DNA of 62,374 nt, counting the filler. It is 8 parts of 8 records of this genome, joined end to end, with 100 filler letters (N's around TTAATTAATTAA, not from the genome) between each part and the next. Parts side by side here need not be neighbours in the genome. Positions count along the whole stretch, not along the records: positions 1 to 14,362 come from SRR31147125_31007; 7 more parts are not named here. The stretch is one strand, 5' to 3'. Of this stretch, positions 1 to 62,374 are shown piece after piece. Position 1 is the first letter of the stretch. Every line of letters starts with the position of its first letter. The notes beneath the pieces were generated by a model, which did no database searches, was not told the origin of the DNA, and was given only the letters and a program-made list of their open reading frames with translations. The translations under genes and the position numbers were made by a program.

Positions 1-1434
1 AAAAGTTTCATAATACAACGTTGGTGAAATAGTATGGACAAGTTTTATACCAATTAAATTCGTATTTCGATTAATTATTGGATGAAAATATGGATAATAT
101 TCTTTAAAGCTTCCTCCATCATATGAAATAAGAGTTTCTGTACCCCACGCGGCATTTAGCCGCCCACCCGCGGCCGATGAAACCTCTGAGTAAAGGCCAT
201 TGACAGTTAATTTTAGATTCGGATTTATGTTATTTATAATTTTTAAAGATGTAATTTTTTCATCGTAATGATCAGTAGATTGAGGGTAATCCAATGGATG
301 ATATTCATATTTCCCTCCAAGCAGGAAATAAGTTTTCCATGGCATAAATGAAAACGGTCCTGATAAAGAAAAATCAATGTTATGCCCGTTTTTATTGCCA
401 TACTCCATCGGTCTATGACGCCATTTCCAAAGCTCATAGGCTTCCTGTGCGGTCAGATCATTGTCAGGATTTTCATCTGATAGTAAATTATCCGCAAATT
501 GATTCCAGCCCATCCATATCTTCTTTTCTTCATAAAGACCATCCGGTATAGATAATGTATCTCCTTCAAATGCTTTAGGTCCATCCAATAACCGCCATTC
601 CCAACGCCAATCTTTATCAAATTTATCACGACCATAATGAGGCTTATGGCTGGGTGTAAATTGGTAATCCACAGTAAACTGATAATTGCTGGAAGGATTC
701 TTTGTGATAATATTTATAATTCCGGAACGTGATTGTCCATATTCGGCGTTAAAGCCATTCCTCATAATTTTTATTTCCTGAATGGTACCAGGCTGAATTG
801 AGAATACGGGTCTGTTAAACTTTTTATCAACCATAGTCATTCCGTCAACTAAAAGCCCTACTTCCCTTGTATCTCCTTCCCGAATTTTTATTTTACCCTC
901 AATGATATTTCCACTTATACCGGATTGCAATCCAATAACGTTCTCTACGCGGTTTGCAAAAGGCGTATTTTGATACTCCTCGGCAGTCACATAGTTTTCT
1001 GTTGCGGATACATCAATCTGAATCTGGTCTCTGCTGGCTGTTACGAATATTTCATCAGCTTCTAACGAGGTTTCCTGAAGGGAAAAGTCAATAATAGTTG
1101 ATCTGTCAAGACTTACTTTTACGTACTGTTCAGTAAGTGAACTATAACCCATCATTCTGGCAGTGAGGGAATATAACCCGGGAGGTACTTTGAGTATAAT
1201 GAATTCACCATGAATATTTGTTGCTGCACCCAGTCCGCCATCAAAATCTCGTTCTGTGTTATTAATCCATACTTTAGAAAGAATAACGTTTACACCAGGT
1301 AAGGGGGCCCCACTATTGGAATCAACCACTTTGCCGCGTATTTTCCCGGTTACGCCGGCATGTAAAGGACAGATAAATAATATTATCTCACATATCAAAA
1401 TTAAGCAGATCAATAAAAAATTAAGCTTTCTCAT
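1..1434 (-). CDS. TonB-dependent receptor, N-terminal part (runs off the window edge; absent from the ORF track)
   Basis: Hand translation from ATG at 1434 gives MRKLNFLLICLILICEIILFICPLHAGVTGKIRGKVVDSNSGAPLPGVNVIL (signal peptide plus carboxypeptidase-regulatory-like domain), then the plug motif IQEIKIMRNGFNAEYGQSRSGIINIITK. The frame stays open to position 1. Confidence 0.9.
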   Translation of the reverse strand, partial: MRKLNFLLICLILICEIILFICPLHAGVTGKIRGKVVDSNSGAPLPGVNVILSKVWINNTERDFDGGLGAATNIHGEFIILKVPPGLYSLTARMMGYSSLTEQYVKVSLDRSTIIDFSLQETSLEADEIFVTASRDQIQIDVSATENYVTAEEYQNTPFANRVENVIGLQSGISGNIIEGKIKIREGDTREVGLLVDGMTMVDKKFNRPVFSIQPGTIQEIKIMRNGFNAEYGQSRSGIINIITKNPSSNYQFTVDYQFTPSHKPHYGRDKFDKDWRWEWRLLDGPKAFEGDTLSIPDGLYEEKKIWMGWNQFADNLLSDENPDNDLTAQEAYELWKWRHRPMEYGNKNGHNIDFSLSGPFSFMPWKTYFLLGGKYEYHPLDYPQSTDHYDEKITSLKIINNINPNLKLTVNGLYSEVSSAAGGRLNAAWGTETLISYDGGSFKEYYPYFHPIINRNTNLIGIKLVHTISPTLYYETF

Positions 1435-2423
1435 TTTACTGCCTTGTTAGTTATATGATTATTCTACTTGCATTTTCACAAAGAATTTGTAAATAAATTT
1501 ATTTGAGTTTTTGTCATGGATGCCTACCTTGTTTTAATAAAGAAATGAGGATCCATAACAAAACAAAAGTATACATCTAAAAGTAGAGTTTTTGCAGTTC
1601 CAGAGGAATTCCGGTCGTCATATGACGGAGCAGTCTGTTGTTGTCTTGGAGGTTTGAGCAAATTTCATTTTAACCACTTTTAGAAACAAACGATAGAAAA
1701 CAACAAATCAGTCTTTACAAAAGTTTCTAACGAATTGGATAAATATAATTTATCTTTAAAAAGTGAGTTGTCAAAAAGAATAACTTTTATTTTTTGTGCC
1801 AAGTATGATAGCTTATAAACTTAACCAGATGATACAGACAATTTGGGAAAAGCCTGGTTAATCTTTAAGAGACACTAAAATGTAATACTCATTATGGTTG
1901 GTGAATAAAATCGATTGGTTAAAATTGGACATTCATTTACAGTCATTCTATGTATTAAAATCAGCATCTAAAACAATAAAGCCTGGCTAAAAGTAATTTA
2001 AAATAATAACTGTAACAGAATAGCGAAAGATAAAGGGTGCGACGAAAAAAAAGATTAGAATCATAATGAAATGGTTTATCATATAATAGATCAACGTATC
2101 ATCTATATGAATCCACCAGTTGTGTAAATAGAAATTGAAAAAATAACAACAAGAAATAAAGGAAAATGTGCAATATAAATTAAATAATTATCCTTCACGG
2201 TCTCAAGAATCATATTGCCTTAAACTATCCAGATTGAATAAATCTTTAAAATTATTAGATTCTATCCTTTAAACTGAATTTATACTAAAAATGTAGCAAA
2301 GATAAAATTGCAAAGCAACCATTCATTAAAAAAAAAGCGAAATTTAATCAAAGTTTGTCAAGATCTTGTCCAATAATAATAGTTTTTGAATTCATCTGTC
2401 AAGATATAAATATACACTCATTC

Positions 2424-3977
2424 TTATAATCGTGTCACAGGGCTTTTTTTCACTTTTTTCAGCAACGCGGATAACTCTGTCACTTTATCAGGAAAATCAC
2501 CAGCCAGATTGGTTTGCTCACCTATGTCCTTGACCAGGTTATATAGCTGTGGTTGTGGATTGTTACCCAACTCAATATTAGTATTCGTGTTTATCCTGGA
2601 TCCGTTACCCGGTTCGATGTATTTCCAGCCATCTTTGATTATTGATAGAACGCCTGATGCAGAATGTTCGACTACATAGTCTCGATCCTTTTGAGATTTA
2701 CCGAAAAGAACCTCGAGTTTATTCATGCTGTCAGGGCCCGCATTTTCCGGCAATTTTTGACCGGACAAAGCTGCCAGCGAGGCCATGAGATCGATCTGAC
2801 TGAACAGCACGTGGGAAGTGTTTGGTGTTATGTGCTTTGGCCAGCGAACAATAAACGGAATACGAGTTCCTGCGTCAAAAGCGCTGTATTTCCCACCTCG
2901 CAATGGACCTGCCGGTTTGTGGTCCTGCAACAATTCAACGGATTGGTCGTGATATCCGTCATCGACAACCGGGCCATTATCGCTGGTAAGAATAACCAAT
3001 GTATTTTCCGAAAGATTTAGCTTATCCAATGACTCTAGCAATTCTCCGACACACCAGTCAAATTGCAGCGTGGCATCACCACGACCGCCCATCCCGCTTA
3101 CACCGGCAAAACGAGAATGTGGTACACGAGGGACATGGATATCATGAGTAGAAAAATATAAAAAAAACGGATTTTTCTGATTTTTTTCCAGAAACTGAAT
3201 GGCTTTGCTTGTAATCGTATCCGCCATATCTTCATCAATCCAGCGAGCAGATTTCCCTCCACTCATATAACCAATACGGCTGATGCCATTAATAATCGTC
3301 TGGTTATGTCCATGACTTGGGTGCATTTTAAGCAATTCCGGATGATCTTTTCCGGTCGGCTCGTCAAGGATGGGTTCTCTAAAACTGACTTTGATTGGAT
3401 CCGATGGATCGAGTCCAACCACTCTGCGGTTTTCAACATAAACGCAGGGTACCCGATCACCGGTTGCTGGTATCAGGAAAGAATAATCAAAACCAATATC
3501 CACCGGGCTTTGTGTTATTTCATTGTTCCAATCAGCCCCACTTTCAGGACCCAGGCCAAGATGCCACTTGCCAACAACACCGGTCGTATATCCGGCTTTT
3601 TGCAGAACCGATGGCAAGGTAACTCGTCCCGGTTTTATAATTGCCGGAGCATCACCCCGTGCAATTCCAGTCCCTTTCCTGCGCCATGCATACTCTCCGG
3701 TTAAGAGCGAATAACGGGATGGCGTACAGGTTGCTGAACTGCTATGTGCGTCAGTAAAACGCAATCCCTCTGCGGCGAGACGATCAACATTCGGTGTGTT
3801 TATTCTTTTTGCGCCATAACAACTCACATCACCATACCCCAGGTCATCTGCGTATATGAGTAAAATATTGGGACTGCGTTGTTGTTTTTTAGTACAGGAC
3901 AAAACACCGGAAAGAGTACCGGCTAATCCCAAACCTGCCAAACGAATAAAATCCCGTCGATTAACTTTTTCATTCAT
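2424..3977 (-). CDS. Arylsulfatase (formylglycine-dependent S1 sulfatase), Tat-exported, probable lipoprotein
   Basis: RRDFI twin-arginine motif, PNILLIYADDLGYGD, CTPSR signature, GKWHLG and SDNG. Confidence 0.95.
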   Translation of the reverse strand: MNEKVNRRDFIRLAGLGLAGTLSGVLSCTKKQQRSPNILLIYADDLGYGDVSCYGAKRINTPNVDRLAAEGLRFTDAHSSSATCTPSRYSLLTGEYAWRRKGTGIARGDAPAIIKPGRVTLPSVLQKAGYTTGVVGKWHLGLGPESGADWNNEITQSPVDIGFDYSFLIPATGDRVPCVYVENRRVVGLDPSDPIKVSFREPILDEPTGKDHPELLKMHPSHGHNQTIINGISRIGYMSGGKSARWIDEDMADTITSKAIQFLEKNQKNPFFLYFSTHDIHVPRVPHSRFAGVSGMGGRGDATLQFDWCVGELLESLDKLNLSENTLVILTSDNGPVVDDGYHDQSVELLQDHKPAGPLRGGKYSAFDAGTRIPFIVRWPKHITPNTSHVLFSQIDLMASLAALSGQKLPENAGPDSMNKLEVLFGKSQKDRDYVVEHSASGVLSIIKDGWKYIEPGNGSRINTNTNIELGNNPQPQLYNLVKDIGEQTNLAGDFPDKVTELSALLKKVKKSPVTRL

Positions 3978-4079
3978 GATTTATATCCCATGTTTTATTT
4001 GAACAATCCATTTATATGCTACATTAGCAATCAGTGGTGGTAATAATTCAATAAAAATAATAATGATTTCTCTACCAAA

Positions 4080-5030
4080 TCATTGACTAAAATCTTTTTT
4101 ATACTTTTGAACACAATGCTGGTAATGGTCTGTGATATACACACTGCCATCGGGAGCGATGGCTATGGCCAGGACGAACTGCTGGCTATCATCAGCCGGG
4201 CCACTGGTATTCCACGCAGTTTTAAATTTGCCTGCAGAATTGAAAACCTGAATACGAAAATTATACCGGTCGCACACAAACAAATCACCATTGGGTGCAA
4301 CAGTGATTCCATGCGGTTCGCTAAAATGACCGTCTGAGGCCTGAGCGCCCTCACCATAATTACCCCAGCGATTTATTAGTTGCCCTGATCGTGTAAATAT
4401 TGACAAACGATGATTCTGCCTGTCGCTCAATACAATATTTTGATTTTGATCAATAGTGATTTCATGTGGCATATAAAGTCTAAAGCCAATTTGCTCTTCA
4501 GAACCCCAACAATTTTGAAAATTCAAATCCCGGTCAAATATTTGAATACGATAATTAAACGCATCCACCACGTAGAGCACGTCATCGCTATCGATGACCA
4601 TTCCATAAGGATGTTTGAACTGACCTTTCTCTACCCCATAAACACCCGTTGCTTTCAGGAATTCACCTTTGGATGAAAATTTTTGTATCCGGTGATTATT
4701 CATATCTGAAACATAGACTTCACCATAGGAATTGATTGCGATTCCATAGGGATAATTAAATTGTCCGGGACCGTCACCCTGTTCTCCCCACATCTGGATG
4801 AAATTCCCTTTCGGACCGAACTTTTGGATGCGGTGATTATTTTGATCCACAACATAAATATTTGAGGACTGGTCGATAGCGAGCATAGTTGGATATTTGA
4901 ATTGTCCAGGCCTGTTGCCAAATCCTCCCCACTGATCTACCATGCGAAAATTGGATTGAGCAACAATAAAATCAAAATCACCCGCTAAAATTGCTAAAAC
5001 CACAGCAGTAATAAAAAGCAGCTTTTTCAT
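4080..5030 (-). CDS. Secreted NHL-repeat 6-bladed beta-propeller protein
   Basis: Signal peptide followed by six repeats of the type GQFxYPxGIAI...VYVxDxxNHRIQKF. Confidence 0.9.
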   Translation of the reverse strand: MKKLLFITAVVLAILAGDFDFIVAQSNFRMVDQWGGFGNRPGQFKYPTMLAIDQSSNIYVVDQNNHRIQKFGPKGNFIQMWGEQGDGPGQFNYPYGIAINSYGEVYVSDMNNHRIQKFSSKGEFLKATGVYGVEKGQFKHPYGMVIDSDDVLYVVDAFNYRIQIFDRDLNFQNCWGSEEQIGFRLYMPHEITIDQNQNIVLSDRQNHRLSIFTRSGQLINRWGNYGEGAQASDGHFSEPHGITVAPNGDLFVCDRYNFRIQVFNSAGKFKTAWNTSGPADDSQQFVLAIAIAPDGSVYITDHYQHCVQKYKKDFSQ

Positions 5031-5072
5031 TCTTATTGCCTTTTGTCATATAATATAGAGCTAAGATCAATT

Positions 5073-5963
5073 TTATTTAATATTATCAATGACTGTGATA
5101 AATTCTTCAACAACTTCTTTTGGCTGTACCTTGTTTCGATGTACGTAATTTTTACCATATCCTCCATTTTGACTGACATGTTTATCCAGCGCTTTATACT
5201 TGATATGGAGATAATCCCTCACATTAATTTGAACATCCGCTTTACCTCTCCCGGATTTCTGCGCATCCTCATCCAAGAGCCAGCCATTTACTGTCATCCA
5301 CAGTTTTCCCACAGGAACACTCAGGTCCATTGCTTTTTTGAAAGCCTGGTACATGATATAAGCACTGTTCCCATGATCATGTTTTTCTCCTCCCAATGTA
5401 TGCGTTATCACAATTTCAGGCTTGTATACCTCCAATAATTCATAAACCACATTAATCTCATCACTTAGCCGTGTGGCGACGCTGACGATTTGTCTTTTGG
5501 GCGGAGCAAAGTTATGAAACTCGTCAGAACCAATGTAGCATTGTTTCCGTCCCTGCCAGAACCAGGTTTCCCGAAAATCCAAAAATATGGGAATAGCGCC
5601 ATAAACCAAAGCGGCTTGTCGGGCTTCTTCAGCTCGTATCTGTATCGTTTCTAATGGACCGATGGGATATGTTTTAGGTGAATCTGAAACCGTAAATTTT
5701 CCACCATCTTTATCACCCGGTGCCCTTTCCAGCAAACAGCCAGCAGTGTTATTTGTTACGCATACGTAAACGCCTTGATACCCTTGAGCCATATATTTAG
5801 CTAATGTTCCACCCGCAATCTCGTCAACATCGTCTGCATGAGCGCCAAATACAAGTATACATTTATTTGGTTTGCGACTACTAAAAGCCAAATTTGATGC
5901 ACAACCCCAAAAAAGAAAAAACCATATAATACAACAATTGATCAGATAATTATAAAGGTTCAT
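5073..5963 (-). CDS. PIG-L/LmbE-family Zn-dependent de-N-acetylase, probably exported
   Basis: GAHADD metal motif, HDH motif and HVSQ near the C-terminus; hydrophobic N-terminus ending in WGC. Confidence 0.85.
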   Translation of the reverse strand: MNLYNYLINCCIIWFFLFWGCASNLAFSSRKPNKCILVFGAHADDVDEIAGGTLAKYMAQGYQGVYVCVTNNTAGCLLERAPGDKDGGKFTVSDSPKTYPIGPLETIQIRAEEARQAALVYGAIPIFLDFRETWFWQGRKQCYIGSDEFHNFAPPKRQIVSVATRLSDEINVVYELLEVYKPEIVITHTLGGEKHDHGNSAYIMYQAFKKAMDLSVPVGKLWMTVNGWLLDEDAQKSGRGKADVQINVRDYLHIKYKALDKHVSQNGGYGKNYVHRNKVQPKEVVEEFITVIDNIK

Positions 5964-6007
5964 AGTATCCTCTCAAGCTTTTAGTATCTAGCTAAAGTAT
6001 TTGGAAT

Positions 6008-6154
6008 TCAATTAGCATTGTGCCGATCATTGAGAACATTAAACATCTCTTTCAATTCAGCAACTGATTTAATTAATATTTTGCCGGACATATAAGAAAA
6101 CGAGATGATACAAAACAAAACAATGATTCCCCAGAATAGTGCCCATGCATTCAT
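6008..6154 (-). CDS. 48-aa single-TM small protein, putative symporter accessory subunit
   Basis: AAGGAGG ribosome site, and an ATG overlapping the symporter TGA (ATGA). Sequence MNAWALFWGIIVLFCIISFSYMSGKILIKSVAELKEMFNVLNDRHNAN. The track ORF 6008-6469 is an upstream over-extension. Confidence 0.75.
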   Translation of the reverse strand: MNAWALFWGIIVLFCIISFSYMSGKILIKSVAELKEMFNVLNDRHNAN

Positions 6155-7630
6155 TCGGCAACCTCCTTTACTTTTATTGGTCGTAGTATGTTCTGCAAAT
6201 AGGATCCGACAACCATGCCGATAAAAGCGAGCAAAAATCCGCCCCAGCCCATTTGCGACGCCCAGTTCGTTTTGAATTCCTCTGACAAAACCAAATATAA
6301 TATCGGTGGCAGCGCACCAAACGTAAATGCGAGATAGGCTCCGGCAGTTCGGGCTTTTTTCCAGTAAATGCCCAAAGCTATACTGACCAGCGTTCCGGGC
6401 AGAAATAACATTCCTGTCATTTGCAGGTAAAAGTACAAATATCCTTCCAACTCGTGAAACAGCGACCACCAGATAATAAATATCATCACAGAGGCAACCG
6501 TTATTCGGCTAATGAGTAATTGTTTTTTCGAACTCGTTTCCTTTCCCGTGATAAACTTGAATATAGTACCGATAATATCCTGCGAAACCACAGAACTCCA
6601 TGACAGCAAGTAGCTGGCATAAGTGGACATGGATGCTGCTAAAAGTCCGGCAAAGATTAATCCCAAAATGCCACTGGGTACAATTGCCTTAACCAGTAAA
6701 GGTAAAGCATCCAAACCATCGACCGGATCCGCAAAATAGGCAAATGCCATAATTCCCCAAAAAATAGGTAAAATCGCCCGCGACAGAAACATCAATCCCG
6801 ACCAGGTGTAAATTTTCATGCCGGTTTTAGAATCCTTTGAGGAAAACAATCGCATGGAAATAGACTGCCATGCAACAAGAACGGCTGTCCATATCAAAAG
6901 CTGCCATACCAAAAATCCAATCCCAAATTCCCCTTTAATATCGTCGGGAAAAAAGGATTGATTCCTTTTTCGCCTAGTTCCGAGACAACGGCATTGACGA
7001 TATTTCCCCAACCAATAACATACACTCCATAAACTGTTATAAAAATCATTCCAAAACTAAGGAGAGCATACTGCAGGTAATTGGTCAGAATAATAGAGAC
7101 CATACCACCTAACAATGTGTATATCAGTACCAACGTTAAAAGCACAACCATTGTAAGTAAAACATAATTTTCAGGAATTCCGGTTACAGTATTGATAAAT
7201 TTGGCCTCCACGCCAGGGAACACGCCAAAATTTAAAATTCCTCCAACCGCCATAAGGATACCCACATAAAACCGCACACCTTTGCTGAATTTTATGGAAT
7301 AGAATTCCGGATGGTCATGATTTTCATCTCTAACAAAGGCTTTATGATAAATCCCGTCTTGCCCAGGAAAAAGTAAACGATCATGGGTGGAAAAGCAATG
7401 ATTAGGCTTGCAAGACCCGCCTTGTAACCCAATTCTGCATAATATATATAGGTAATCATACCAATTTCAGTACACATCATGGATAGCAGGCCTAAATGAA
7501 ATCCCATGGTACGGTCTGCAACCAGAAAATCACCAATTCCTTTTATATATCTCTTAACAAGAGTACCTGAATAAAAAATCATTAGCAAATAAATGATTAC
7601 AATCCCGATATCGAAATAACTAAAATTCAT
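6151..7630 (-). CDS. Sodium:solute symporter (SSS) family transporter, split by two 1-bp frameshifts
   Basis: Three consecutive ORFs (7292-7630, 6894-7277, 6151-7011) join into one SSS protein (DFLVADR, MTI[P]EF, YTLLGGM, GLLAASMST) if one base is restored at ~7309 and one at ~6946-6954. Confidence 0.85.
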
Positions 7631-7700
7631 GAATCATCCTTTCATCACTTCTGTCGATGAGCAGCCTGGATTCTCTCATTAATGGAATATATTTATGCGA

Positions 7701-8651
7701 TTACAGCTTTATTTTCTCTTCATACTTTTCGACAATTTCACGAATATCATGGGTGAAATCTGTCCAAATATGTTCCCATTCTTTCTCTTTTCCTTCTTCA
7801 TAATGATAAAATTTTGTATCGCTATCTACCTTCTCCTGCATTAGTTTTGGGAGTTCTGTAGAATTGCACAGATCTGGAAATAGCCCTTCCATGACTTTTG
7901 CATAGATCGGCAATCCGGTTAAATCCATCCAGCGAAATGGTCCGAAAAGCGTCGCCCACCAACCGATATCATTGCGAAAGGACCGGTCGACTGTTTCAAT
8001 ATCAGCCACACCAATCTCCACCAAATGTATCGCCTCCCGCATCATTGCATACATTAGCCGGTTGGAAATCAATCCGGCAATATCATAATTTAATACAGTC
8101 GGCTTTTTCCCACATCTTTCACCTATTTTACAGGTAATTTCAACAAACCTGTCATCTGTATCTTTTGCACGGGAGATTTCAAGATAATGCGTAATTTCTG
8201 CCGGCTCAGCCCAGTGCATCCCGATAAATCTTTTTTTATGTGTCAATTGTTCCTGAAGAAGGGAAAGAGATATTCCGGACGTATTACTGGCAATAACAGC
8301 CTCTCTATCTATTACGGACTCGAGGATCTTGTAGATATTCCTTTTTAATTCCAGGCTCTCCCCTACAGTCTCGATTATGAAAGGACATTCCTTCAAGTCC
8401 TGCAGAGAACTAACATATTGAAAGCGTTCCTGCCACCCCGTTGACTCAGACTCCTGAATGATTCCCCGTGACAACAGCTTTTCCAGACTGTTGGCAATAT
8501 GAGCTAGTGCCTCCTGCTCACGGGCCGCCGTTCTACTGTATGCAATAACATTAAAACCGCTGGCAATCAGGCAGCTGCAAATTCCCTGCCCCATCAAACC
8601 CAATCCCACCAATCCGATTGTGTTCATTTCTTGACGACTGTTGTTGACCAT
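7701..8651 (-). CDS. 3-hydroxyacyl-CoA dehydrogenase family NAD-dependent oxidoreductase
   Basis: GLGLMG Rossmann motif, IETVGE, ASNTS, GMHWAEP, SNRL and GPFRWMDLTGL. Confidence 0.85.
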   Translation of the reverse strand: MVNNSRQEMNTIGLVGLGLMGQGICSCLIASGFNVIAYSRTAAREQEALAHIANSLEKLLSRGIIQESESTGWQERFQYVSSLQDLKECPFIIETVGESLELKRNIYKILESVIDREAVIASNTSGISLSLLQEQLTHKKRFIGMHWAEPAEITHYLEISRAKDTDDRFVEITCKIGERCGKKPTVLNYDIAGLISNRLMYAMMREAIHLVEIGVADIETVDRSFRNDIGWWATLFGPFRWMDLTGLPIYAKVMEGLFPDLCNSTELPKLMQEKVDSDTKFYHYEEGKEKEWEHIWTDFTHDIREIVEKYEEKIKL

Positions 8652-8665
8652 GTTTAAACTCCAGG

Positions 8666-9118
8666 TTATTCTTCGATTAAACTAATTTTCACCTTTTTAA
8701 CACCGGTAATGCGGGTATTGGCGGACGCTTTATAAAACGCGGTCGCGTCTCCTTCAATACGGGCAAAGATATTGACAAGAACCGGACCCTCAGCCATACT
8801 CGGTCGGCTGTCCCGATCGTAGAACCAGCAAATTTCAGATACATCGTCATCAAGACCATAGTGATCGTCACGATTAAGCCAGATATAAGCCACATCCCCG
8901 GTTTGCACAGCGCAGGTCGCTTTTTCTCTGCCAATTTTGATCTCCGTTGAAAGCAACATGGCGACCTCGCTGCCTGAATAGCGTGCATGAGTCGCATCAG
9001 ATTCAAGGGATAAATGTTTTAAAAGTTCATTGCAGGTACGAGGCATCTCTTCTTCAAGCAGCCGTGCACGTGCTACTATATTTTGTTCAATAAATCGCAG
9101 TTCAATAAATTTTGCCAT
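8666..9118 (-). CDS. DUF3830-like (cyclophilin-like fold) protein
   Basis: ARLLEEEMPRTC, HARYSGSEV, GDV and EICWFY resemble DUF3830. GGAGGA lies upstream of ATG 9118. Confidence 0.65.
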   Translation of the reverse strand: MAKFIELRFIEQNIVARARLLEEEMPRTCNELLKHLSLESDATHARYSGSEVAMLLSTEIKIGREKATCAVQTGDVAYIWLNRDDHYGLDDDVSEICWFYDRDSRPSMAEGPVLVNIFARIEGDATAFYKASANTRITGVKKVKISLIEE

Positions 9119-9138
9119 TCTTCCTCCAACAATCAGGT

Positions 9139-10236
9139 TTATTCCAGACATCCCCGGCCTTCAATGGGCCATACATCACTTATCTTATTATTTTGGCTTA
9201 TCCACATGTGTGAATAAAGATTATTTGTGGTACACCCATGCGGTGGGATGAGCCGTATCTTGTCTCCAATTAGCACATCCAAATTCCGAATGACAGTATG
9301 TTCTTCAGCAACATACAGCACGTCGGCATCCGGATGGCCAACAACCTCAGGTTTTGCGTATTCAGCGCCCATGCCTTTTAATCCTACATCCGTAGTGACT
9401 GTATTCCCTCTTTTTGAAATGACAGTAGTCAGTATAAATCGGGCATATTTAAATTCCGGACGTATCTTTTTATAAGCAGAATCCATCAACGCATAACTCC
9501 CGCATTGCAGTTCATCAATCCCGTCGATATTGCTGGTAATGTCATAAGTGCCGGTGCCTCCGGATGATACGATAACCGAAAAACCTTTATACTCAAGCAT
9601 CCGTTTTGTTTTCAGCAAGGGCTCCATCGCTTCTGTTACACGCCGCTTTCGTTCCTTATAATCCTCCAGTGTTACGATATGCCCCTCATAGCTTTGCAGT
9701 CCATCAAAGCAAAGCCCCGGTATTTTTGAAACGAAATCAGCAAGATTTAAGGTTGGTTCTCCCGGCAGCACACCACCCCGGTTCATACCAATATCCACTT
9801 CAACAAAGACTCCAACTGTGACTCCGAATTCCTGAGCAGCAACACTCAGTTCTTCAATTCCCTGACGGGAATCTACGGCCACTCGAACAGTTGCCTGTTG
9901 GTTCAAAAAAGCAATCCTTTTCGCTTTGACTGCACCGATCACCTGATTGGCAATCAAAACATCTTTTATTCCACCGGCAACAAGCTGTTCAGCTTCGGAA
10001 AGCTTGGCACACGTTATACCAACGGTATTCTCACAAGCCATTTGCCTCCGGGCGAGTGTAACACATTTATGAGATTTAAAGTGAGGGCGCAAGTTGCAAG
10101 GTCTGCCTTGAAAATATTCGGATAACAATGTCAAATTTTTCTCTATTGCCTCTACATCGGCAACAATAACAGGTGTGGGGAGTTGCACAATAGTTTTGCC
10201 GATCCATTCCTTAGCCAGAATTTCTTCATTTTTCAT
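9139..10236 (-). CDS. D-threonine aldolase/DSD1-family fold-type III PLP enzyme
   Basis: LPTP, LRPHFKSHK (PLP lysine), EVDIGMNRGG, YEGH, SGGTGT, EEH and HGC metal ligands. The ATG overlaps the ALDH stop. Confidence 0.92.
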   Translation of the reverse strand: MKNEEILAKEWIGKTIVQLPTPVIVADVEAIEKNLTLLSEYFQGRPCNLRPHFKSHKCVTLARRQMACENTVGITCAKLSEAEQLVAGGIKDVLIANQVIGAVKAKRIAFLNQQATVRVAVDSRQGIEELSVAAQEFGVTVGVFVEVDIGMNRGGVLPGEPTLNLADFVSKIPGLCFDGLQSYEGHIVTLEDYKERKRRVTEAMEPLLKTKRMLEYKGFSVIVSSGGTGTYDITSNIDGIDELQCGSYALMDSAYKKIRPEFKYARFILTTVISKRGNTVTTDVGLKGMGAEYAKPEVVGHPDADVLYVAEEHTVIRNLDVLIGDKIRLIPPHGCTTNNLYSHMWISQNNKISDVWPIEGRGCLE

Positions 10237-11711
10237 AAACTCCACCCCACCGGTGCCTGATCATCATATGCCACGACAGCGCTCTTTTGCACACAATATT
10301 TGAGTAATCCCTCCATCCCCAGTTCAACACCGGTCCCGCTCATTTTGTGCGGAGGTACAGGTATCTGGGGATAGCCATCGAGCATACAATTGACCCAAAG
10401 GATACCTGTTTGCAGCGCCTTAATCATGCGCAGTGCCAGAGCCCCGTCTTTTGTCCACACCGAACCTGACAAACCATACATAACCTCATTGGAAATGTGC
10501 ACTGCATCAGCTTCATTTTCAAATGTCAGGATACTCAGAACTGGACCAAAAATTTCCTCGGTTGCGACTTTCATTCCAGGTTGAACGTTGGTCAGCAAGG
10601 TCGGCTCAAGCCAGAATCCGCGAGAAAGTGGTTTTGCCATTTCGAGCCGTTTCCCGCCTGCCAGAATCGTACAGCCATCGCCCGGCGCTTCTTTAAGATA
10701 TTTTTGAGCGATGTTATATTGAGATTGGGTCATCATAGGTCCAACCAACGTATCAACATCCTGCGGATCACCAACTTTTACTTTTGTCAGCTTTGCTTTT
10801 AAAATGGATTCAAATTCCACAGCGACAGATTTCTCTACCAACAAACGTGAACATGACACGCATAACTGACCGGCATTAACAAATGCACTTATAATCACTG
10901 CGTCTGCGGCTTTTTCAAGATCAGCATCGGCAAAAACGATAATGGCATTTTTTCCTCCAAGTTCCAGATTGACAGCTTTCATTTGATCTGCAGCCTGTTT
11001 TTGAATACGTTGTCCCACGGACGTAGAGCCTGTAAACGATATCTTCTTCACATCAGGGTGCTGTATGAGACGTTGTCCAGTAGTGGAACCTGGTCCAAGT
11101 GCGACATTAACAATCCCCGGTGGTATGCCTGCTTCCAGGCATAATCTGGCAAATGCGACACAGGACAAGGGTGTTTCCACTGATGGCTTTACAACGATCG
11201 AATTCCCGGCAGCCAGGGCTGGAGCAACTTTCATGGCAGCATTAACCAAAGGATAATTCCAGGGCAGGATCCCTGCAACCACACCATAGGGCTCATATGT
11301 GGTTAAATGTAAGGCGCCCCCGGATATTGATTTTACACGTCCTTCAATTTTATCTGCAGCACCCGCATAAAATCGGATGATGGCTGCTGTTAACGGAATC
11401 TCGCCACCCGTTAGTTGTGAAATAGGTTTTCCCGTATCCATCAGTTCAAGCGAAACAAGTTCTTCAGATTTTGTTTCCACCAGATCAGCTAATTTTAGCA
11501 GACGAATGCCCCTGTCAGCCGGGGACATGTTTTGCCATTCTGCCGAAAGATAGGCTTGCTTGCTGGATGCAACGATCCGGTCAACACATTCGGCATCGCA
11601 ACATGCTTCTTCAGCACACACCTGACCGTTAGCTGGATTCATAACTTTAAAAATGTCCTCTCCGGCAGAACTTACTTCTTCCCCGTTTACAATGGGTCCA
11701 ACTTTTAACAT
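10233..11711 (-). CDS. NAD(P)-dependent aldehyde dehydrogenase
   Basis: PWNYP, KPS, FTGST, ELGGK (catalytic Glu), NAGQLC (catalytic Cys) and EEIFGP. An alternative GTG start lies at 11723. Confidence 0.95.
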   Translation of the reverse strand: MLKVGPIVNGEEVSSAGEDIFKVMNPANGQVCAEEACCDAECVDRIVASSKQAYLSAEWQNMSPADRGIRLLKLADLVETKSEELVSLELMDTGKPISQLTGGEIPLTAAIIRFYAGAADKIEGRVKSISGGALHLTTYEPYGVVAGILPWNYPLVNAAMKVAPALAAGNSIVVKPSVETPLSCVAFARLCLEAGIPPGIVNVALGPGSTTGQRLIQHPDVKKISFTGSTSVGQRIQKQAADQMKAVNLELGGKNAIIVFADADLEKAADAVIISAFVNAGQLCVSCSRLLVEKSVAVEFESILKAKLTKVKVGDPQDVDTLVGPMMTQSQYNIAQKYLKEAPGDGCTILAGGKRLEMAKPLSRGFWLEPTLLTNVQPGMKVATEEIFGPVLSILTFENEADAVHISNEVMYGLSGSVWTKDGALALRMIKALQTGILWVNCMLDGYPQIPVPPHKMSGTGVELGMEGLLKYCVQKSAVVAYDDQAPVGWSL

Positions 11712-11772
11712 TTGAGACCTCACGATTAATATTCACTCATTGCTTTTGAATTTTAATTTCACCCGAAATTAT

Positions 11773-12903
11773 TCAAGCAGTCAAAAAAATCTTTCTCCTG
11801 TACATCCAATAAAGAATGAGCCACTCCACAACCAGTACAGCTACCGCTTTAAAAAGATCTCCAAATGGACCCATTTGCAGAGCAATTCCGCCTGTAAAAA
11901 TACCAAGAATTTTTCCAAGTGGCACAATGGTGCGGCCCATATAAACCGCCAGCGCATTCATTCCAATAACAACAAAAGGGAATGCCCATTTCCGAAAACC
12001 ATGGACATCAATAATAAAATAAAAAAGAAGAAACAAGAGGCATGACCAGCCCATGCTCGCCAGCCCGTAGGAAGTTGTCCACAGTTTCATAATGATCGGA
12101 ACGATCGGGTCAAGCAGTGTTCCTGTTAGCACACAACAAAATCCGACCAGGCCAATTATCACACATTTCTTTTTTTGCGATAATTGGCTTTTTAATAGTT
12201 TGCCAATTATCAGCCCCAAGATTGTTGTGGAGATTGTTGGAATTGTACTCAAAACAGTACCCCAGCCGTCGGCGTGTGTTCGTCCCAGAACGAGAACGTC
12301 TACGTACGCAACTAAATTGTGACCCATTTTAAATGTCCCTGCGGGTATATCAGGGGCAGAAATAAATGCCAGAATAAGGGCATAGAAAAAGAGAATCAAA
12401 ATTGCTGTTACAGCCTGAAAACGCCATGTTCTGCGAACAAGCAAGAAAGCAACGAGATAGGCAATAGCAATAGGTTGGAGTGCACTGCTTAGTTCAATCA
12501 GATAAGGATGATTTAGGTTAATCGATTCTCTCAGTGAACCAAGAAGGAAAAGTATAGCAAAACGTCTCAAAACACGTATAAATATGTGAGAATATGCCAG
12601 AGTCTGTATGCGCTTTGCATAGGAAAATGGAAGAGACATACCTGTCATGAGCATAAACGATGGCCAGATAATGTCGTAATATCGCAATCCTTGCCAGGAT
12701 GTATGGTCGAGGTGATAAATAATAAAATTAATAACCGGATTGTCTCCGAATGCCTGGAATCCGAGCATAAGAGATCCGCCGCCCACAATCCAGAACATGG
12801 TCCAGCCCCGAAATGCATCCAGAGAAACAAGTCGCTTTGAGACTTGTTGAGGCTGTGATTCCATATTTATCGCGGAAATAATTGAGCTATTTGTTTTTGA
12901 CAT
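11773..12903 (-). CDS. NagX/DUF5009 (heparan-alpha-glucosaminide N-acetyltransferase-like) membrane protein
   Basis: RLVSLDAFRG, DIIWPSF, KLWTTSY, GMNA and YRRKIF motifs; many TM helices. Confidence 0.85.
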   Translation of the reverse strand: MSKTNSSIISAINMESQPQQVSKRLVSLDAFRGWTMFWIVGGGSLMLGFQAFGDNPVINFIIYHLDHTSWQGLRYYDIIWPSFMLMTGMSLPFSYAKRIQTLAYSHIFIRVLRRFAILFLLGSLRESINLNHPYLIELSSALQPIAIAYLVAFLLVRRTWRFQAVTAILILFFYALILAFISAPDIPAGTFKMGHNLVAYVDVLVLGRTHADGWGTVLSTIPTISTTILGLIIGKLLKSQLSQKKKCVIIGLVGFCCVLTGTLLDPIVPIIMKLWTTSYGLASMGWSCLLFLLFYFIIDVHGFRKWAFPFVVIGMNALAVYMGRTIVPLGKILGIFTGGIALQMGPFGDLFKAVAVLVVEWLILYWMYRRKIFLTA

Positions 12904-13601
12904 TAGTACATCTCCGAATTTTCATTTGAGAGTTGTTACTAAGTCAGCTTACCAGTCCTATTATATTGAAAAATGGACTTTTCGAATTTTAAATAACCTG
13001 ATAAAATTTCAATCGAATTCAATCCTGTTTCTGGGGGAATAAACAGGTTCAATGGATTACCAATACAGCTTCATCCGAAAAACGATGTATATGTATGATA
13101 ATCATGGCTCCAATGCCAAATCATGTGGGTTTGGCTGGCTGTCCAAAATCGTTTCAAACTCTATTCCTACATATCTGCAAGTTTATCTTGTGGTATTTTT
13201 CAGGCAACTGTACCAATCACTTAATTTTATCCGGTTTAAAATATTAATAAATTTTAAATATCTCAATTGTAATTTGTATAAAATTGGTTTTTTTACCATT
13301 TCTCTTATGAAAATTATATCTGCTTTTTTGCAGCAGTATTCCATTTATTTATAATTATCAAGCGGTAAAATTAGTATTAAAAACTTTTCCAGAGTAAATT
13401 AATTAATGTAATGGTTACAAGCTGTCTGTTCTAAATCTCAAGATATACTCAAGAAAAATACATTTACATGTTTAAAAAAATTCAAAAAGTATTATTATCA
13501 ACAACCTATTATTAATAAATAACGTGAAACTTTTGTGCAATAAATTTAATAGCCAATGTACTTATTACCAGGTGTATTCGATTCTCTCTTGCCGTAAATA
13601 G

Positions 13602-13631
13602 AAAAAGCCCAAAAACAATTTTGGGCTTTTT
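13602..13631. terminator. Rho-independent terminator, bidirectional form
   Basis: AAAAAGCCCAAAA-acaa-TTTTGGGCTTTTT just downstream of 13660-14217. Confidence 0.8.
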
Positions 13632-13659
13632 AAGGTTCATTTACAAAATGTAGTAAATA

Positions 13660-14217
13660 TCAGGATATCTCACCAAAAGAACGAATAAACAAGTCCTCTA
13701 TCGCCTTTTTACCTTCAGGTTCCAGGTTACGGGTGCCTGTTACAGCAATGGATTTATGACAAATAACCGGCTCATCAGTTTTCCAGGCGTTATCAATCCA
13801 TGAAACCCATTCTTTTCTTTCCTGATCGAATACATGGATAGGCCTGTTAAACAGCTTTGCCAGCTCTACGCCCCAACCGGTCCCACCTTTAATCGTATTA
13901 TTGGAAAGTAACTGACCCACTGCAAATATCTGATAGCCGCTATTAATGATATGAAAAATAGTTTGAAAAACACGTTTCATTGTATCCGTTTGTGCAAATG
14001 TCCGTTCCATGTGTTTATTGATAATGGCTAAACTCACATTACCCAAATTGAGCTCATCTTCAGATAAAAGTTTTAATCCCCGATCTCTTTTAATAGTATG
14101 TCCATCAAAATTATAAGTGACTTCACTCAAGCCCCATTTTTCACTGCACATACCAAAATAATCCTCAGTCCCGCGATGTCCACCTGTATACAAGGTTACA
14201 TCTGCTGATTTTAACAT
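13660..14217 (-). CDS. SLOG-superfamily (cpYpsA/MoCo-carrier-like) putative nucleotide-binding protein
   Basis: N-terminal TGGxxGxE, central GGTGW..ELAK...RP and C-terminal VTGTR, in the circularly permuted SLOG order. AGGAG ribosome site. Confidence 0.55.
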   Translation of the reverse strand: MLKSADVTLYTGGHRGTEDYFGMCSEKWGLSEVTYNFDGHTIKRDRGLKLLSEDELNLGNVSLAIINKHMERTFAQTDTMKRVFQTIFHIINSGYQIFAVGQLLSNNTIKGGTGWGVELAKLFNRPIHVFDQERKEWVSWIDNAWKTDEPVICHKSIAVTGTRNLEPEGKKAIEDLFIRSFGEIS

Positions 14218-14362
14218 AATTTCTCCTTATAATATAAAGTTTTTCTAATCGAACCCATAAAATCATAAAAATTATAACTTTTAATTTAATAACATTTATT
14301 TTAATATTCAAGCTTTTAATATTTATTTCTTTTCACTCTTGTCCAAAATAAATGTTTTGTAA

Positions 14363-14462
14363 NNNNNNNNNNNNNNNNNNNNNNNNNNNNNNNNNNNNNN
14401 NNNNNNTTAATTAATTAANNNNNNNNNNNNNNNNNNNNNNNNNNNNNNNNNNNNNNNNNNNN
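14363..14462. other. Artificial contig linker
   Basis: N44-TTAATTAATTAA-N44, with stops in all six frames. Confidence 0.99.
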
Positions 14463-15866
14463 CCCCCAATACTCCAGGAAATGAGCCTGCGGTAAATGCC
14501 AGTTTGATAATCTGGATGTTTCGTCATAATATAAGCTGAGATGTAACGAATTGGATACTGATTTCAAGGCGCCTTTAAAATCAAGATCTGAAGGAGTGTT
14601 ATAAACAGGATTTCCTCCCAGTATAGCCAATGTTTGGACAGCTCCATTTTTCATATCCTTTATAAGGTCTGCCAAATCAGCGGATCTGGTATATTTACTA
14701 TCCTTTGGTTCTCTAAAGTTCACTGTCTTGCCGACATTGCCCAGAGCAGAATTCAAAGAAACAACAAGGCCCTGCAATGCTACTGGTTGTCCCCTACCAG
14801 CTATAATTAAACATTTACCCTGGTTTTTCAATAAATCTTTTGCGACCGCTTTTAACCATTTTTCATCAACTTTAAAATCATTGTACTGTGATAGAACCTC
14901 TTTTGATACCCTGATATTTAAACCCATATTCAAAAGTTCGAGAGCTAATCGGCCAGTCCAGGCACCAACGAGTCTACTTTGTAATCGCAAACGATGATCA
15001 GCCATTGAACCGGTAACGGAAAACTGACTCTCTACGACATACAAACGATTCATAACATCTTTAGTACCTTGAACTCTTCTTCCAGCAGAAAAGCCAAGTG
15101 CATTTGAGATACTTTCTGCCTCTGTATGTAAAAAATCAGAGTCCAGAGAAAGAATAACATGTGCTTTCTCCAAATGAACTGTAGGCACATAATCCTTACC
15201 AGTCGCCAACTCAATTCCAGTGTTGATATTTTCATCACTTATTGGTTCATAGGTTACCCATTTTGCATTGGGAAAAGTGGATTTGAACCTGTCTGCTAAT
15301 CTTGCCAATGTTGGAGAAGAAAACGATTCGGATAAGATTGCCAGGCCCTTTCCATTGTTTTCTAAAAATGTGGGATAGAGCTGCCGCCAGTCGTTCAGGA
15401 AATCTGCCCATTGCTTCTCCATATTTTGATACATAATACTTTTGGATCGATCCGGATCATAAAGTCCAAGAATAGAAGCTTGCAGAATACTGTTTGTTGC
15501 TCCACTGGAAGATGGGTGATGTTCATTTCCTTCGATCTTTATCGGGCGACCTTCATGGCTTTTAACCACAATACCATAAGCATTTGTACCTAACGGCATT
15601 GTCGAAGCGTAATGCAACGGGATTCCGGGTATGATTTCTTCAGGCGGGATTACATATGGGATTATTTTTTCAACAGGTTTACGGCATGCTGTCAAACCAG
15701 CGAGAGCCATAGATGCACCCATAAGAGTCATAAATTTTCGGCGGGACATGGCATCACCCCAGACCGAAGCACTTTCAGGAAACTCTCTGTGCAAAAAGTC
15801 CTGAAATTCAGTCGTATTTTCTAATTGATCAATACTACGCCAGTATTGTTTATCATTTTTGATCAT
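14463..15866 (-). CDS. actB: Alternative complex III subunit ActB (molybdopterin-oxidoreductase-like), truncated by the contig end
   Basis: YWRS..L, REF and SRRKFM Tat-variant leader, EGRPIKIEGN and LYDPDRS. Directly follows actA. Confidence 0.9.
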
Positions 15867-15872
15867 AGTTCC

Positions 15873-16520
15873 TTACCTGTGACAAGATGAACAATCTTCG
15901 GGAGGATCGATATTTTTTTCCGATTTGAATTGGGCCACAAATTCTGCGTGATTTCCTAAAGGTTTCCATTTCATATTTGTCAGCTCACTTAGCGGACGAA
16001 TGTGACTATCAGGATTTCTATGACAATCAAGGCACCAGCCCATACTTAATGGCTGCTTTTGCATGACAACGTCCATCTCTGCGACGTTTCCATGACATTC
16101 TACACATCCAATGCCGCCATTCAAATGAACGCTATGATTGAAATAGGCATAATCTGGCAAATCATGTACTCGGATCCATTCGATAGGTTTACCTGTTGAC
16201 CAACTTTCCCGCAAAGGTAATAGTTTTTCACTTTCAGGTAAAATCAATTTATGACAATTCATGCACGTCTGTGTTGGAGGTATATTTGCATATGCAGAAA
16301 TTTCAACTGCATCATGGCAATAACGACAATCCAGCCCCAAATCACCAGCATGTAGTTTGTGACTATATGCAATAGGCTGCTTTGGCCGATAACCAACATC
16401 TGTATATTTTGGTGATCCATAATACCAGAAAAATGCGATAATGGATAATAAAAGGAAAAGAACGCCGCCTGCGACGTAAATGGGGATCTTGTTCGTCCAT
16501 TGTGGAAAAAGCTGAGCCAA
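15873..16520 (-). CDS. actA: Alternative complex III pentaheme cytochrome c ActA
   Basis: One TM helix and five CxxCH motifs (CRYCH, CMNCH, CVECH, CLDCH, CSSCH), plus QPIAYSH and LSMGWC. TTG start. Confidence 0.92.
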   Translation of the reverse strand: MAQLFPQWTNKIPIYVAGGVLFLLLSIIAFFWYYGSPKYTDVGYRPKQPIAYSHKLHAGDLGLDCRYCHDAVEISAYANIPPTQTCMNCHKLILPESEKLLPLRESWSTGKPIEWIRVHDLPDYAYFNHSVHLNGGIGCVECHGNVAEMDVVMQKQPLSMGWCLDCHRNPDSHIRPLSELTNMKWKPLGNHAEFVAQFKSEKNIDPPEDCSSCHR

Positions 16521-16587
16521 TTTTACCTACCTTCTCGTAATTTTGTAATTCGCTGTCAATTATTTCTGGTACGATGAAAGGTCATTT

Positions 16588-17455
16588 TTAAAATCTGATA
16601 TTAATAAAAACATCAAATATTATTGCAGCAAAAATACCAAATAAATAGATAATTGAATAACCAAAAACCCCCATACGAGTTTTTTTGACCTGGTCTTTCT
16701 GGCTTTAAATGCTTTGAGAATAAAAATCGCACCAAGTACAAGAGCTGAAATAAAATAAAGTAATCCTGCCCTGGCGATGAAAGGTGTTAAACTTGCACCA
16801 AATAAAATGAGACTATAATAAAAAATATGGTTCAAAGTTGCTTCTTCACCTTTGACTATCGGTAACATCGGCAATTCAACCTTGCGATAGTCGTCTGCAA
16901 AAGAATACGCTAATGCCCAAAAATGTGGTGGACTCCAGAAAAAAACGATAAGAAAAAGAGTCCAGGGGTAATATCAAGCGACCCTGAAGCCGCTGCCCAA
17001 ATCCCAACAGGAGCCATAGCCCCGGCAGCACTACCGATAACGATATTCTGTGGTGTGTTCGGCTTTAGTACCAAAGTATAAAATAAACTATAAAAAAGTA
17101 TAGTTGCAAGTGATAAAACAGCACTTAACCAATTAAATTCAAATGCAAAAAGGCAAATGCCCCCAATCCGATAATAATTGAGAATAATAATGCTTGAGAA
17201 GGTGTGATAAGACCTTTAGGTAAGGGTCTTTTCCTACTCGTACGCTCCATTTTTGCATCTATATCTCTTTCAAAATAATTGTTTAGCGCATTTGCACTTC
17301 CCCCTGTCAGATAAAGAGCTAAAATGGCAAGAAAAACCTCGCAGGTTGAGTTAACAAACTCCCCTCCATAATAAGAGAAGTCAAACCTGAAAACACAACC
17401 AGAATCATAATTTTGGGCTTGGTGAGCAGGAAATAATTTTTATTGTTGATCTCAT
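16588..17455 (-). pseudogene. ctaB: Protoheme IX farnesyltransferase (heme O synthase) with five 1-bp frameshifts, probably an assembly error
   Basis: Hand translation across frames gives [47 protein letters not shown] and DDYRKVELPMLP. Restoring five bases gives 873 bp (290 aa). Confidence 0.88.
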
Positions 17456-17603
17456 TGCTTACTCGAGGAATCTGTTAATCTTAACGATCGCACTATTTGA
17501 TTCAAACGTGAAAAACAAGATGAGTGCAATAAAAATTCAATATTTTTCATTAATTAAGGAAAATTATTAAAATAGAGCGGATTATTTACCCCAAAATCTA
17601 ATA

Positions 17604-17650
17604 AAAAACCAGGTTGAAGCAAAATATCAAGTCATCAACCTGGTTTATTT
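17604..17650 (-). terminator. Inverted repeat, probable terminator after gdh
   Basis: AAACCAGGTTGA...TCAACCTGGTTT, with an A-run on the left that reads as the U-tail on the minus strand. Confidence 0.65.
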
Positions 17651-17682
17651 TAATATTGTTTTATGAACATGGAATTACTCTA

Positions 17683-18942
17683 CTAGGGGAAAATGCCACG
17701 TTGGCCTAATGCTTTGGAAACACGCTCAACAGCGATCATCATGGCTGCGTTCCGCATATCCACTTTTTCCCGTTTTACTATGCCCCATACCGATTTGAAA
17801 CTGTTCACCATCACTTTTTTCAGATTCCTGTTCACTTCGTCCTCATCCCAGAAAAACGATTGAATACTTTGTACCCACTCGAAATAAGAGACAACTACAC
17901 CACCACTATTTGCCAGAATATCCGGCACCACATATTTACCTTTACCCAATAGTATTTTTTCGGCCTCCGGTGTTGTGGGGCCATTGGCGCCTTCAACGAT
18001 GGCTTTGGCTTTAATATTATCTGCATTACTCAGGTTGATTTGTTTCTCTAATGCCGCAGGAACCAAAACATCAACGTCCAGTTCGAGTAATTCCTCATTT
18101 GTTATCTTTGAAATACCTGAAGCAACAAATCCGTCCAGAACGCCATTTTTTGATGTGCTACAATACTCAATCATATCCTTAATAGGCAATCCATTTGGAT
18201 TATAATAGGCACCGCTCACATCGCTAACAGCAATAACATTGCACCCCTCTTTTTGTAACAGATCAGCGCTAACAGAACCAACATTTCCAAAACCCTGAAC
18301 AGCGACGCTCGTTGATGAGGGTTGCATGTCCAAACGTTTCAAAAGTTCAAGCGTATTAAACATAACGCCGCGACCTGTAGCTTCTCTTCGTCCAAGGGAA
18401 CCACCAAGATCAATTGATTTTCCGGTTACAATATCCAGCACGGTGCTTCCCTGAATCATGCTGACAGTATCCATCATCCAACTCATTGTTTCTGCATTTG
18501 TGTTTACATCAGGTGCTGGAATATCGATATGTGGACCAATAATAGGCATTATTTGTACGGTATATCTTCGGGTTAAACGTCTTACTTCCTCTTTACTTAA
18601 CTTTGTGACATCTACCTGTACACCACCTTTTGCTCCACCATAAGGTATATTTACAACAGCACATTTCCAGGTCATCCACATGGCCAATGCTTTTACTTCG
18701 TCTAATGTGACACTTTGATGAAATCGCACGCCACCCTTACACGGACCTCTGACGCAAGAGTGTTGTACCCGGTGACCTGTAAAAACTTCGATCCGTCCAT
18801 CATCCATGACAACAGGTATTGAGACTGTTAATTCGCGCTCCGGATGACTGAGCACCTGCAAGGAACCATCATCCAGCTTTAATCTTTTGCCAGCATCGCG
18901 CAATTGTTCGAGAGCCATCTCGAAAACACTTGCTTTTTCCAT
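17683..18942 (-). CDS. gdhA: Glutamate dehydrogenase (Glu/Leu/Phe/Val family)
   Basis: GPCKGGVRF, MTWKCA, GGAKGG, PAPD, GFGNVG, EGANGPTT and VSYFEW. Confidence 0.93.
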   Translation of the reverse strand: MEKASVFEMALEQLRDAGKRLKLDDGSLQVLSHPERELTVSIPVVMDDGRIEVFTGHRVQHSCVRGPCKGGVRFHQSVTLDEVKALAMWMTWKCAVVNIPYGGAKGGVQVDVTKLSKEEVRRLTRRYTVQIMPIIGPHIDIPAPDVNTNAETMSWMMDTVSMIQGSTVLDIVTGKSIDLGGSLGRREATGRGVMFNTLELLKRLDMQPSSTSVAVQGFGNVGSVSADLLQKEGCNVIAVSDVSGAYYNPNGLPIKDMIEYCSTSKNGVLDGFVASGISKITNEELLELDVDVLVPAALEKQINLSNADNIKAKAIVEGANGPTTPEAEKILLGKGKYVVPDILANSGGVVVSYFEWVQSIQSFFWDEDEVNRNLKKVMVNSFKSVWGIVKREKVDMRNAAMMIAVERVSKALGQRGIFP

Positions 18943-19128
18943 AGAACTCTCCGATTGATTAGTGATTTTTTATTAGAGAATTATTTAATGATAAATAATG
19001 AGATAATTACTATCTTGAAAATGGATCTAAATAATTTTGGTTATTTATTTATCCCTTATAATTTAATGCCTCAATTAATTCAATAAATAAGCAGTATTAC
19101 CTTAGAAATTGAAACTGAGAATAAAACA

Positions 19129-19165
19129 AAAATGCCCTATTCCAATATTTGAAATAGGGCATTTT
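19129..19165 (-). terminator. Rho-independent terminator-like hairpin
   Basis: AAAATGCCCTATT...AATAGGGCATTTT. Confidence 0.75.
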
Positions 19166-19279
19166 ATAAAAGCCTGTTTTTTAACTTTTTCTCTATTTGT
19201 CATTTTCAATACAATAATTCGAGTCGAGAAAGCATAATGATTAGGTACAGGCACGAGTGCCTGGCTAAAAAAGCTGTTA

Positions 19280-19308
19280 AATGTAATTAATTAAAGTCAT
19301 AGTGTCAA
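19280..19308 (-). promoter_or_regulatory. Sigma70-type promoter
   Basis: The minus strand reads TTGACA-N17-TACATT. Confidence 0.55.
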
Positions 19309-19358
19309 GACTAAAATTGTATTATGATACCTTTTTGCACTATCTGGGTCCAAACATT

Positions 19359-19775
19359 TTATGGCAAAAGATAGCTGTCATCTTTAAACTTTTCCAGGTT
19401 TCGCCGTTCTTTTTTAGTGGGTCTTCCTTTATACTTTGGCTTGACCATTTTGTGCATACCTCTGAAAAGTTCTCGCATCTCTTTCTCTTCATCGGAGATT
19501 TCCAATTCATCCTTTTTATATAATAATCTGGCATCCTTTGTTGATATGCTTTTGTGGGAAATTTCCAGTATATGCAGTGTAACATATTTCCCGTTTTTCG
19601 TTTTGATGGTTAATTCATCACCGGATTTTATCGTTTTGGAAGGTTTTGCAACCCTTCCATTTACTTTAACACGTCTATCTTCACATGCACGGGTGGCGAT
19701 AGCCCGCGTTTTATAAATTCGCGCAATTTTTAGCCATTTATCAAGGCGCTGCAGCTCTTTTGTATTTTCATCCAC
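19359..19775 (-). CDS. hslR: Ribosome-associated heat shock protein Hsp15 (S4 domain)
   Basis: RLDKWL..AR.YKTR, V.VNG..AKPS and C-terminal GRPTKKERR. Confidence 0.9.
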   Translation of the reverse strand: MDENTKELQRLDKWLKIARIYKTRAIATRACEDRRVKVNGRVAKPSKTIKSGDELTIKTKNGKYVTLHILEISHKSISTKDARLLYKKDELEISDEEKEMRELFRGMHKMVKPKYKGRPTKKERRNLEKFKDDSYLLP

Positions 19776-19809
19776 TTTTTTACCTCTACAACTTTTGAAT
19801 CACCAGACA

Positions 19810-19901
19810 TCAAGAGTTTTCCATGATCGCCTGTAATTCTTCCTTTTCCACAACTTCTTTTTCCAATAATAATAAAGCCAGTTTTTCCAATGTATTTTTT
19901 T
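19810..19901 (-). CDS. ftsH: C-terminal fragment of FtsH protease
   Basis: Hand translation ...KNTLEKLALLLLEKEVVEKEELQAIMENS* resembles the end of the FtsH M41 domain; only ~29 codons are visible. Confidence 0.55.
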
Positions 19902-20001
19902 NNNNNNNNNNNNNNNNNNNNNNNNNNNNNNNNNNNNNNNNNNNNTTAATTAATTAANNNNNNNNNNNNNNNNNNNNNNNNNNNNNNNNNNNNNNNNNNN
20001 N
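19902..20001. other. Artificial contig linker
   Basis: N44-TTAATTAATTAA-N44. Confidence 0.99.
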
Positions 20002-22977
20002 TTGGTATTGAAGAAGTAGTTGCCATTGGATTTGGTGAAAGGAAAAAGAAGGACTTGACTGGTTCTGTTTCTTCAATAAATTCAGATGACCTTCAAAAAG
20101 CAAAATCTCTTTCTCCTCAGTTTGCACTGCAAGGAAATACATCGGGAGTTCGTATTGTTAATTCTAGTGGAGATCCTAACGAATCGCCAGAAATTTATAT
20201 ACGGGGAGTTGGTACTTGGAATGGTGATGCACAGCCCTTATATGTTATTGATGGACAAATTATTGAGCCTGCCCGGGCGGGAAATGAGGATGTAATTGCC
20301 GGATTTGGACTTTCAACTCCACCGAATTTATTTAATTTGATTAATCCAACTGATATTGAATCAATATCGGTTTTAAAAGATGCTTCTTCTGCTGCAATTT
20401 ATGGTAACAGAGGTGCAAATGGTGTAATTCTGATAACAACCAAAAAAGGAAAAAAAGGAGGAGCAAAACTTGAATTTAACTCCAGTTTTTCAATGCGCAA
20501 TATTCAGACATTTGATATGTTGAATACACAACAGTATGTAGATATAACCAATGAAATGTTTACGAATAATTTAAATCCGGATGTTAGTATTGAGAACCAG
20601 CTGTATGGAGGGGATCAGGATAGTGATGTAAATCGCTTAGTTAACCGTAGTCCTCAATTTAATCCTTCAAGTCCGTTTTATATTAACGATAGAACAACAT
20701 ATAACTGGCAGGATGAAATTATAAAGAACAATGCATTTTCTCAGACTTATGATATGAAAGTTTCAGGGGCAACCGAGAACATGGATTATTTTTTATCAGG
20801 TAGTTATTTAGATCAAGAAGACTTATTTCAAGGTAATGATTTAAAAAGATACACCGCATCTTTAAATGTAAATTCAAAAGTTTCAAACTGGTTAAAAGTA
20901 GGTATTAATTATAAATATACACGCCAGGTTTCTAATTTGTCAATGGACAGAAATCTCGCAGATGTAGCGGATGTTGCTCCCTGGCAACCTCTTTATAATG
21001 CAAACAATGAGTTTGGATATCAACCAGTACTTGATCCGTACTATGGCGGCGCTGATACATGGCATAGAGCAAAAATATACGGTCAGGGATCAAATGAAAA
21101 CTTTTTGGCAACTTCTGATATCAATTATGGCGAATTTGCCATCAGTCGTAACATTGGACAAGCCTATTTCGAAATCTACCCCCTGAAAGGTTTAACTTTA
21201 AGAGGTAGCTTGAATCTTGACTATGCACAACAAGACAGGATGCAACTTGATGTATTTTCTGAGGCCAATATATTTAAACCGGATGAAGACGACCCAAAAC
21301 TTGAAGCTCCTGATGCTGCAGGAAGTTTAGGTAGCCTTGGACACCGTGTAAATAAGATTCTTAATTACCAATCTGATTTTACAGCAACATATATTAAAAG
21401 CATTAATGAAGTTCATAATATAAATATTACTGCTGCGATACAAGATCAAAGGCACGAGAAAGAATGGGCTGATTATAATAGTAAGAATCTTATAACTATA
21501 ACTGATAATCCAAAGAGAGTCGGATACGGTGCCGATAATGCAAACAACGGTTCTATTTACTCACTGGAGCCAGCGTTATTGGTTTGGTATGGTAGGAAGG
21601 TTAAGCTATAATTACGACAGTAAATATTATGTTGACTTATCGGCCAGGAGAGATGCCAGCATGGGATTTGATGATGATTACCGTTGGGGTAACTTTTATT
21701 CTCTTAGTGGTTCATGGCGAATTAGCAGTGAAGAATTTATGCAAGATCTCATATTTATTGATGATTTAAAAATCAGAGGAGGTTGGGGAGAAGCTGGAAA
21801 TGATCAGGCTGTAGTTGGTAGTTACGCATACTTATCTGGAGTAAACACAGGTATTTCATCAGTAAGGTTTGGCTCGGGAGAAGGGGATCCCATTGGAAGT
21901 CAGATTTTAGGAGCAGTTGTGGCTGATCTTCCTAACCCACAGTTAACATGGGAGGTAGTTACAACTACATATGTTGGTTTTGATGCATTACTCCTTAATA
22001 ATCGCTTAAATGCAACTTTTGAATGGTATAACAGAAAAACAGATGGTATTTTAATGAATGTGGTATTACCCACATCCTCGGGTTTGAATAATCCTGTAGA
22101 TAATATCGGTGAACTTGTAAATAAAGGTGTAGATATCCAGTTAGGATGGAATGATAGAATCGGAGATTTTACTTACGGAATTTCTGGAAATATTAGTTTT
22201 CTTAACAATGAAGTAACTAAAGTATTTGAAGGAAGACCAATTGATTCACCTGATTTTGGCAGAGTAGAAGAAGGTCGGTCCTTAGGATTAATCTGGGGAT
22301 ATCAGGTAGGAGGAATCTTTCAGAGTCAATCAGAAATTGATGCATATTATGCATCTACTCCCGATGATCAAATTAGTAATATAGATTATGTCGCACCTGG
22401 AGATATGTATTTTCTTGATGTATATGGAAATCCAACGGATGAAGAACCTTTTTACAGCAAATCACCAGACGGTAAAATCAATAGTTATGACCAGACGGAG
22501 ATTGGCAATACCATTCCCGGGTATAATTATGGTTTAAATCTCAATTTGGGTTGGAAAGGATTTGATTTGTTTGCCGGATTTTACGGAGAAGGAGATGTAG
22601 ACAAATACAACACTGCAAGGGCAAGGTTTGAAAGTATGTCATCTCCAGGGGCAAACTATACTACTACCACACTTGACCGTTGGACTCCACAAAACATGAG
22701 TGCCACAATGCCACGTGCTGTTTATGGGGATCCTGCAGGGAATAACCGTTATTCAAGTCGTTATGTTGAGAGCGCTGCATTCTTTAGGTTAAACAACTGG
22801 CAGTTGGGGTATACTATTCCTAGACTACTTGTTGAGAAGCTTCAAATTAGTTCTTTAAGATTATATGTTGGGGGTCAGAATAATATATATATGAAAAATT
22901 GGTCAACCATTGATCCAGTTAACGATAATTACCCACTACCCAAAACTTTGACATTTGGTATAAATGCTAAGTTTTAA
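20002..22977 (+). CDS. susC: SusC/RagA TonB-dependent transporter, 5'-truncated, one frameshift near 21555-21565
   Basis: EEVVAIGFG..K.DLTGSV, PLYVIDG, DIESISVLKDASSAAIYG.RGANGVILITTK, LTWE and C-terminal GINAKF. The two track ORFs are one gene. Confidence 0.93.
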
Positions 22978-23001
22978 TAAAACTTCAAAATATAAGATAT
23001 T

Positions 23002-24582
23002 ATGAAAACAAATATAAAATCACTATCAATAATATTTCTTCTGATTTGCTTAGGAGCTTGCGATGTTAGTCTTGTTGATGAAGAACCTCTTGGTCCTACA
23101 GAAGCAAGTTATTTCACAACGGCAAATGAATTCAGGTCAGTACTTGCAGGTTCTTATGCTGCTTACTACGATTGGTACCACTATTCTGCACCTTCTTTTA
23201 ATCCAGGAGGTTATGTTACGGGTACATTTTTATTGCCAGCAGATGATTTGACCGAAACTCAGGGAACACGCACCGAAGTGGAACTTTTTGACGGGAGTTT
23301 AAATCCAGAACAAAACAGGATTACGTTTGTCTGGGATGCTTGCTATAAAGCAATATCAAGAGCAAATATTGTTATTGATAAAGTAAATACTATCGATTAT
23401 TCTGATTATGAAGAGGCATCTGAAATTACCTATATGGGAGGTGAAGCATTATTTTTAAGGGCTTATGCATATTTCACACTTTTCAACTTATTTGGAAGCT
23501 GTCCTGTAATTATTGATCGTCCGCAATCAATTGAAGATGCCCAACGTACGAAGGTGCCTGCTTATGACGTAATTACACAAGTAATAGAAGATGCAATGCT
23601 TGCTATAGATATACTACCAGATAGTTGGAGTGATGATTATGTCGGGAGAGTTACAAAAAATTCTGCAAGAGGTTTGCTTTTAAAAGCATTAGTATTCAGA
23701 GCTAATTATAATAACGATGATGCTGGTGATTTTCAAGAGGCCATTAGTGTGTTTAACTCAATGACTGCTTCCTTGACCTCTAATTTTATTAATAACTTCA
23801 ATGCATACACCGAAAACAATGAAGAATCATTATTTGAGATTCAAGGCTCACAGGCGAGTGCAATTAATAATCTTATCCTGCATAATGATGGACCATGGAG
23901 AGGTGTTGAGAACCTTAGTATCTTCAGAGGGTATATGATGGAACCCGGAGGAGGAGGTTTTAACGATTCCGGTACAAAGTTTTTAATAACTGAAAAATTG
24001 TTAAATGCGCATGGTACTGATCCAAGAATCAGTGTTTTTCTCAATCCTGATGATGGTTCAGATGGAAGAATTTTCCAGAAATACAATAAACCTGACGGTG
24101 TAAATCATTTCCCTCCGGTACATGGTGGCTCGTCAAATAATGAAAGACTTTTGCGTTATAGTGGTTCAATATCGCTTGTGGCTGAGGCCCATTTGAAAAC
24201 CGGTAATACTTCTGCTGCTGTACAACAATTGAATGACATAAGAAAAAGAGCCAGAGACTGGGCTGTTGCAGAGGGTTATGGAGATGGAAGTGTACCTGCG
24301 GATTATGATACCGGAGAATCGAATACTTCAACTATTATGCAATGGATTATGGATGAAAGGTTTATTGAGCATGCAGGAGAAGGACAACGCTGGTGGGACT
24401 TGAAGCGTTGGCATTCTAGTGGAGATGTTGATCTTACAGGCTGGGGAAGCGGTGTTGAACATTTTAGTACAAACCTCTCATCTCCGGTTCAGTTTGATGT
24501 AAACAAACATATATTATTTCCAATCCCTCAGGATGAGATTGATAATAATGCCAATATCACTGAAAATAACCCAGGTTATTAA
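23002..24582 (+). CDS. susD: SusD/RagB glycan-binding lipoprotein
   Basis: LGAC lipobox, GEALFLRAYAYF, ER.IE.AGEG.RWWDLKRW, PIPQ.EI and terminal NPGY. Confidence 0.95.
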   Translation: MKTNIKSLSIIFLLICLGACDVSLVDEEPLGPTEASYFTTANEFRSVLAGSYAAYYDWYHYSAPSFNPGGYVTGTFLLPADDLTETQGTRTEVELFDGSLNPEQNRITFVWDACYKAISRANIVIDKVNTIDYSDYEEASEITYMGGEALFLRAYAYFTLFNLFGSCPVIIDRPQSIEDAQRTKVPAYDVITQVIEDAMLAIDILPDSWSDDYVGRVTKNSARGLLLKALVFRANYNNDDAGDFQEAISVFNSMTASLTSNFINNFNAYTENNEESLFEIQGSQASAINNLILHNDGPWRGVENLSIFRGYMMEPGGGGFNDSGTKFLITEKLLNAHGTDPRISVFLNPDDGSDGRIFQKYNKPDGVNHFPPVHGGSSNNERLLRYSGSISLVAEAHLKTGNTSAAVQQLNDIRKRARDWAVAEGYGDGSVPADYDTGESNTSTIMQWIMDERFIEHAGEGQRWWDLKRWHSSGDVDLTGWGSGVEHFSTNLSSPVQFDVNKHILFPIPQDEIDNNANITENNPGY

Positions 24583-24596
24583 TTAATAAATAGATT

Positions 24597-24626
24597 TTTA
24601 AGAGCGGAGGAAACTTCGCTCTTAAA
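24597..24626 (+). terminator. Hairpin after susD
   Basis: TTTAAGAGCGGAG-GAAA-CTTCGCTCTTAAA with a GNRA loop. Confidence 0.65.
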
Positions 24627-24745
24627 TTACTTGATGAATAGGCTACTCTTAGTCAGCTTTAATGGGCGTATATTGCTTAAATTTAATAATATATGTATTT
24701 CATTAAATGTGTAATTTGCAAGGTAAATCCCACACAATTTAAACA

Positions 24746-25812
24746 ATGAAACAATTAACTTTTCTTTCCTTCTTCTTCTTCTTCTTTCTGGTACTATATC
24801 TACAAGCACAAGTATCAGTTGAAAATCTAAAATGTGAAAATAAATATCAACCTTTAGGTCTGGATGCAGAACAACCTCGTTTCAGTTGGCAATTATCAAG
24901 TAACGAGAGAGGAGTAACTCAATCTGCTTATGAAATTCAAATTGCAATAGATGAGAACTTTAAAGACATAGTGTGGAATAGTGGTAAAAAACTATCTCCT
25001 CAATCTGTTTATGTGAAATATGCAGGTTCGAAATTAGCATCGAACTCCACCTATTATTGGAAAGTTAGGGTTTGGGACAATCAAAATAAAAAATCCCAAT
25101 GGAGTAGCATAAATTATTTCCATATTGGATATTTAAGCCAGGAAAATTGGAAAGCAGATTGGATAGCCAATGAAAGCAGATTGGATAGTTTCTCAAGTCC
25201 ATATTTCAGAAAAGAATTTATAATTAAAAAGAAGATTAAGTCCGCTTATGCATATGTTTCGAGTCTCGGTATCTATGAAGCCTGGATGAACGGAGAGCGT
25301 ATAGGAAATGCTTATTTTACTCCGGGCTGGACGAATTATAATAAAAGAATTCAGTATAAGGTTTATGATGTTTCTAAGTCACTAAAAACGGGGACAAATA
25401 CAATTGGTGCCATTCTTGGTAATGGCTGGTTTAAAGGGAAAATAGTAAATAAAGGACTTTACACCAAGCATTATTCCAATGAACTATGCTTAATAGCCCA
25501 GCTGGAAATTGAGTTTGCCGATGGCACTTCCCAGACAATAATATCCGATAAATCATGGGAAACTTCAAAAGGTCCAGTTAAATATGCCGATATTTTTAAC
25601 GGTGAAACTTATGATGCCAGAGATGAACTAAAGGGATGGGATACCGCTGAATATGATAATTCCGATTGGAAACCTGTTACAGTAACAAAAATTGAAAAGA
25701 AGAATTTAACTGCAACGGTGAATGAATTAGTGCAAAAACACGAAGCAATTTCTCCTGTTGCTGTTATCGATTCTCCCAATGGCGAAAAGATACTGGATTT
25801 TGGTCAAAACCT
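24746..25812 (+). CDS. GH78 alpha-L-rhamnosidase, N-terminal part
   Basis: Signal peptide, PLGLD..PRFSW, FRKEF, LGIYE, PGWTNY.KR.QY, GETYDAR and DFGQN. Confidence 0.9.
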
Positions 25813-25912
25813 NNNNNNNNNNNNNNNNNNNNNNNNNNNNNNNNNNNNNNNNNNNNTTAATTAATTAANNNNNNNNNNNNNNNNNNNNNNNNNNNNNNNN
25901 NNNNNNNNNNNN
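25813..25912. other. Artificial contig linker
   Basis: N44-TTAATTAATTAA-N44. Confidence 0.99.
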
Positions 25913-25938
25913 GATTGCCGCGCTTCGCTCGCAATGAC
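25913..25938. repeat. REP-like palindromic element at the contig start
   Basis: GATTGCCGCGCTTCGCTCGCAATGAC has the same GAT...ATGAC ends as the repeats at 26829-27038 and 35787-35886. Confidence 0.7.
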
Positions 25939-25955
25939 AAAGGTTAGGAGTAAAT

Positions 25956-26717
25956 ATGGCAGACCGAAATGAAGTTATAAATTTTCTAAATGACAAACTT
26001 TCTATATCTGAAATTTCAGACAGTTCAAATAATGGCCTGCAGATTCAAGGCGTATCTGATGTTAAGAAGGTTGGTTTAGCGGTTGACGCATGCCTTGCTT
26101 CCTATGAAAAGGCAATTGATGCAGGCTGCCAGATGCTCGTTGTTCACCACGGTTTGATTTGGAAGGGTTTGGATTTTGTTACTGGAAGAAACTATAACCA
26201 TATTAAATGCTTAATTGACAATAATCTCAACCTATATGCAGCTCATCTTCCATTAGATATGCATGATGATTTAGGTAATAATATTGAGCTTTCAAGAATT
26301 CTAAATCTAAAATCGGTTGAACCTTTTGGAAACTATAAAGGAACAAATATCGGTTTTGTAGGCAATTTAAAGAATCCAATGTCAATTGAAGAGTTGTCAG
26401 ATGCTATTCAGGCAAACCTTGGTGGAAAATCTCAAGTCTTGCCTTTTGGAAAGCCAGAAAACACTAAGATTGCAATTGTCTCAGGTGGAGCCTCTGATTT
26501 GGTTTCCGAAGCGATAGAAAAAGGTGTCGATTGTTTTATTACAGGTGAAGGAAATCATTCAGACTATCATGTTGCCAAAGAGGCTGGCATTAACGTGATC
26601 TACTTAGGACACTATCACTCAGAACAGCTAGGCGTAAAAGCTTTGGGTCGTCTGCTTGCCAAAAAATTCAATCTAGAAACAATCTATTTGGATGAACCCC
26701 CAATCACCGAATTGTAA
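25956..26717 (+). CDS. Nif3/YbgI (DUF34) dinuclear metal-centre protein
   Basis: NGLQ, VHHG, HLPLD.H..LGNN, FITGE and GHY.SE. Confidence 0.93.
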   Translation: MADRNEVINFLNDKLSISEISDSSNNGLQIQGVSDVKKVGLAVDACLASYEKAIDAGCQMLVVHHGLIWKGLDFVTGRNYNHIKCLIDNNLNLYAAHLPLDMHDDLGNNIELSRILNLKSVEPFGNYKGTNIGFVGNLKNPMSIEELSDAIQANLGGKSQVLPFGKPENTKIAIVSGGASDLVSEAIEKGVDCFITGEGNHSDYHVAKEAGINVIYLGHYHSEQLGVKALGRLLAKKFNLETIYLDEPPITEL

Positions 26718-26826
26718 ATAGTGAGTAGTGAATCGTTAATAATATTCAAAAATAGTATTGTGGATAATAGTCTTAGGCCTTGTAGAGAAGCCTAATCGTA
26801 ATTCATAAATAAGACATATTAACGTA

Positions 26827-27038
26827 TTGTCATTCCTGCGAAGGCAGGAATCTCGTGTATGCAGTGCTGTCATCCTGGACCTGCGTGCCAGCCTTTGGAG
26901 AGATCTGGAATCCAGGAAATATAGTTGCTTTGTCTGGATTCCTGCCTTCGCAGGAATGACAAGATCCTCAGACTGCCGCACCTGTCATCCTCGGGCTCCG
27001 ACACGAGGATGACGTCAAAGCGATTCACAGGAATGACA
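26827..27038. repeat. Cluster of REP-like palindromes (BIME-like)
   Basis: GTCATTCCTGCGAAGGCAGGAATC at 26829-26852 and its exact reverse complement at 26937-26960, with a nested GTCATCCTGGAC unit. Hairpin GTCATCCTCG..CGAGGATGAC at 26984-27013; partial CAGGAATGACA at 27028-27038. Confidence 0.9.
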
Positions 27039-27082
27039 AACATGGAAGTTCGAAACGATATAATAATATTCAAACTTTTTAT

Positions 27083-27111
27083 TTGACAAGCGTGTACTTA
27101 TGTACTAGTAC
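27083..27111 (+). promoter_or_regulatory. trpR promoter with an overlapping TrpR-type operator
   Basis: TTGACA at 27083-27088. The 18-bp GTACT-N8-AGTAC (27094-27111) has the architecture of the E. coli trp operators and covers the -10 position. Confidence 0.75.
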
Positions 27112-27119
27112 GTATCTTC

Positions 27120-27398
27120 ATGGAAGATGGTTGGAGAAAAGAACTCAATAAATTATTTGCCTCGACAAAGTCCAAAAAAGAGGTCGACGAGCTTTTACAG
27201 GCAATATTGACTCCAACTGAATATGAAGAAATTGTAAAACGATGGCAGATTGTTAAATTGCTAATCGAAGAGGTCCCTCAACGTCAAATAAGAGATGAAT
27301 TGTCAGTCTCCATTGCGACGGTAACAAGAGGAGCTAGAGAGATCAAACATGGTACAGGAGTTTTTCAAAAATATTACAAAAGGCTCTATTCAAGCTAG
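27120..27398 (+). CDS. trpR: Trp repressor-family transcriptional regulator
   Basis: LTP.E...I..R..I, QR.I..EL.VSIAT.TRG; residues equivalent to E. coli T44, R54 and R84 are present. Confidence 0.85.
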   Translation: MEDGWRKELNKLFASTKSKKEVDELLQAILTPTEYEEIVKRWQIVKLLIEEVPQRQIRDELSVSIATVTRGAREIKHGTGVFQKYYKRLYSS

Positions 27399-27557
27399 GG
27401 CATTCCTGTATCAAAATTTCTGGAACAATTCTATTTCTTGGCTGGCTCTGCGCCAGCTATAATCATTGAGTAAGCGTTTTAAAACGCTATCAGTCTATAT
27501 TTTTAATTAAATTCAAAAAACAATTTCATAAAAATTGTTATAAAAAAGGAGAACGTT

Positions 27558-28154
27558 ATGTCGTTACCAACAGTAGGGCAAGAAATAGAAAGAGTTGCCC
27601 AATTTTATAAAGAGGAACCAAATCAAATAGAGTCTAAATTGTCATCTAAAGATTTCTTAGCTGAACTTACCATGAGGGCGGCCGCAAGGCCTTGTTTGTT
27701 AGTTTTAGATGTCTCATGCTATGAGGAGGTTTCAACTGAATATCAGAAAAATCCAGATCGATTCTTTGCAACTCGTTTGGGTAGCGAAGGTTCGTTTGTG
27801 CGAAATTTCTCAGAGAAAATATCACAGGTTATGTTTGCAATTGCAAATCAGCATAAAGGTTCTGATGAAGTTTTTGATCAGAACTCTGGTTACGCCAAGG
27901 CTTTAGGTAGATTGAATGTCTTCGTCCAGGGGCCGTTGAGTAGTATAAGTAGTGCGCGTGCTAGATCAGGTGTTTGTGAAGGGCTGCCTTTTGAATTTCA
28001 TGGAGTTGCAGTCTGTGCAAATTTATTAGATGGAATAGATGTTTTTTATAATTTATGTGTAGATCACGCTATTGATCAATTCATGTCTGAAAAGTCAATT
28101 GCAGGCTCTTACTTATCGCTTGAAGCAAGAGGCTGTTTTACACCCATTCCATAA
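27558..28154 (+). CDS. Hypothetical protein, no recognisable family
   Basis: 198-aa ORF with AAGGAG ribosome site and its own terminator. Confidence 0.7.
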   Translation: MSLPTVGQEIERVAQFYKEEPNQIESKLSSKDFLAELTMRAAARPCLLVLDVSCYEEVSTEYQKNPDRFFATRLGSEGSFVRNFSEKISQVMFAIANQHKGSDEVFDQNSGYAKALGRLNVFVQGPLSSISSARARSGVCEGLPFEFHGVAVCANLLDGIDVFYNLCVDHAIDQFMSEKSIAGSYLSLEARGCFTPIP

Positions 28155-28185
28155 TGAATTCTAAAATTGCTTAGTTGTAAGAGTG

Positions 28186-28218
28186 TGGGGTGGGCTGCAT
28201 TGCCCACCCCATTTTTTT
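28186..28218 (+). terminator. Rho-independent terminator
   Basis: TGGGGTGGGC-tgcatt-GCCCACCCCA followed by T7. Confidence 0.9.
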
Positions 28219-28348
28219 GTCACCTACGTACTTAGTTTTATTGTGTTTTCAACTCATAATCATTTGTTAGAGCTAGATCATAGATTATAGTCTTCGACCT
28301 TGTGGAGAAGCCTACCGATGCTTCCTTTACGTACTTATTTCACAAATC

Positions 28349-28377
28349 TTGACACTATTCTGGGGCCCTGATATGTT
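28349..28377 (+). promoter_or_regulatory. Sigma70 promoter of the kdd-kam operon
   Basis: TTGACA-N17-TATGTT with an extended TGn. Confidence 0.7.
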
Positions 28378-28436
28378 CTGGCGATTAATATTAATCTAAC
28401 TTATTTTCTAGTAATATCAAATGTTTAGGAGGTTTT

Positions 28437-29477
28437 ATGGGTGACTATAGAAAAGGTGGGGATGTTCTTGGAAGACACAGAGTTATTAAGCCAGAAGGGG
28501 CGCTTCCTCAGGCTGCAACGAAGGTCGATAACTCTTTACCAATGTACGATAACGAGATTTTAATTGATGTAGATACTCTCAATATCGATTCAGCAAGTTT
28601 TAGGCAGATGAAAGAGGCTGCTGGCGATTTGGCTGGAATTATTGATCAGGTAAAGACAAATATTTCTGAAATGGGTAAGCAGCATAACCCAGTAACAGGT
28701 TCTGGTGGAATGCTTTTGGGTCGCGTTGCTGACATGGGTCCAAACTACACTAATAAATGTAACGTCAAAGTTGGCGATCCAATTTGCTCATTGGTTTCCC
28801 TAACACTTACCCCCTTAATTGTTGAAAAGTTCAAAGGTGTACGTGAAACTGAGCAGATCGATGTTGAGGGTAAGGCAATTCTGTTTGATAGTGGCGTTCT
28901 TGCTAAGATTCCAGAAGATATAAATCTCAATGTTGCACTAGCTTTACTTGATGTTGCAGGTGCTCCTCCACAGGCTGATCGTTTGGTAAAAGAAGGAATG
29001 AATGTTTTGGTTATTGGTGGTGGAAAATCCGGAATCTTGTGCGCAGCAGTTGCCAGAGAAAAAATTGGTAATGGCAAAATATTTGGTTGTGCAACTCGCC
29101 CAGCAAGTGTTGAAACTTTTAGTTCGCTTGGAGTTCTAGATGAATGTTTTCAGGCAGACGCTCTACGCCCAGGCGAGTTTATGGATAAAGTAAAAGACGT
29201 AACTAAAGGTGAGATGGTTGACCTTGTTATCAATACCGCAAACGTTGAAGGTACAGAAGCCGCTTCTGTTCTTGCTTGCAAGCAGGGTGGAAAAGTCTAT
29301 TTCTTCAATATGGCAACAAACTTCCAGAAAGCAGCTCTTGGTGCAGAAGGTGTTGGGTATGACGTTGATATGATTATTGGTAACGGCTATGCTCCAAATC
29401 ATGCTGAGTTCACGCTAGATGTTTATAGAAAAAATGAAGTAGTTAAAAATTGGTTTGATAAAAAATTTCATAAATAA
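28437..29477 (+). CDS. kdd: L-erythro-3,5-diaminohexanoate dehydrogenase
   Basis: HRV..P.G.LPQAA, LNIDSASF, KQHNPVTGSGG, LDVAGAP and AALGAEG; adjacent to kam genes. Confidence 0.93.
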   Translation: MGDYRKGGDVLGRHRVIKPEGALPQAATKVDNSLPMYDNEILIDVDTLNIDSASFRQMKEAAGDLAGIIDQVKTNISEMGKQHNPVTGSGGMLLGRVADMGPNYTNKCNVKVGDPICSLVSLTLTPLIVEKFKGVRETEQIDVEGKAILFDSGVLAKIPEDINLNVALALLDVAGAPPQADRLVKEGMNVLVIGGGKSGILCAAVAREKIGNGKIFGCATRPASVETFSSLGVLDECFQADALRPGEFMDKVKDVTKGEMVDLVINTANVEGTEAASVLACKQGGKVYFFNMATNFQKAALGAEGVGYDVDMIIGNGYAPNHAEFTLDVYRKNEVVKNWFDKKFHK

Positions 29478-29506
29478 ATTTTTAAGTTATAGATGAAAGG
29501 CCCTAT

Positions 29507-30775
29507 ATGAAAGTCGATACAAGTAAGCCAGATTATTATAAACATATAGATATTTGGAAAGACGTTTCCGTAGACGATTGGAATGATTGGAAGTGGCAGC
29601 TCAAGAACTCAGTGCACAATCTTGAAGATCTTGAGAAAGTTATTAAGCTGACTGACCAAGAGAAGAAAGATATTGCTGAAGCACAGAAAGAATCAAAGTT
29701 TGCCGCTACTCCATACTATCTGTCTTTAATTGACCAAGATAATTCAGAATGTCCAATCAAGATGCAGGCGATTCCAACAATTGGTGAAATCGAGAAGGCA
29801 GATGCTGATATTTACGATCCTCTTGGCGAGGATAGTGATTCTCCTGTTCCAAGACTTGTTCATCGCTACCCAGATCGCGTTCTATTTTTGGTTAGTGAAA
29901 TTTGTAGTATGTATTGCCGTTTCTGCACAAGAAGAAGAATGGTGCTCGATAAAACAGAAGATCAGCTATCAGCAGAGTTTGAAAAATGTGTAGCCTATAT
30001 AAGAGATCATAAAGAGGTCAGAGATGTGATTCTCTCAGGTGGCGATGCCTTAATGCTTGATTTTGATATTCTAGATCGCTTGATGAATGAAATCAGAAAG
30101 ATTAAACATGTCGAGATCATTCGTGTTGCTTCAAGAACTCCTTGTGTCTTTCCTCAGAGAGTAACCGATGAAGTTGTGAATATAATCAAAAAATATAAGC
30201 CCGTCTATTTTATGACTCATTTTAGTCATCCATATGAAGTGACACCTCAAGCAATTGAAGCTTGTCAGAAAATTGCCGATGCTGGTATTCCAATAATGGA
30301 TCAGACCGTTCTTCTAAGAAAGATCAATAGTTCTCCATATGTGATGAAGAAGTTGATGCATAAACTTTTGGTTGCCGGCGTGAAGCCTTACTATATCTAT
30401 CAATGTGATTTGGCTGAGGGGATTGAACATTTCAGAACTCCAGTTGGTAAGGGCCTCGAAATTATGGAATATCTTCGCGGCCATACTTCAGGACTGGCCT
30501 TGCCAACATTTGTTTTAGATGCCCCAGGTGGCGGCGGAAAAATTCCGATTATGCCTAACTATCTTTTAACGCAGACTTCAGAGAGAGCTGTCGTGAGAAA
30601 TTATAGAGGAATGATGAGTGCGTATACAAACCCAACAGACATTAATTGTGATTGTTCGACAGAAGAAGATGTTAAAAAGGGTATGATTAAAGAATCGAAG
30701 AAGGGATTAGCTTACTATGAACTTGTTAAGGGTGAAAAGTTTAAGCTCGAGCCTAAGATTGAAGGAGAAGATTGA
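29507..30775 (+). CDS. kamA: Lysine 2,3-aminomutase (radical SAM, PLP)
   Basis: HRYPDR, CSMYCRFCTRRR, LRGHTSG and DAPGGGGKIP. Confidence 0.95.
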   Translation: MKVDTSKPDYYKHIDIWKDVSVDDWNDWKWQLKNSVHNLEDLEKVIKLTDQEKKDIAEAQKESKFAATPYYLSLIDQDNSECPIKMQAIPTIGEIEKADADIYDPLGEDSDSPVPRLVHRYPDRVLFLVSEICSMYCRFCTRRRMVLDKTEDQLSAEFEKCVAYIRDHKEVRDVILSGGDALMLDFDILDRLMNEIRKIKHVEIIRVASRTPCVFPQRVTDEVVNIIKKYKPVYFMTHFSHPYEVTPQAIEACQKIADAGIPIMDQTVLLRKINSSPYVMKKLMHKLLVAGVKPYYIYQCDLAEGIEHFRTPVGKGLEIMEYLRGHTSGLALPTFVLDAPGGGGKIPIMPNYLLTQTSERAVVRNYRGMMSAYTNPTDINCDCSTEEDVKKGMIKESKKGLAYYELVKGEKFKLEPKIEGED

Positions 30776-32325
30776 TGAAATCTTGGAATAAGTTGCATAT
30801 AGATTGGGATAAGGTAAAGGAATGTAGAAGTCTAGCCACTTCAATTGTAAAGCCTGTCCAAAAATATATTGATAGACACTCTTCAACATCGATCGAGAGA
30901 ACTGTTTTGAGAGCTTTTGGGATTGAAGATGCAATGGATGAGATGCCACTCGTTAACCTTATTGTCGACTTGACAGAAAAGGACAAGCTCAGAAAGGGTA
31001 TCGCTTATTGGTTTGGTAGAGCTATCGTTGCAACGGGAAAGAGTCCGAAAGAAGTTGCGTTAGGTATCGCGAAGGGAAAAATTAAATTCGACAAACTCCC
31101 AAATGTCCCTTTTGAAAAGATTAAAAAGGTAACGCTAGATTTGGCAAAAGAGGCTGTTAAGAAACTAGATGCTTCTAGGAAACATAAAGCCCGCTTGGCT
31201 GAAAGGCATGGAAAAAGTGACGTCCCTCTTAAGTATGTTATTGTTGCAACGGGTAATATCTATGACGATGTTGCTCAGGCTCAGGCTGCAGCTGAAGCTG
31301 GTGCTGATGTTGTTGCCGTTATTCGTCATACAGCTCAATCTCTACTTGATTATGTTCCAGACGGTATAACTACCGAGGGATTTGGTGGAACATATGCAAC
31401 ACAGGAAAATTTTAGGATTATGCGCGAGGGCTTGGACGAAGTTGGTAAAAAGCTGGGTCGTTATATAAGGCTAACAAACTATTCGTCAGGTTTGTGTATG
31501 GCAGAGATTGCTGTCATGGGTGCTTATGAAAATCTAGACTATCTCTTAAACGATGCAATGTATGGAATTCTCTTTAGAGATATCAATATGAAGCGAAATT
31601 TCGTAGATCAGTATTTTTCAAGATTGATCATTAAGCGTGCAGGAATCACGATTAATACAGGTGAAGATAATTATTTAACAACAGCAGATGCTTATAAAAA
31701 TGGTCATATGGTTTTAGCCAGTCAGTTTATTAATGAAAATTTTGCTGATAAGGCTGGTTTGCCGCCTCAGCTAATGGGGCTTGGTCATGCTTTTGAGATT
31801 GACCCAAAAGTCGAAGATGGCTTCTTGTATGAGCTTGCACAGGCGCAATTGGTCAGAGAGTTGTTCCCAAGAGCTCCAATAAAATTTATGCCACCTACAA
31901 AATATATGACGGGCGATATCTTCTTTGGAAATATCCAAGATGCTATGTTTAATATCGCTGCAATAATGTCTAACCAGTCAATTCAGCTTCTCGGAATTCC
32001 AACTGAAGCAATTCATAATCCATTTATTCAAGATCGCCATTGGGCAATAAAGAATGCAAACTATGTCTTTAATAATGCGAAGAATTTGGGCGAAGAGATC
32101 GTCTTTAATCCAAATGGAAAAATTGTTAGAAGAGCGCGTTTAGTGTTGGATAATACGTTAAAACTTCTGAAGAAAGTCAATAAAGCTGGTCTGATGAAGG
32201 GAATTGCTCAGGGAGTTTTTGCGGAAGTAAAACGTGAGGAAAATGCAGGTAAGGGTCTGGATGGTGTTTTTCAGAAAGACTCAAAATACTGGAATCCACT
32301 AGAAGATTTGCTTAGGGCAAAATAA
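30772..32325 (+). CDS. kamD: Lysine 5,6-aminomutase alpha subunit
   Basis: YVIVATGNIY, QSLLDYVP, GTYATQENFR, NYSSGLCM and KFMPPTK. Confidence 0.95.
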   Translation: MMKSWNKLHIDWDKVKECRSLATSIVKPVQKYIDRHSSTSIERTVLRAFGIEDAMDEMPLVNLIVDLTEKDKLRKGIAYWFGRAIVATGKSPKEVALGIAKGKIKFDKLPNVPFEKIKKVTLDLAKEAVKKLDASRKHKARLAERHGKSDVPLKYVIVATGNIYDDVAQAQAAAEAGADVVAVIRHTAQSLLDYVPDGITTEGFGGTYATQENFRIMREGLDEVGKKLGRYIRLTNYSSGLCMAEIAVMGAYENLDYLLNDAMYGILFRDINMKRNFVDQYFSRLIIKRAGITINTGEDNYLTTADAYKNGHMVLASQFINENFADKAGLPPQLMGLGHAFEIDPKVEDGFLYELAQAQLVRELFPRAPIKFMPPTKYMTGDIFFGNIQDAMFNIAAIMSNQSIQLLGIPTEAIHNPFIQDRHWAIKNANYVFNNAKNLGEEIVFNPNGKIVRRARLVLDNTLKLLKKVNKAGLMKGIAQGVFAEVKREENAGKGLDGVFQKDSKYWNPLEDLLRAK

Positions 32326-32341
32326 TTAATAGAGGATAAAG

Positions 32342-33199
32342 ATGATTAAAGTAGACTTAACAAAAGTTAAAGCTTATGGCGATAGACTAGATGATGGTGC
32401 TGTTCAGCTCAGTTTTACTCTTCCGATCAAGGCATCTGAAGAGGCTAAAGAAGCCGCAAAGATGTATGTTGCGAAGATGGGGCTTAAAGACCCTCGAGTG
32501 TCGCACATGGAAGCAATGAGTGAGCAGTTTACATTTTTTGTCGTCTATGCAAGTGCCAAGCATTCCATTAATGTTAAAAAAATAAAAGTTGAAAAGATTA
32601 AAGCTGATCACCTGGATTATAAATCTCTTTCAAAACTCATGGGTGAAAAGTTGAAAAAGCCGCTTGTTGTTCTTGGGGCTTGTACTGGTGCGGATGCTCA
32701 TACAGTAGGTATCGATGCTATCTTTAATATGAAGGGCTTTGATCAAGACTATGGTTTGGAAAGATATCCGCTCATAGATGCACATAATTTAAGATCACAG
32801 GTTGATAACGAACACTTTGTCAAAAAAGCAGAAGAAATGAAGGCCGATGCAATTCTTGTTTCGCAGGTTGTTACGCAGCGTGATTCTCACGTGAAAAATT
32901 TAAAAGAATTGATGAAGCTGATAAAGAAATCAAAAAAGTTGCAGCCGCATTTGATAACAATTATGGGTGGCCCAAGAATCGATCATGCGTTGGCAAAAAA
33001 GATTGGTTATGATGCTGGTTTTGGACCTGGTACAGTTCCTTCTCAGGTGGCATCATTTGTTTTTCAGGAATATTTGAAGAGAACAGGTGAAGGAAAGAAA
33101 AAGCCTGTTTCAAAAAGTAAGCCGCAGTCAAAACCAAAACCAAAGAACGCTCCAAAAAGAGGAGTAAAGCGTGCCCAAAAGAAGAAGAGTAAGTCTTAA
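32342..33199 (+). CDS. kamE: Lysine 5,6-aminomutase beta subunit (B12-binding) with a Lys-rich tail
   Basis: YGD..DDG.VQLSFTLP, DAHTVG cobalamin motif, NMKG PLP lysine and GYDAGFGPG. Confidence 0.95.
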   Translation: MIKVDLTKVKAYGDRLDDGAVQLSFTLPIKASEEAKEAAKMYVAKMGLKDPRVSHMEAMSEQFTFFVVYASAKHSINVKKIKVEKIKADHLDYKSLSKLMGEKLKKPLVVLGACTGADAHTVGIDAIFNMKGFDQDYGLERYPLIDAHNLRSQVDNEHFVKKAEEMKADAILVSQVVTQRDSHVKNLKELMKLIKKSKKLQPHLITIMGGPRIDHALAKKIGYDAGFGPGTVPSQVASFVFQEYLKRTGEGKKKPVSKSKPQSKPKPKNAPKRGVKRAQKKKSKS

Positions 33200-33533
33200 A
33201 TTTCGTTTGTCAGCTGGTGATGTCCATTATGCAGGAGGTCTTGCTAGTGGAGCCAAGATTTTGGAAGTTTTCGGTGATCTTGCAACCGAACTCTCAATCA
33301 TTGAATCTGGCAAAGAGGGGCTTTTTAGGGCATATAAGAAGGTCGAGTTTTTAGCACCCGTGAAGCTGGGTGATTTTATAGAAGCTAAGGCTGAGGTTGT
33401 TAAAGAAGGTAAAACCTCAAGAACCGCAAGTTTTGAAGCTTATAAATATATTGAATCAGATGGCCAAGGAAATGGTAAGGTTCTAAAGAAGAAAATTTTG
33501 GTCGCCAAGGCTGAGGGTACTTATATCGTCTAA
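33171..33533 (+). CDS. kal: 3-aminobutyryl-CoA ammonia-lyase (hotdog fold)
   Basis: D.HY.G.L..GA.IL..FGD.ATEL, EGLFRAY and EFLAPV..GD.IE. GTG start after GAGGAG. Confidence 0.85.
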   Translation: MPKRRRVSLKFRLSAGDVHYAGGLASGAKILEVFGDLATELSIIESGKEGLFRAYKKVEFLAPVKLGDFIEAKAEVVKEGKTSRTASFEAYKYIESDGQGNGKVLKKKILVAKAEGTYIV

Positions 33534-33548
33534 AAAAGTAGAGGGAAT

Positions 33549-34475
33549 ATGGCTGGAATAGGAATTATTTTAAATCCACATTCAAGAAGTAATAGAAAAA
33601 ACCCTGAACGAATTAAGCGTTTGGGTTTTATTGTTGGCGATAAGGGAGCTTGTGAGCAAACTCAAGATATCAAAGATTTGCCAAGAATTGCTCGTGAATT
33701 TAAGGAGAGAGGCATTGAGATCTTAGGCATCAGTGGTGGAGATGGAACTAACCATTGCACATTGACTACTTTTATCAATGAGTATGGTGATACTCCTTTG
33801 CCAAAGATTGCCTTTCTTCGTGGTGGAACAATGAATGCTATTGCCAATGCAATTAATATTCATGGAAGTCCAGAGCAGATCCTTTCCAATCTGATTATTA
33901 AATACCATGAAGATGTCCCTTTTGAAGAGACAGAAATCGATTTGATAAATGTAAATGGTAAATATGGATTTCTCTTTGGTAATGGTTTGGTCTCAAGATT
34001 TATCGAACTCTACTATGAAAACAAAAATGGCCCAGCGGGCGCATTTTTGCTTTTGTCTAAAATTATGGGTTCTGCCATAATAAATGGCCATAGAGTTCGT
34101 GAGCTTTGCGAAAGGTATGATGCTGAAATCACTGTTGATGGGAAGAAGCTTGGTTTTAAAAACTTTACCTTAATTGGTGCTGGAACCGTTGAGACCTTTA
34201 ATTTCAATTTCCGACCCCTCTACCGCGCAAGAACCGTACCTGGAATGTTTCAGATATTCGGTGGTTCGGGAACTCCAAGAGAAATCTTGAAAACCTTTCC
34301 GAAAATATTTTTAGCAAAACCTCTTCCTAAAAGGGTTTTTGAAGATGAGATGGCTAAAGAAGTTGATTTGCATCTCGCAGAGCCTCAAACCTATATGATC
34401 GACGGCGATCTTCAGCCGGCAACAACTGATATAAATATCAAGATAGGTCCAAGACTCACCTTTATTATAAGATAG
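33549..34475 (+). CDS. Diacylglycerol/sphingosine kinase family protein
   Basis: ILNP.S, SGGDGT, GGTMN and IDGD. Confidence 0.85.
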   Translation: MAGIGIILNPHSRSNRKNPERIKRLGFIVGDKGACEQTQDIKDLPRIAREFKERGIEILGISGGDGTNHCTLTTFINEYGDTPLPKIAFLRGGTMNAIANAINIHGSPEQILSNLIIKYHEDVPFEETEIDLINVNGKYGFLFGNGLVSRFIELYYENKNGPAGAFLLLSKIMGSAIINGHRVRELCERYDAEITVDGKKLGFKNFTLIGAGTVETFNFNFRPLYRARTVPGMFQIFGGSGTPREILKTFPKIFLAKPLPKRVFEDEMAKEVDLHLAEPQTYMIDGDLQPATTDINIKIGPRLTFIIR

Positions 34476-34477
34476 AG

Positions 34478-34570
34478 ATCGTGATTCGTAAGTCGTAAAT
34501 CGTAAATTGGCAAGGCTGAGTAAGGTTTTATTTGTGAGCTTTACTGACGATTCACGAATTACGATTTACG
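34478..34570. repeat. Inverted arrays of 7-nt repeats between convergent genes
   Basis: TCGTGAT-TCGTAAG-TCGTAAA-TCGTAAA at 34479-34506 and a complementary array ACGATTC-ACGAATT-ACGATTT-ACG at 34547-34570. Confidence 0.7.
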
Positions 34571-34640
34571 TCCACATTTTTCAGTTTATTCTATTGTTAT
34601 AGAGTGTTCTATTTCAATTTTGGATTTCGCCTTGGCATCA

Positions 34641-35684
34641 TCAAAGGACTTCTTCACGTCTTCTGGTGACTTTAACCTTTGGTGGTTTCCTAATGATTCC
34701 TTCAAGTAAATTGATACAGTTTTTTATGTCTCTTTGATGTGCCATGCTGCATGTTGTGTGCAGATTTCTGACTGGTATGCTGACAACCGAAGCTGGAACT
34801 CCACCGCGTGAGGTCAAAATTGTACTGGCATCAGTCGTTCCAGTGTCAGTAACTTCAAATTGAAGATGAATTTTTTTTGTCTTAGCAATATCTTTAATAT
34901 GATTGTTAATTCTCCTGTTAGCAATCATTGAATCATCCATGATTGTAATGACAGGCCCTTTCCCGAGGTGGATGCACTGTTCTGAGTCGTCTTTCATTAT
35001 GTCATCAGCAACACAGACATCGACAGCAAGTCCCCAGTCTGGCTCGATCTGGTAAGCCGATGTTTTTGCCCCATGAAGGCCAATTTCCTCTTGGACTGTA
35101 AAGACGTAGTAATATTCGTAAGGAACTTTTTTGCATTTTTTGATCAGTTCGCAAAGCATGTAACACCCAACTCGATCATCCATGCTCTTTCCAGCAATCT
35201 TTTTACCAAAGTTGAAAAAGGTTGTGTCTTCAAGTTCAACATAAGATCCAATATCAACACCTTTTCTCTTTAATTCTGTTCGGCTAAGACCTGTATCGAC
35301 AACTAAATCGGTTACATATGGTAGCTCAGAAATTTCTTCATTGTTGCTCATCTCTTTGGTTGTAACGATGCCGAGGATTTTTTGTTTTTTTGTTAGGATC
35401 TGAACATGAGCGCCTATCAAACTGATTGCTTCAAGGCTGCCAACAGAAGAACACCTTATTATGCCTTTTTCGCTAATCGACTTGACCATAAGGCCCACTT
35501 CATCCATGTGAGCTGCAAGCATTCCCCTTGGGGCTTTTCCTTTTTTGTGAGCAATAAGGTTCCCCATCTTGTCGATTTTGATATCGTCAACGAAAGGTTC
35601 TATTTCACGTTTTATGATATCTCGGACTTCGGCTTCAAAGCCGCTGACTCCAAATGCTGAAATGAGTTCTTCTAAGAGTTTCAT
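34641..35684 (-). CDS. M42 family (TET-like) metalloaminopeptidase
   Basis: AAHMDEVG, DDR.G, VQEE.G..GA, GTTDA and RNLHT. Confidence 0.92.
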   Translation of the reverse strand: MKLLEELISAFGVSGFEAEVRDIIKREIEPFVDDIKIDKMGNLIAHKKGKAPRGMLAAHMDEVGLMVKSISEKGIIRCSSVGSLEAISLIGAHVQILTKKQKILGIVTTKEMSNNEEISELPYVTDLVVDTGLSRTELKRKGVDIGSYVELEDTTFFNFGKKIAGKSMDDRVGCYMLCELIKKCKKVPYEYYYVFTVQEEIGLHGAKTSAYQIEPDWGLAVDVCVADDIMKDDSEQCIHLGKGPVITIMDDSMIANRRINNHIKDIAKTKKIHLQFEVTDTGTTDASTILTSRGGVPASVVSIPVRNLHTTCSMAHQRDIKNCINLLEGIIRKPPKVKVTRRREEVL

Positions 35685-35786
35685 GTATGCCCCCTTGAAA
35701 ATGAGGGCGCATTATACCAGTATGGAGAATCTTAGACAAGTAATGTGAGGCTAAAAAACAGTACAAGTGCTATTGCTATTTTAATG

Positions 35787-35886
35787 TCATTCCTGCCCCC
35801 GATAACTACATTCGAGGGTAAACTCCAGCAGGAATCTAGGCATATAATCATTTTATTACTGGATCCCGGATCGAGTCCGGGATGAC
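35787..35886. repeat. REP-like palindromes at the contig end
   Basis: GTCATTCCTGC...GCAGGAATC and GATCCCGGATCGAGTCCGGGATGAC. Confidence 0.8.
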
Positions 35887-35888
35887 GA

Positions 35889-35988
35889 NNNNNNNNNNNN
35901 NNNNNNNNNNNNNNNNNNNNNNNNNNNNNNNNTTAATTAATTAANNNNNNNNNNNNNNNNNNNNNNNNNNNNNNNNNNNNNNNNNNNN
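35889..35988. other. Artificial contig linker
   Basis: N44-TTAATTAATTAA-N44. Confidence 0.99.
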
Positions 35989-36536
35989 TTCCGCACCGGT
36001 TTGAACTGTCGACGACCCTGTCGATCGAGGGGGATCAGGAAATTTATTTATTGACCGGTGGGGGGAAAATGATTAAAAGGATGACCAATAGCCCGGGAAT
36101 TGATGTGGATGCGACATGGTCGCCCGACGGCCGGAAAATGGCCTTCGTTTCCAAACGGGCAGGGACACCGCAAATCTACGTCCAGGAGATGGGCAACAAC
36201 CGCATACAACGACTGACGTTCAAAGGGCGTTACAATACCCAGCCCAGTTGGTCCCCCAAAGGTGACAAGATCGCCTATTCGTCCATGGAAGAAGGACAAC
36301 TAAACGTCTACGTCATCGATATCGAGGGCAAACACCCTGTCAGGCTAACCCACAACCAAGGTGATAACGAAAAACCGTCCTGGTCACCGGACGGAAGTCT
36401 TATAGCATTCAGATCGACCCGTGAGGGTGTATCACGAATTTATTTAATGACGGCTTATGGCACGGACCAGCGGCGATTGCTGGCCCTATCAGGAGAGCAG
36501 AGTCATCCTAAGTGGTCACCAAACATGTTACCTTAA
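35989..36536 (+). CDS. tolB: TolB, C-terminal PD40 propeller (5'-truncated)
   Basis: Repeated PxWSPDG..IAF.S.R.G..QIY units; directly upstream of pal. Confidence 0.92.
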
Positions 36537-36571
36537 AGATGTTTTCGTGGCATCATAAAAAGGAGGAAAAA

Positions 36572-37132
36572 ATGAGGAAAAACAATTGGTTGGTAATTTT
36601 TCTGGTGTTGGTTGTACCGGCAATGATGTTTTCGGTATCCTGTGCCAAAAAAGTGGTCGAAACTGCACCGGCTGAAACTGCCCAACCGGCCGAGACCCAG
36701 CCCGAGAAAGACACGACAGCTGAAGACATGGCTGCTGAAAAAGCCCGGATGGAACAGGAGCGGCTTGCTGCGGAAGAGGCTGCCCGCCAGGCGATGATGG
36801 CTTTCAGTGAAGAAGATATCCAATTCGAATTTGACAGCTCTGCATTGATGCCCGAGGCTCAGGATATTCTGGTTCGCAAGGCTGATTACATGCGCGCCAA
36901 CCCCAATATCACCGTAACGGTGGAGGGCCACTGCGACGAACGTGGTACTGAAGCTTACAATATGGCTTTGGGAGAGCGCCGCGCACAGGCTGCTAAGGAG
37001 TTCCTCAGCAACCTCGGTATCGGCGCCAATCGCCTGAGCATCATCAGCTATGGTGAAGAGCGTCCGGTCGATCCAGGTAAAAACGAGGCTGCTTGGGCTA
37101 AAAACCGTCGCGCCCACTTGGTCATCGACTGA
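36572..37132 (+). CDS. pal: Peptidoglycan-associated lipoprotein
   Basis: AGGAGG ribosome site, SVSC lipobox, EGHCDERGT.AYN.ALGERRA, SYGEERP and KNRR. Confidence 0.96.
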   Translation: MRKNNWLVIFLVLVVPAMMFSVSCAKKVVETAPAETAQPAETQPEKDTTAEDMAAEKARMEQERLAAEEAARQAMMAFSEEDIQFEFDSSALMPEAQDILVRKADYMRANPNITVTVEGHCDERGTEAYNMALGERRAQAAKEFLSNLGIGANRLSIISYGEERPVDPGKNEAAWAKNRRAHLVID

Positions 37133-37219
37133 TTTGGAAATATAGAGGCAACGAAGTCGGTTGATATCCTGAGAGAAGGGATCAAAGGACTGAGACCGGG
37201 TTTCATTTAAAAAAATAAT

Positions 37220-37255
37220 ACCACACCGGCATCGCTACTGCGATACCGGTGTGGT
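37220..37255. terminator. Strong hairpin between pal and cpoB
   Basis: ACCACACCGGCATCGC-tact-GCGATACCGGTGTGGT; it lacks a long U-tail on the + strand. Confidence 0.55.
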
Positions 37256-37279
37256 TACTCATTCATCGGAACGGTTGTT

Positions 37280-38167
37280 GTGAAACTTCTAAGGCTTCAA
37301 TTCAAAGCTACTCTCTTTGCGTCGATAGCTGCGGTTTTGTGCTCAGGCCTGTTTGGGTGTGCCAGCCAGAAGGATGTGATCATTCTGGATGAGCGACTTA
37401 TGATGCTCGAACGCCAGAATCAGGAGTTGCAGAAGCAGAACAGCGACATGCGAAAGTTGGTCCGCAAGGAGCTTGAGGTGGTGGGCGAGAGCAGCCAGAC
37501 CACCGAATCGGCGTTGCGGTCCAAATATGCTATCCTGAACGCTGAATTGGACACGCTTCAGGAGAATCTGCAACTTCTCTCAGGTCGGTTCGAGGAGATC
37601 GAGCATCAGCTGCAACAGAAGCTTGAAGTATTCGAAAAGGGACAACAAAAAATCGACGAAATGGCGCTCCAGTCCGCTAAGATAGACAAACGGTTGCTTG
37701 AGATCGAACAGTATCTCAATATAGGGGATAGCGCCGCAACACGCTCAAACAAAAATATCGCCACCGGTGGCGCAAGCAAAAGGCCTGATCGGGAAACATC
37801 AGCCAGCCAGCTGTATGGAGAGGCCAAACAAGCTTACGACAACGGGAAAATGGACAGGGCCCGCCAGGGATTTCAGCAATTGATCAAAACTTTTCCCAAA
37901 TCGAATAATGCCGACAACGCGCAGTTTTGGATTGGTGAAAGCTACTACCGGGAAAAGTGGTACGAAAAAGCGATTCTCGAGTACCAGACCGTTATCGAAA
38001 AGTATCCTAAAGGCAACAAAGTGCCGGCTGCGATGCTCAAGCAAGGGATGGCCTTTCTCCAGCTTGGCGACAAATCCAACGCCCGCCTGATATTAAAAGA
38101 GCTTGAGAGGAAGTATCCAAAAAGCAACGAAGCAAAGGTTGCCGCTAAAAAGCTGAAAGAGTTTTGA
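37280..38167 (+). CDS. cpoB: Tol-Pal protein CpoB/YbgF (coiled coil plus TPR)
   Basis: Lipobox LFGC, coiled coil, and TPR motifs ADNAQFWIGESYY and KVPAAMLK.G. Confidence 0.92.
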   Translation: MKLLRLQFKATLFASIAAVLCSGLFGCASQKDVIILDERLMMLERQNQELQKQNSDMRKLVRKELEVVGESSQTTESALRSKYAILNAELDTLQENLQLLSGRFEEIEHQLQQKLEVFEKGQQKIDEMALQSAKIDKRLLEIEQYLNIGDSAATRSNKNIATGGASKRPDRETSASQLYGEAKQAYDNGKMDRARQGFQQLIKTFPKSNNADNAQFWIGESYYREKWYEKAILEYQTVIEKYPKGNKVPAAMLKQGMAFLQLGDKSNARLILKELERKYPKSNEAKVAAKKLKEF

Positions 38168-38251
38168 TTTTAAGTTAGCTCCCAAACGCCTGCCTTTTGA
38201 GTTAACCGGTGATACTTTGAAACGACTCACCCACGCTGCCATTCCAAAACC

Positions 38252-38755
38252 ATGAAGATCAAGGTGGTGGGAATCGATCCGGGGCTTGCCGATACGGGTG
38301 TAGGTGTGGTTGAAGGAAGTAACCTCACCGTAGACAACTATGCATACGGCACCATAAAGACCTCCCAGAAGGATGAGCAACCCCTCCGTCTTGAGACGAT
38401 CTATACCCGATTGAGCGATCTGTTCGTAGATGAACGTCCGGACCTTATCGTTATTGAGGATGTGTTTTCCCTCGATAAATACCCAAAGTCGGGTATTGTC
38501 TTGGGAAAGGTGTGCGGCGCCATCCTGCTGGCCAGTCGCAAAGCGGATAGCAATGTGAAAGAAGTGGCCGTGCGTGAAGCCAAGCAGGTATTGACCGGGA
38601 ACGGCAACGCCACCAAGGAGCAACTTGAAAAAGCGGTTAGACAGACACTTGGGTGCAATGAACCCATTCGTCCTTACCATGCATCGGATGCATTGGGCCT
38701 TGCCCTCATTGGTCTCTTTCGTTATGGTAGCGGAATACGCCGCATCGGACGATAG
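38252..38755 (+). CDS. ruvC: Holliday junction resolvase
   Basis: GIDPG, VIE, TGNGNA.KEQ and HASDAL. Confidence 0.95.
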   Translation: MKIKVVGIDPGLADTGVGVVEGSNLTVDNYAYGTIKTSQKDEQPLRLETIYTRLSDLFVDERPDLIVIEDVFSLDKYPKSGIVLGKVCGAILLASRKADSNVKEVAVREAKQVLTGNGNATKEQLEKAVRQTLGCNEPIRPYHASDALGLALIGLFRYGSGIRRIGR

Positions 38756-38825
38756 TAAACCGGCGACATTTCAAAAACCCTTGATCCCATTTTGAAGCAG
38801 AAGCGGTTTCAGCGTATAAGAGAAC

Positions 38826-39440
38826 ATGATCGCATACCTTGAAGGTCGACTGATAAAGATAGAACAGGACCGCATCATACTGCTTGCCAACCAAGTGGGG
38901 TATGAAGTACTGGTGCCTGCGTTTGTTCGCGATACCCTCAACGAGAAACAGGTTGGAGACGAGACGTCGCTCTACATCTACTATCACCAGACCGAACGGC
39001 AGCCGAAGCCGGTCCTGATCGGATTCAATCTGGAGGCTGAGAAGGAGTTTTTTCAGCTCTTCATTTCGGTTGATGCCATTGGGCCGCTCAAGGCGGCCAA
39101 AGCGATGACGATACCGGTGAGGGATATCGCCGATGCGATAGAATCCAATAACCTGAACCAGTTGAAAAGCCTTAAAGGCATCGGTCCCCGGTCCGCCCAG
39201 AAGATCATTGCAACCCTGCAGGGCAAGGTTGGCAAATTTGCGATGATTCGCAAAAAAGAGCATGCGGGCGAAGCTGAACCACAAGACTTCGTACAACCGG
39301 TACTCGATGTTTTAATTGACCAATTGGGGCATAAGCCTGTCGATGCGAGGCGAATGGTCAACGATGCTTTGAAACGTGATGAACGCATCGACACACCCGA
39401 AGCGCTATTCGATGAGGTGTACAGAGGGGAAAAATCTTAA
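38826..39440 (+). CDS. ruvA: Holliday junction DNA-binding subunit
   Basis: MIAYL.G, VGYEV, and HhH motifs IGP..A and GIG..SAQKI. Confidence 0.95.
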   Translation: MIAYLEGRLIKIEQDRIILLANQVGYEVLVPAFVRDTLNEKQVGDETSLYIYYHQTERQPKPVLIGFNLEAEKEFFQLFISVDAIGPLKAAKAMTIPVRDIADAIESNNLNQLKSLKGIGPRSAQKIIATLQGKVGKFAMIRKKEHAGEAEPQDFVQPVLDVLIDQLGHKPVDARRMVNDALKRDERIDTPEALFDEVYRGEKS

Positions 39441-39449
39441 GGCCTGCTC

Positions 39450-40490
39450 ATGAAGGATGATCTGCTCACACGCGGTACCGCACCCAAAGGTATTGTCGAC
39501 AGTGCATGCCTGGCCGATGACGGTGATCCGGATATTCTGTCCTTGCGGCCAGAGTGTCTCGACGACTATGTCGGACAGGGCGATGTCGTAAATACGCTTA
39601 AGATTGCTATCGAGGCGGCACTGTTTCGCAAAGAGCCGCTGGAGCACATCCTTTTTCATGGTCCCCCGGGCTTGGGAAAAACCACCCTGGCACACATCAT
39701 CTCCAATGAAATGGGCGGGCGCCTGACAGTTACCTCCGGCCCGGCGCTCGAAAAGGGCGGTGATCTGATCGGCATTCTTACCCATCTTGAGGAGGGCGAT
39801 ATCCTTTTCGTCGATGAGATCCACCGGCTGCCTAAAACTGTGGAGGAGTTTCTCTATCCTGCAATGGAAGATTTTGCAGTCGATTTTGTATTCGACAAAG
39901 GCATTCACGCCCGTAGCCATCGATATCGACTCAATCGTTTCACGCTGGTGGGCGCCACAACGCGCGTGGGGCTCCTCTCTGCCCCGTTGCGGGATCGTTT
40001 CGGACTTTTCAGAAGCCTCGATTTCTATGGCATAGAAGAACTGGTCAGTATCATTCTCAGGTCGGCGGCTATCCTGAGTATATCCATCGATGACGATGGT
40101 GCCCGCAATCTCGCTTTGAGATCCCGAGGTACGCCCCGTATTGTCAATCGATTGCTCAAAAGGGTGAGGGACTATGCCCAGGTCCGTGGAGATGGTCACA
40201 TCAGCCTGAATGTTGTCGAATCGGCCTTGAAACTGGAAGGCGTGGACGATCAGGGATTGACCGGTTTGGACCGACGCTATCTGAAGACGATCATCGAATA
40301 TTACCACGGAGGGCCGGTGGGTATCGAGGCGATCGCCGCCACCCTCCAGGAAGAGGCCGACACGCTGGTTGATGTTGTCGAGCCTTTTCTTCTCAAGATC
40401 GGTATGGTGGTCAGAACCTCATCGGGCCGCAAAGCTTCGGAAAACGCATTCCGGCATCTCGGATACGCCATTCAGAAGAAGATGTTTTAG
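39450..40490 (+). CDS. ruvB: Holliday junction helicase
   Basis: [31 protein letters not shown] and RGTPR. Confidence 0.98.
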
Positions 40491-40502
40491 AAGGAATGGA
40501 AC

Positions 40503-41318
40503 GTGGGTATCATTACTTTGTTGACCGACTTCGGAACACAGGATGAATACGTCGGAGTACTCAAAGGAGTGATTCTGACCATCAACCCTTCGGTAACCGT
40601 CGTGGACATTACCCACCATATTGCTCCCCAGGGGATCAATCAAGCCGGAGAGGTCCTCAATGCGGCGTTCTCCTGGTTCCCAAGGGATACTATCCATCTG
40701 ACCATCGTCGATCCTGGAGTGGGCAGTGGTCGTCATATCGTCGCATTACGGTCCCACGGACACACCTTTGTCGCACCGGATAATGGGCTGTTGACGCCTA
40801 TCCTTGCTGATGGCCAGGTGACCGGCGCTTTCAGGGTAGAGAATGAAAGGCTGTATCGGCAGCCGGTCAGCGCAACTTTTCACGGTCGTGATATCTTTGC
40901 ACCGGTGGCTGCCCATCTCTCTTTGGGGGTACCGATCGAACAGTTGGGCCCTGCCGTGGGGAGCGATCAGATTGTTAAGCGGCCTTATCAACATTGCGAA
41001 ATTTCAACAAAAGGTGCTATTGTTGGAAAAGTCGTCTATATCGACCGCTTCGGGAACCTCGGGACCAATATTGACCGTCGGAGTGTGACACAACTGACGG
41101 GACCATCAGGGGAGCGCGCCATTGAGATAGAGATCGGCGGGCAGACTATTTCCGGGCTATCAGAAAATTATTCCCAAAGTGATCCGGAAATACTGACCGC
41201 ACTTTTCAACAGCCGCAACCGACTGGAGATCGCCATAAACGGCGGAAATGCCGCCCAAAGCGTTGCAGCCCGGCCGGGCTCGGTTGTACAGGTAACCAAA
41301 ACTGATACCAACACATAA
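40503..41318 (+). CDS. SAM hydroxide adenosyltransferase (DUF62, halogenase superfamily)
   Basis: TLLTDFG, VDPGVG..R, PDNG, TFHGRD and IDRFGN. Confidence 0.9.
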   Translation: MGIITLLTDFGTQDEYVGVLKGVILTINPSVTVVDITHHIAPQGINQAGEVLNAAFSWFPRDTIHLTIVDPGVGSGRHIVALRSHGHTFVAPDNGLLTPILADGQVTGAFRVENERLYRQPVSATFHGRDIFAPVAAHLSLGVPIEQLGPAVGSDQIVKRPYQHCEISTKGAIVGKVVYIDRFGNLGTNIDRRSVTQLTGPSGERAIEIEIGGQTISGLSENYSQSDPEILTALFNSRNRLEIAINGGNAAQSVAARPGSVVQVTKTDTNT

Positions 41319-41367
41319 AACAGATACGAACCCGGGTTAATATCCAATGATGACATCGCGAAAAAAA

Positions 41368-41467
41368 NNNNNNNNNNNNNNNNNNNNNNNNNNNNNNNNN
41401 NNNNNNNNNNNTTAATTAATTAANNNNNNNNNNNNNNNNNNNNNNNNNNNNNNNNNNNNNNNNNNNN
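41368..41467. other. Artificial contig linker
   Basis: N44-TTAATTAATTAA-N44. Confidence 0.99.
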
Positions 41468-41719
41468 AAAAACACATTATATGGGTGGTGGGCGGGATTA
41501 GATAAAAAAACTAAAAATATCTTGCGATTACAGCTCAAATACGATTTACACGGTTTACTGAAAATTAACTAGTAAACCATTGTTTTTAGGTCGTTTAGGG
41601 TGATTGTTGGGTAGTTTATTCTTTACAAATTTCATATAGTTATGTTAGTATCGTATAACGTAATTTTCTGAAAGCCTAAGAATATCAACGGGTTATTATT
41701 ATCAAGAGGAATCTTCCGT

Positions 41720-44700
41720 ATGCGTTTGAAATCATTGGAAGTTGTAGGATTTAAGTCCTTTGCAGAGAGAACAATTGTCGAGTTTGAAGAGGGTGTCACA
41801 GGCATTGTCGGTCCTAATGGTTGTGGTAAATCAAACGTTGTCGATGCCATCCGTTGGGTTATGGGTGAACAGTCTGCAAAGCATCTCCGCGGTTCAAGCA
41901 TGGGAGATGTTATCTTTAATGGAACAGAGACGCGTCCTTCAATGGGAATGGCCTCTGTTTTTCTAACTTTCGATAATAGCGATGGAAGAGCTCCTGCCGA
42001 ATATGCCGACTATACAGAGATAACAGTTGGTCGTCGTTTATACCGCTCCGGTGAAAGTGAATACTATATCAATAAAGCTCCATGCAGATTGAAGGATATC
42101 GTTGATCTCTTTTTGGGAACTGGTATTGGCGCTAAGGCGTATGCTATTGTTGAGCAGGGTATGATCGGTCAGGTCTTGAGTGCAAAACCTGAAGACAGAA
42201 GAGTTTTGATTGAAGAGGCTGCAGGAATTTCTAAGTTTAAAGCTCGTAAAGAAGCAGCTGTAAGAAAGATGGAGTCTACAAAGGCGAATCTAGAAAGACT
42301 TACTGATGTTTTGAATGAATTGCAGCGCCAAATGAACTCTCTCTATCGTCAGGCAAAGAAGGCTGAACGCTTTAAGAGATTTTCTGACGAGTTAAAAGAT
42401 CTCGAATTAACCGTTTCAGCACATCAATATAGAAATATCAAAGAATCAGTCGATGCTTTGAAATCAAAACTTGATAATACAAAAGAAAATGAAGTTTCTG
42501 ATGGGTCGAAATTATCAATAGAAGAATCAGAGATTGAACAGTCAAAAGTTGAATTGAATGAACTTGAGATTGAATTGGATCTTGTTCAAGAGACTCTTTA
42601 TCAGCGTCAAAATGAATTGCAGCTCACAGAGGCCGATATAAACTATCAGACTAAAGAAATTGAAAATATAAATACTCAGAGTGAAAAGTGGGCTGAAGAG
42701 ATTGAAGATTTTCAGCGAAAGATTGGTGTTTGGCGAACAGAGTTGAGTGAATCAAATAAAGGCAAAGTCGAAGCAGATTTGAAAGTCAACACTGCAAAAG
42801 ATGGTTTAGCAGAGATTGAAGATAAGTTGCAGGATTTAAGAGATGACCATCATCAGTTAGTTATTGAATTAGAAGATAGTAGAAAAAGATTAGTTGGTTG
42901 TATTGAAAGTGTTTCTAAGAATAGTTCCAACCTTGATCAGTTTGAAAGAAGAGATGCAGAGATTGATTCAAGAATTGCAAAAGACCAGGCAGAGATTGAT
43001 GAAGTTGATTCAAAAATTAAAGAACTAGAAGAGAAGATCGGCGAAGGCAGCAGCGTCCTTACAGGAACAAAGCAGCTTAAACTTTCAATGGAAGAAGAGA
43101 GCTCAGCTGCATACGAAACTCTGGAAAGGCAGAAAGAAGAACAAAAGAGACTTGAAACTAAGATTAACTACTTGAAAGATGAGTTAAGTCAAAAAAGATC
43201 CCGTCTCTTTTCTTTGGATGAGTTGAGCAAAAATTTCGAAGGTTATCAAGAAGGTGTTAAAAACGTCCTCAAGAAGTCAAAAGAAGAAGGTGAAATGCAT
43301 GGCGTTGTTGGGACAATTAATGAAGTTGTCGAGACAAAGCCTGAATATGAAACAGCCGTAGGCGCTGTTTTGGGTGAAAAACTTCAGTATGTTGTTGTTG
43401 AATCACACACAGCTGGTGTTGAAGCTATTGATTACCTAAAGACTCAAGCAACGGGTCGTTCGACCTTTGTTCCAATGGAACTCAGAAGCGAATCGATGAG
43501 AGCTGCATCTATTGAAGGTGAAGGAGTCTTGGGTCCACTTGCAAACTATGTAAACTATACAGATAACTATAAAAAGATTGTCAATTATCTCTTTAACGAT
43601 GTTGTTCTTGTTGAAGATCTAAATAAAGCTTTAAAAGTTTGGGCTGATAATGATTGTGCCGCAACCTTTGTCACAATGGATGGTGAGGTTGTTGATCCAG
43701 CTGGTATTGTGACAGGTGGTATTGGTGGGGATGGTTCTCAGCAGTTGATGGAACATCGTCGTGAAATGAAAGAACTCACCGAAGCTGTTTCAAAATTGAC
43801 TTCTGAGTTGAAAATTGAAGAACAGCAGTTTGAGAAGGTTAAAGAGAGAGTTAAGGGTATACAAAAGAATATCGAAGATCTTGAAAAAAATTCTCACGAA
43901 GAAGAGATCAGACTTGTTCATCAGGAAAAAGAGGTTCATCATGCAGAGCAGCAGCTCTCCTACTATACTAACCAGAGAGATAAGTTGACAGTTGAGATTG
44001 CAGCTTTGATGGAAGAAAAAGAGGGTCTTAGGTCTGAAGAAGAGTGCGCAAGAAGTGAATACGACAGCAGTTCTTCACAGAAGAGTCAGTTTGAAGCCGA
44101 AGTTGATGAAAAACAACAGGCCGAGAATGAGCTCCGGAATAGATTGCAAGATATGACTCAGAAGAAAACTGAGTACGATCTTCAAGTTGAAACAGAAAAA
44201 GATAAAGCTCTAGCTTTTGAAAGAGATGTTCAAAGGCTTATTAATTCAATCGTTGAAGCTGAAGTTGGGATTGCCGTTAGAAAAGGCGATATCTCTGAAT
44301 CTGTACAGACTGTTAAGACGGTAGATTTTTCGATAAAGTGTAAGAGAGAACATCTTAGCTATATCGTAAAATTAATTAATGATCTTAAGTCAAAACATGT
44401 CGAGATAAAGAGTAAATATGATGAGCTTGCAAATAGTTTGAGAGAAAAAGAGGCTTTGATTAGAGAGCTTCGTAAGTATCACGATGAACATGTTCAGAGC
44501 TTGCATGAAATTGAACTCGATTTGACAACTAAGCAGGAAAAGATCAACTATATGAGTCGTGAGATCTTTGATAAATATAGAGTTGCTCTAGAGAGCTCTT
44601 ATCAAGAATATATCTCTGAAGAGATTGAGCTTGAAAGTTCTGCTGAACGTGTCGATGAGTTGAAAACCAAGCTTGATAAGATCGGTTCTGTAAATGTTGA

Positions 44701-45301
44701 TGCTATACATGAATATGAAGAGTTGAAGGTCAGAAATGATTTCTTGCAGGGTCAGTTTGATGATCTCTCAACATCCATGAATGATCTGCACCGCGCAATT
44801 CAGAAAATAAATAAAACAAGTAAGGTTCGTTTCCAGGAAGCTTTTGATTCTGTTAATGAACGTTTTCAAAAGATGTTCCCAAAACTCTTTGAGGGTGGAA
44901 AAGCAAGACTTGTTCTTACTGAAGAACAGAATGTCCTTGAAAGTGGTGTTGATATTATTGCTCAGCCTCCAGGCAAAAAGCTGCAGAGTGTTACATTGCT
45001 CTCTGGTGGTGAGAAGGCTTTGACAGCAGTGGCCTTAATCTTTTCGATCTTCTTGCATAGACCATCACCATTCTGTCTCTTGGATGAGGTTGATGCTCCG
45101 CTTGATGATGCAAATATCGACCGCTTTAATGAGATGATTCGTGAGATGACAAAAATTTCTCAGTTTATTCTCATTACTCATAACAAGAGAACAATGGAAT
45201 TGGCCGACACTCTCTATGGTGTAACAATGGAAGAGAGAGGTGCTTCAAAGGTCATTTCAATTTCCCTCACAGATAAAAAGAGTGGCGTAGCCGCAGCGTA
45301 A
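41720..45301 (+). CDS. smc: Chromosome segregation ATPase SMC
   Basis: GFKSF, GPNGCGKSN, coiled coils with hinge, LSGGE and LDEVDAPLD. Confidence 0.98.
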   Translation: MRLKSLEVVGFKSFAERTIVEFEEGVTGIVGPNGCGKSNVVDAIRWVMGEQSAKHLRGSSMGDVIFNGTETRPSMGMASVFLTFDNSDGRAPAEYADYTEITVGRRLYRSGESEYYINKAPCRLKDIVDLFLGTGIGAKAYAIVEQGMIGQVLSAKPEDRRVLIEEAAGISKFKARKEAAVRKMESTKANLERLTDVLNELQRQMNSLYRQAKKAERFKRFSDELKDLELTVSAHQYRNIKESVDALKSKLDNTKENEVSDGSKLSIEESEIEQSKVELNELEIELDLVQETLYQRQNELQLTEADINYQTKEIENINTQSEKWAEEIEDFQRKIGVWRTELSESNKGKVEADLKVNTAKDGLAEIEDKLQDLRDDHHQLVIELEDSRKRLVGCIESVSKNSSNLDQFERRDAEIDSRIAKDQAEIDEVDSKIKELEEKIGEGSSVLTGTKQLKLSMEEESSAAYETLERQKEEQKRLETKINYLKDELSQKRSRLFSLDELSKNFEGYQEGVKNVLKKSKEEGEMHGVVGTINEVVETKPEYETAVGAVLGEKLQYVVVESHTAGVEAIDYLKTQATGRSTFVPMELRSESMRAASIEGEGVLGPLANYVNYTDNYKKIVNYLFNDVVLVEDLNKALKVWADNDCAATFVTMDGEVVDPAGIVTGGIGGDGSQQLMEHRREMKELTEAVSKLTSELKIEEQQFEKVKERVKGIQKNIEDLEKNSHEEEIRLVHQEKEVHHAEQQLSYYTNQRDKLTVEIAALMEEKEGLRSEEECARSEYDSSSSQKSQFEAEVDEKQQAENELRNRLQDMTQKKTEYDLQVETEKDKALAFERDVQRLINSIVEAEVGIAVRKGDISESVQTVKTVDFSIKCKREHLSYIVKLINDLKSKHVEIKSKYDELANSLREKEALIRELRKYHDEHVQSLHEIELDLTTKQEKINYMSREIFDKYRVALESSYQEYISEEIELESSAERVDELKTKLDKIGSVNVDAIHEYEELKVRNDFLQGQFDDLSTSMNDLHRAIQKINKTSKVRFQEAFDSVNERFQKMFPKLFEGGKARLVLTEEQNVLESGVDIIAQPPGKKLQSVTLLSGGEKALTAVALIFSIFLHRPSPFCLLDEVDAPLDDANIDRFNEMIREMTKISQFILITHNKRTMELADTLYGVTMEERGASKVISISLTDKKSGVAAA

Positions 45302-45306
45302 TTCCT

Positions 45307-46229
45307 ATGGGTATTTTTCGAAGAAAAAAGATGTAGAAACTAAAGCTGATTTACCTTCAGAGGGTTCTGATAATGTGCAAAAACCTTCAGGTGGAAAATT
45401 CACTGGTAAAATTAAGTCTTTTTTTAAACGTACAGATATTACTCCAGAATATTGGGACGAGTTAGAAGAAGCTCTTTTAACTTCCGATGTTGGTATGGAG
45501 ACAACTCTAAAGATTGTTGATCCTTTAAGAAAAATTAAGAAGATGGATGAGTTGAAGACAAAGCTCTCTGAAATTATGCATGGCATTTTGAAAGCTCATC
45601 AGATTGAGATCAAGAATAAACCTCATGTGATTATGGTTGTTGGTGTTAATGGTACAGGAAAGACAACGACAATTGCAAAACTTGCGAATAGATATAAGTC
45701 GGAGGGGAAAAAGGTTCTTTTGGTCGCAGCTGATACTTTTCGGGCAGCGGCCATTGAGCAGTTGAAGGTTTGGGGTGAGCGTTTGGATCTTCCTGTTGTT
45801 GCGCAGGCTCAAGATTCAGATCCTGCAGCCGTGGCCTTCGATGGTGTGAAATCTGCGGAAGCTAAGGATGTTGATATTGTTATTTTGGATACCGCTGGAA
45901 GATTGCATACAAATAAAAATCTAATGAATGAGCTTCACAAGGTGAAAAGAGTAGTTGATAAGGCTTTGCCTGGTTCACCGCATGATGTTTTGCTTGTTCT
46001 CGATGCTACTTTTGGTCAGAATGGCTTAATGCAGGCAAAGAAGTTCCATGAAGAGCTTGGGCTTACTGGAGCCATCTTGGCAAAGATGGATGGAACTGCG
46101 AAAGGCGGAGTGATACTATCTGTAGCAAATGATTTGGGTATTCCGGTCAGTTTTATTGGTGTGGGTGAAGGTTTGGGTGATATTAGAGCCTTTAACCCAG
46201 ACTCTTTTGTGCAGGAAATCCTACAATAA
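45307..46229 (+). CDS. ftsY: SRP receptor FtsY; the likely start 45307 needs one base restored in the T5/A6 runs at ~45314-45328
   Basis: LEE.LL.SDVG, GVNGTGKTTT, DTFRAAA, DTAGR and DGTAKGG; smc-ftsY synteny. The track start is 45375. Confidence 0.95.
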
Positions 46230-46427
46230 TTAAAATACCTAATAAATACGCTGGTTTAGTTGAAAAACAGGGGTTTTATAGGTCCTATATATAATGATAG
46301 GGACAATTCCTAAAATAGGAGGCTTTTTGCTGAATATTTAGGCAGATCAGCATAAATGCCTTGACAATGGGCGCTATATCCGATATTTCGCCCCCCTACT
46401 TGAAAGAAATGTAAACAGAGGTGAATT

Positions 46428-46766
46428 ATGTCATTAAATCAGAAGTACACATGGGCCGATTTTCTTAAGGAAAATCCAGAATTTAAAGAAAAGAAAGTTA
46501 AGAGAACTTCTTCAGAAGGTAAAAAAGCTTTCGATGCTGCTTACAAAGCAAAGATCAAGACAGTCTTGAAAGATAGACTTTCCTGGATCGAAAAAGAAGT
46601 AAAGCGTGTAAGTGATAAGAAGACCGGTTTGGTTGCTGATATCAAGGCAGCAAAAAAAGGTTGCAGAAAAGTTGTTGTTCAGAAGAAGATTGGTGCAAAA
46701 GATAAATATATCCATAAATTGGGTAAATTGACCGAAAGAACCAAAGAGATTCAGAAGAATATCTAA
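46428..46766 (+). CDS. Small Lys-rich hypothetical protein
   Basis: GAGGTG ribosome site, TTGACA at 46361 and its own terminator; 28 of 112 residues are Lys. Confidence 0.8.
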   Translation: MSLNQKYTWADFLKENPEFKEKKVKRTSSEGKKAFDAAYKAKIKTVLKDRLSWIEKEVKRVSDKKTGLVADIKAAKKGCRKVVVQKKIGAKDKYIHKLGKLTERTKEIQKNI

Positions 46767-46783
46767 TCAAAAGATTTTTCACT

Positions 46784-46811
46784 AAAAGCGGGCTTTTTGC
46801 CCGCTTTTTTT
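46784..46811 (+). terminator. Rho-independent terminator
   Basis: AAAAGCGGGC-ttttt-GCCCGCTTTTTTT. Confidence 0.9.
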
Positions 46812-46823
46812 ATATAAACCAGC

Positions 46824-46846
46824 TTTGCAACCCCTGGGGTTGCAAA
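46824..46846. promoter_or_regulatory. Perfect 23-bp palindrome upstream of coaX, putative operator
   Basis: TTTGCAACCCC-T-GGGGTTGCAAA. Confidence 0.5.
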
Positions 46847-46871
46847 ATGGTTAATATTAATGAGGATTGTT

Positions 46872-47627
46872 ATGTTGCTTGCTATTGATATTGGAAATAC
46901 TAGTACGACGATAGGTGTTTTTAATAGTGATAGTCTTAAGGAGTCTTGGAGAACTGAGACCAAGAAAAAGACTACAGCTGATGAGTATGCACTCCTTTTT
47001 AAAGATTTCTTTAGACTAGCAGGTTTTGATTTTTCTGAAATTGATGGTGTTGTGATATCCAATGTCGTTCCATCTGTTCAACATGCTGTTACAAGTATGT
47101 CTCGAAGATACTTTGACGTTGAGCCTATAAATGTTTCAATTGAAAATGTTGAGATTGATGTAAACTATCCAAATCCTGCTGAAATCGGAGCTGACAGGCT
47201 TGTCAACGCAATAGCTGCATATGATAAAACCAGATCTGCAACGATTGTTGTCGATTTTGGTACCGCAACTACATTTGACTATATTGATGAGAAGGGGTGC
47301 TATTCAGGTGGTGCTATTGCCCCTGGGATTGCTATTTCAAATGAGGCTCTCTATCACTGGACTTCTAAGCTACCTCGAGTAGATATTGTAAAGCCTGATA
47401 GGGTTGTTGGAGATTCTACAGTTGCTGCAATTCAGTCAGGTGTTTATAATGGTTACGTTGGTCTTGTAAAAAATATTATTGAAGAGATTCAAAGGGAAGT
47501 TAAACAGGATATTAAGGTTGTTGCAACGGGAGGTCTTGCATCACTTGTTGTTTCGGAGATGGGGATCGAAGTAGATAAGTTTTTGACCTTAAAGGGATTA
47601 AAGCTTATTTATGATAGAAATAGGTAG
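46872..47627 (+). CDS. coaX: Type III pantothenate kinase
   Basis: IDIGNT, IGADR, VDFGTATT, GG.I.PG and ATGG. Confidence 0.95.
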   Translation: MLLAIDIGNTSTTIGVFNSDSLKESWRTETKKKTTADEYALLFKDFFRLAGFDFSEIDGVVISNVVPSVQHAVTSMSRRYFDVEPINVSIENVEIDVNYPNPAEIGADRLVNAIAAYDKTRSATIVVDFGTATTFDYIDEKGCYSGGAIAPGIAISNEALYHWTSKLPRVDIVKPDRVVGDSTVAAIQSGVYNGYVGLVKNIIEEIQREVKQDIKVVATGGLASLVVSEMGIEVDKFLTLKGLKLIYDRNR

Positions 47628-47680
47628 ATTTTTACAAATTGGCTTCTCGACGTTGCTCGAAGACTATTTGTTGAATCATA

Positions 47681-47715
47681 AAAAAGGCGGGGTGTTTTAA
47701 ACACTCCGCCTTTTT
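47681..47715. terminator. Rho-independent terminator
   Basis: AAAAAGGCGGGGTGT-tttaa-ACACTCCGCCTTTTT. Confidence 0.85.
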
Positions 47716-47774
47716 AGTTTTATACTTAACCTTAATTTCAGTCCTAATCTTAAATCTATGATAGGCTTTTAAAA

Positions 47775-47874
47775 NNNNNNNNNNNNNNNNNNNNNNNNNN
47801 NNNNNNNNNNNNNNNNNNTTAATTAATTAANNNNNNNNNNNNNNNNNNNNNNNNNNNNNNNNNNNNNNNNNNNN
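47775..47874. other. Artificial contig linker
   Basis: N44-TTAATTAATTAA-N44. Confidence 0.99.
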
Positions 47875-47921
47875 CATACCTTCTGGACGTTCCATACCTT
47901 CTGGTGGCTCCATGCCTTCCG
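47875..47921 (-). repeat. 18-bp coding tandem repeat (EGMEPP/EGMERP); the contig breaks inside it
   Basis: SEGMEPPEGMERPEGM up to the linker. Confidence 0.85.
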
Positions 47922-50900
47922 AAGTTTCAGACTCGCTATCAGATACACTAGCATCATATTTTATATCATTATCAATACCAGGATATCCTTCTTGCTCACT
48001 AAATTCGGTATTAAATGTCATTGTTCCAAAATCACTCATTCCAATTACAGCATCATCATTATCCATCATTTGAAGAATAACACCATCTTGTGTATTTAAC
48101 TCTGAATCATCAACATTTATATCTACCGCACCATTTTTTATCAAGAATATTGCATTTTGTGTATTAAAAACCGTACCGTCTAATATATTTGCTTGACCGT
48201 CACCATGCCACATAATGCCAAACGCATCTGAATTAACGGTACTAATATTACCCTCGCCTGCAATATCTTCAAATACTGTTGTATTTTCTTCGTCATCTTT
48301 ATTGATTGTAAAGTTACCATTTGACGATGCATATGTAACTGTTCCACCTGTTACGATATTTGCGTAGGTCGATACATCAAATGTCGTACCATAAAAGTAT
48401 TCCTCTGCATCTCCAATTGCATATGTACCATAACCACTATCCCCTGTTAGCTCCACCGTTGAGTCAATAGCAGTCAACACTACATCACTGCAACCATCTG
48501 TAGAGAGTACACCCCAATCATTTGCTGAGATATATGAGTTTACAAATGTTGTTGTACTATAGTTTCCTAGCATATTTGTAGACCTTGCAGAACCAGATAT
48601 TCCAAGCACCCATGGTGGTGTTACCATTCTTGTTGTGTCCGCATTATTTTCATATCCTTCAAAAGTCGTGCCACCTTCAACACTGATAGTAGAATTTGCA
48701 ACCAAGATATCGGCACCATTATCAGCAACAACTGCAGCACGTGCTACTCCTTCGGTATTAATTGTTACATTATCAATTTCCAACTTACTATCTCCAAATG
48801 CCGTCAATACCGAACCGTATCCTGTGAAGTCTAAAGTGTTACTGCCATCCGCATCACTAATAAAATTAAACTCCGAATCGGAGATTTCATATTCGCCCGA
48901 ATCAACTAGCATTACCCCATTAAAGTTATCGCTATTAGAATCAATTGATATACCGCTGGTTTGATCATCGTCATAGCTTCCACCTTCAATCGATTCAAGC
49001 ACAGATTTCGATTCTTCCAAACCATCTGTTCCTATATAAAGAGCGGTTCTGTATTCTTCGGCACCTTTTGCACTTTCACTGGCATAGTCGCCTGCTGCAT
49101 CTGTTATAGATACATAAGCATTATCTGCCTCTGTGTATTCTGTACCCGAAACAATCTCTGTTTCAACTCCATCAACTATCAGTGTAACTTGCCCTAAACT
49201 AGAGGATAATCCTTCCTCTGGAATCACGCCAACAAAATCACCTTCAGTTATATTACTTAAAGCCGAAACGCTCTCAGCAACAGTTTGATCGGTTATTACT
49301 ATATCGCCAGAATATGTACCAGCTTCAATCTGTGTTAAAATACCATTTACATAAAAATTATATCCATTTGGAATATTAACTTGCGCACCTTGCTCAATTG
49401 TTAGAGACGTTAGACTCGATTCTCCTGTTATATTCCATGTTGAACCAGCTTTTACTGTTACACTAGCTCCATAACTTGTATCCCAACTATCATCAACTAA
49501 CCAATTAAGCTCTTCATCACTATAGTCAGACCAAACTTCCTGCCAGTCCTCTAATGTGCCAGATACAATCGCACCATTCAATATTGTGTTGTCCAAAGTA
49601 ACTTCCATTTTACGCTGATAATCCATATGCTTTATATCACCACTTACGTCCATATCAGACAATGAAACTGCTATTGGTTTTACAGAACTTGTATCAGCAT
49701 CACCTTCTGCAAGAAAGTTACCCATACTATCACTGTTTAGCACTGTCATTATTATTGTATCGCTATAAGATTCGACGTCAGCGTTTGTCAAGTTTATATT
49801 TGCGCTTGTACTTTTTAAAAGTATTGTAGCCCCACTTACATAGTCTACATATTCACCAACTGCTTCACCGTAATTCTCCGCATAGTCAAATGTGCTTACA
49901 AAGCTTTCAGAAGTTTTAAGTGTAGAATTTTCTACATTCAAAGTTCCGCAATCAGCGGCAACTGCACCTTGCCCCATCATATCTGGTGTATGCAACATCA
50001 CTGCATTCCGACCGCCAATTACGACAGTTCCATCTTCGGTTGTTTCACCAATATTATATTGCAATACATCTTCCGATATTGCTTCACCGTCACTTATCGT
50101 TATTTGACCACTTTTAGCTATAATAGCACCAACCTCTGCCGACTCTAATGTACTGCCATAAAGCCATACACGACAGTTTGTATCAGCGTATGCGCTGTAT
50201 CCACCGTTTTGAGCGATAGCGTCTGTGTTATATGCGTAAAGATCTAATCCGTCTCCTGTTGCAGAATCAGTTGATAGCGCTGCCCAACCTTCTGCTATAC
50301 AACTTGAATTGAAATAGTATGTATCACTAGCTCCGATCGAGAAATTCGAACGTGCTGTACCACTTATTAAAAGCGCTTCATTTGAAAAAGGCTCTGCTAT
50401 TTCGCTTGTATTATCATTATTTCCTGTTGATATAATTGAGGAATCATTAACAATAATTACGCCATCGTTATATACGCTAGTAACATAACGTCCAGCACCA
50501 TCCACAACAAGCTCAGAATCGTTGATATACATCTTTGCACCATTATCAACAGCAACAGCACTACCGCCTGTATCATCAGCATTTGCCGCTTCATCAACAC
50601 TAAGATAAATCGAACTGTCTTGAAGTGTTACAACAGAATCTTCACCCACTGCAAGTATTCCAGTATAAGTATAATCACCACTTGTCAAATCAAGATCACT
50701 AATAACAACACTGGAGTCATCTATTTTCAGATTATTGGAGTATTCACCTGCTGAGTATTCATTTTCTTCAACCTCTTCACCATCTTCTATATAAATGGCT
50801 GATTCAGTTGGAACTCCACTCATTCCATTTGAAATTGCACTTTCCGTAGGCTCCATACCCTCTGGCATTTCCATTCCTTCCGGTGGTTCCATTCCTTCTG

Positions 50901-51072
50901 GTGGTTCCATTCCTTCTGTTGACGCATCGTCTTCTACAAGTATTTCCTCTTCTAACGATTCTTCGGTAACAACCGTCGCTTCATCATTCATTGTTGTTCC
51001 TGCGCATCCTACAACAGTCAGCACGAACAACATTATGATAAGCGACATAATAATTTGAATTTTCAGTTTCAT
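47875..51072 (-). CDS. Large acidic lipoprotein with two tandem beta-helix-like domains and PEGME repeats (3'-truncated)
   Basis: AAGGAG ribosome site, VVGC lipobox, alternating beta-solenoid pattern and W..TG.S.LT.LTI cap motif. Confidence 0.75.
50848..50916 (-). repeat. 18-bp coding tandem repeat, 4 units
   Basis: EGMEPPEGMEPPEGMEMPEGMEP. Confidence 0.9.
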
Positions 51073-51235
51073 CTTTATAGTCTCCTTATTCTATTACTGA
51101 GATAATCGAGTATTAACAAACACTCAACTACTATTTCTATACTTTGTTAAACTGCTCAACTTACCTATTACTATTAGCGAAACTGTTCTTTCAAACAGCT
51201 CCGCCATTAAGTTATATTTTCATATTTTTTTAAGA

Positions 51236-54200
51236 TTAATCATTTTGGGACGGTGGTTCCATGCCTTCTGGTGGCTCCATGCCTTCCGGTGCTTCCATTC
51301 CTTCTGGCATCTCCATACCTTCTGGTGGTTCCATCCCTTCTGGCATCTCCATACCTTCTGGCGGTTCCATTCCTTCTGGCATTTCCATATCTGCATTTGA
51401 TCCCTCTATCACATTGATAGCTTCAGCATCAATCACATATGAAACATTACCAACAACAATATCTTCTGAAATCTCTTTTCCATCTATAACAAGTTTTTCG
51501 GCAACAGTTATAGTTATTTCACTATTTGCAACAACACTGTCTTCATCGTCCAAAACTAAGCTATTGACAACTGTATCTTCTGTTGCCAGCCAAACTGAAT
51601 CACTATCAAAAGTCAAGTTTGCGACACCAGAGTTATCAGCACATATGATCGTTCCTTCCCACTCTGAGTTTGTAAAGTATGCATTCAATGTGTTAGAACC
51701 CGAACCCAAATTAGGGTTATCACTACTCTGCGTTCCTTCTCCTAGATAAAAGTCACCTAGTAGTTCGCACGTTTCTGCATTTTCTCCTGTTAAATCCCAC
51801 TTCGTTGAACTATTCTCATCTGTAAAATAAACATTTCCTGTTCCACCGCTTTCAACGGATATCAGTAGGTTATCTGCTGGTGTTTGACCTTGCGCAATTG
51901 CCTCTTCCGATAGTGTTCCGTATTCTTCGTAGTTTTGGTTTACTAACTTCGTGCTGTCTACATATACTGGTGTTGATGAATTTTCTACATATATAACGGC
52001 AAATTTATTACCGCCTGAATAACCAGGTGTCTTAGATTTGTCCATAAACCACCAGTCTAACGATTCTTCATAAAATGATGGGTCGTTTGCCTTATCCAAG
52101 AAGATATTCAACTCGGATGAGCCAGTTCCCTGTTCTGCCATAGCATCATCCCAGTCATCTGGGTCTGCAACATCATAAGCTGCCGCCATTTCCTCTGCAT
52201 CATAGTATGATGCAAGACGACTGTTTTCTACAATCACACCTGTTTCTTCTGAATCTTCATTACCTCCTGCACGCGTTTTAATACCCATAACACCCGTTAT
52301 ATCCGAATTAAACGCATAAATATATCCACCTGATGCCGAACATAAACCAGCATCCAATGCGGCTGTCAATGTAGAATTATATGTGTATACCCAACTTTCA
52401 TTGAAGCCAATCGAATATACTCCTGCACAGCGCAAACCATATGTCTTTGTTGTCACTTGATTTGCAACAATCACGCCACCACCAGTATCTGTGGCAAGTG
52501 CTGTACCTGCTTCATCTCCTGTAACGATAACAGTAACGTCATCATCATGTTCTTCAAAAACGCCAACCATTTCACCATCGTCATTTCTTGTCATAGATCC
52601 AAGATCAGATGAAGGTCTCTCTGTTGCAGTAAGTGTTGATGCATCTGTGTTAATCGTTCCATCATCACTCAGTAAGTTTGTATCATCTGTATTTATATAT
52701 ATCTGCCCATTTGTCGAAACGTATGGACCATGCCCACCACTAGAGCAAGAGAAAATATCTCCGCCGATGATATCGAGCACTCCAGAAGCTAAAGAATATA
52801 TTGAGTTTACCGTTCCGAGTATTTGCGGATTAACAAGCTTTAAGTATGCTGTATCTTCGTTGACTGTATTTACAGCAGCCGTAGTAGCATCTCCGCCGTC
52901 AACATGAATAGCTGATCCAAGTCCAAAAAAGTTCCCTGCTTCTGATGGTCCTTTACTTGATGTAAATACGTCAGCAATCAAATCTATAATGGTCAAATTT
53001 GATCCTTCTTGTGCAAAGATTGCCGCCGTGTTAGTGTAGCTATTATCAACATCAACAAGCCCAACATCTTCTAGATCAACATCGTCTTCTGACACCTCTT
53101 TATAAAGATAAGTACAATAAAGCGCAACTGTTCCTTGAGCAGGACCAGACGTGATTTCTTCATTGTAGTTATAAAGCCTTACTAAATCATAGTCGTCTCC
53201 ATATACTAAGTTTTCAGTCTCGTACACATCGTTTATCACTTCTGCTTTGCTGTAATACTCTGGTGTATCTGTAGTTTGAGATGAATACACCATCTCATAT
53301 ATCTTGTCATTTGCTGAATAGTATTTACCAGTTGAGATACCCACCGTGTTTTCATACTTTGATGTTGTTCCTGTGTTAATCGCTTGATATTCATACACAT
53401 CTTCTGGCAAATTTGCTATATCAACCACTGCTTCATTGATAATCTCTGGCGCTTCGTAGTTTGAAGCTGTAACTTCCTTAGTTCTTGTATCATCAGGATC
53501 CTCTTCAAACGTCACAGATATATCAGATGAATCTTCACCGAATACGTAGCTGATTGTGATTTCATTCTGCTTTTCTTCTCCTTGCAAGAAATCATATTCC
53601 TCACCATCTATCATAATGTTTTCTATCTTATAACCAATATCAGCTGATACCAACATGTTTTTTGAATACTCACCATTCAACATTTCCTGTGGCAAATAAT
53701 ATGTTCCGTTTGGCTGTATATATCCGTTATCCCCTGATGAAACAGTAAATACGTTGTATAAATCTTCTTCAAGGTAACTCATTGTTTTGCCAGCATTCTC
53801 AACATACTCTTCAGCCGCACTACCTTTTTCTACATAATACGTTCCACCTTGGCAGCTTAATAATGCATTTTCTACTATTGATGAAATATTCGCTGTAAAA
53901 ACCCATCCCGCAGTATCATTGTAATCATATATACTACGCTCGCTAACAGTTGTTATACTGGTTGGTAATAAAACAAAATTGTCACTAATTTTGTTATTAG
54001 ATAACACATTCTGCTCACCATCACCAAACAGCGTTACTTCATAGCCGCCTAATTCAGCAGGAACCATAACAACATTCTCTGCTTTTTCAGATCCGTCACC
54101 CCAAAGTAGCGTTGCTGTTTTATCTTCATTCACTGTATACACCCAATTACCTTGTGTATTGTTTCCCTCTAATTCAGTGTCAGTATCATCTTCCAATTCC

Positions 54201-54322
54201 TGTGTTTCACTAGAATCAGTCTGATACGCCTCCTCTTGCTCTTGCTCACTACACGCACTAAGGAGCAGCACATTTGATACAAGCATTGTCAAAATCAAAA
54301 CTAAATATATGACTCTTTTCAT
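51236..54322 (-). CDS. Large acidic lipoprotein: LRR/BspA-like fragment, InlB-B-repeat-like domain, beta-helix-like domain and PEGME tail
   Basis: LSAC lipobox; VPAELGGY.VT..G and LP.SITTV; TVSSGDNG.I.P.G...GYKI..I.IDG...ISVTF; ALATDTGGG. Confidence 0.7.
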   Translation of the reverse strand: MKRVIYLVLILTMLVSNVLLLSACSEQEQEEAYQTDSSETQELEDDTDTELEGNNTQGNWVYTVNEDKTATLLWGDGSEKAENVVMVPAELGGYEVTLFGDGEQNVLSNNKISDNFVLLPTSITTVSERSIYDYNDTAGWVFTANISSIVENALLSCQGGTYYVEKGSAAEEYVENAGKTMSYLEEDLYNVFTVSSGDNGYIQPNGTYYLPQEMLNGEYSKNMLVSADIGYKIENIMIDGEEYDFLQGEEKQNEITISYVFGEDSSDISVTFEEDPDDTRTKEVTASNYEAPEIINEAVVDIANLPEDVYEYQAINTGTTSKYENTVGISTGKYYSANDKIYEMVYSSQTTDTPEYYSKAEVINDVYETENLVYGDDYDLVRLYNYNEEITSGPAQGTVALYCTYLYKEVSEDDVDLEDVGLVDVDNSYTNTAAIFAQEGSNLTIIDLIADVFTSSKGPSEAGNFFGLGSAIHVDGGDATTAAVNTVNEDTAYLKLVNPQILGTVNSIYSLASGVLDIIGGDIFSCSSGGHGPYVSTNGQIYINTDDTNLLSDDGTINTDASTLTATERPSSDLGSMTRNDDGEMVGVFEEHDDDVTVIVTGDEAGTALATDTGGGVIVANQVTTKTYGLRCAGVYSIGFNESWVYTYNSTLTAALDAGLCSASGGYIYAFNSDITGVMGIKTRAGGNEDSEETGVIVENSRLASYYDAEEMAAAYDVADPDDWDDAMAEQGTGSSELNIFLDKANDPSFYEESLDWWFMDKSKTPGYSGGNKFAVIYVENSSTPVYVDSTKLVNQNYEEYGTLSEEAIAQGQTPADNLLISVESGGTGNVYFTDENSSTKWDLTGENAETCELLGDFYLGEGTQSSDNPNLGSGSNTLNAYFTNSEWEGTIICADNSGVANLTFDSDSVWLATEDTVVNSLVLDDEDSVVANSEITITVAEKLVIDGKEISEDIVVGNVSYVIDAEAINVIEGSNADMEMPEGMEPPEGMEMPEGMEPPEGMEMPEGMEAPEGMEPPEGMEPPSQND
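51251..51388 (-). repeat. 18-bp coding tandem repeat, 7 PEGMEx units
   Basis: CC(A/G) GAA GGN ATG GA(A/G) xxx, with variable synonymous positions. Confidence 0.92.
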
Positions 54323-54360
54323 AATTTTATAATCTTCCTTTCACTCCAGTTTTCTCTTTT

Positions 54361-54460
54361 NNNNNNNNNNNNNNNNNNNNNNNNNNNNNNNNNNNNNNNN
54401 NNNNTTAATTAATTAANNNNNNNNNNNNNNNNNNNNNNNNNNNNNNNNNNNNNNNNNNNN
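54361..54460. other. Artificial contig linker
   Basis: N44-TTAATTAATTAA-N44. Confidence 0.99.
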
Positions 54461-54482
54461 ATAATTATTAATATTACATTAT

Positions 54483-54510
54483 ATTATACCTATATATGTC
54501 CTTAAGTCAA
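54483..54510 (-). promoter_or_regulatory. Sigma70/SigA promoter pointing off the contig end
   Basis: The minus strand reads TTGACT-N16-TATAAT. Confidence 0.5.
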
Positions 54511-54636
54511 CTTATTATTCAGCATATAAATACATATTTTTCCCTAGTAATTATATAATTACCCAATAATCGAATTTAATTTATATATTATACTCTGCTA
54601 CTAAGACTCTCTGCTTTATTTAACTAACTAGTATAC

Positions 54637-54670
54637 AAAAAAGCTGACACCAATTAATTGATATCAGCTT
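54637..54670 (-). terminator. Terminator of the phosphatase pair
   Basis: The minus strand reads AAGCTGATATCAATTAATTGGTGTCAGCTT followed by a T-run. Confidence 0.8.
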
Positions 54671-54696
54671 ATTAATTAATGTATTAAATCTTTATA

Positions 54697-56217
54697 TTAT
54701 TTTTCAATAACTGCAGGTAATGCTTCCCACCCCATAATATCACAGATTATAATTGGTATATCCTGTATTCCAGTTGCTTTATCTAATTCTTCATTTTTTA
54801 CGCCAATCGAGCATAAAGGAATCAACTGCCATGAATGATACTCGGAAGTAAACTCAACTCCCAATTCAAGGCTTGTCTGAAGAGTAATATAATTATATAA
54901 AGGGGCTCTATCCTCATGTACTGTTTCCCATGGAGATTCAAGTGCGGTTTTTATATATCCAGTTACTTTAGAGCCGTACACTTCTACATCCCATTCTTCA
55001 TCTAAAAACGTTAATACCTCTTCACTATTATCAGACCATGTAAAGTTAGCCTTTGTTTTAAACTCAGCGTATTTTTCTTCATTGAATACATAATCACCAG
55101 TTTCGTGGTCTGCTGTAAAAATAACTAAAGTCTCGTATGGATGCTCGTTGTAAAATTCCATTATTGCAGCAAGTGTATCATTTAATAATCTAATTTGAGC
55201 AATAGTCCCTGATTGTGAGCCATTATGACAACGTTTATCAATTGAAGCTTCTTCTATCATCATTACAAATCCATTTGGATTTTGGCTTAATGTTTGTATT
55301 CCGCCTTTTGTCATATCAACTAAAGATGGCACATACTCACATCTTTCAATTTTATCAGTCTTCATCTTATAGCTTTCATACGCCATAGTAGTTTCTGAAA
55401 ATACACATATGGATTTTTCATCCGTGTATGTTCCTGCATCTACTTGCTGTAAAAAGTCTTGAGCTCCTGTCATACCAAGATATGACGTATATCCTTGCTC
55501 AAGCAACAGAGAAAATTCAGATTCATCCGATGCCTCGCTTACAACTTTCTTGTATCTTGCATCGACGGAGTTAAAGGATGAATAATATCTTTGGGGAACA
55601 AGGTTCTGCAATCCTCCGCCTGCAATATAATCTACATTACAGCCTCCTATCCTTTCTGATAACTTTTTTGCATTCAACCGCCAGTCATCATGGGTCAAAA
55701 ATGTTGCAGGTGTCGCATCAAGCAAAAATGAATTTGTTACAACTCCTGTAGACAAGCCATTTTCCTTTGCTCTATCCATTATAGTGTATAAATCCTGATA
55801 ATCTGTATTTTGCGAAATATAGCTAGGAGGTGACACATATCCTGTAGCTAGAGCAGTACCGCCAGATGCTGACTCACCTCTGCCGTCTACCATTTTTTGC
55901 TGAGGAAAGCTTTCCCATACTGCGCCTGAGTTCATATCTTCATTTTCTATTCGAGCGTATATTTCCCCCATTATCATATGTCCTCTTCCGAACCCATCAC
56001 CAATTACTATAAATATATATTTTGGTTCTGTTGGTATAGGTGTAGGGCTAGGTGTAGGCTCTGCAGTAGCTGTTGCAGTAGCTGTTGGTGTAGGCTCCTG
56101 CGTAGCTATCATTGTAGAGGTCGTCTCATTATTTAGTTCTGTATCAGCCTCGTTGTTTTTTGTACATCCTGTAAAAATCAACGAAATAGATAGTATTATT
56201 ATTAGAATTTTTCTCAT
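54697..56217 (-). CDS. Alkaline phosphatase family lipoprotein (paralog 2)
   Basis: FTGC lipobox, PT linker, IGDGFG, ESASGGTALATG, DATPA, IDKRCH and TADHETG. Start moved to MRKIL after GAAGGA. Confidence 0.88.
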   Translation of the reverse strand: MRKILIIILSISLIFTGCTKNNEADTELNNETTSTMIATQEPTPTATATATAEPTPSPTPIPTEPKYIFIVIGDGFGRGHMIMGEIYARIENEDMNSGAVWESFPQQKMVDGRGESASGGTALATGYVSPPSYISQNTDYQDLYTIMDRAKENGLSTGVVTNSFLLDATPATFLTHDDWRLNAKKLSERIGGCNVDYIAGGGLQNLVPQRYYSSFNSVDARYKKVVSEASDESEFSLLLEQGYTSYLGMTGAQDFLQQVDAGTYTDEKSICVFSETTMAYESYKMKTDKIERCEYVPSLVDMTKGGIQTLSQNPNGFVMMIEEASIDKRCHNGSQSGTIAQIRLLNDTLAAIMEFYNEHPYETLVIFTADHETGDYVFNEEKYAEFKTKANFTWSDNSEEVLTFLDEEWDVEVYGSKVTGYIKTALESPWETVHEDRAPLYNYITLQTSLELGVEFTSEYHSWQLIPLCSIGVKNEELDKATGIQDIPIIICDIMGWEALPAVIEK

Positions 56218-56236
56218 AGTTGTTCCTTCGTAATTT

Positions 56237-57748
56237 TTATTGTAATAGTTCTGGAAGAGCATCCCATCCCATAAATTCACAAATAATTATTGGTATCTCG
56301 GCTATATGCTGGCTTTCTGCAAAGTCTTCACTTCTCTTACCAATAGTATATAATGGCACATATTGTGCTGAATGCTGATCACTTTGTATCTCTGTACCAT
56401 ATTTTACACTAGTTTGTGTAGTTATTGTAGCAAGTAAACTTACTTTAGCATCGTCTTCGTTTGTAAAAGCAGAAGATTTAGTTAATTCTAAACAAGCTTT
56501 ATAAAACGCTTCATATGCACCTATATTCCATTCATCATTTAAAAAGTTAGTTAATTCATTACTATCATCTGTCCATTTAAAATCTTCTAATGTTTTAAAC
56601 TGGCTAAATGATTCTTCGTCAAATTTATAGTTTCCTGTTTCATGATCTGCTGTTAATATAATCAATGTTTCTGTAGGATGTTCATTATAAAACTCCATTA
56701 TATATTTTAGAGTATCATTTAAAATCCTTATTTGATAAATCATTTTTTCCTGAGATTTTTTATGTCCGGTCTTATCAATAGTGGCTTCTTCCACCATCAT
56801 AATAAATCCATTTTCATTCTGACTAAGCGATTCCACTCCAGCTTGAGTTAATTCCACTAAAGACGGCACATCCAAATATTTTGTCAGGGTAGATGGCTGA
56901 TACTTATAATACTCAAATGGCATTATACCACCTGTTAAAGAATATAAAGCTTTTTCACTAAAGTTCCCCGTACCTAAGGTTTCTCTTAGTTTATTTGCAC
57001 CTTCCATACCTAAGTTTATATCATATCCCATTTCTTCTAGCTGTTTTACTACAGTTTCTGAACCAATATAATCCATCTTATAGCCTTTTGCATCAACATT
57101 TGTGTAGTATTTACCAGTAGAAGAGCCAAGCATGTATTCCATACCGCCTCCAGCAAGAAAGTCAACATTACTATTGGAAAGTTGAGTTGCTATAGAAGAA
57201 AAATTATATCTATTATAAATGTGGGAACAAAAAGTTCCAGGAGTTGCATCAATTAAAGATGAGTTTGTTATTACGCCTGTTGCCATACCATTTTCTTTTG
57301 CTCTGTCCATAATGGTATATAGTGGTCTCATGTCTTCATCTACTCCAATAAAGCCGCCTTTTGTTTTGTAGCCAGTAGATATGGCTGTTCCGCCAGTAGA
57401 GGATTCTCCCATAGCTTCAACAAAATGCTGCTGCTCAAAATCTTCCCAAACCGCACCTTTACTCATGCTTTCATTTTCCAAACGAGCATACATTTCACCT
57501 AATATCATTGCTCCTCGACCAAACCCATCTCCTATAACTATAAAGATATACTTAGGCTCTGTCGGTTCAGGTGTGGAAGTAGGAGTAGGTTCTAAAGTTG
57601 CTGTAGGCTCCGCTGTTAGCTCTGGCATGTCCGTAGCCGATATAATATTTGTTGGTTCTAGAGATTCTTGTAATTGGATATCTGCTTGATTGCAGGATAT
57701 TAAAAATAACATTGCAATTATCAATATTATCATTTTTTTGCTTTTCAT
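56237..57748 (-). CDS. Alkaline phosphatase family lipoprotein (paralog 1)
   Basis: LISC lipobox, PT linker, IGDGFG, ESSTGGTAISTG, DATPG, IDKTGH and TADHETG. Confidence 0.88.
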   Translation of the reverse strand: MKSKKMIILIIAMLFLISCNQADIQLQESLEPTNIISATDMPELTAEPTATLEPTPTSTPEPTEPKYIFIVIGDGFGRGAMILGEMYARLENESMSKGAVWEDFEQQHFVEAMGESSTGGTAISTGYKTKGGFIGVDEDMRPLYTIMDRAKENGMATGVITNSSLIDATPGTFCSHIYNRYNFSSIATQLSNSNVDFLAGGGMEYMLGSSTGKYYTNVDAKGYKMDYIGSETVVKQLEEMGYDINLGMEGANKLRETLGTGNFSEKALYSLTGGIMPFEYYKYQPSTLTKYLDVPSLVELTQAGVESLSQNENGFIMMVEEATIDKTGHKKSQEKMIYQIRILNDTLKYIMEFYNEHPTETLIILTADHETGNYKFDEESFSQFKTLEDFKWTDDSNELTNFLNDEWNIGAYEAFYKACLELTKSSAFTNEDDAKVSLLATITTQTSVKYGTEIQSDQHSAQYVPLYTIGKRSEDFAESQHIAEIPIIICEFMGWDALPELLQ

Positions 57749-57941
57749 ACTAACCTCTCATTCCTTGGAAAAATTATATCATAGTTAGCATAAGATAACA
57801 ACATACAAAAAACATATGTAATTTACAAAAAGTGTATATAAATTCATTTGCTCCGCTTCTATATATTGTGATACAATTTAATAATGAGATTGTTGAATAA
57901 TATTATTTTTCAATAGTCCCATAATATTAGGAGGTATTACA

Positions 57942-59699
57942 ATGAAAGTGTTAAAAAACTGGAAGATCAAAGAAAACATTATTAAAGTACTAAAAATATA
58001 TCCTGTAGTATTAATCTGTTTTCTTGCAATTGGTACCTTAGCTATATTATTAGTACATATTGATAATATAGATGAAGAGATAGTTATTAAAATAAATTTC
58101 TGTATTGCAATTTTCGCTGGATTTGCATTAATTTTAAAGTCTTTAAAAATTCAATTTGAAAAGTTTAGCTATAAACAATATTTAATAGCATTATTTATTT
58201 GTTTAACCCTTTCCATAGGCTATTATTTTACTCTAAATACAGATAACGAATGGACAATTAGAAGAACATTAATTATTTGGTTTATTGAAGGCTTATTGTT
58301 TATATCATTAACTTTTATAAAAAATGATGATAAAGCTGAGCATTTTGCTAACTTAGCTGCAGGCAGGCTTATAATCTCCGGAATATTATTTGGTATAGCA
58401 TACGGAGGAGTAGCAGGAATACTTTTTGCGCTAGAAGAATTGTTTAATCTAGATATTTCATATAAATTATATGGAGATTTTGCTATAGGCTTAGCAACAA
58501 CATTTCTGCCTATGCTATGGCTCGCTGGACTTAATTATCAAGTTAAGCCATCAAAGAAAAAATTATATAAAGTATTGTTATCTTTTGTATGCATACCATT
58601 ACTATTTGTTTATTCAGCTGTTGTATATGGGTTTATTATTAAAATCGCATTGGATGGTTTTAAAATTCCTAGCTCAATATCTATTGCGCATTTAGTATTA
58701 TGGTACAGTTTTGTAAGTATAATCGTTACATATCTTGCAAGACCATATGAGGATAACTCATTAACAAAGTTCTTTTACAAATGGTACCCTCTAATTTCAA
58801 TTTTGCCTATAGCAGTAATGTTCATTGCAATATTTTTAAGAATTAATCAATATGGGATTACAATTAGCAGATATTATTTATTACTGGGCGGCATTTGGCT
58901 TGCATTGATGTTTGGATATTTGATATTCGTACGTTTTGCAAAGAAAAAAAGATTAAATATAGTAATCACTCTATCAATTGCACTGTTTGCATTAATAAGC
59001 ATTGCAGAACCAATATCGGCAAACACAATAGCTGAGAAGTCACAAATAAAAAGATTAAAAGAAGTAGTAATCAGTTATATTGATGGTGATACTATTGATA
59101 TTGAAAGTATGAGCAATGAAGAAATTAAAAAAGCTCAAGATATATTGCATTATTTAGATTGGAATCACTATGGGTATAGTGTTAATTCTGATAATAATTA
59201 CTTTAATAATATTGACTTTTTAACCAAAAGTGAAGCGAAGAATATACTTGATGCAAATACAACATTTGTGGATGTAGATAGAGACGGCAGAAGATATTTA
59301 TATATAAACAGTGAAGAAAAAATAGGCGGCCAACCTGTAGTTAATATTGAAGGATATAAATATTTATTCATTGTTAAGAGCTATTCATATTATGATGATA
59401 ATTTCAGAGAGTACGATAGCTACAAAATCGAAATTATTAATCAAAGCGATAATGATAATGAAGTAGTTGCTAGTTACATTAATATATATATAGACGACGA
59501 ACTTATGGAACAACTTTCCTTGGTTGAATGCTATGGCGATAAAATACTAGAAAAGAAAGAAAGTTTCGGAGAAGACAATAGTGATTTTATATATGAAAAT
59601 GATAACCAAACGATAAAAATAATATTAACAAATATAAATTTCTGGTATTCTGATGAAGTAGCAATTACTGCATTTGAAGGATATATATTAATAAAATAA
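57942..59699 (+). CDS. DUF4153-like polytopic membrane protein
   Basis: About 10 TM helices, IPLL.VY..V.Y, RI.QYG.T..RY, P.SA..IA..SQ..RL and YL motifs. AGGAGG ribosome site. Confidence 0.75.
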   Translation: MKVLKNWKIKENIIKVLKIYPVVLICFLAIGTLAILLVHIDNIDEEIVIKINFCIAIFAGFALILKSLKIQFEKFSYKQYLIALFICLTLSIGYYFTLNTDNEWTIRRTLIIWFIEGLLFISLTFIKNDDKAEHFANLAAGRLIISGILFGIAYGGVAGILFALEELFNLDISYKLYGDFAIGLATTFLPMLWLAGLNYQVKPSKKKLYKVLLSFVCIPLLFVYSAVVYGFIIKIALDGFKIPSSISIAHLVLWYSFVSIIVTYLARPYEDNSLTKFFYKWYPLISILPIAVMFIAIFLRINQYGITISRYYLLLGGIWLALMFGYLIFVRFAKKKRLNIVITLSIALFALISIAEPISANTIAEKSQIKRLKEVVISYIDGDTIDIESMSNEEIKKAQDILHYLDWNHYGYSVNSDNNYFNNIDFLTKSEAKNILDANTTFVDVDRDGRRYLYINSEEKIGGQPVVNIEGYKYLFIVKSYSYYDDNFREYDSYKIEIINQSDNDNEVVASYINIYIDDELMEQLSLVECYGDKILEKKESFGEDNSDFIYENDNQTIKIILTNINFWYSDEVAITAFEGYILIK

Positions 59700-59722
59700 T
59701 AATTTAAGTAATTCTTTATTAA

Positions 59723-59755
59723 ACCTGCTGCTAAACTTGGTAGCAGGTATTTTTT
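59723..59755 (+). terminator. Rho-independent terminator
   Basis: ACCTGCTGCTAA-ac-TTGGTAGCAGGT followed by ATTTTTT. Confidence 0.75.
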
Positions 59756-59837
59756 AGTAAAACATAGATAAAATCCATGTTAATATTGCCGAAAATCTAG
59801 TTATTTTAATAAAATGACTGTATTTATACGCATATTC

Positions 59838-59866
59838 TTGACAGCTAGTTAAAAAGACTATAAAAT
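59838..59866 (+). promoter_or_regulatory. SigA promoter of rny
   Basis: TTGACA-N17-TAAAAT. Confidence 0.75.
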
Positions 59867-60074
59867 AGAAACAATTGATAGTGATTGGACTCATCTAGTA
59901 TGTTTATAGTAGTGAGTATGTGTGTGTATAGTAACATCGTAATGATTATATAGATTATAGTTTTTTTTAATTTACTCAAATGTCAATTCTAATAACGCAA
60001 ACACGTAGACTCTAAACTAATAAAAAATTATATTTAAGATGGGCGTCCGTTAATAATAAAAGGAGGTGCATCAT

Positions 60075-61624
60075 TTGAACGTGCAACAAGTAATCTTGTG
60101 CATTGTTTTTGTCTTTGTATCGCTTGTCATAGGGTTAGCAATTGGTTATTACATCAGAAAATCGCTGGCTGAAAAAAAATTGGGCAAAGCGGAAGAAGTT
60201 GCTAGCAAATTGCTAGAGGAGGCAATGCAAAAAGCAGAAGCAAACAAAAAAGTTACAATAATTGAAGCAAGAGAAGAAGTACATAAGCTAAGAAATGAAG
60301 TAGACAAGGAAGTAAGGGAAAGACGTATGGAGGTGCAGAAAGCCGAAAGACGTCAGCAGCAGAGAGAGGACAGTTTAGATAAAAAAATACGCCAGATGGA
60401 GCAAAGGGACGAAAGAAGCCAGCAATTGCGTTCAGAGGCTGAAAAGGTTAAGGAAAAAGCGACTGCTCTCTATAATGAACAATTGAGAGAGCTGGAAAGA
60501 ATATCAGGTCATACCAAAGAGGAAGCCCACGCCATTTTGATGGAAAAAGTGGAAAGAGAAACCAGGTATGAAGCCGCTGTAATGATTCGAGAGATAGAAG
60601 CCGAAGCAAAGCAAGAAGCTGAAAAACGTTCCAGAAATATAGTAGGACTGGCTATACAAAAATGTGCCGCAGATCACGTTGCTGAAACTACCGTATCTGT
60701 TGTTAATCTGCCAAACGACGATATGAAAGGGAGAATTATCGGTCGTGAGGGAAGAAACATCAGGTCACTTGAAACTGCAACGGGAATTGATTTTATAATT
60801 GATGACACCCCAGAGGCTGTAATATTATCTGGTTTTGATCCTATTCGCAGAGAAGTAGCAAGGCGTGCACTAGAAAAACTTATAGTAGATGGACGTATAC
60901 ACCCTGCAAGAATTGAAGAGATGGTAAATAAGGCACGTAAAGAAGTTGACGGATTAATACGTGAAGCAGGCGAAGCAGCAGTTTTTGATATTGGAGTTCA
61001 TGGAATCCATCACGATTTAGTGCGCATACTAGGAAGATTACGATATCGTACCAGCTATGGTCAAAATGTATTAAAGCACTCAATTGAAGTCTCGTACCTA
61101 GCAGGATTAATGGCTGCTGAAATAGGTGCAAACATAAAACTAGCCAAAAGATCCGGTTTATTGCACGATATAGGTAAAGCGGTGGATCACGAAGTCGAGG
61201 TCCTCATGTGCAGATTGGCGCAGACTTAGCCAAAAAATATAATGAAAGCCCAAAAGTTATTCACGCAATTCTTGCACATCACGGTGATATTGAAGCAGAG
61301 ACTATAGAGGCTATTTTGGTTCAGGCAGCCGATGCAATATCCGCAGCTAGACCAGGTGCAAGGCGAGAGACATTAGTAAACTACGTTAAGCGCTTAGAAG
61401 ATTTAGAGAACATCTCTAATTCCTTTGATGGTGTGGATAAATCGTTTGCTATTCAGGCAGGTAGGGAAGTGCGTATAATAGTAAAGCCTGACGAAATAGA
61501 TGATAAAGCATCAGTAATATTAGCAAAAGATATTGCTAAAAAGATAGAAGCTGACCTTGACTATCCAGGACAGATTAAGGTAAATGTAATTAGGGAGACT
61601 CGCGCCACTGAGCTAGCGAAATAA
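60075..61624 (+). CDS. rny: Ribonuclease Y, one 1-bp frameshift at ~61200
   Basis: N-terminal TM, coiled coil, KH domain ([13 protein letters not shown]) and HD domain ([19 protein letters not shown]). Adding one G restores HEVEGPHVQIG. TTG start 7 nt after AGGAGGT. Confidence 0.96.
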
Positions 61625-61646
61625 AAATAGATACTTATGTTATATT

Positions 61647-61682
61647 AGGGAGCATCGATCTTATAAGATATGCTCCTTTTTA
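61647..61682 (+). terminator. Probable terminator after rny
   Basis: AGGGAGCAT...ATGCTCCTTTTTT. Confidence 0.7.
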
Positions 61683-61707
61683 ATATAAACAATAGAGGGA
61701 ATATATT

Positions 61708-62352
61708 ATGATAAATAAGAATACACAAATCGGAGATATAATAACTTTTGATGAACACCAGTATAAGGTAGTCGATAACAGAATAAAAAAAGGTAAGGAC
61801 AAGAAAAAAGCATTTATAGCGATTAACCTAATAGCTATACTTTTAATTCCTGCTACTTATATAATTTACTTTGCATCACTTATTATAACGGGAACCAATT
61901 CTCAAAGCTATGAGGTAAATTTACTTGATACTATAGTTAATTTTTTGATTTTTGTAGTATCTTATTTAGTTTTTATAGTAGCACATGAATATGTTCATTA
62001 TTTAGCTTATAGATATTTTGGTAATACACCAAAAGATAAATTAAAATTCGGAGTAGTTTTAAAATCAGGTATGGCATACTGTATATCATTAGTTCCTAAT
62101 ACTTTAAAAGCATCCCGTTTATCATTGATGATGCCCCTATATGTTTTAGTTATACCAATAATTATTATAGCTATATTACTGCAAAATGGATTCTTAATAT
62201 TTTTAGCTGCAATGTTTGCAAGCGGAAGCGGCGGTGACATATGGTATATATGGACATTACGAAAAGATAGCAAAGACAAATATATCATCGAAGCTATGCC
62301 TGAAGATGACGGATATGAAATAGGGTATTTAGTTTTCGAGAAAGTTTATTAA
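61708..62352 (+). CDS. DUF3267-like membrane zincin metallopeptidase
   Basis: HEYVH at the end of a TM helix, KFG....G.AYC, MP and GSGGD. Confidence 0.8.
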   Translation: MINKNTQIGDIITFDEHQYKVVDNRIKKGKDKKKAFIAINLIAILLIPATYIIYFASLIITGTNSQSYEVNLLDTIVNFLIFVVSYLVFIVAHEYVHYLAYRYFGNTPKDKLKFGVVLKSGMAYCISLVPNTLKASRLSLMMPLYVLVIPIIIIAILLQNGFLIFLAAMFASGSGGDIWYIWTLRKDSKDKYIIEAMPEDDGYEIGYLVFEKVY

Positions 62353-62374
62353 ATGGGCTTGTTGAGTAATAATA

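Follow-up and report, generated by a model that had tools for sequence, protein, structure and literature searches.

A conserved DUF3830 gene cassette, probably for amino-sugar-acid breakdown by a partly new route, next to a local sulfatase-containing front end

Introduction

In the non-phosphorylating route for L-fucose and L-rhamnose, a 2-keto-3-deoxy acid 4-dehydrogenase of the short-chain dehydrogenase type acts with a 2,4-diketo acid hydrolase of the FAH family. NAD-dependent 4-dehydrogenation of 2-keto-3-deoxy sugar acids is described for non-phosphorylating pathways (PMC11199699). For amino-sugar acids, the closest described system is the ong cluster of Pseudoalteromonas prydzensis ACAM 620, devoted to the degradation of oxidised chitin (GlcNAc1A, N-acetylglucosaminic acid), in which OngB removes the acetyl group of GlcNAc1A and the fold-type-III PLP enzyme OngC, which deaminates D-Ser and D-Thr as well, turns GlcN1A into KDG and ammonia; the cluster was reported from Gamma- and one Betaproteobacterium only (PMC9537276).

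The ong cluster (PMC9537276) and the locus analysed here both combine a TonB receptor with an inner-membrane importer of the SSS family, an N-deacetylase and a PLP enzyme of fold type III, OngC being compared by description and not by sequence. In ong this last enzyme handles a 2-amino-2-deoxy sugar acid as if it were a D-amino acid, and its counterpart here would do likewise. The GH20 OngA, Amidohydro_3 OngB, RidA OngD, KdgK and the RpiR regulator are all absent here, whereas the window (the whole stretch of 62,374 nucleotides that was analysed) has an aldehyde dehydrogenase (ALDH), a DUF3830 protein, a 3HCDH-like dehydrogenase, an exported PIG-L protein, an NHL protein and a sulfatase, and the cassette occurs in FCB, PVC and other phyla. 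The original prediction that no such pathway had been described fails for the concept, already published for ong on 2-amino-2-deoxygluconate (PMC9537276). An amino-sugar-acid route with a PLP deaminase is thus already known, and what is undescribed is the part formed by ALDH, DUF3830 and the dehydrogenase, in place of the KDG kinase.

Results

Layout of the gene cluster

The ten co-oriented genes of the original prediction proved to be real, all being read from the minus strand at the predicted positions. From the NagX-like gene to the sulfatase gene the intergenic spacings are, in order, 49, -13, 20, 14, 70, -4, 44, 42 and 102 nt, where taking Met4 as the start of the PLP gene turns the -13 between it and ALDH into an ATGA overlap, and the 20 nt between the PLP gene and DUF3830 presume a start of the latter at Met12, with GGAGGA just before it. 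The predicted short gaps and two ATGA overlaps stood, both overlaps (ALDH/PLP gene with the Met4 start, and symporter/48-aa ORF) being confirmed by direct reading of the sequence. No convincing terminator was found within the co-directional cluster and no kinase gene was found in it either, as had been anticipated for sugar kinases. The gene families were also as named, the NagX-like one through an NCBIfam match below its cut-off, but DUF5009 itself was not matched.

The TonB-dependent receptor expected after the cluster is present on the same strand (1..1434, minus strand; N-terminal part with CarboxypepD_reg and Plug domains, running off the window), but 989 nt away. This spacer (1435..2423) is AT-rich (GC 0.33-0.37) and non-coding, with no ORF longer than 45 aa and no Rfam family. 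Because of this separation, the receptor is probably a transcription unit of its own.

Conservation of the core

ALDH, the fold-type-III PLP enzyme, DUF3830 and the 3HCDH-like dehydrogenase form a conserved cassette, often with an SSS importer. The census covered 54 loci with a DUF3830 protein at least 60% identical, 48 of them distinct and labelled as ten or more phyla. The 3HCDH-like gene directly followed DUF3830 in all 42 loci with 1 kb of downstream DNA, and ALDH and the PLP gene lay upstream in 20 of the 25 whose sequence extended 4.2 kb in that direction; identity within the cassette was 55-88% across phyla, including FCB, PVC and others. Four Planctomycete-labelled loci had the DUF3830/dehydrogenase pair without a nearby ALDH or PLP gene. 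The NagX, PIG-L, NHL and sulfatase genes of this window were found beside the cassette in 0/48 distinct loci. The core arrangement is beyond chance because it recurs in 48 distinct loci; the same does not hold for the genes around it. The gene-neighbourhood analysis therefore upheld a conserved uncharacterised catabolic gene set including DUF3830, whereas the ten genes do not constitute one conserved unit.

The cluster thus appears two-layered. The symporter, its 48-aa partner, ALDH, the PLP enzyme, DUF3830 and the 3HCDH-like enzyme would be a horizontally spread cytoplasmic cassette, and the NagX-like, PIG-L, NHL and sulfatase genes with the nearby TonB receptor would be a local front end, specific to this genome.

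Proteins of the core

The ALDH (10233..11723, minus strand; Pfam Aldedh, 514 bits) is an NAD(P)-dependent aldehyde dehydrogenase that reached no cut-off of the NCBIfam equivalog models. Models of alpha-ketoglutaric semialdehyde and 2,5-dioxovalerate dehydrogenases matched it with E values of 1e-101 to 1e-104, below their cut-offs, and betaine-aldehyde and other NCBIfam models scored better. In related loci, its orthologues (64-77% identical) immediately precede the PLP gene.

The PLP enzyme (9139..10245, minus strand; Pfam Ala_racemase_N and D-ser_dehydrat) belongs to the D-threonine aldolase/D-serine dehydratase family. Its closest solved structures are BhcC (6qkb, 3.4e-65) and then D-Thr aldolases; with these best overall matches (4v15, 7dib, 6qkb; E 1e-54 to 3e-65) it shares the two-domain fold family and the PLP-lysine region, HFKSHKC here being aligned with HAKAHKC. 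Full-length scores were 224 bits for BhcC, 189 for AxDTA, 74 for D-threo-3-hydroxyaspartate dehydratase and 54 for chicken D-serine dehydratase, and the C-terminal domain alone gave 50 and 40 bits to aldolases vs. 13.8 to dehydratases. The NCBIfam BhcC model was matched with 268 bits (cut-off 690). In contrast to the His/Asp metal ligands of D-Thr aldolases, the motif PPHGCTTNN, kept in 12/12 orthologues, provides His/Cys, and the position of AxDTA His193, the proposed base, is Thr here and in all 12 orthologues. A His-x-Cys metal motif without a His193 equivalent is also found in the Zn-dependent D-serine dehydratase of chicken (3anu) and in 3llx, but overall similarity to them is much lower (E 1.9e-13 and 5.5e-21). 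As regards a deaminating step, the ligands and the missing aldolase base speak for it, and the far closer sequence relationship to aldolases than to dehydratases speaks against it.

The DUF3830 protein (8666..9118, minus strand; PF12903, 74.6 bits, cut-off 26) has a cyclophilin-like fold and is 68-88% identical across phyla; the ORF is open up to 9151, and its start was set at Met12, where the orthologues begin. An AF2 model (pLDDT 89) matched 3kop with Z 21.0, McbB/KslB with Z 16-17 and ordinary cyclophilins with about 11. The likeness to 3KOP, a DUF3830 structure, and to the cyclophilin-like domain of the Pictet-Spenglerases McbB and KslB is one of fold, which carries no functional proof, and McbB and KslB differ in being about 290-310 residues long and only 8-16% identical. 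The adjoining 3-hydroxyacyl-CoA-dehydrogenase-family NAD enzyme (7701..8651, minus strand; Pfam 3HCDH_N and 3HCDH) had as best PDB match 4om8, a non-CoA enzyme (7.6e-41), with lambda-crystallin (3ado, 3f3s) and carnitine dehydrogenases (NCBIfam) among its other matches. Its residues S125, H146, E158 and N197 were invariant in 20/20 orthologues, and its substrate is probably a free acid.

The sodium:solute symporter gene (6151..7630, minus strand; SSF) is intact in the organism. In the window as given it is split into three frames with SSF matches (7630..7292, 7277..6894 and 7011..6151), the window being one base short in each of two homopolymers, behind 7308 and behind 6929 (plus strand). Both letters are present in a contig (depth 31) of X1, the probable source run, and only that at 7308 in X2; when both were restored, a single frame of 493 aa was obtained, 385/493 identical to the symporter of a related locus (L005). 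A pseudogene was accordingly rejected, the frame breaks being an assembly fault. The 48-aa hydrophobic ORF (6008..6154, minus strand), whose ATG overlaps the symporter stop, matched no Pfam family and had relatives behind the symporter in 4/48 loci (tblastn); it is possibly a small subunit.

The local front end

The NagX-like polytopic membrane protein (11773..12903, minus strand), a relative of HGSNAT/NagX-type acetyltransferases, matched NCBIfam NF046061 with E 2e-62 and 211 bits, under the cut-off of 480, and had no Pfam match at E<=0.01. The divergent PIG-L/LmbE-family de-N-acetylase (5073..5963, minus strand; PF02585, 53.9 bits, cut-off 28.2) starts with a hydrophobic leader and shares only an N-terminal motif with solved LmbE proteins; the metagenome scan gave no relatives, and the best match across five cassette genomes was 30% identical. 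The exported six-bladed NHL beta-propeller (4080..5030, minus strand; Pfam NHL, 5 repeats) has a signal-peptide-like N-terminus and an SGL lactonase-like region (36.3 bits, cut-off 26.3). The Tat-exported formylglycine sulfatase (2424..3977, minus strand; Pfam Sulfatase) carries an RRDFIRLAG leader and matched 7oze (4.7e-194), 6s20, labelled N-acetylgalactosamine-6-O-sulfatase (1.3e-192), and 9bas/9bau, labelled S1_15A/B. With S1_15 sulfatases (6s20, 9bas, 9bau, 7oze, 7p26) it shares full-length similarity (E 1e-160 to 5e-194) and the CTPSR formylglycine motif, which puts it close to S1_15 GalNAc-6-O-sulfatases. As the PIG-L, NHL and sulfatase proteins carry export signals, they are predicted to act outside the cytoplasm, and the target of the front end is most likely a sulfated N-acetylhexosamine glycan bearing 6-O-sulfo-GalNAc.

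Two observations agree with this role, the S1_15 similarity itself (E 1e-192) and the location of the NagX orthologue of another cassette genome (G001; 70% identical), which lies beside two sulfatases and a GH123, on a different contig from the cassette.

Genomic company in other loci

Elsewhere the cassette neighbours genes for GH20, GH123, GH3, GH2, GH38, GH16, sialidase-like BNR_2, SusD, sulfatases and N-deacylases, in line with the predicted amino-sugar setting. A cytoplasmic M20 N-acyl-amino-acid amidohydrolase (TIGR01891, 317 bits, cut-off 153.75) immediately follows the dehydrogenase in 12/29 loci, and CE4 occurs in 5/48. With PIG-L exported and M20 in the cytoplasm, one cannot simply stand for the other.

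A sister clade of the dehydrogenase (44-57% identical) occurs without DUF3830, and its clusters lack the ALDH and PLP enzyme of the cassette. Neighbours in its 20 loci spanning 6 kb or more were Amidohydro_3 (D-aminoacylase-like; 14), RidA (13), class-III aminotransferases (11), GFO/IDH/MocA (9), GH20 (8) and FAH (7), the FAH gene matching L-2,4-diketo-3-deoxyrhamnonate hydrolase 8gsr among other FAH enzymes. One EamA transporter family (53-63% identity) is common to cassette and sister clusters, and two sister loci have a galactarate/altronate-dehydratase fragment nearby. Distant DUF3830 genes were found in non-sugar settings, with an FAD oxidoreductase and M24 peptidases in Deinococcus and with an ABC transporter and ALDH in Rhizobium.

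Discussion

Proposed pathway

The cassette probably serves to degrade an amino-sugar acid along a route that is new in part. Its substrate would be a 2-amino-2-deoxy sugar acid, chemically a beta-hydroxy-D-alpha-amino acid, and its breakdown ATP-independent. The general reading, in which an amino-sugar acid is catabolised with deamination by the PLP enzyme and the front end is a local one, is tentative and is given a little less than even confidence; we infer the substrate and every reaction. An amino sugar would be released in the periplasm and lose its sulfate and N-acetyl groups there, after which the symporter would take it up and ALDH oxidise it at C1 to a 2-amino-aldonate. From this the PLP enzyme, like OngC on 2-amino-2-deoxygluconate, would eliminate water and ammonia, leaving a 2-keto-3-deoxy-hexonate. 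The 3HCDH-like enzyme might then oxidise the 4-hydroxyl and DUF3830 cleave or otherwise resolve the reactive product to pyruvate and a three-carbon acid, both steps standing in for what KDG kinase does in the ong pathway; these two specific roles are doubtful.

Hemiacetal sugars are rarely oxidised by ALDH-family enzymes. EamA-type and OngIT-type importers suggest that the imported compound is an acid and not a neutral sugar, which would leave ALDH without the role proposed for it. KDPG/KHG-aldolase family genes were found elsewhere in the genome in 4/4 cassette genomes searched, so that KDG might also be handled by a kinase route. The L-fucose/L-rhamnose route would be alike in NAD oxidation of a 2-keto-3-deoxy acid followed by ATP-free C-C cleavage, and the dehydrogenase's sister clade has an FAH-family gene in its company, but here a 3HCDH-family protein and DUF3830 would take the place of the short-chain dehydrogenase and FAH.

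Alternative readings

An aldolase route, in which an acid (N-acetyl-hexosaminate or hexosaminate) is imported, a deacylase frees the amine and the PLP enzyme splits the C2-C3 bond, yielding glycine and an aldotetrose, has a modest chance of being correct. ALDH would then give a tetronate, the 3HCDH-like enzyme would oxidise its 3-hydroxyl and DUF3830 would decarboxylate the beta-keto acid to dihydroxyacetone. The nearest characterised PLP relatives are all aldolases, the 13-nt ALDH/PLP gene overlap, which recurs in another locus (L002), fits an aldehyde hand-over, the M20 aminoacylase suits an N-acyl amino acid, acid-type importers occur, lambda-crystallin (3ado, 3f3s) and carnitine dehydrogenases oxidise free beta-hydroxy acids, and the strict dehydrogenase/DUF3830 adjacency would suit an unstable beta-keto acid. 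However, the His/Cys ligands and the Thr in place of His193 argue against cleavage, sister clusters keep the dehydrogenase without ALDH or this PLP enzyme, and no decarboxylase activity is known for the DUF3830 fold. A non-sugar role, with a small beta-hydroxy-D-amino acid or N-acyl amino acid as substrate (D-Thr, D-Ser, 3-hydroxy-D-aspartate, cell-wall or lipid turnover products) and the cassette merely parked in glycan loci, is improbable, because the glycan setting recurs across unrelated lineages and the sister clade, ALDH, dehydrogenase and DUF3830 would be superfluous for D-Ser/D-Thr breakdown, and the cassette identity across phyla argues for one specific, widespread substrate. It would nevertheless agree with the use of D-Thr, D-Ser and hydroxyaspartate by characterised PLP family members, with the D-Ser and D-Thr deamination by OngC (PMC9537276), with N-acyl amino acids as M20 substrates and with the peptidases and amino-acid enzymes near distant DUF3830 genes in Deinococcus.

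Slightly less probable still is an amino-uronate route, parallel to the oxidative uronate pathway, in which a 2-amino-2-deoxy-hexuronic acid derived from envelope polymers of bacteria or archaea would give an amino-aldarate, the PLP enzyme 5-keto-4-deoxyglucarate, DUF3830 2,5-dioxopentanoate and ALDH 2-oxoglutarate. BhcC, the closest solved PLP relative, uses a beta-hydroxy amino diacid, and the sub-cut-off semialdehyde dehydrogenase matches of ALDH, the acid importers and the dehydratase fragment near sister loci point the same way, but other models fit ALDH better, none of the cassette loci showed a uronate-specific gene and the front end here points to GalNAc-6-sulfate. That cassette and accessory genes share no pathway, being chance-insertion neighbours with different substrates, is the least probable reading. 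It would account for the accessory genes being found in 0/48 related loci and for the separate contig of the G001 NagX orthologue, and a promoter-like site (11/12 match) lies just before PIG-L, a weak indication as the scan gave 54 sites vs. 43 expected. On the other side, the genes all run in one direction, lie 42-102 nt apart and show no convincing terminator, HexNAc-glycan loci are the setting of the cassette elsewhere too, and NagX relatives adjoin 3HCDH-like genes in two further contigs (L072 and L078).

Gene organization of the cluster

The minus strand between positions 12903 and 2424 carries ten head-to-tail ORFs, in agreement with the original prediction of ten co-oriented genes. The first encodes a NagX-like membrane protein without a Pfam match, which scored 211 bits against the equivalog cut-off of 480 in NCBIfam (NF046061, E 2e-62) and is thus predicted to be a relative of NagX, not an equivalog. 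It is followed, in this order, by genes for an aldehyde dehydrogenase (ALDH), a two-domain PLP enzyme (Ala_racemase_N and D-ser_dehydrat), a DUF3830 protein (PF12903, 74.6 bits vs. a gathering cut-off of 26), a dehydrogenase of the 3HCDH family (two Pfam domains, 148 and 49 bits), a sodium:solute symporter (SSF matches), a hydrophobic ORF of 48 aa, a PIG-L deacetylase (53.9 bits vs. a gathering cut-off of 28.2), a five-repeat NHL propeller and a sulfatase with a CTPSR motif in its translation. The spacing along the ten genes is 49, -13, 20, 14, 70, -4, 44, 42 and 102 nt. Both of the ATGA overlaps that had been claimed are present, one between the symporter and the 48-aa ORF and the other between the ALDH and PLP genes, the latter provided that the PLP enzyme starts at its fourth codon. 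The most likely start of DUF3830 is Met12 (9118), as it is preceded by GGAGGA and the orthologues agree.

As judged from the translations alone, the PIG-L, NHL and sulfatase proteins have N-terminal hydrophobic, signal-like or twin-arginine leaders, and none was seen in the ALDH, the PLP enzyme, DUF3830 or the dehydrogenase. A TonB receptor gene (1434..1) is separated from the cluster by 989 nt of AT-rich DNA, in which neither an ORF of more than 45 aa nor an Rfam match was found; no Rfam family was detected in positions 1-20000. A promoter and terminator scan remained at background (54 sites seen vs. 43 expected). Just upstream of the cluster and on the same strand, a TAT-variant molybdopterin oxidoreductase (QrcB-like) and a multihaem cytochrome c are encoded (14415-16520), and an ORF of 185 aa without family is found at 13660-14217.

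The symporter gene and assembly indels

In the window the symporter is distributed over three frames. The public sequencing run X1 has 0.97 of the sampled words from 5900-7750 and may be where this DNA comes from; its contig (23,555 letters, depth 31) shows exactly two gaps against the window, with one extra letter behind 6929 and one behind 7308, being otherwise letter-identical. The insertion at 7308 was also present in a 151-letter contig of an unrelated estuary run (X2); runs X2 and X3 reach a depth of 2-6 over some portions of this region and X6 covers none of it, and X2 was used for this insertion alone. Both break sites are homopolymers, and restoring the two letters gave a single stop-free frame of 493 aa, identical at 385 of its 493 positions to the uninterrupted symporter of the related locus L005. 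A pseudogene was ruled out, as both breaks are missing bases by the X1 contig, and the symporter is not broken. Location of the second break in the T6C3 run was also discarded, since the same contig places it in the G run 6930-6933.

Similar splits affect the ALDH, PLP or dehydrogenase genes in three loci from long-read MAGs (L001, L007 and L037). Together with the symporter breaks and other split genes in the window, they indicate that the window carries assembly indels. A SusC-like TonB receptor is encoded in two overlapping ORFs (Plug, 20055-21611; barrel, 21529-22977), behind which lie SusD (23002-24582) and then a GH78 rhamnosidase, open over its N-terminal 372 aa alone (region 20055-25864); the split receptor and the shortened GH78 probably reflect additional indel errors in this assembly. 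RNase Y (60066-61229) is open for 387 aa alone and stops within its HD domain, which may be another one.

Recurrence of the core cassette

When one genome per species was scanned with the DUF3830 protein of the window, 37 loci were obtained, 26 of them with a DUF3830 68-87% identical to it. By the labels of the deposited MAGs, these belonged to Calditrichia, Bacteroidota, Neomarinimicrobiota, Chlorobiota, Planctomycetota, Glassbacteria, Verrucomicrobiia, Lentisphaerae, Gemmatimonadales, Chloroflexia and one 'archaeon'. From a metagenome scan with the dehydrogenase, the best 80 of 180 relatives were retained. A total of 117 loci was tallied by tblastn with all the window proteins, giving counts that hinge on the tblastn thresholds: DUF3830 was at least 60% identical in 54 of the 117, or in 48 once copies whose DNA was at least 98.5% identical had been merged.

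The original prediction left open whether the gene set is conserved elsewhere, and the answer differed between its parts. A dehydrogenase gene was found within 400 nt after DUF3830 in every one of the 42 loci with 1 kb of downstream DNA, and the ALDH and PLP genes preceded DUF3830 in 20 of the 25 loci with 4.2 kb of upstream DNA, the exceptions being L013, L015, L017 and L024, without both genes, and L022, with the PLP gene only. The orthologous symporter was present in 7 of the 48 distinct loci and the small ORF in 4, whereas NagX, PIG-L, NHL and a sulfatase with at least 50% identity were detected by tblastn in none of the 48. The core recurs widely and the flanking genes do not. Identities to the window proteins were 64-77% for ALDH, 55-74% for the PLP enzyme, 68-88% for DUF3830 and 44-76% for the dehydrogenase, and the closest locus among those tallied was L039. 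On a short metagenome contig (L053, 468-2011), an ALDH orthologue is directly followed by the dehydrogenase, with neither PLP gene nor DUF3830 between them.

Eleven loci with a 40-46% identical DUF3830 were largely uninformative (61 of 93 picked ORFs Pfam-scanned, the picks including wrong-strand frames in high-GC DNA). A tblastn of the window DUF3830 against plasmids gave no match. With a distant DUF3830 as query, distant DUF3830 genes were found on two plasmids (DUF3830 22%, ALDH 36% identical), in gene neighbourhoods not comparable to that of the cassette. On a plasmid of Deinococcus psychrotolerans (L118, 7965-8426) the gene is preceded by a pair of M24 peptidase genes and by genes for a class-V aminotransferase and an FAD oxidoreductase; on a Rhizobium plasmid (L119, 7953-8462) it has an acetoin-dehydrogenase-like E1/E2 set and a SorC regulator on one side and an ABC transporter and an ALDH on the other.

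To describe the neighbours of the cassette, 246 crude ORF picks from 19 loci were considered, of which 125 and then 100 were Pfam-scanned and 21, known core genes or overlapping frames, were omitted. A cytoplasmic M20 amidohydrolase lay directly 3' of the dehydrogenase in 12 of 29 loci (TIGR01891, 317 bits vs. a cut-off of 153.75), and in 10 of 48 a gene for an exported alpha/beta hydrolase separated the PLP gene from DUF3830. Also near the cassette were an exported DUF5107-TPR protein (9 loci), a CE4 deacetylase (5 loci), an MtaA/CmuA-like URO-D protein (5 loci), an EamA transporter (4 loci) and a DegT aminotransferase with a second symporter and a GFO/IDH/MocA oxidoreductase (2 loci). Farther out, glycoside hydrolases of families GH20, GH123, GH3, GH2, GH38, GH10, GH16 and GH4 were detected, along with a sialidase-like BNR_2 protein, heparinase II/III, alginate lyase, SusD, sulfatases and an FGE-sulfatase. 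In L005, L007, L011 and L059/L073 the MtaA/CmuA-like gene has the DUF5107-TPR gene on one side and the importer or ALDH on the other, and in L009 an MttB-family gene is nearby too; these neighbours might point to a methylated substrate.

A proposed local front end

The sulfatase matched solved S1_15 enzymes over its full length, namely 7oze (4.7e-194), 6s20, 'N-acetylgalactosamine-6-O-sulfatase' (1.3e-192), and 9bas/9bau, 'S1_15A/B' (1e-160 to 1e-164), and has both features of S1_15 sulfatases, close full-length similarity to solved members by PDB comparison and the C-x-P-x-R motif. In the Calditrichia-labelled genome G001, whose cassette is the closest to that of the window among genomes, a 70% identical NagX orthologue is located on a separate contig with two SGSH_C-type sulfatases, GH123, beta-helix proteins and an IS110 transposase. 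It is this sulfatase/GH123/beta-helix locus (L120, G001:C7:370500-389500) that the IS110-family transposase interrupts. The PIG-L protein is divergent, with residues 22-68 alone matching solved members; no close relative was found in the five cassette genomes searched (best match 30% identical) and no relative in the metagenome scan. As judged from the S1_15-type sulfatase, the company of NagX in G001 and the lack of close PIG-L relatives in cassette genomes, the cassette in this genome is joined to putative genes for a sulfated HexNAc glycan.

An aldolase-clade PLP enzyme with an altered active site

The PLP enzyme has the two-domain fold, with Pfam domains above cut-off and the PLP lysine motif aligned. 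Its nearest relatives overall were aldolases (BhcC, 3.4e-65; D-threonine aldolases, 1e-54 to 1e-56), compared with 1e-19 and 1.9e-13 for dehydratases, and the C-terminal domain alone was likewise nearest to aldolases. The BhcC equivalog cut-off (NF045642) was missed (267.8 vs. 690 bits). Fold and PLP lysine are thus shared with the D-threonine aldolases, but the active site differs. According to the structural study of AxDTA, its manganese is held by His347 and Asp349, whereas chicken D-serine dehydratase and 3LLX have His and Cys instead and both lack His193 (PMC4401734). By alignment, the His/Asp metal pair is not kept in the window enzyme, which, as its orthologues (12 of 12 sequences), has His-Gly-Cys where aldolases have His-x-Asp; the proposed aldolase base His193 is not present either, its position being occupied by Thr in the window enzyme and orthologues vs. 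His in four solved aldolases. The His/Cys pair and the missing His193 are common to the window enzyme and the two dehydratase-type proteins. From its sequence, the PLP enzyme is an aldolase-clade protein with a predicted dehydratase-like active site, and the cassette points to a branch of the D-threonine aldolases whose active site has moved towards the dehydratase pattern.

DUF3830 and its dehydrogenase partner

A full-text literature search returned no paper naming DUF3830, PF12903, IPR024532 or 3KOP. Over 27 DUF3830 sequences (down to 40% identity), 27 residues were invariant, among them H44, S48-G-S-E51, E65, E95, W98-F-Y-D101 and D103. The structural model (pLDDT 89) superposed on 3kop with Z 21.0 (rmsd 2.3 over 147 residues) and on the cyclophilin-like domains of McbB and KslB with Z 16-17, compared with ~11 for ordinary cyclophilins; matches in the ESM Atlas were to DUF3830 clusters only. 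McbB and KslB are Pictet-Spenglerases that bind an amino acid plus a keto acid or aldehyde. The closer fit of the model to these proteins than to ordinary cyclophilins suggests that DUF3830 is an enzyme or ligand-binding protein and not a prolyl isomerase, although the fold itself gives no function.

Residues S125, H146, E158 and N197 of the dehydrogenase, presumably the catalytic residues of the 3-hydroxyacyl-CoA dehydrogenase family, were invariant in 20 of 20 sequences. The protein reached no NCBIfam equivalog cut-off, and its best PDB match was a non-CoA enzyme. Neither a CoA ligase, as already claimed, nor a thiolase is encoded within the cluster. The cassette provides a sharply defined, testable context for DUF3830, with an invariable partner enzyme, two neighbour enzymes and a short list of candidate substrates.

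A sister clade of the dehydrogenase

In 52 metagenome loci (not de-duplicated), a dehydrogenase 44-57% identical to that of the window was found without DUF3830, an absence that is meaningful for the 36 with at least 600 nt of upstream DNA. In a FastTree phylogeny of 93 full-length dehydrogenases (shorter or interrupted ones omitted), a split with support 0.94 grouped all 46 DUF3830-linked proteins with six further ones, of which four have less than 200 nt of upstream DNA.

For 14 sister loci, 64 of 101 picked ORFs were Pfam-scanned and the families then mapped by tblastn, so that these counts, too, vary with its thresholds. An EamA transporter followed 3' of the dehydrogenase in 19 of 30 loci. 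Among the 20 loci of at least 6 kb, an Amidohydro_3 protein (D-aminoacylase-like) was found in 14, RidA in 13, a class-III aminotransferase in 11, GFO/IDH/MocA and a ceramidase-like amidase in 9 each, GH20 in 8, FAH in 7 and an RraA-like aldolase in 2. The FAH protein matched many FAH enzymes, including L-2,4-diketo-3-deoxyrhamnonate hydrolase, and the RraA-like protein matched 4-hydroxy-2-oxoacid aldolase/oxaloacetate decarboxylase. NagX relatives adjoin the dehydrogenase in L072 and L078. The sister clade points to an amino-sugar/glycan setting like that of the cassette.

A high-GC soil/peat cluster is conserved in nine loci (L090, L092, L098, L103, L105, L106, L107, L111 and L112). One strand carries, in order, FAH, class-III aminotransferase, GFO/IDH/MocA, ceramidase-like amidase and RidA; opposite to them stand the 3HCDH-like dehydrogenase and EamA, after which come Amidohydro_3, a second aminotransferase and a TonB receptor. 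This cluster appears to be itself uncharacterised.

Comparison with the ong pathway and proposed function

The ong pathway of Pseudoalteromonas prydzensis takes up oxidised chito-oligosaccharides via TonB receptors, splits them with the GH20 enzyme OngA, imports GlcNAc1A by the SSS transporter OngIT and deacetylates it with the D-aminoacylase OngB (PMC9537276). OngC, of a separate clade of fold-type-III PLP enzymes, then converts GlcN1A to KDG and ammonia and also acts on D-Ser and D-Thr; KDG is phosphorylated by KdgK, a RidA protein is essential, and the cluster was reported from Gammaproteobacteria and one Betaproteobacterium (PMC9537276). The original prediction knew of no described pathway, yet ong already establishes the chemistry that it had in mind, in which a 2-amino-aldonate is handled like a D-amino acid. 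The cassette has in common with ong the type of importer, an N-deacylase and the fold family of the PLP enzyme, and none of the other genes; the likeness of the SSS importers and that of OngC to the window PLP enzyme are at family level. No OngB-type Amidohydro_3 deacetylase was found among the scanned ORFs of 1-20000, where PIG-L is found instead, and no KDG kinase, RidA, GH20 or RpiR regulator among the 17 scanned ORFs of 1-18942, which bears out the claimed absence of a sugar kinase. A literature search on glucosaminate ammonia-lyase/dehydratase and galactosaminate returned nothing relevant.

The reading we favour, to which we give slightly less than an even chance, is an ATP-independent amino-sugar-acid pathway in which the PLP enzyme would take off the amine, as OngC does, and which the local sulfatase/deacetylase front end would feed. 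The dehydrogenase would then be the 4-dehydrogenase of the 2-keto-3-deoxy acid, and DUF3830 would resolve the diketo product. These two assignments, which we consider rather unlikely as specific proposals, draw on the analogy with the non-phosphorylating fucose/rhamnose route (PMC11199699), the occurrence of FAH and RraA genes near the sister-clade dehydrogenase and the invariable adjacency of both genes. An imine- or enamine-resolving role for DUF3830 is possible, since RidA adjoins the sister dehydrogenase at the place of DUF3830. KDPG/KHG-aldolase family genes elsewhere in all four cassette genomes searched weaken the need for a kinase-free route. The acid-type transporters suggest that the imported compound is an acid and not a sugar, against the proposed role of ALDH.

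If the PLP enzyme were instead to act as an aldolase, every gene would have its family-typical reaction and the overlap of the ALDH and PLP genes would be accounted for, but the changes in the PLP active site are at odds with this route, and we regard it as improbable. A pathway for an amino-uronate seems very unlikely to us and a D-amino-acid role outside sugar metabolism quite unlikely, and that unrelated modules are merely juxtaposed is highly improbable.

Returning to deamination of an amino-sugar acid, its boldest form is that DUF3830 and its obligate 3HCDH-like partner are a new two-enzyme module that needs no ATP. A dehydratase-type enzyme of the D-threonine-aldolase clade would form a 2-keto-3-deoxy sugar acid from an amino-sugar acid, and the pair would carry this product on to central metabolites; we put this forward as a doubtful proposal. 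If true, DUF3830 would represent a new enzyme family with a cyclophilin-like fold, acting by C-C cleavage, decarboxylation or imine resolution, and the cassette would be an oxidative, widely transferred route for hexosamines in sediment and digester bacteria without the classical GalNAc/GlcNAc routes. In sediments and soils, amino sugars make up a large store of organic nitrogen, and to our knowledge little has been learned about the routes by which GalN/GalNAc and oxidised amino sugars are used outside Proteobacteria. The analysis also points to the soil gene cluster built on the sister dehydrogenase as a second, equally uncharacterised system.

Other observations in the window

At 47827-54322, two neighbouring ORFs on the minus strand (1081 and 1028 aa) had no Pfam match at E<=1e-6. 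The region 29507-33199 contains lysine fermentation genes, one for a radical SAM enzyme resembling lysine-2,3-aminomutase and two for the subunits of D-lysine 5,6-aminomutase (alpha, and beta with B12 binding).
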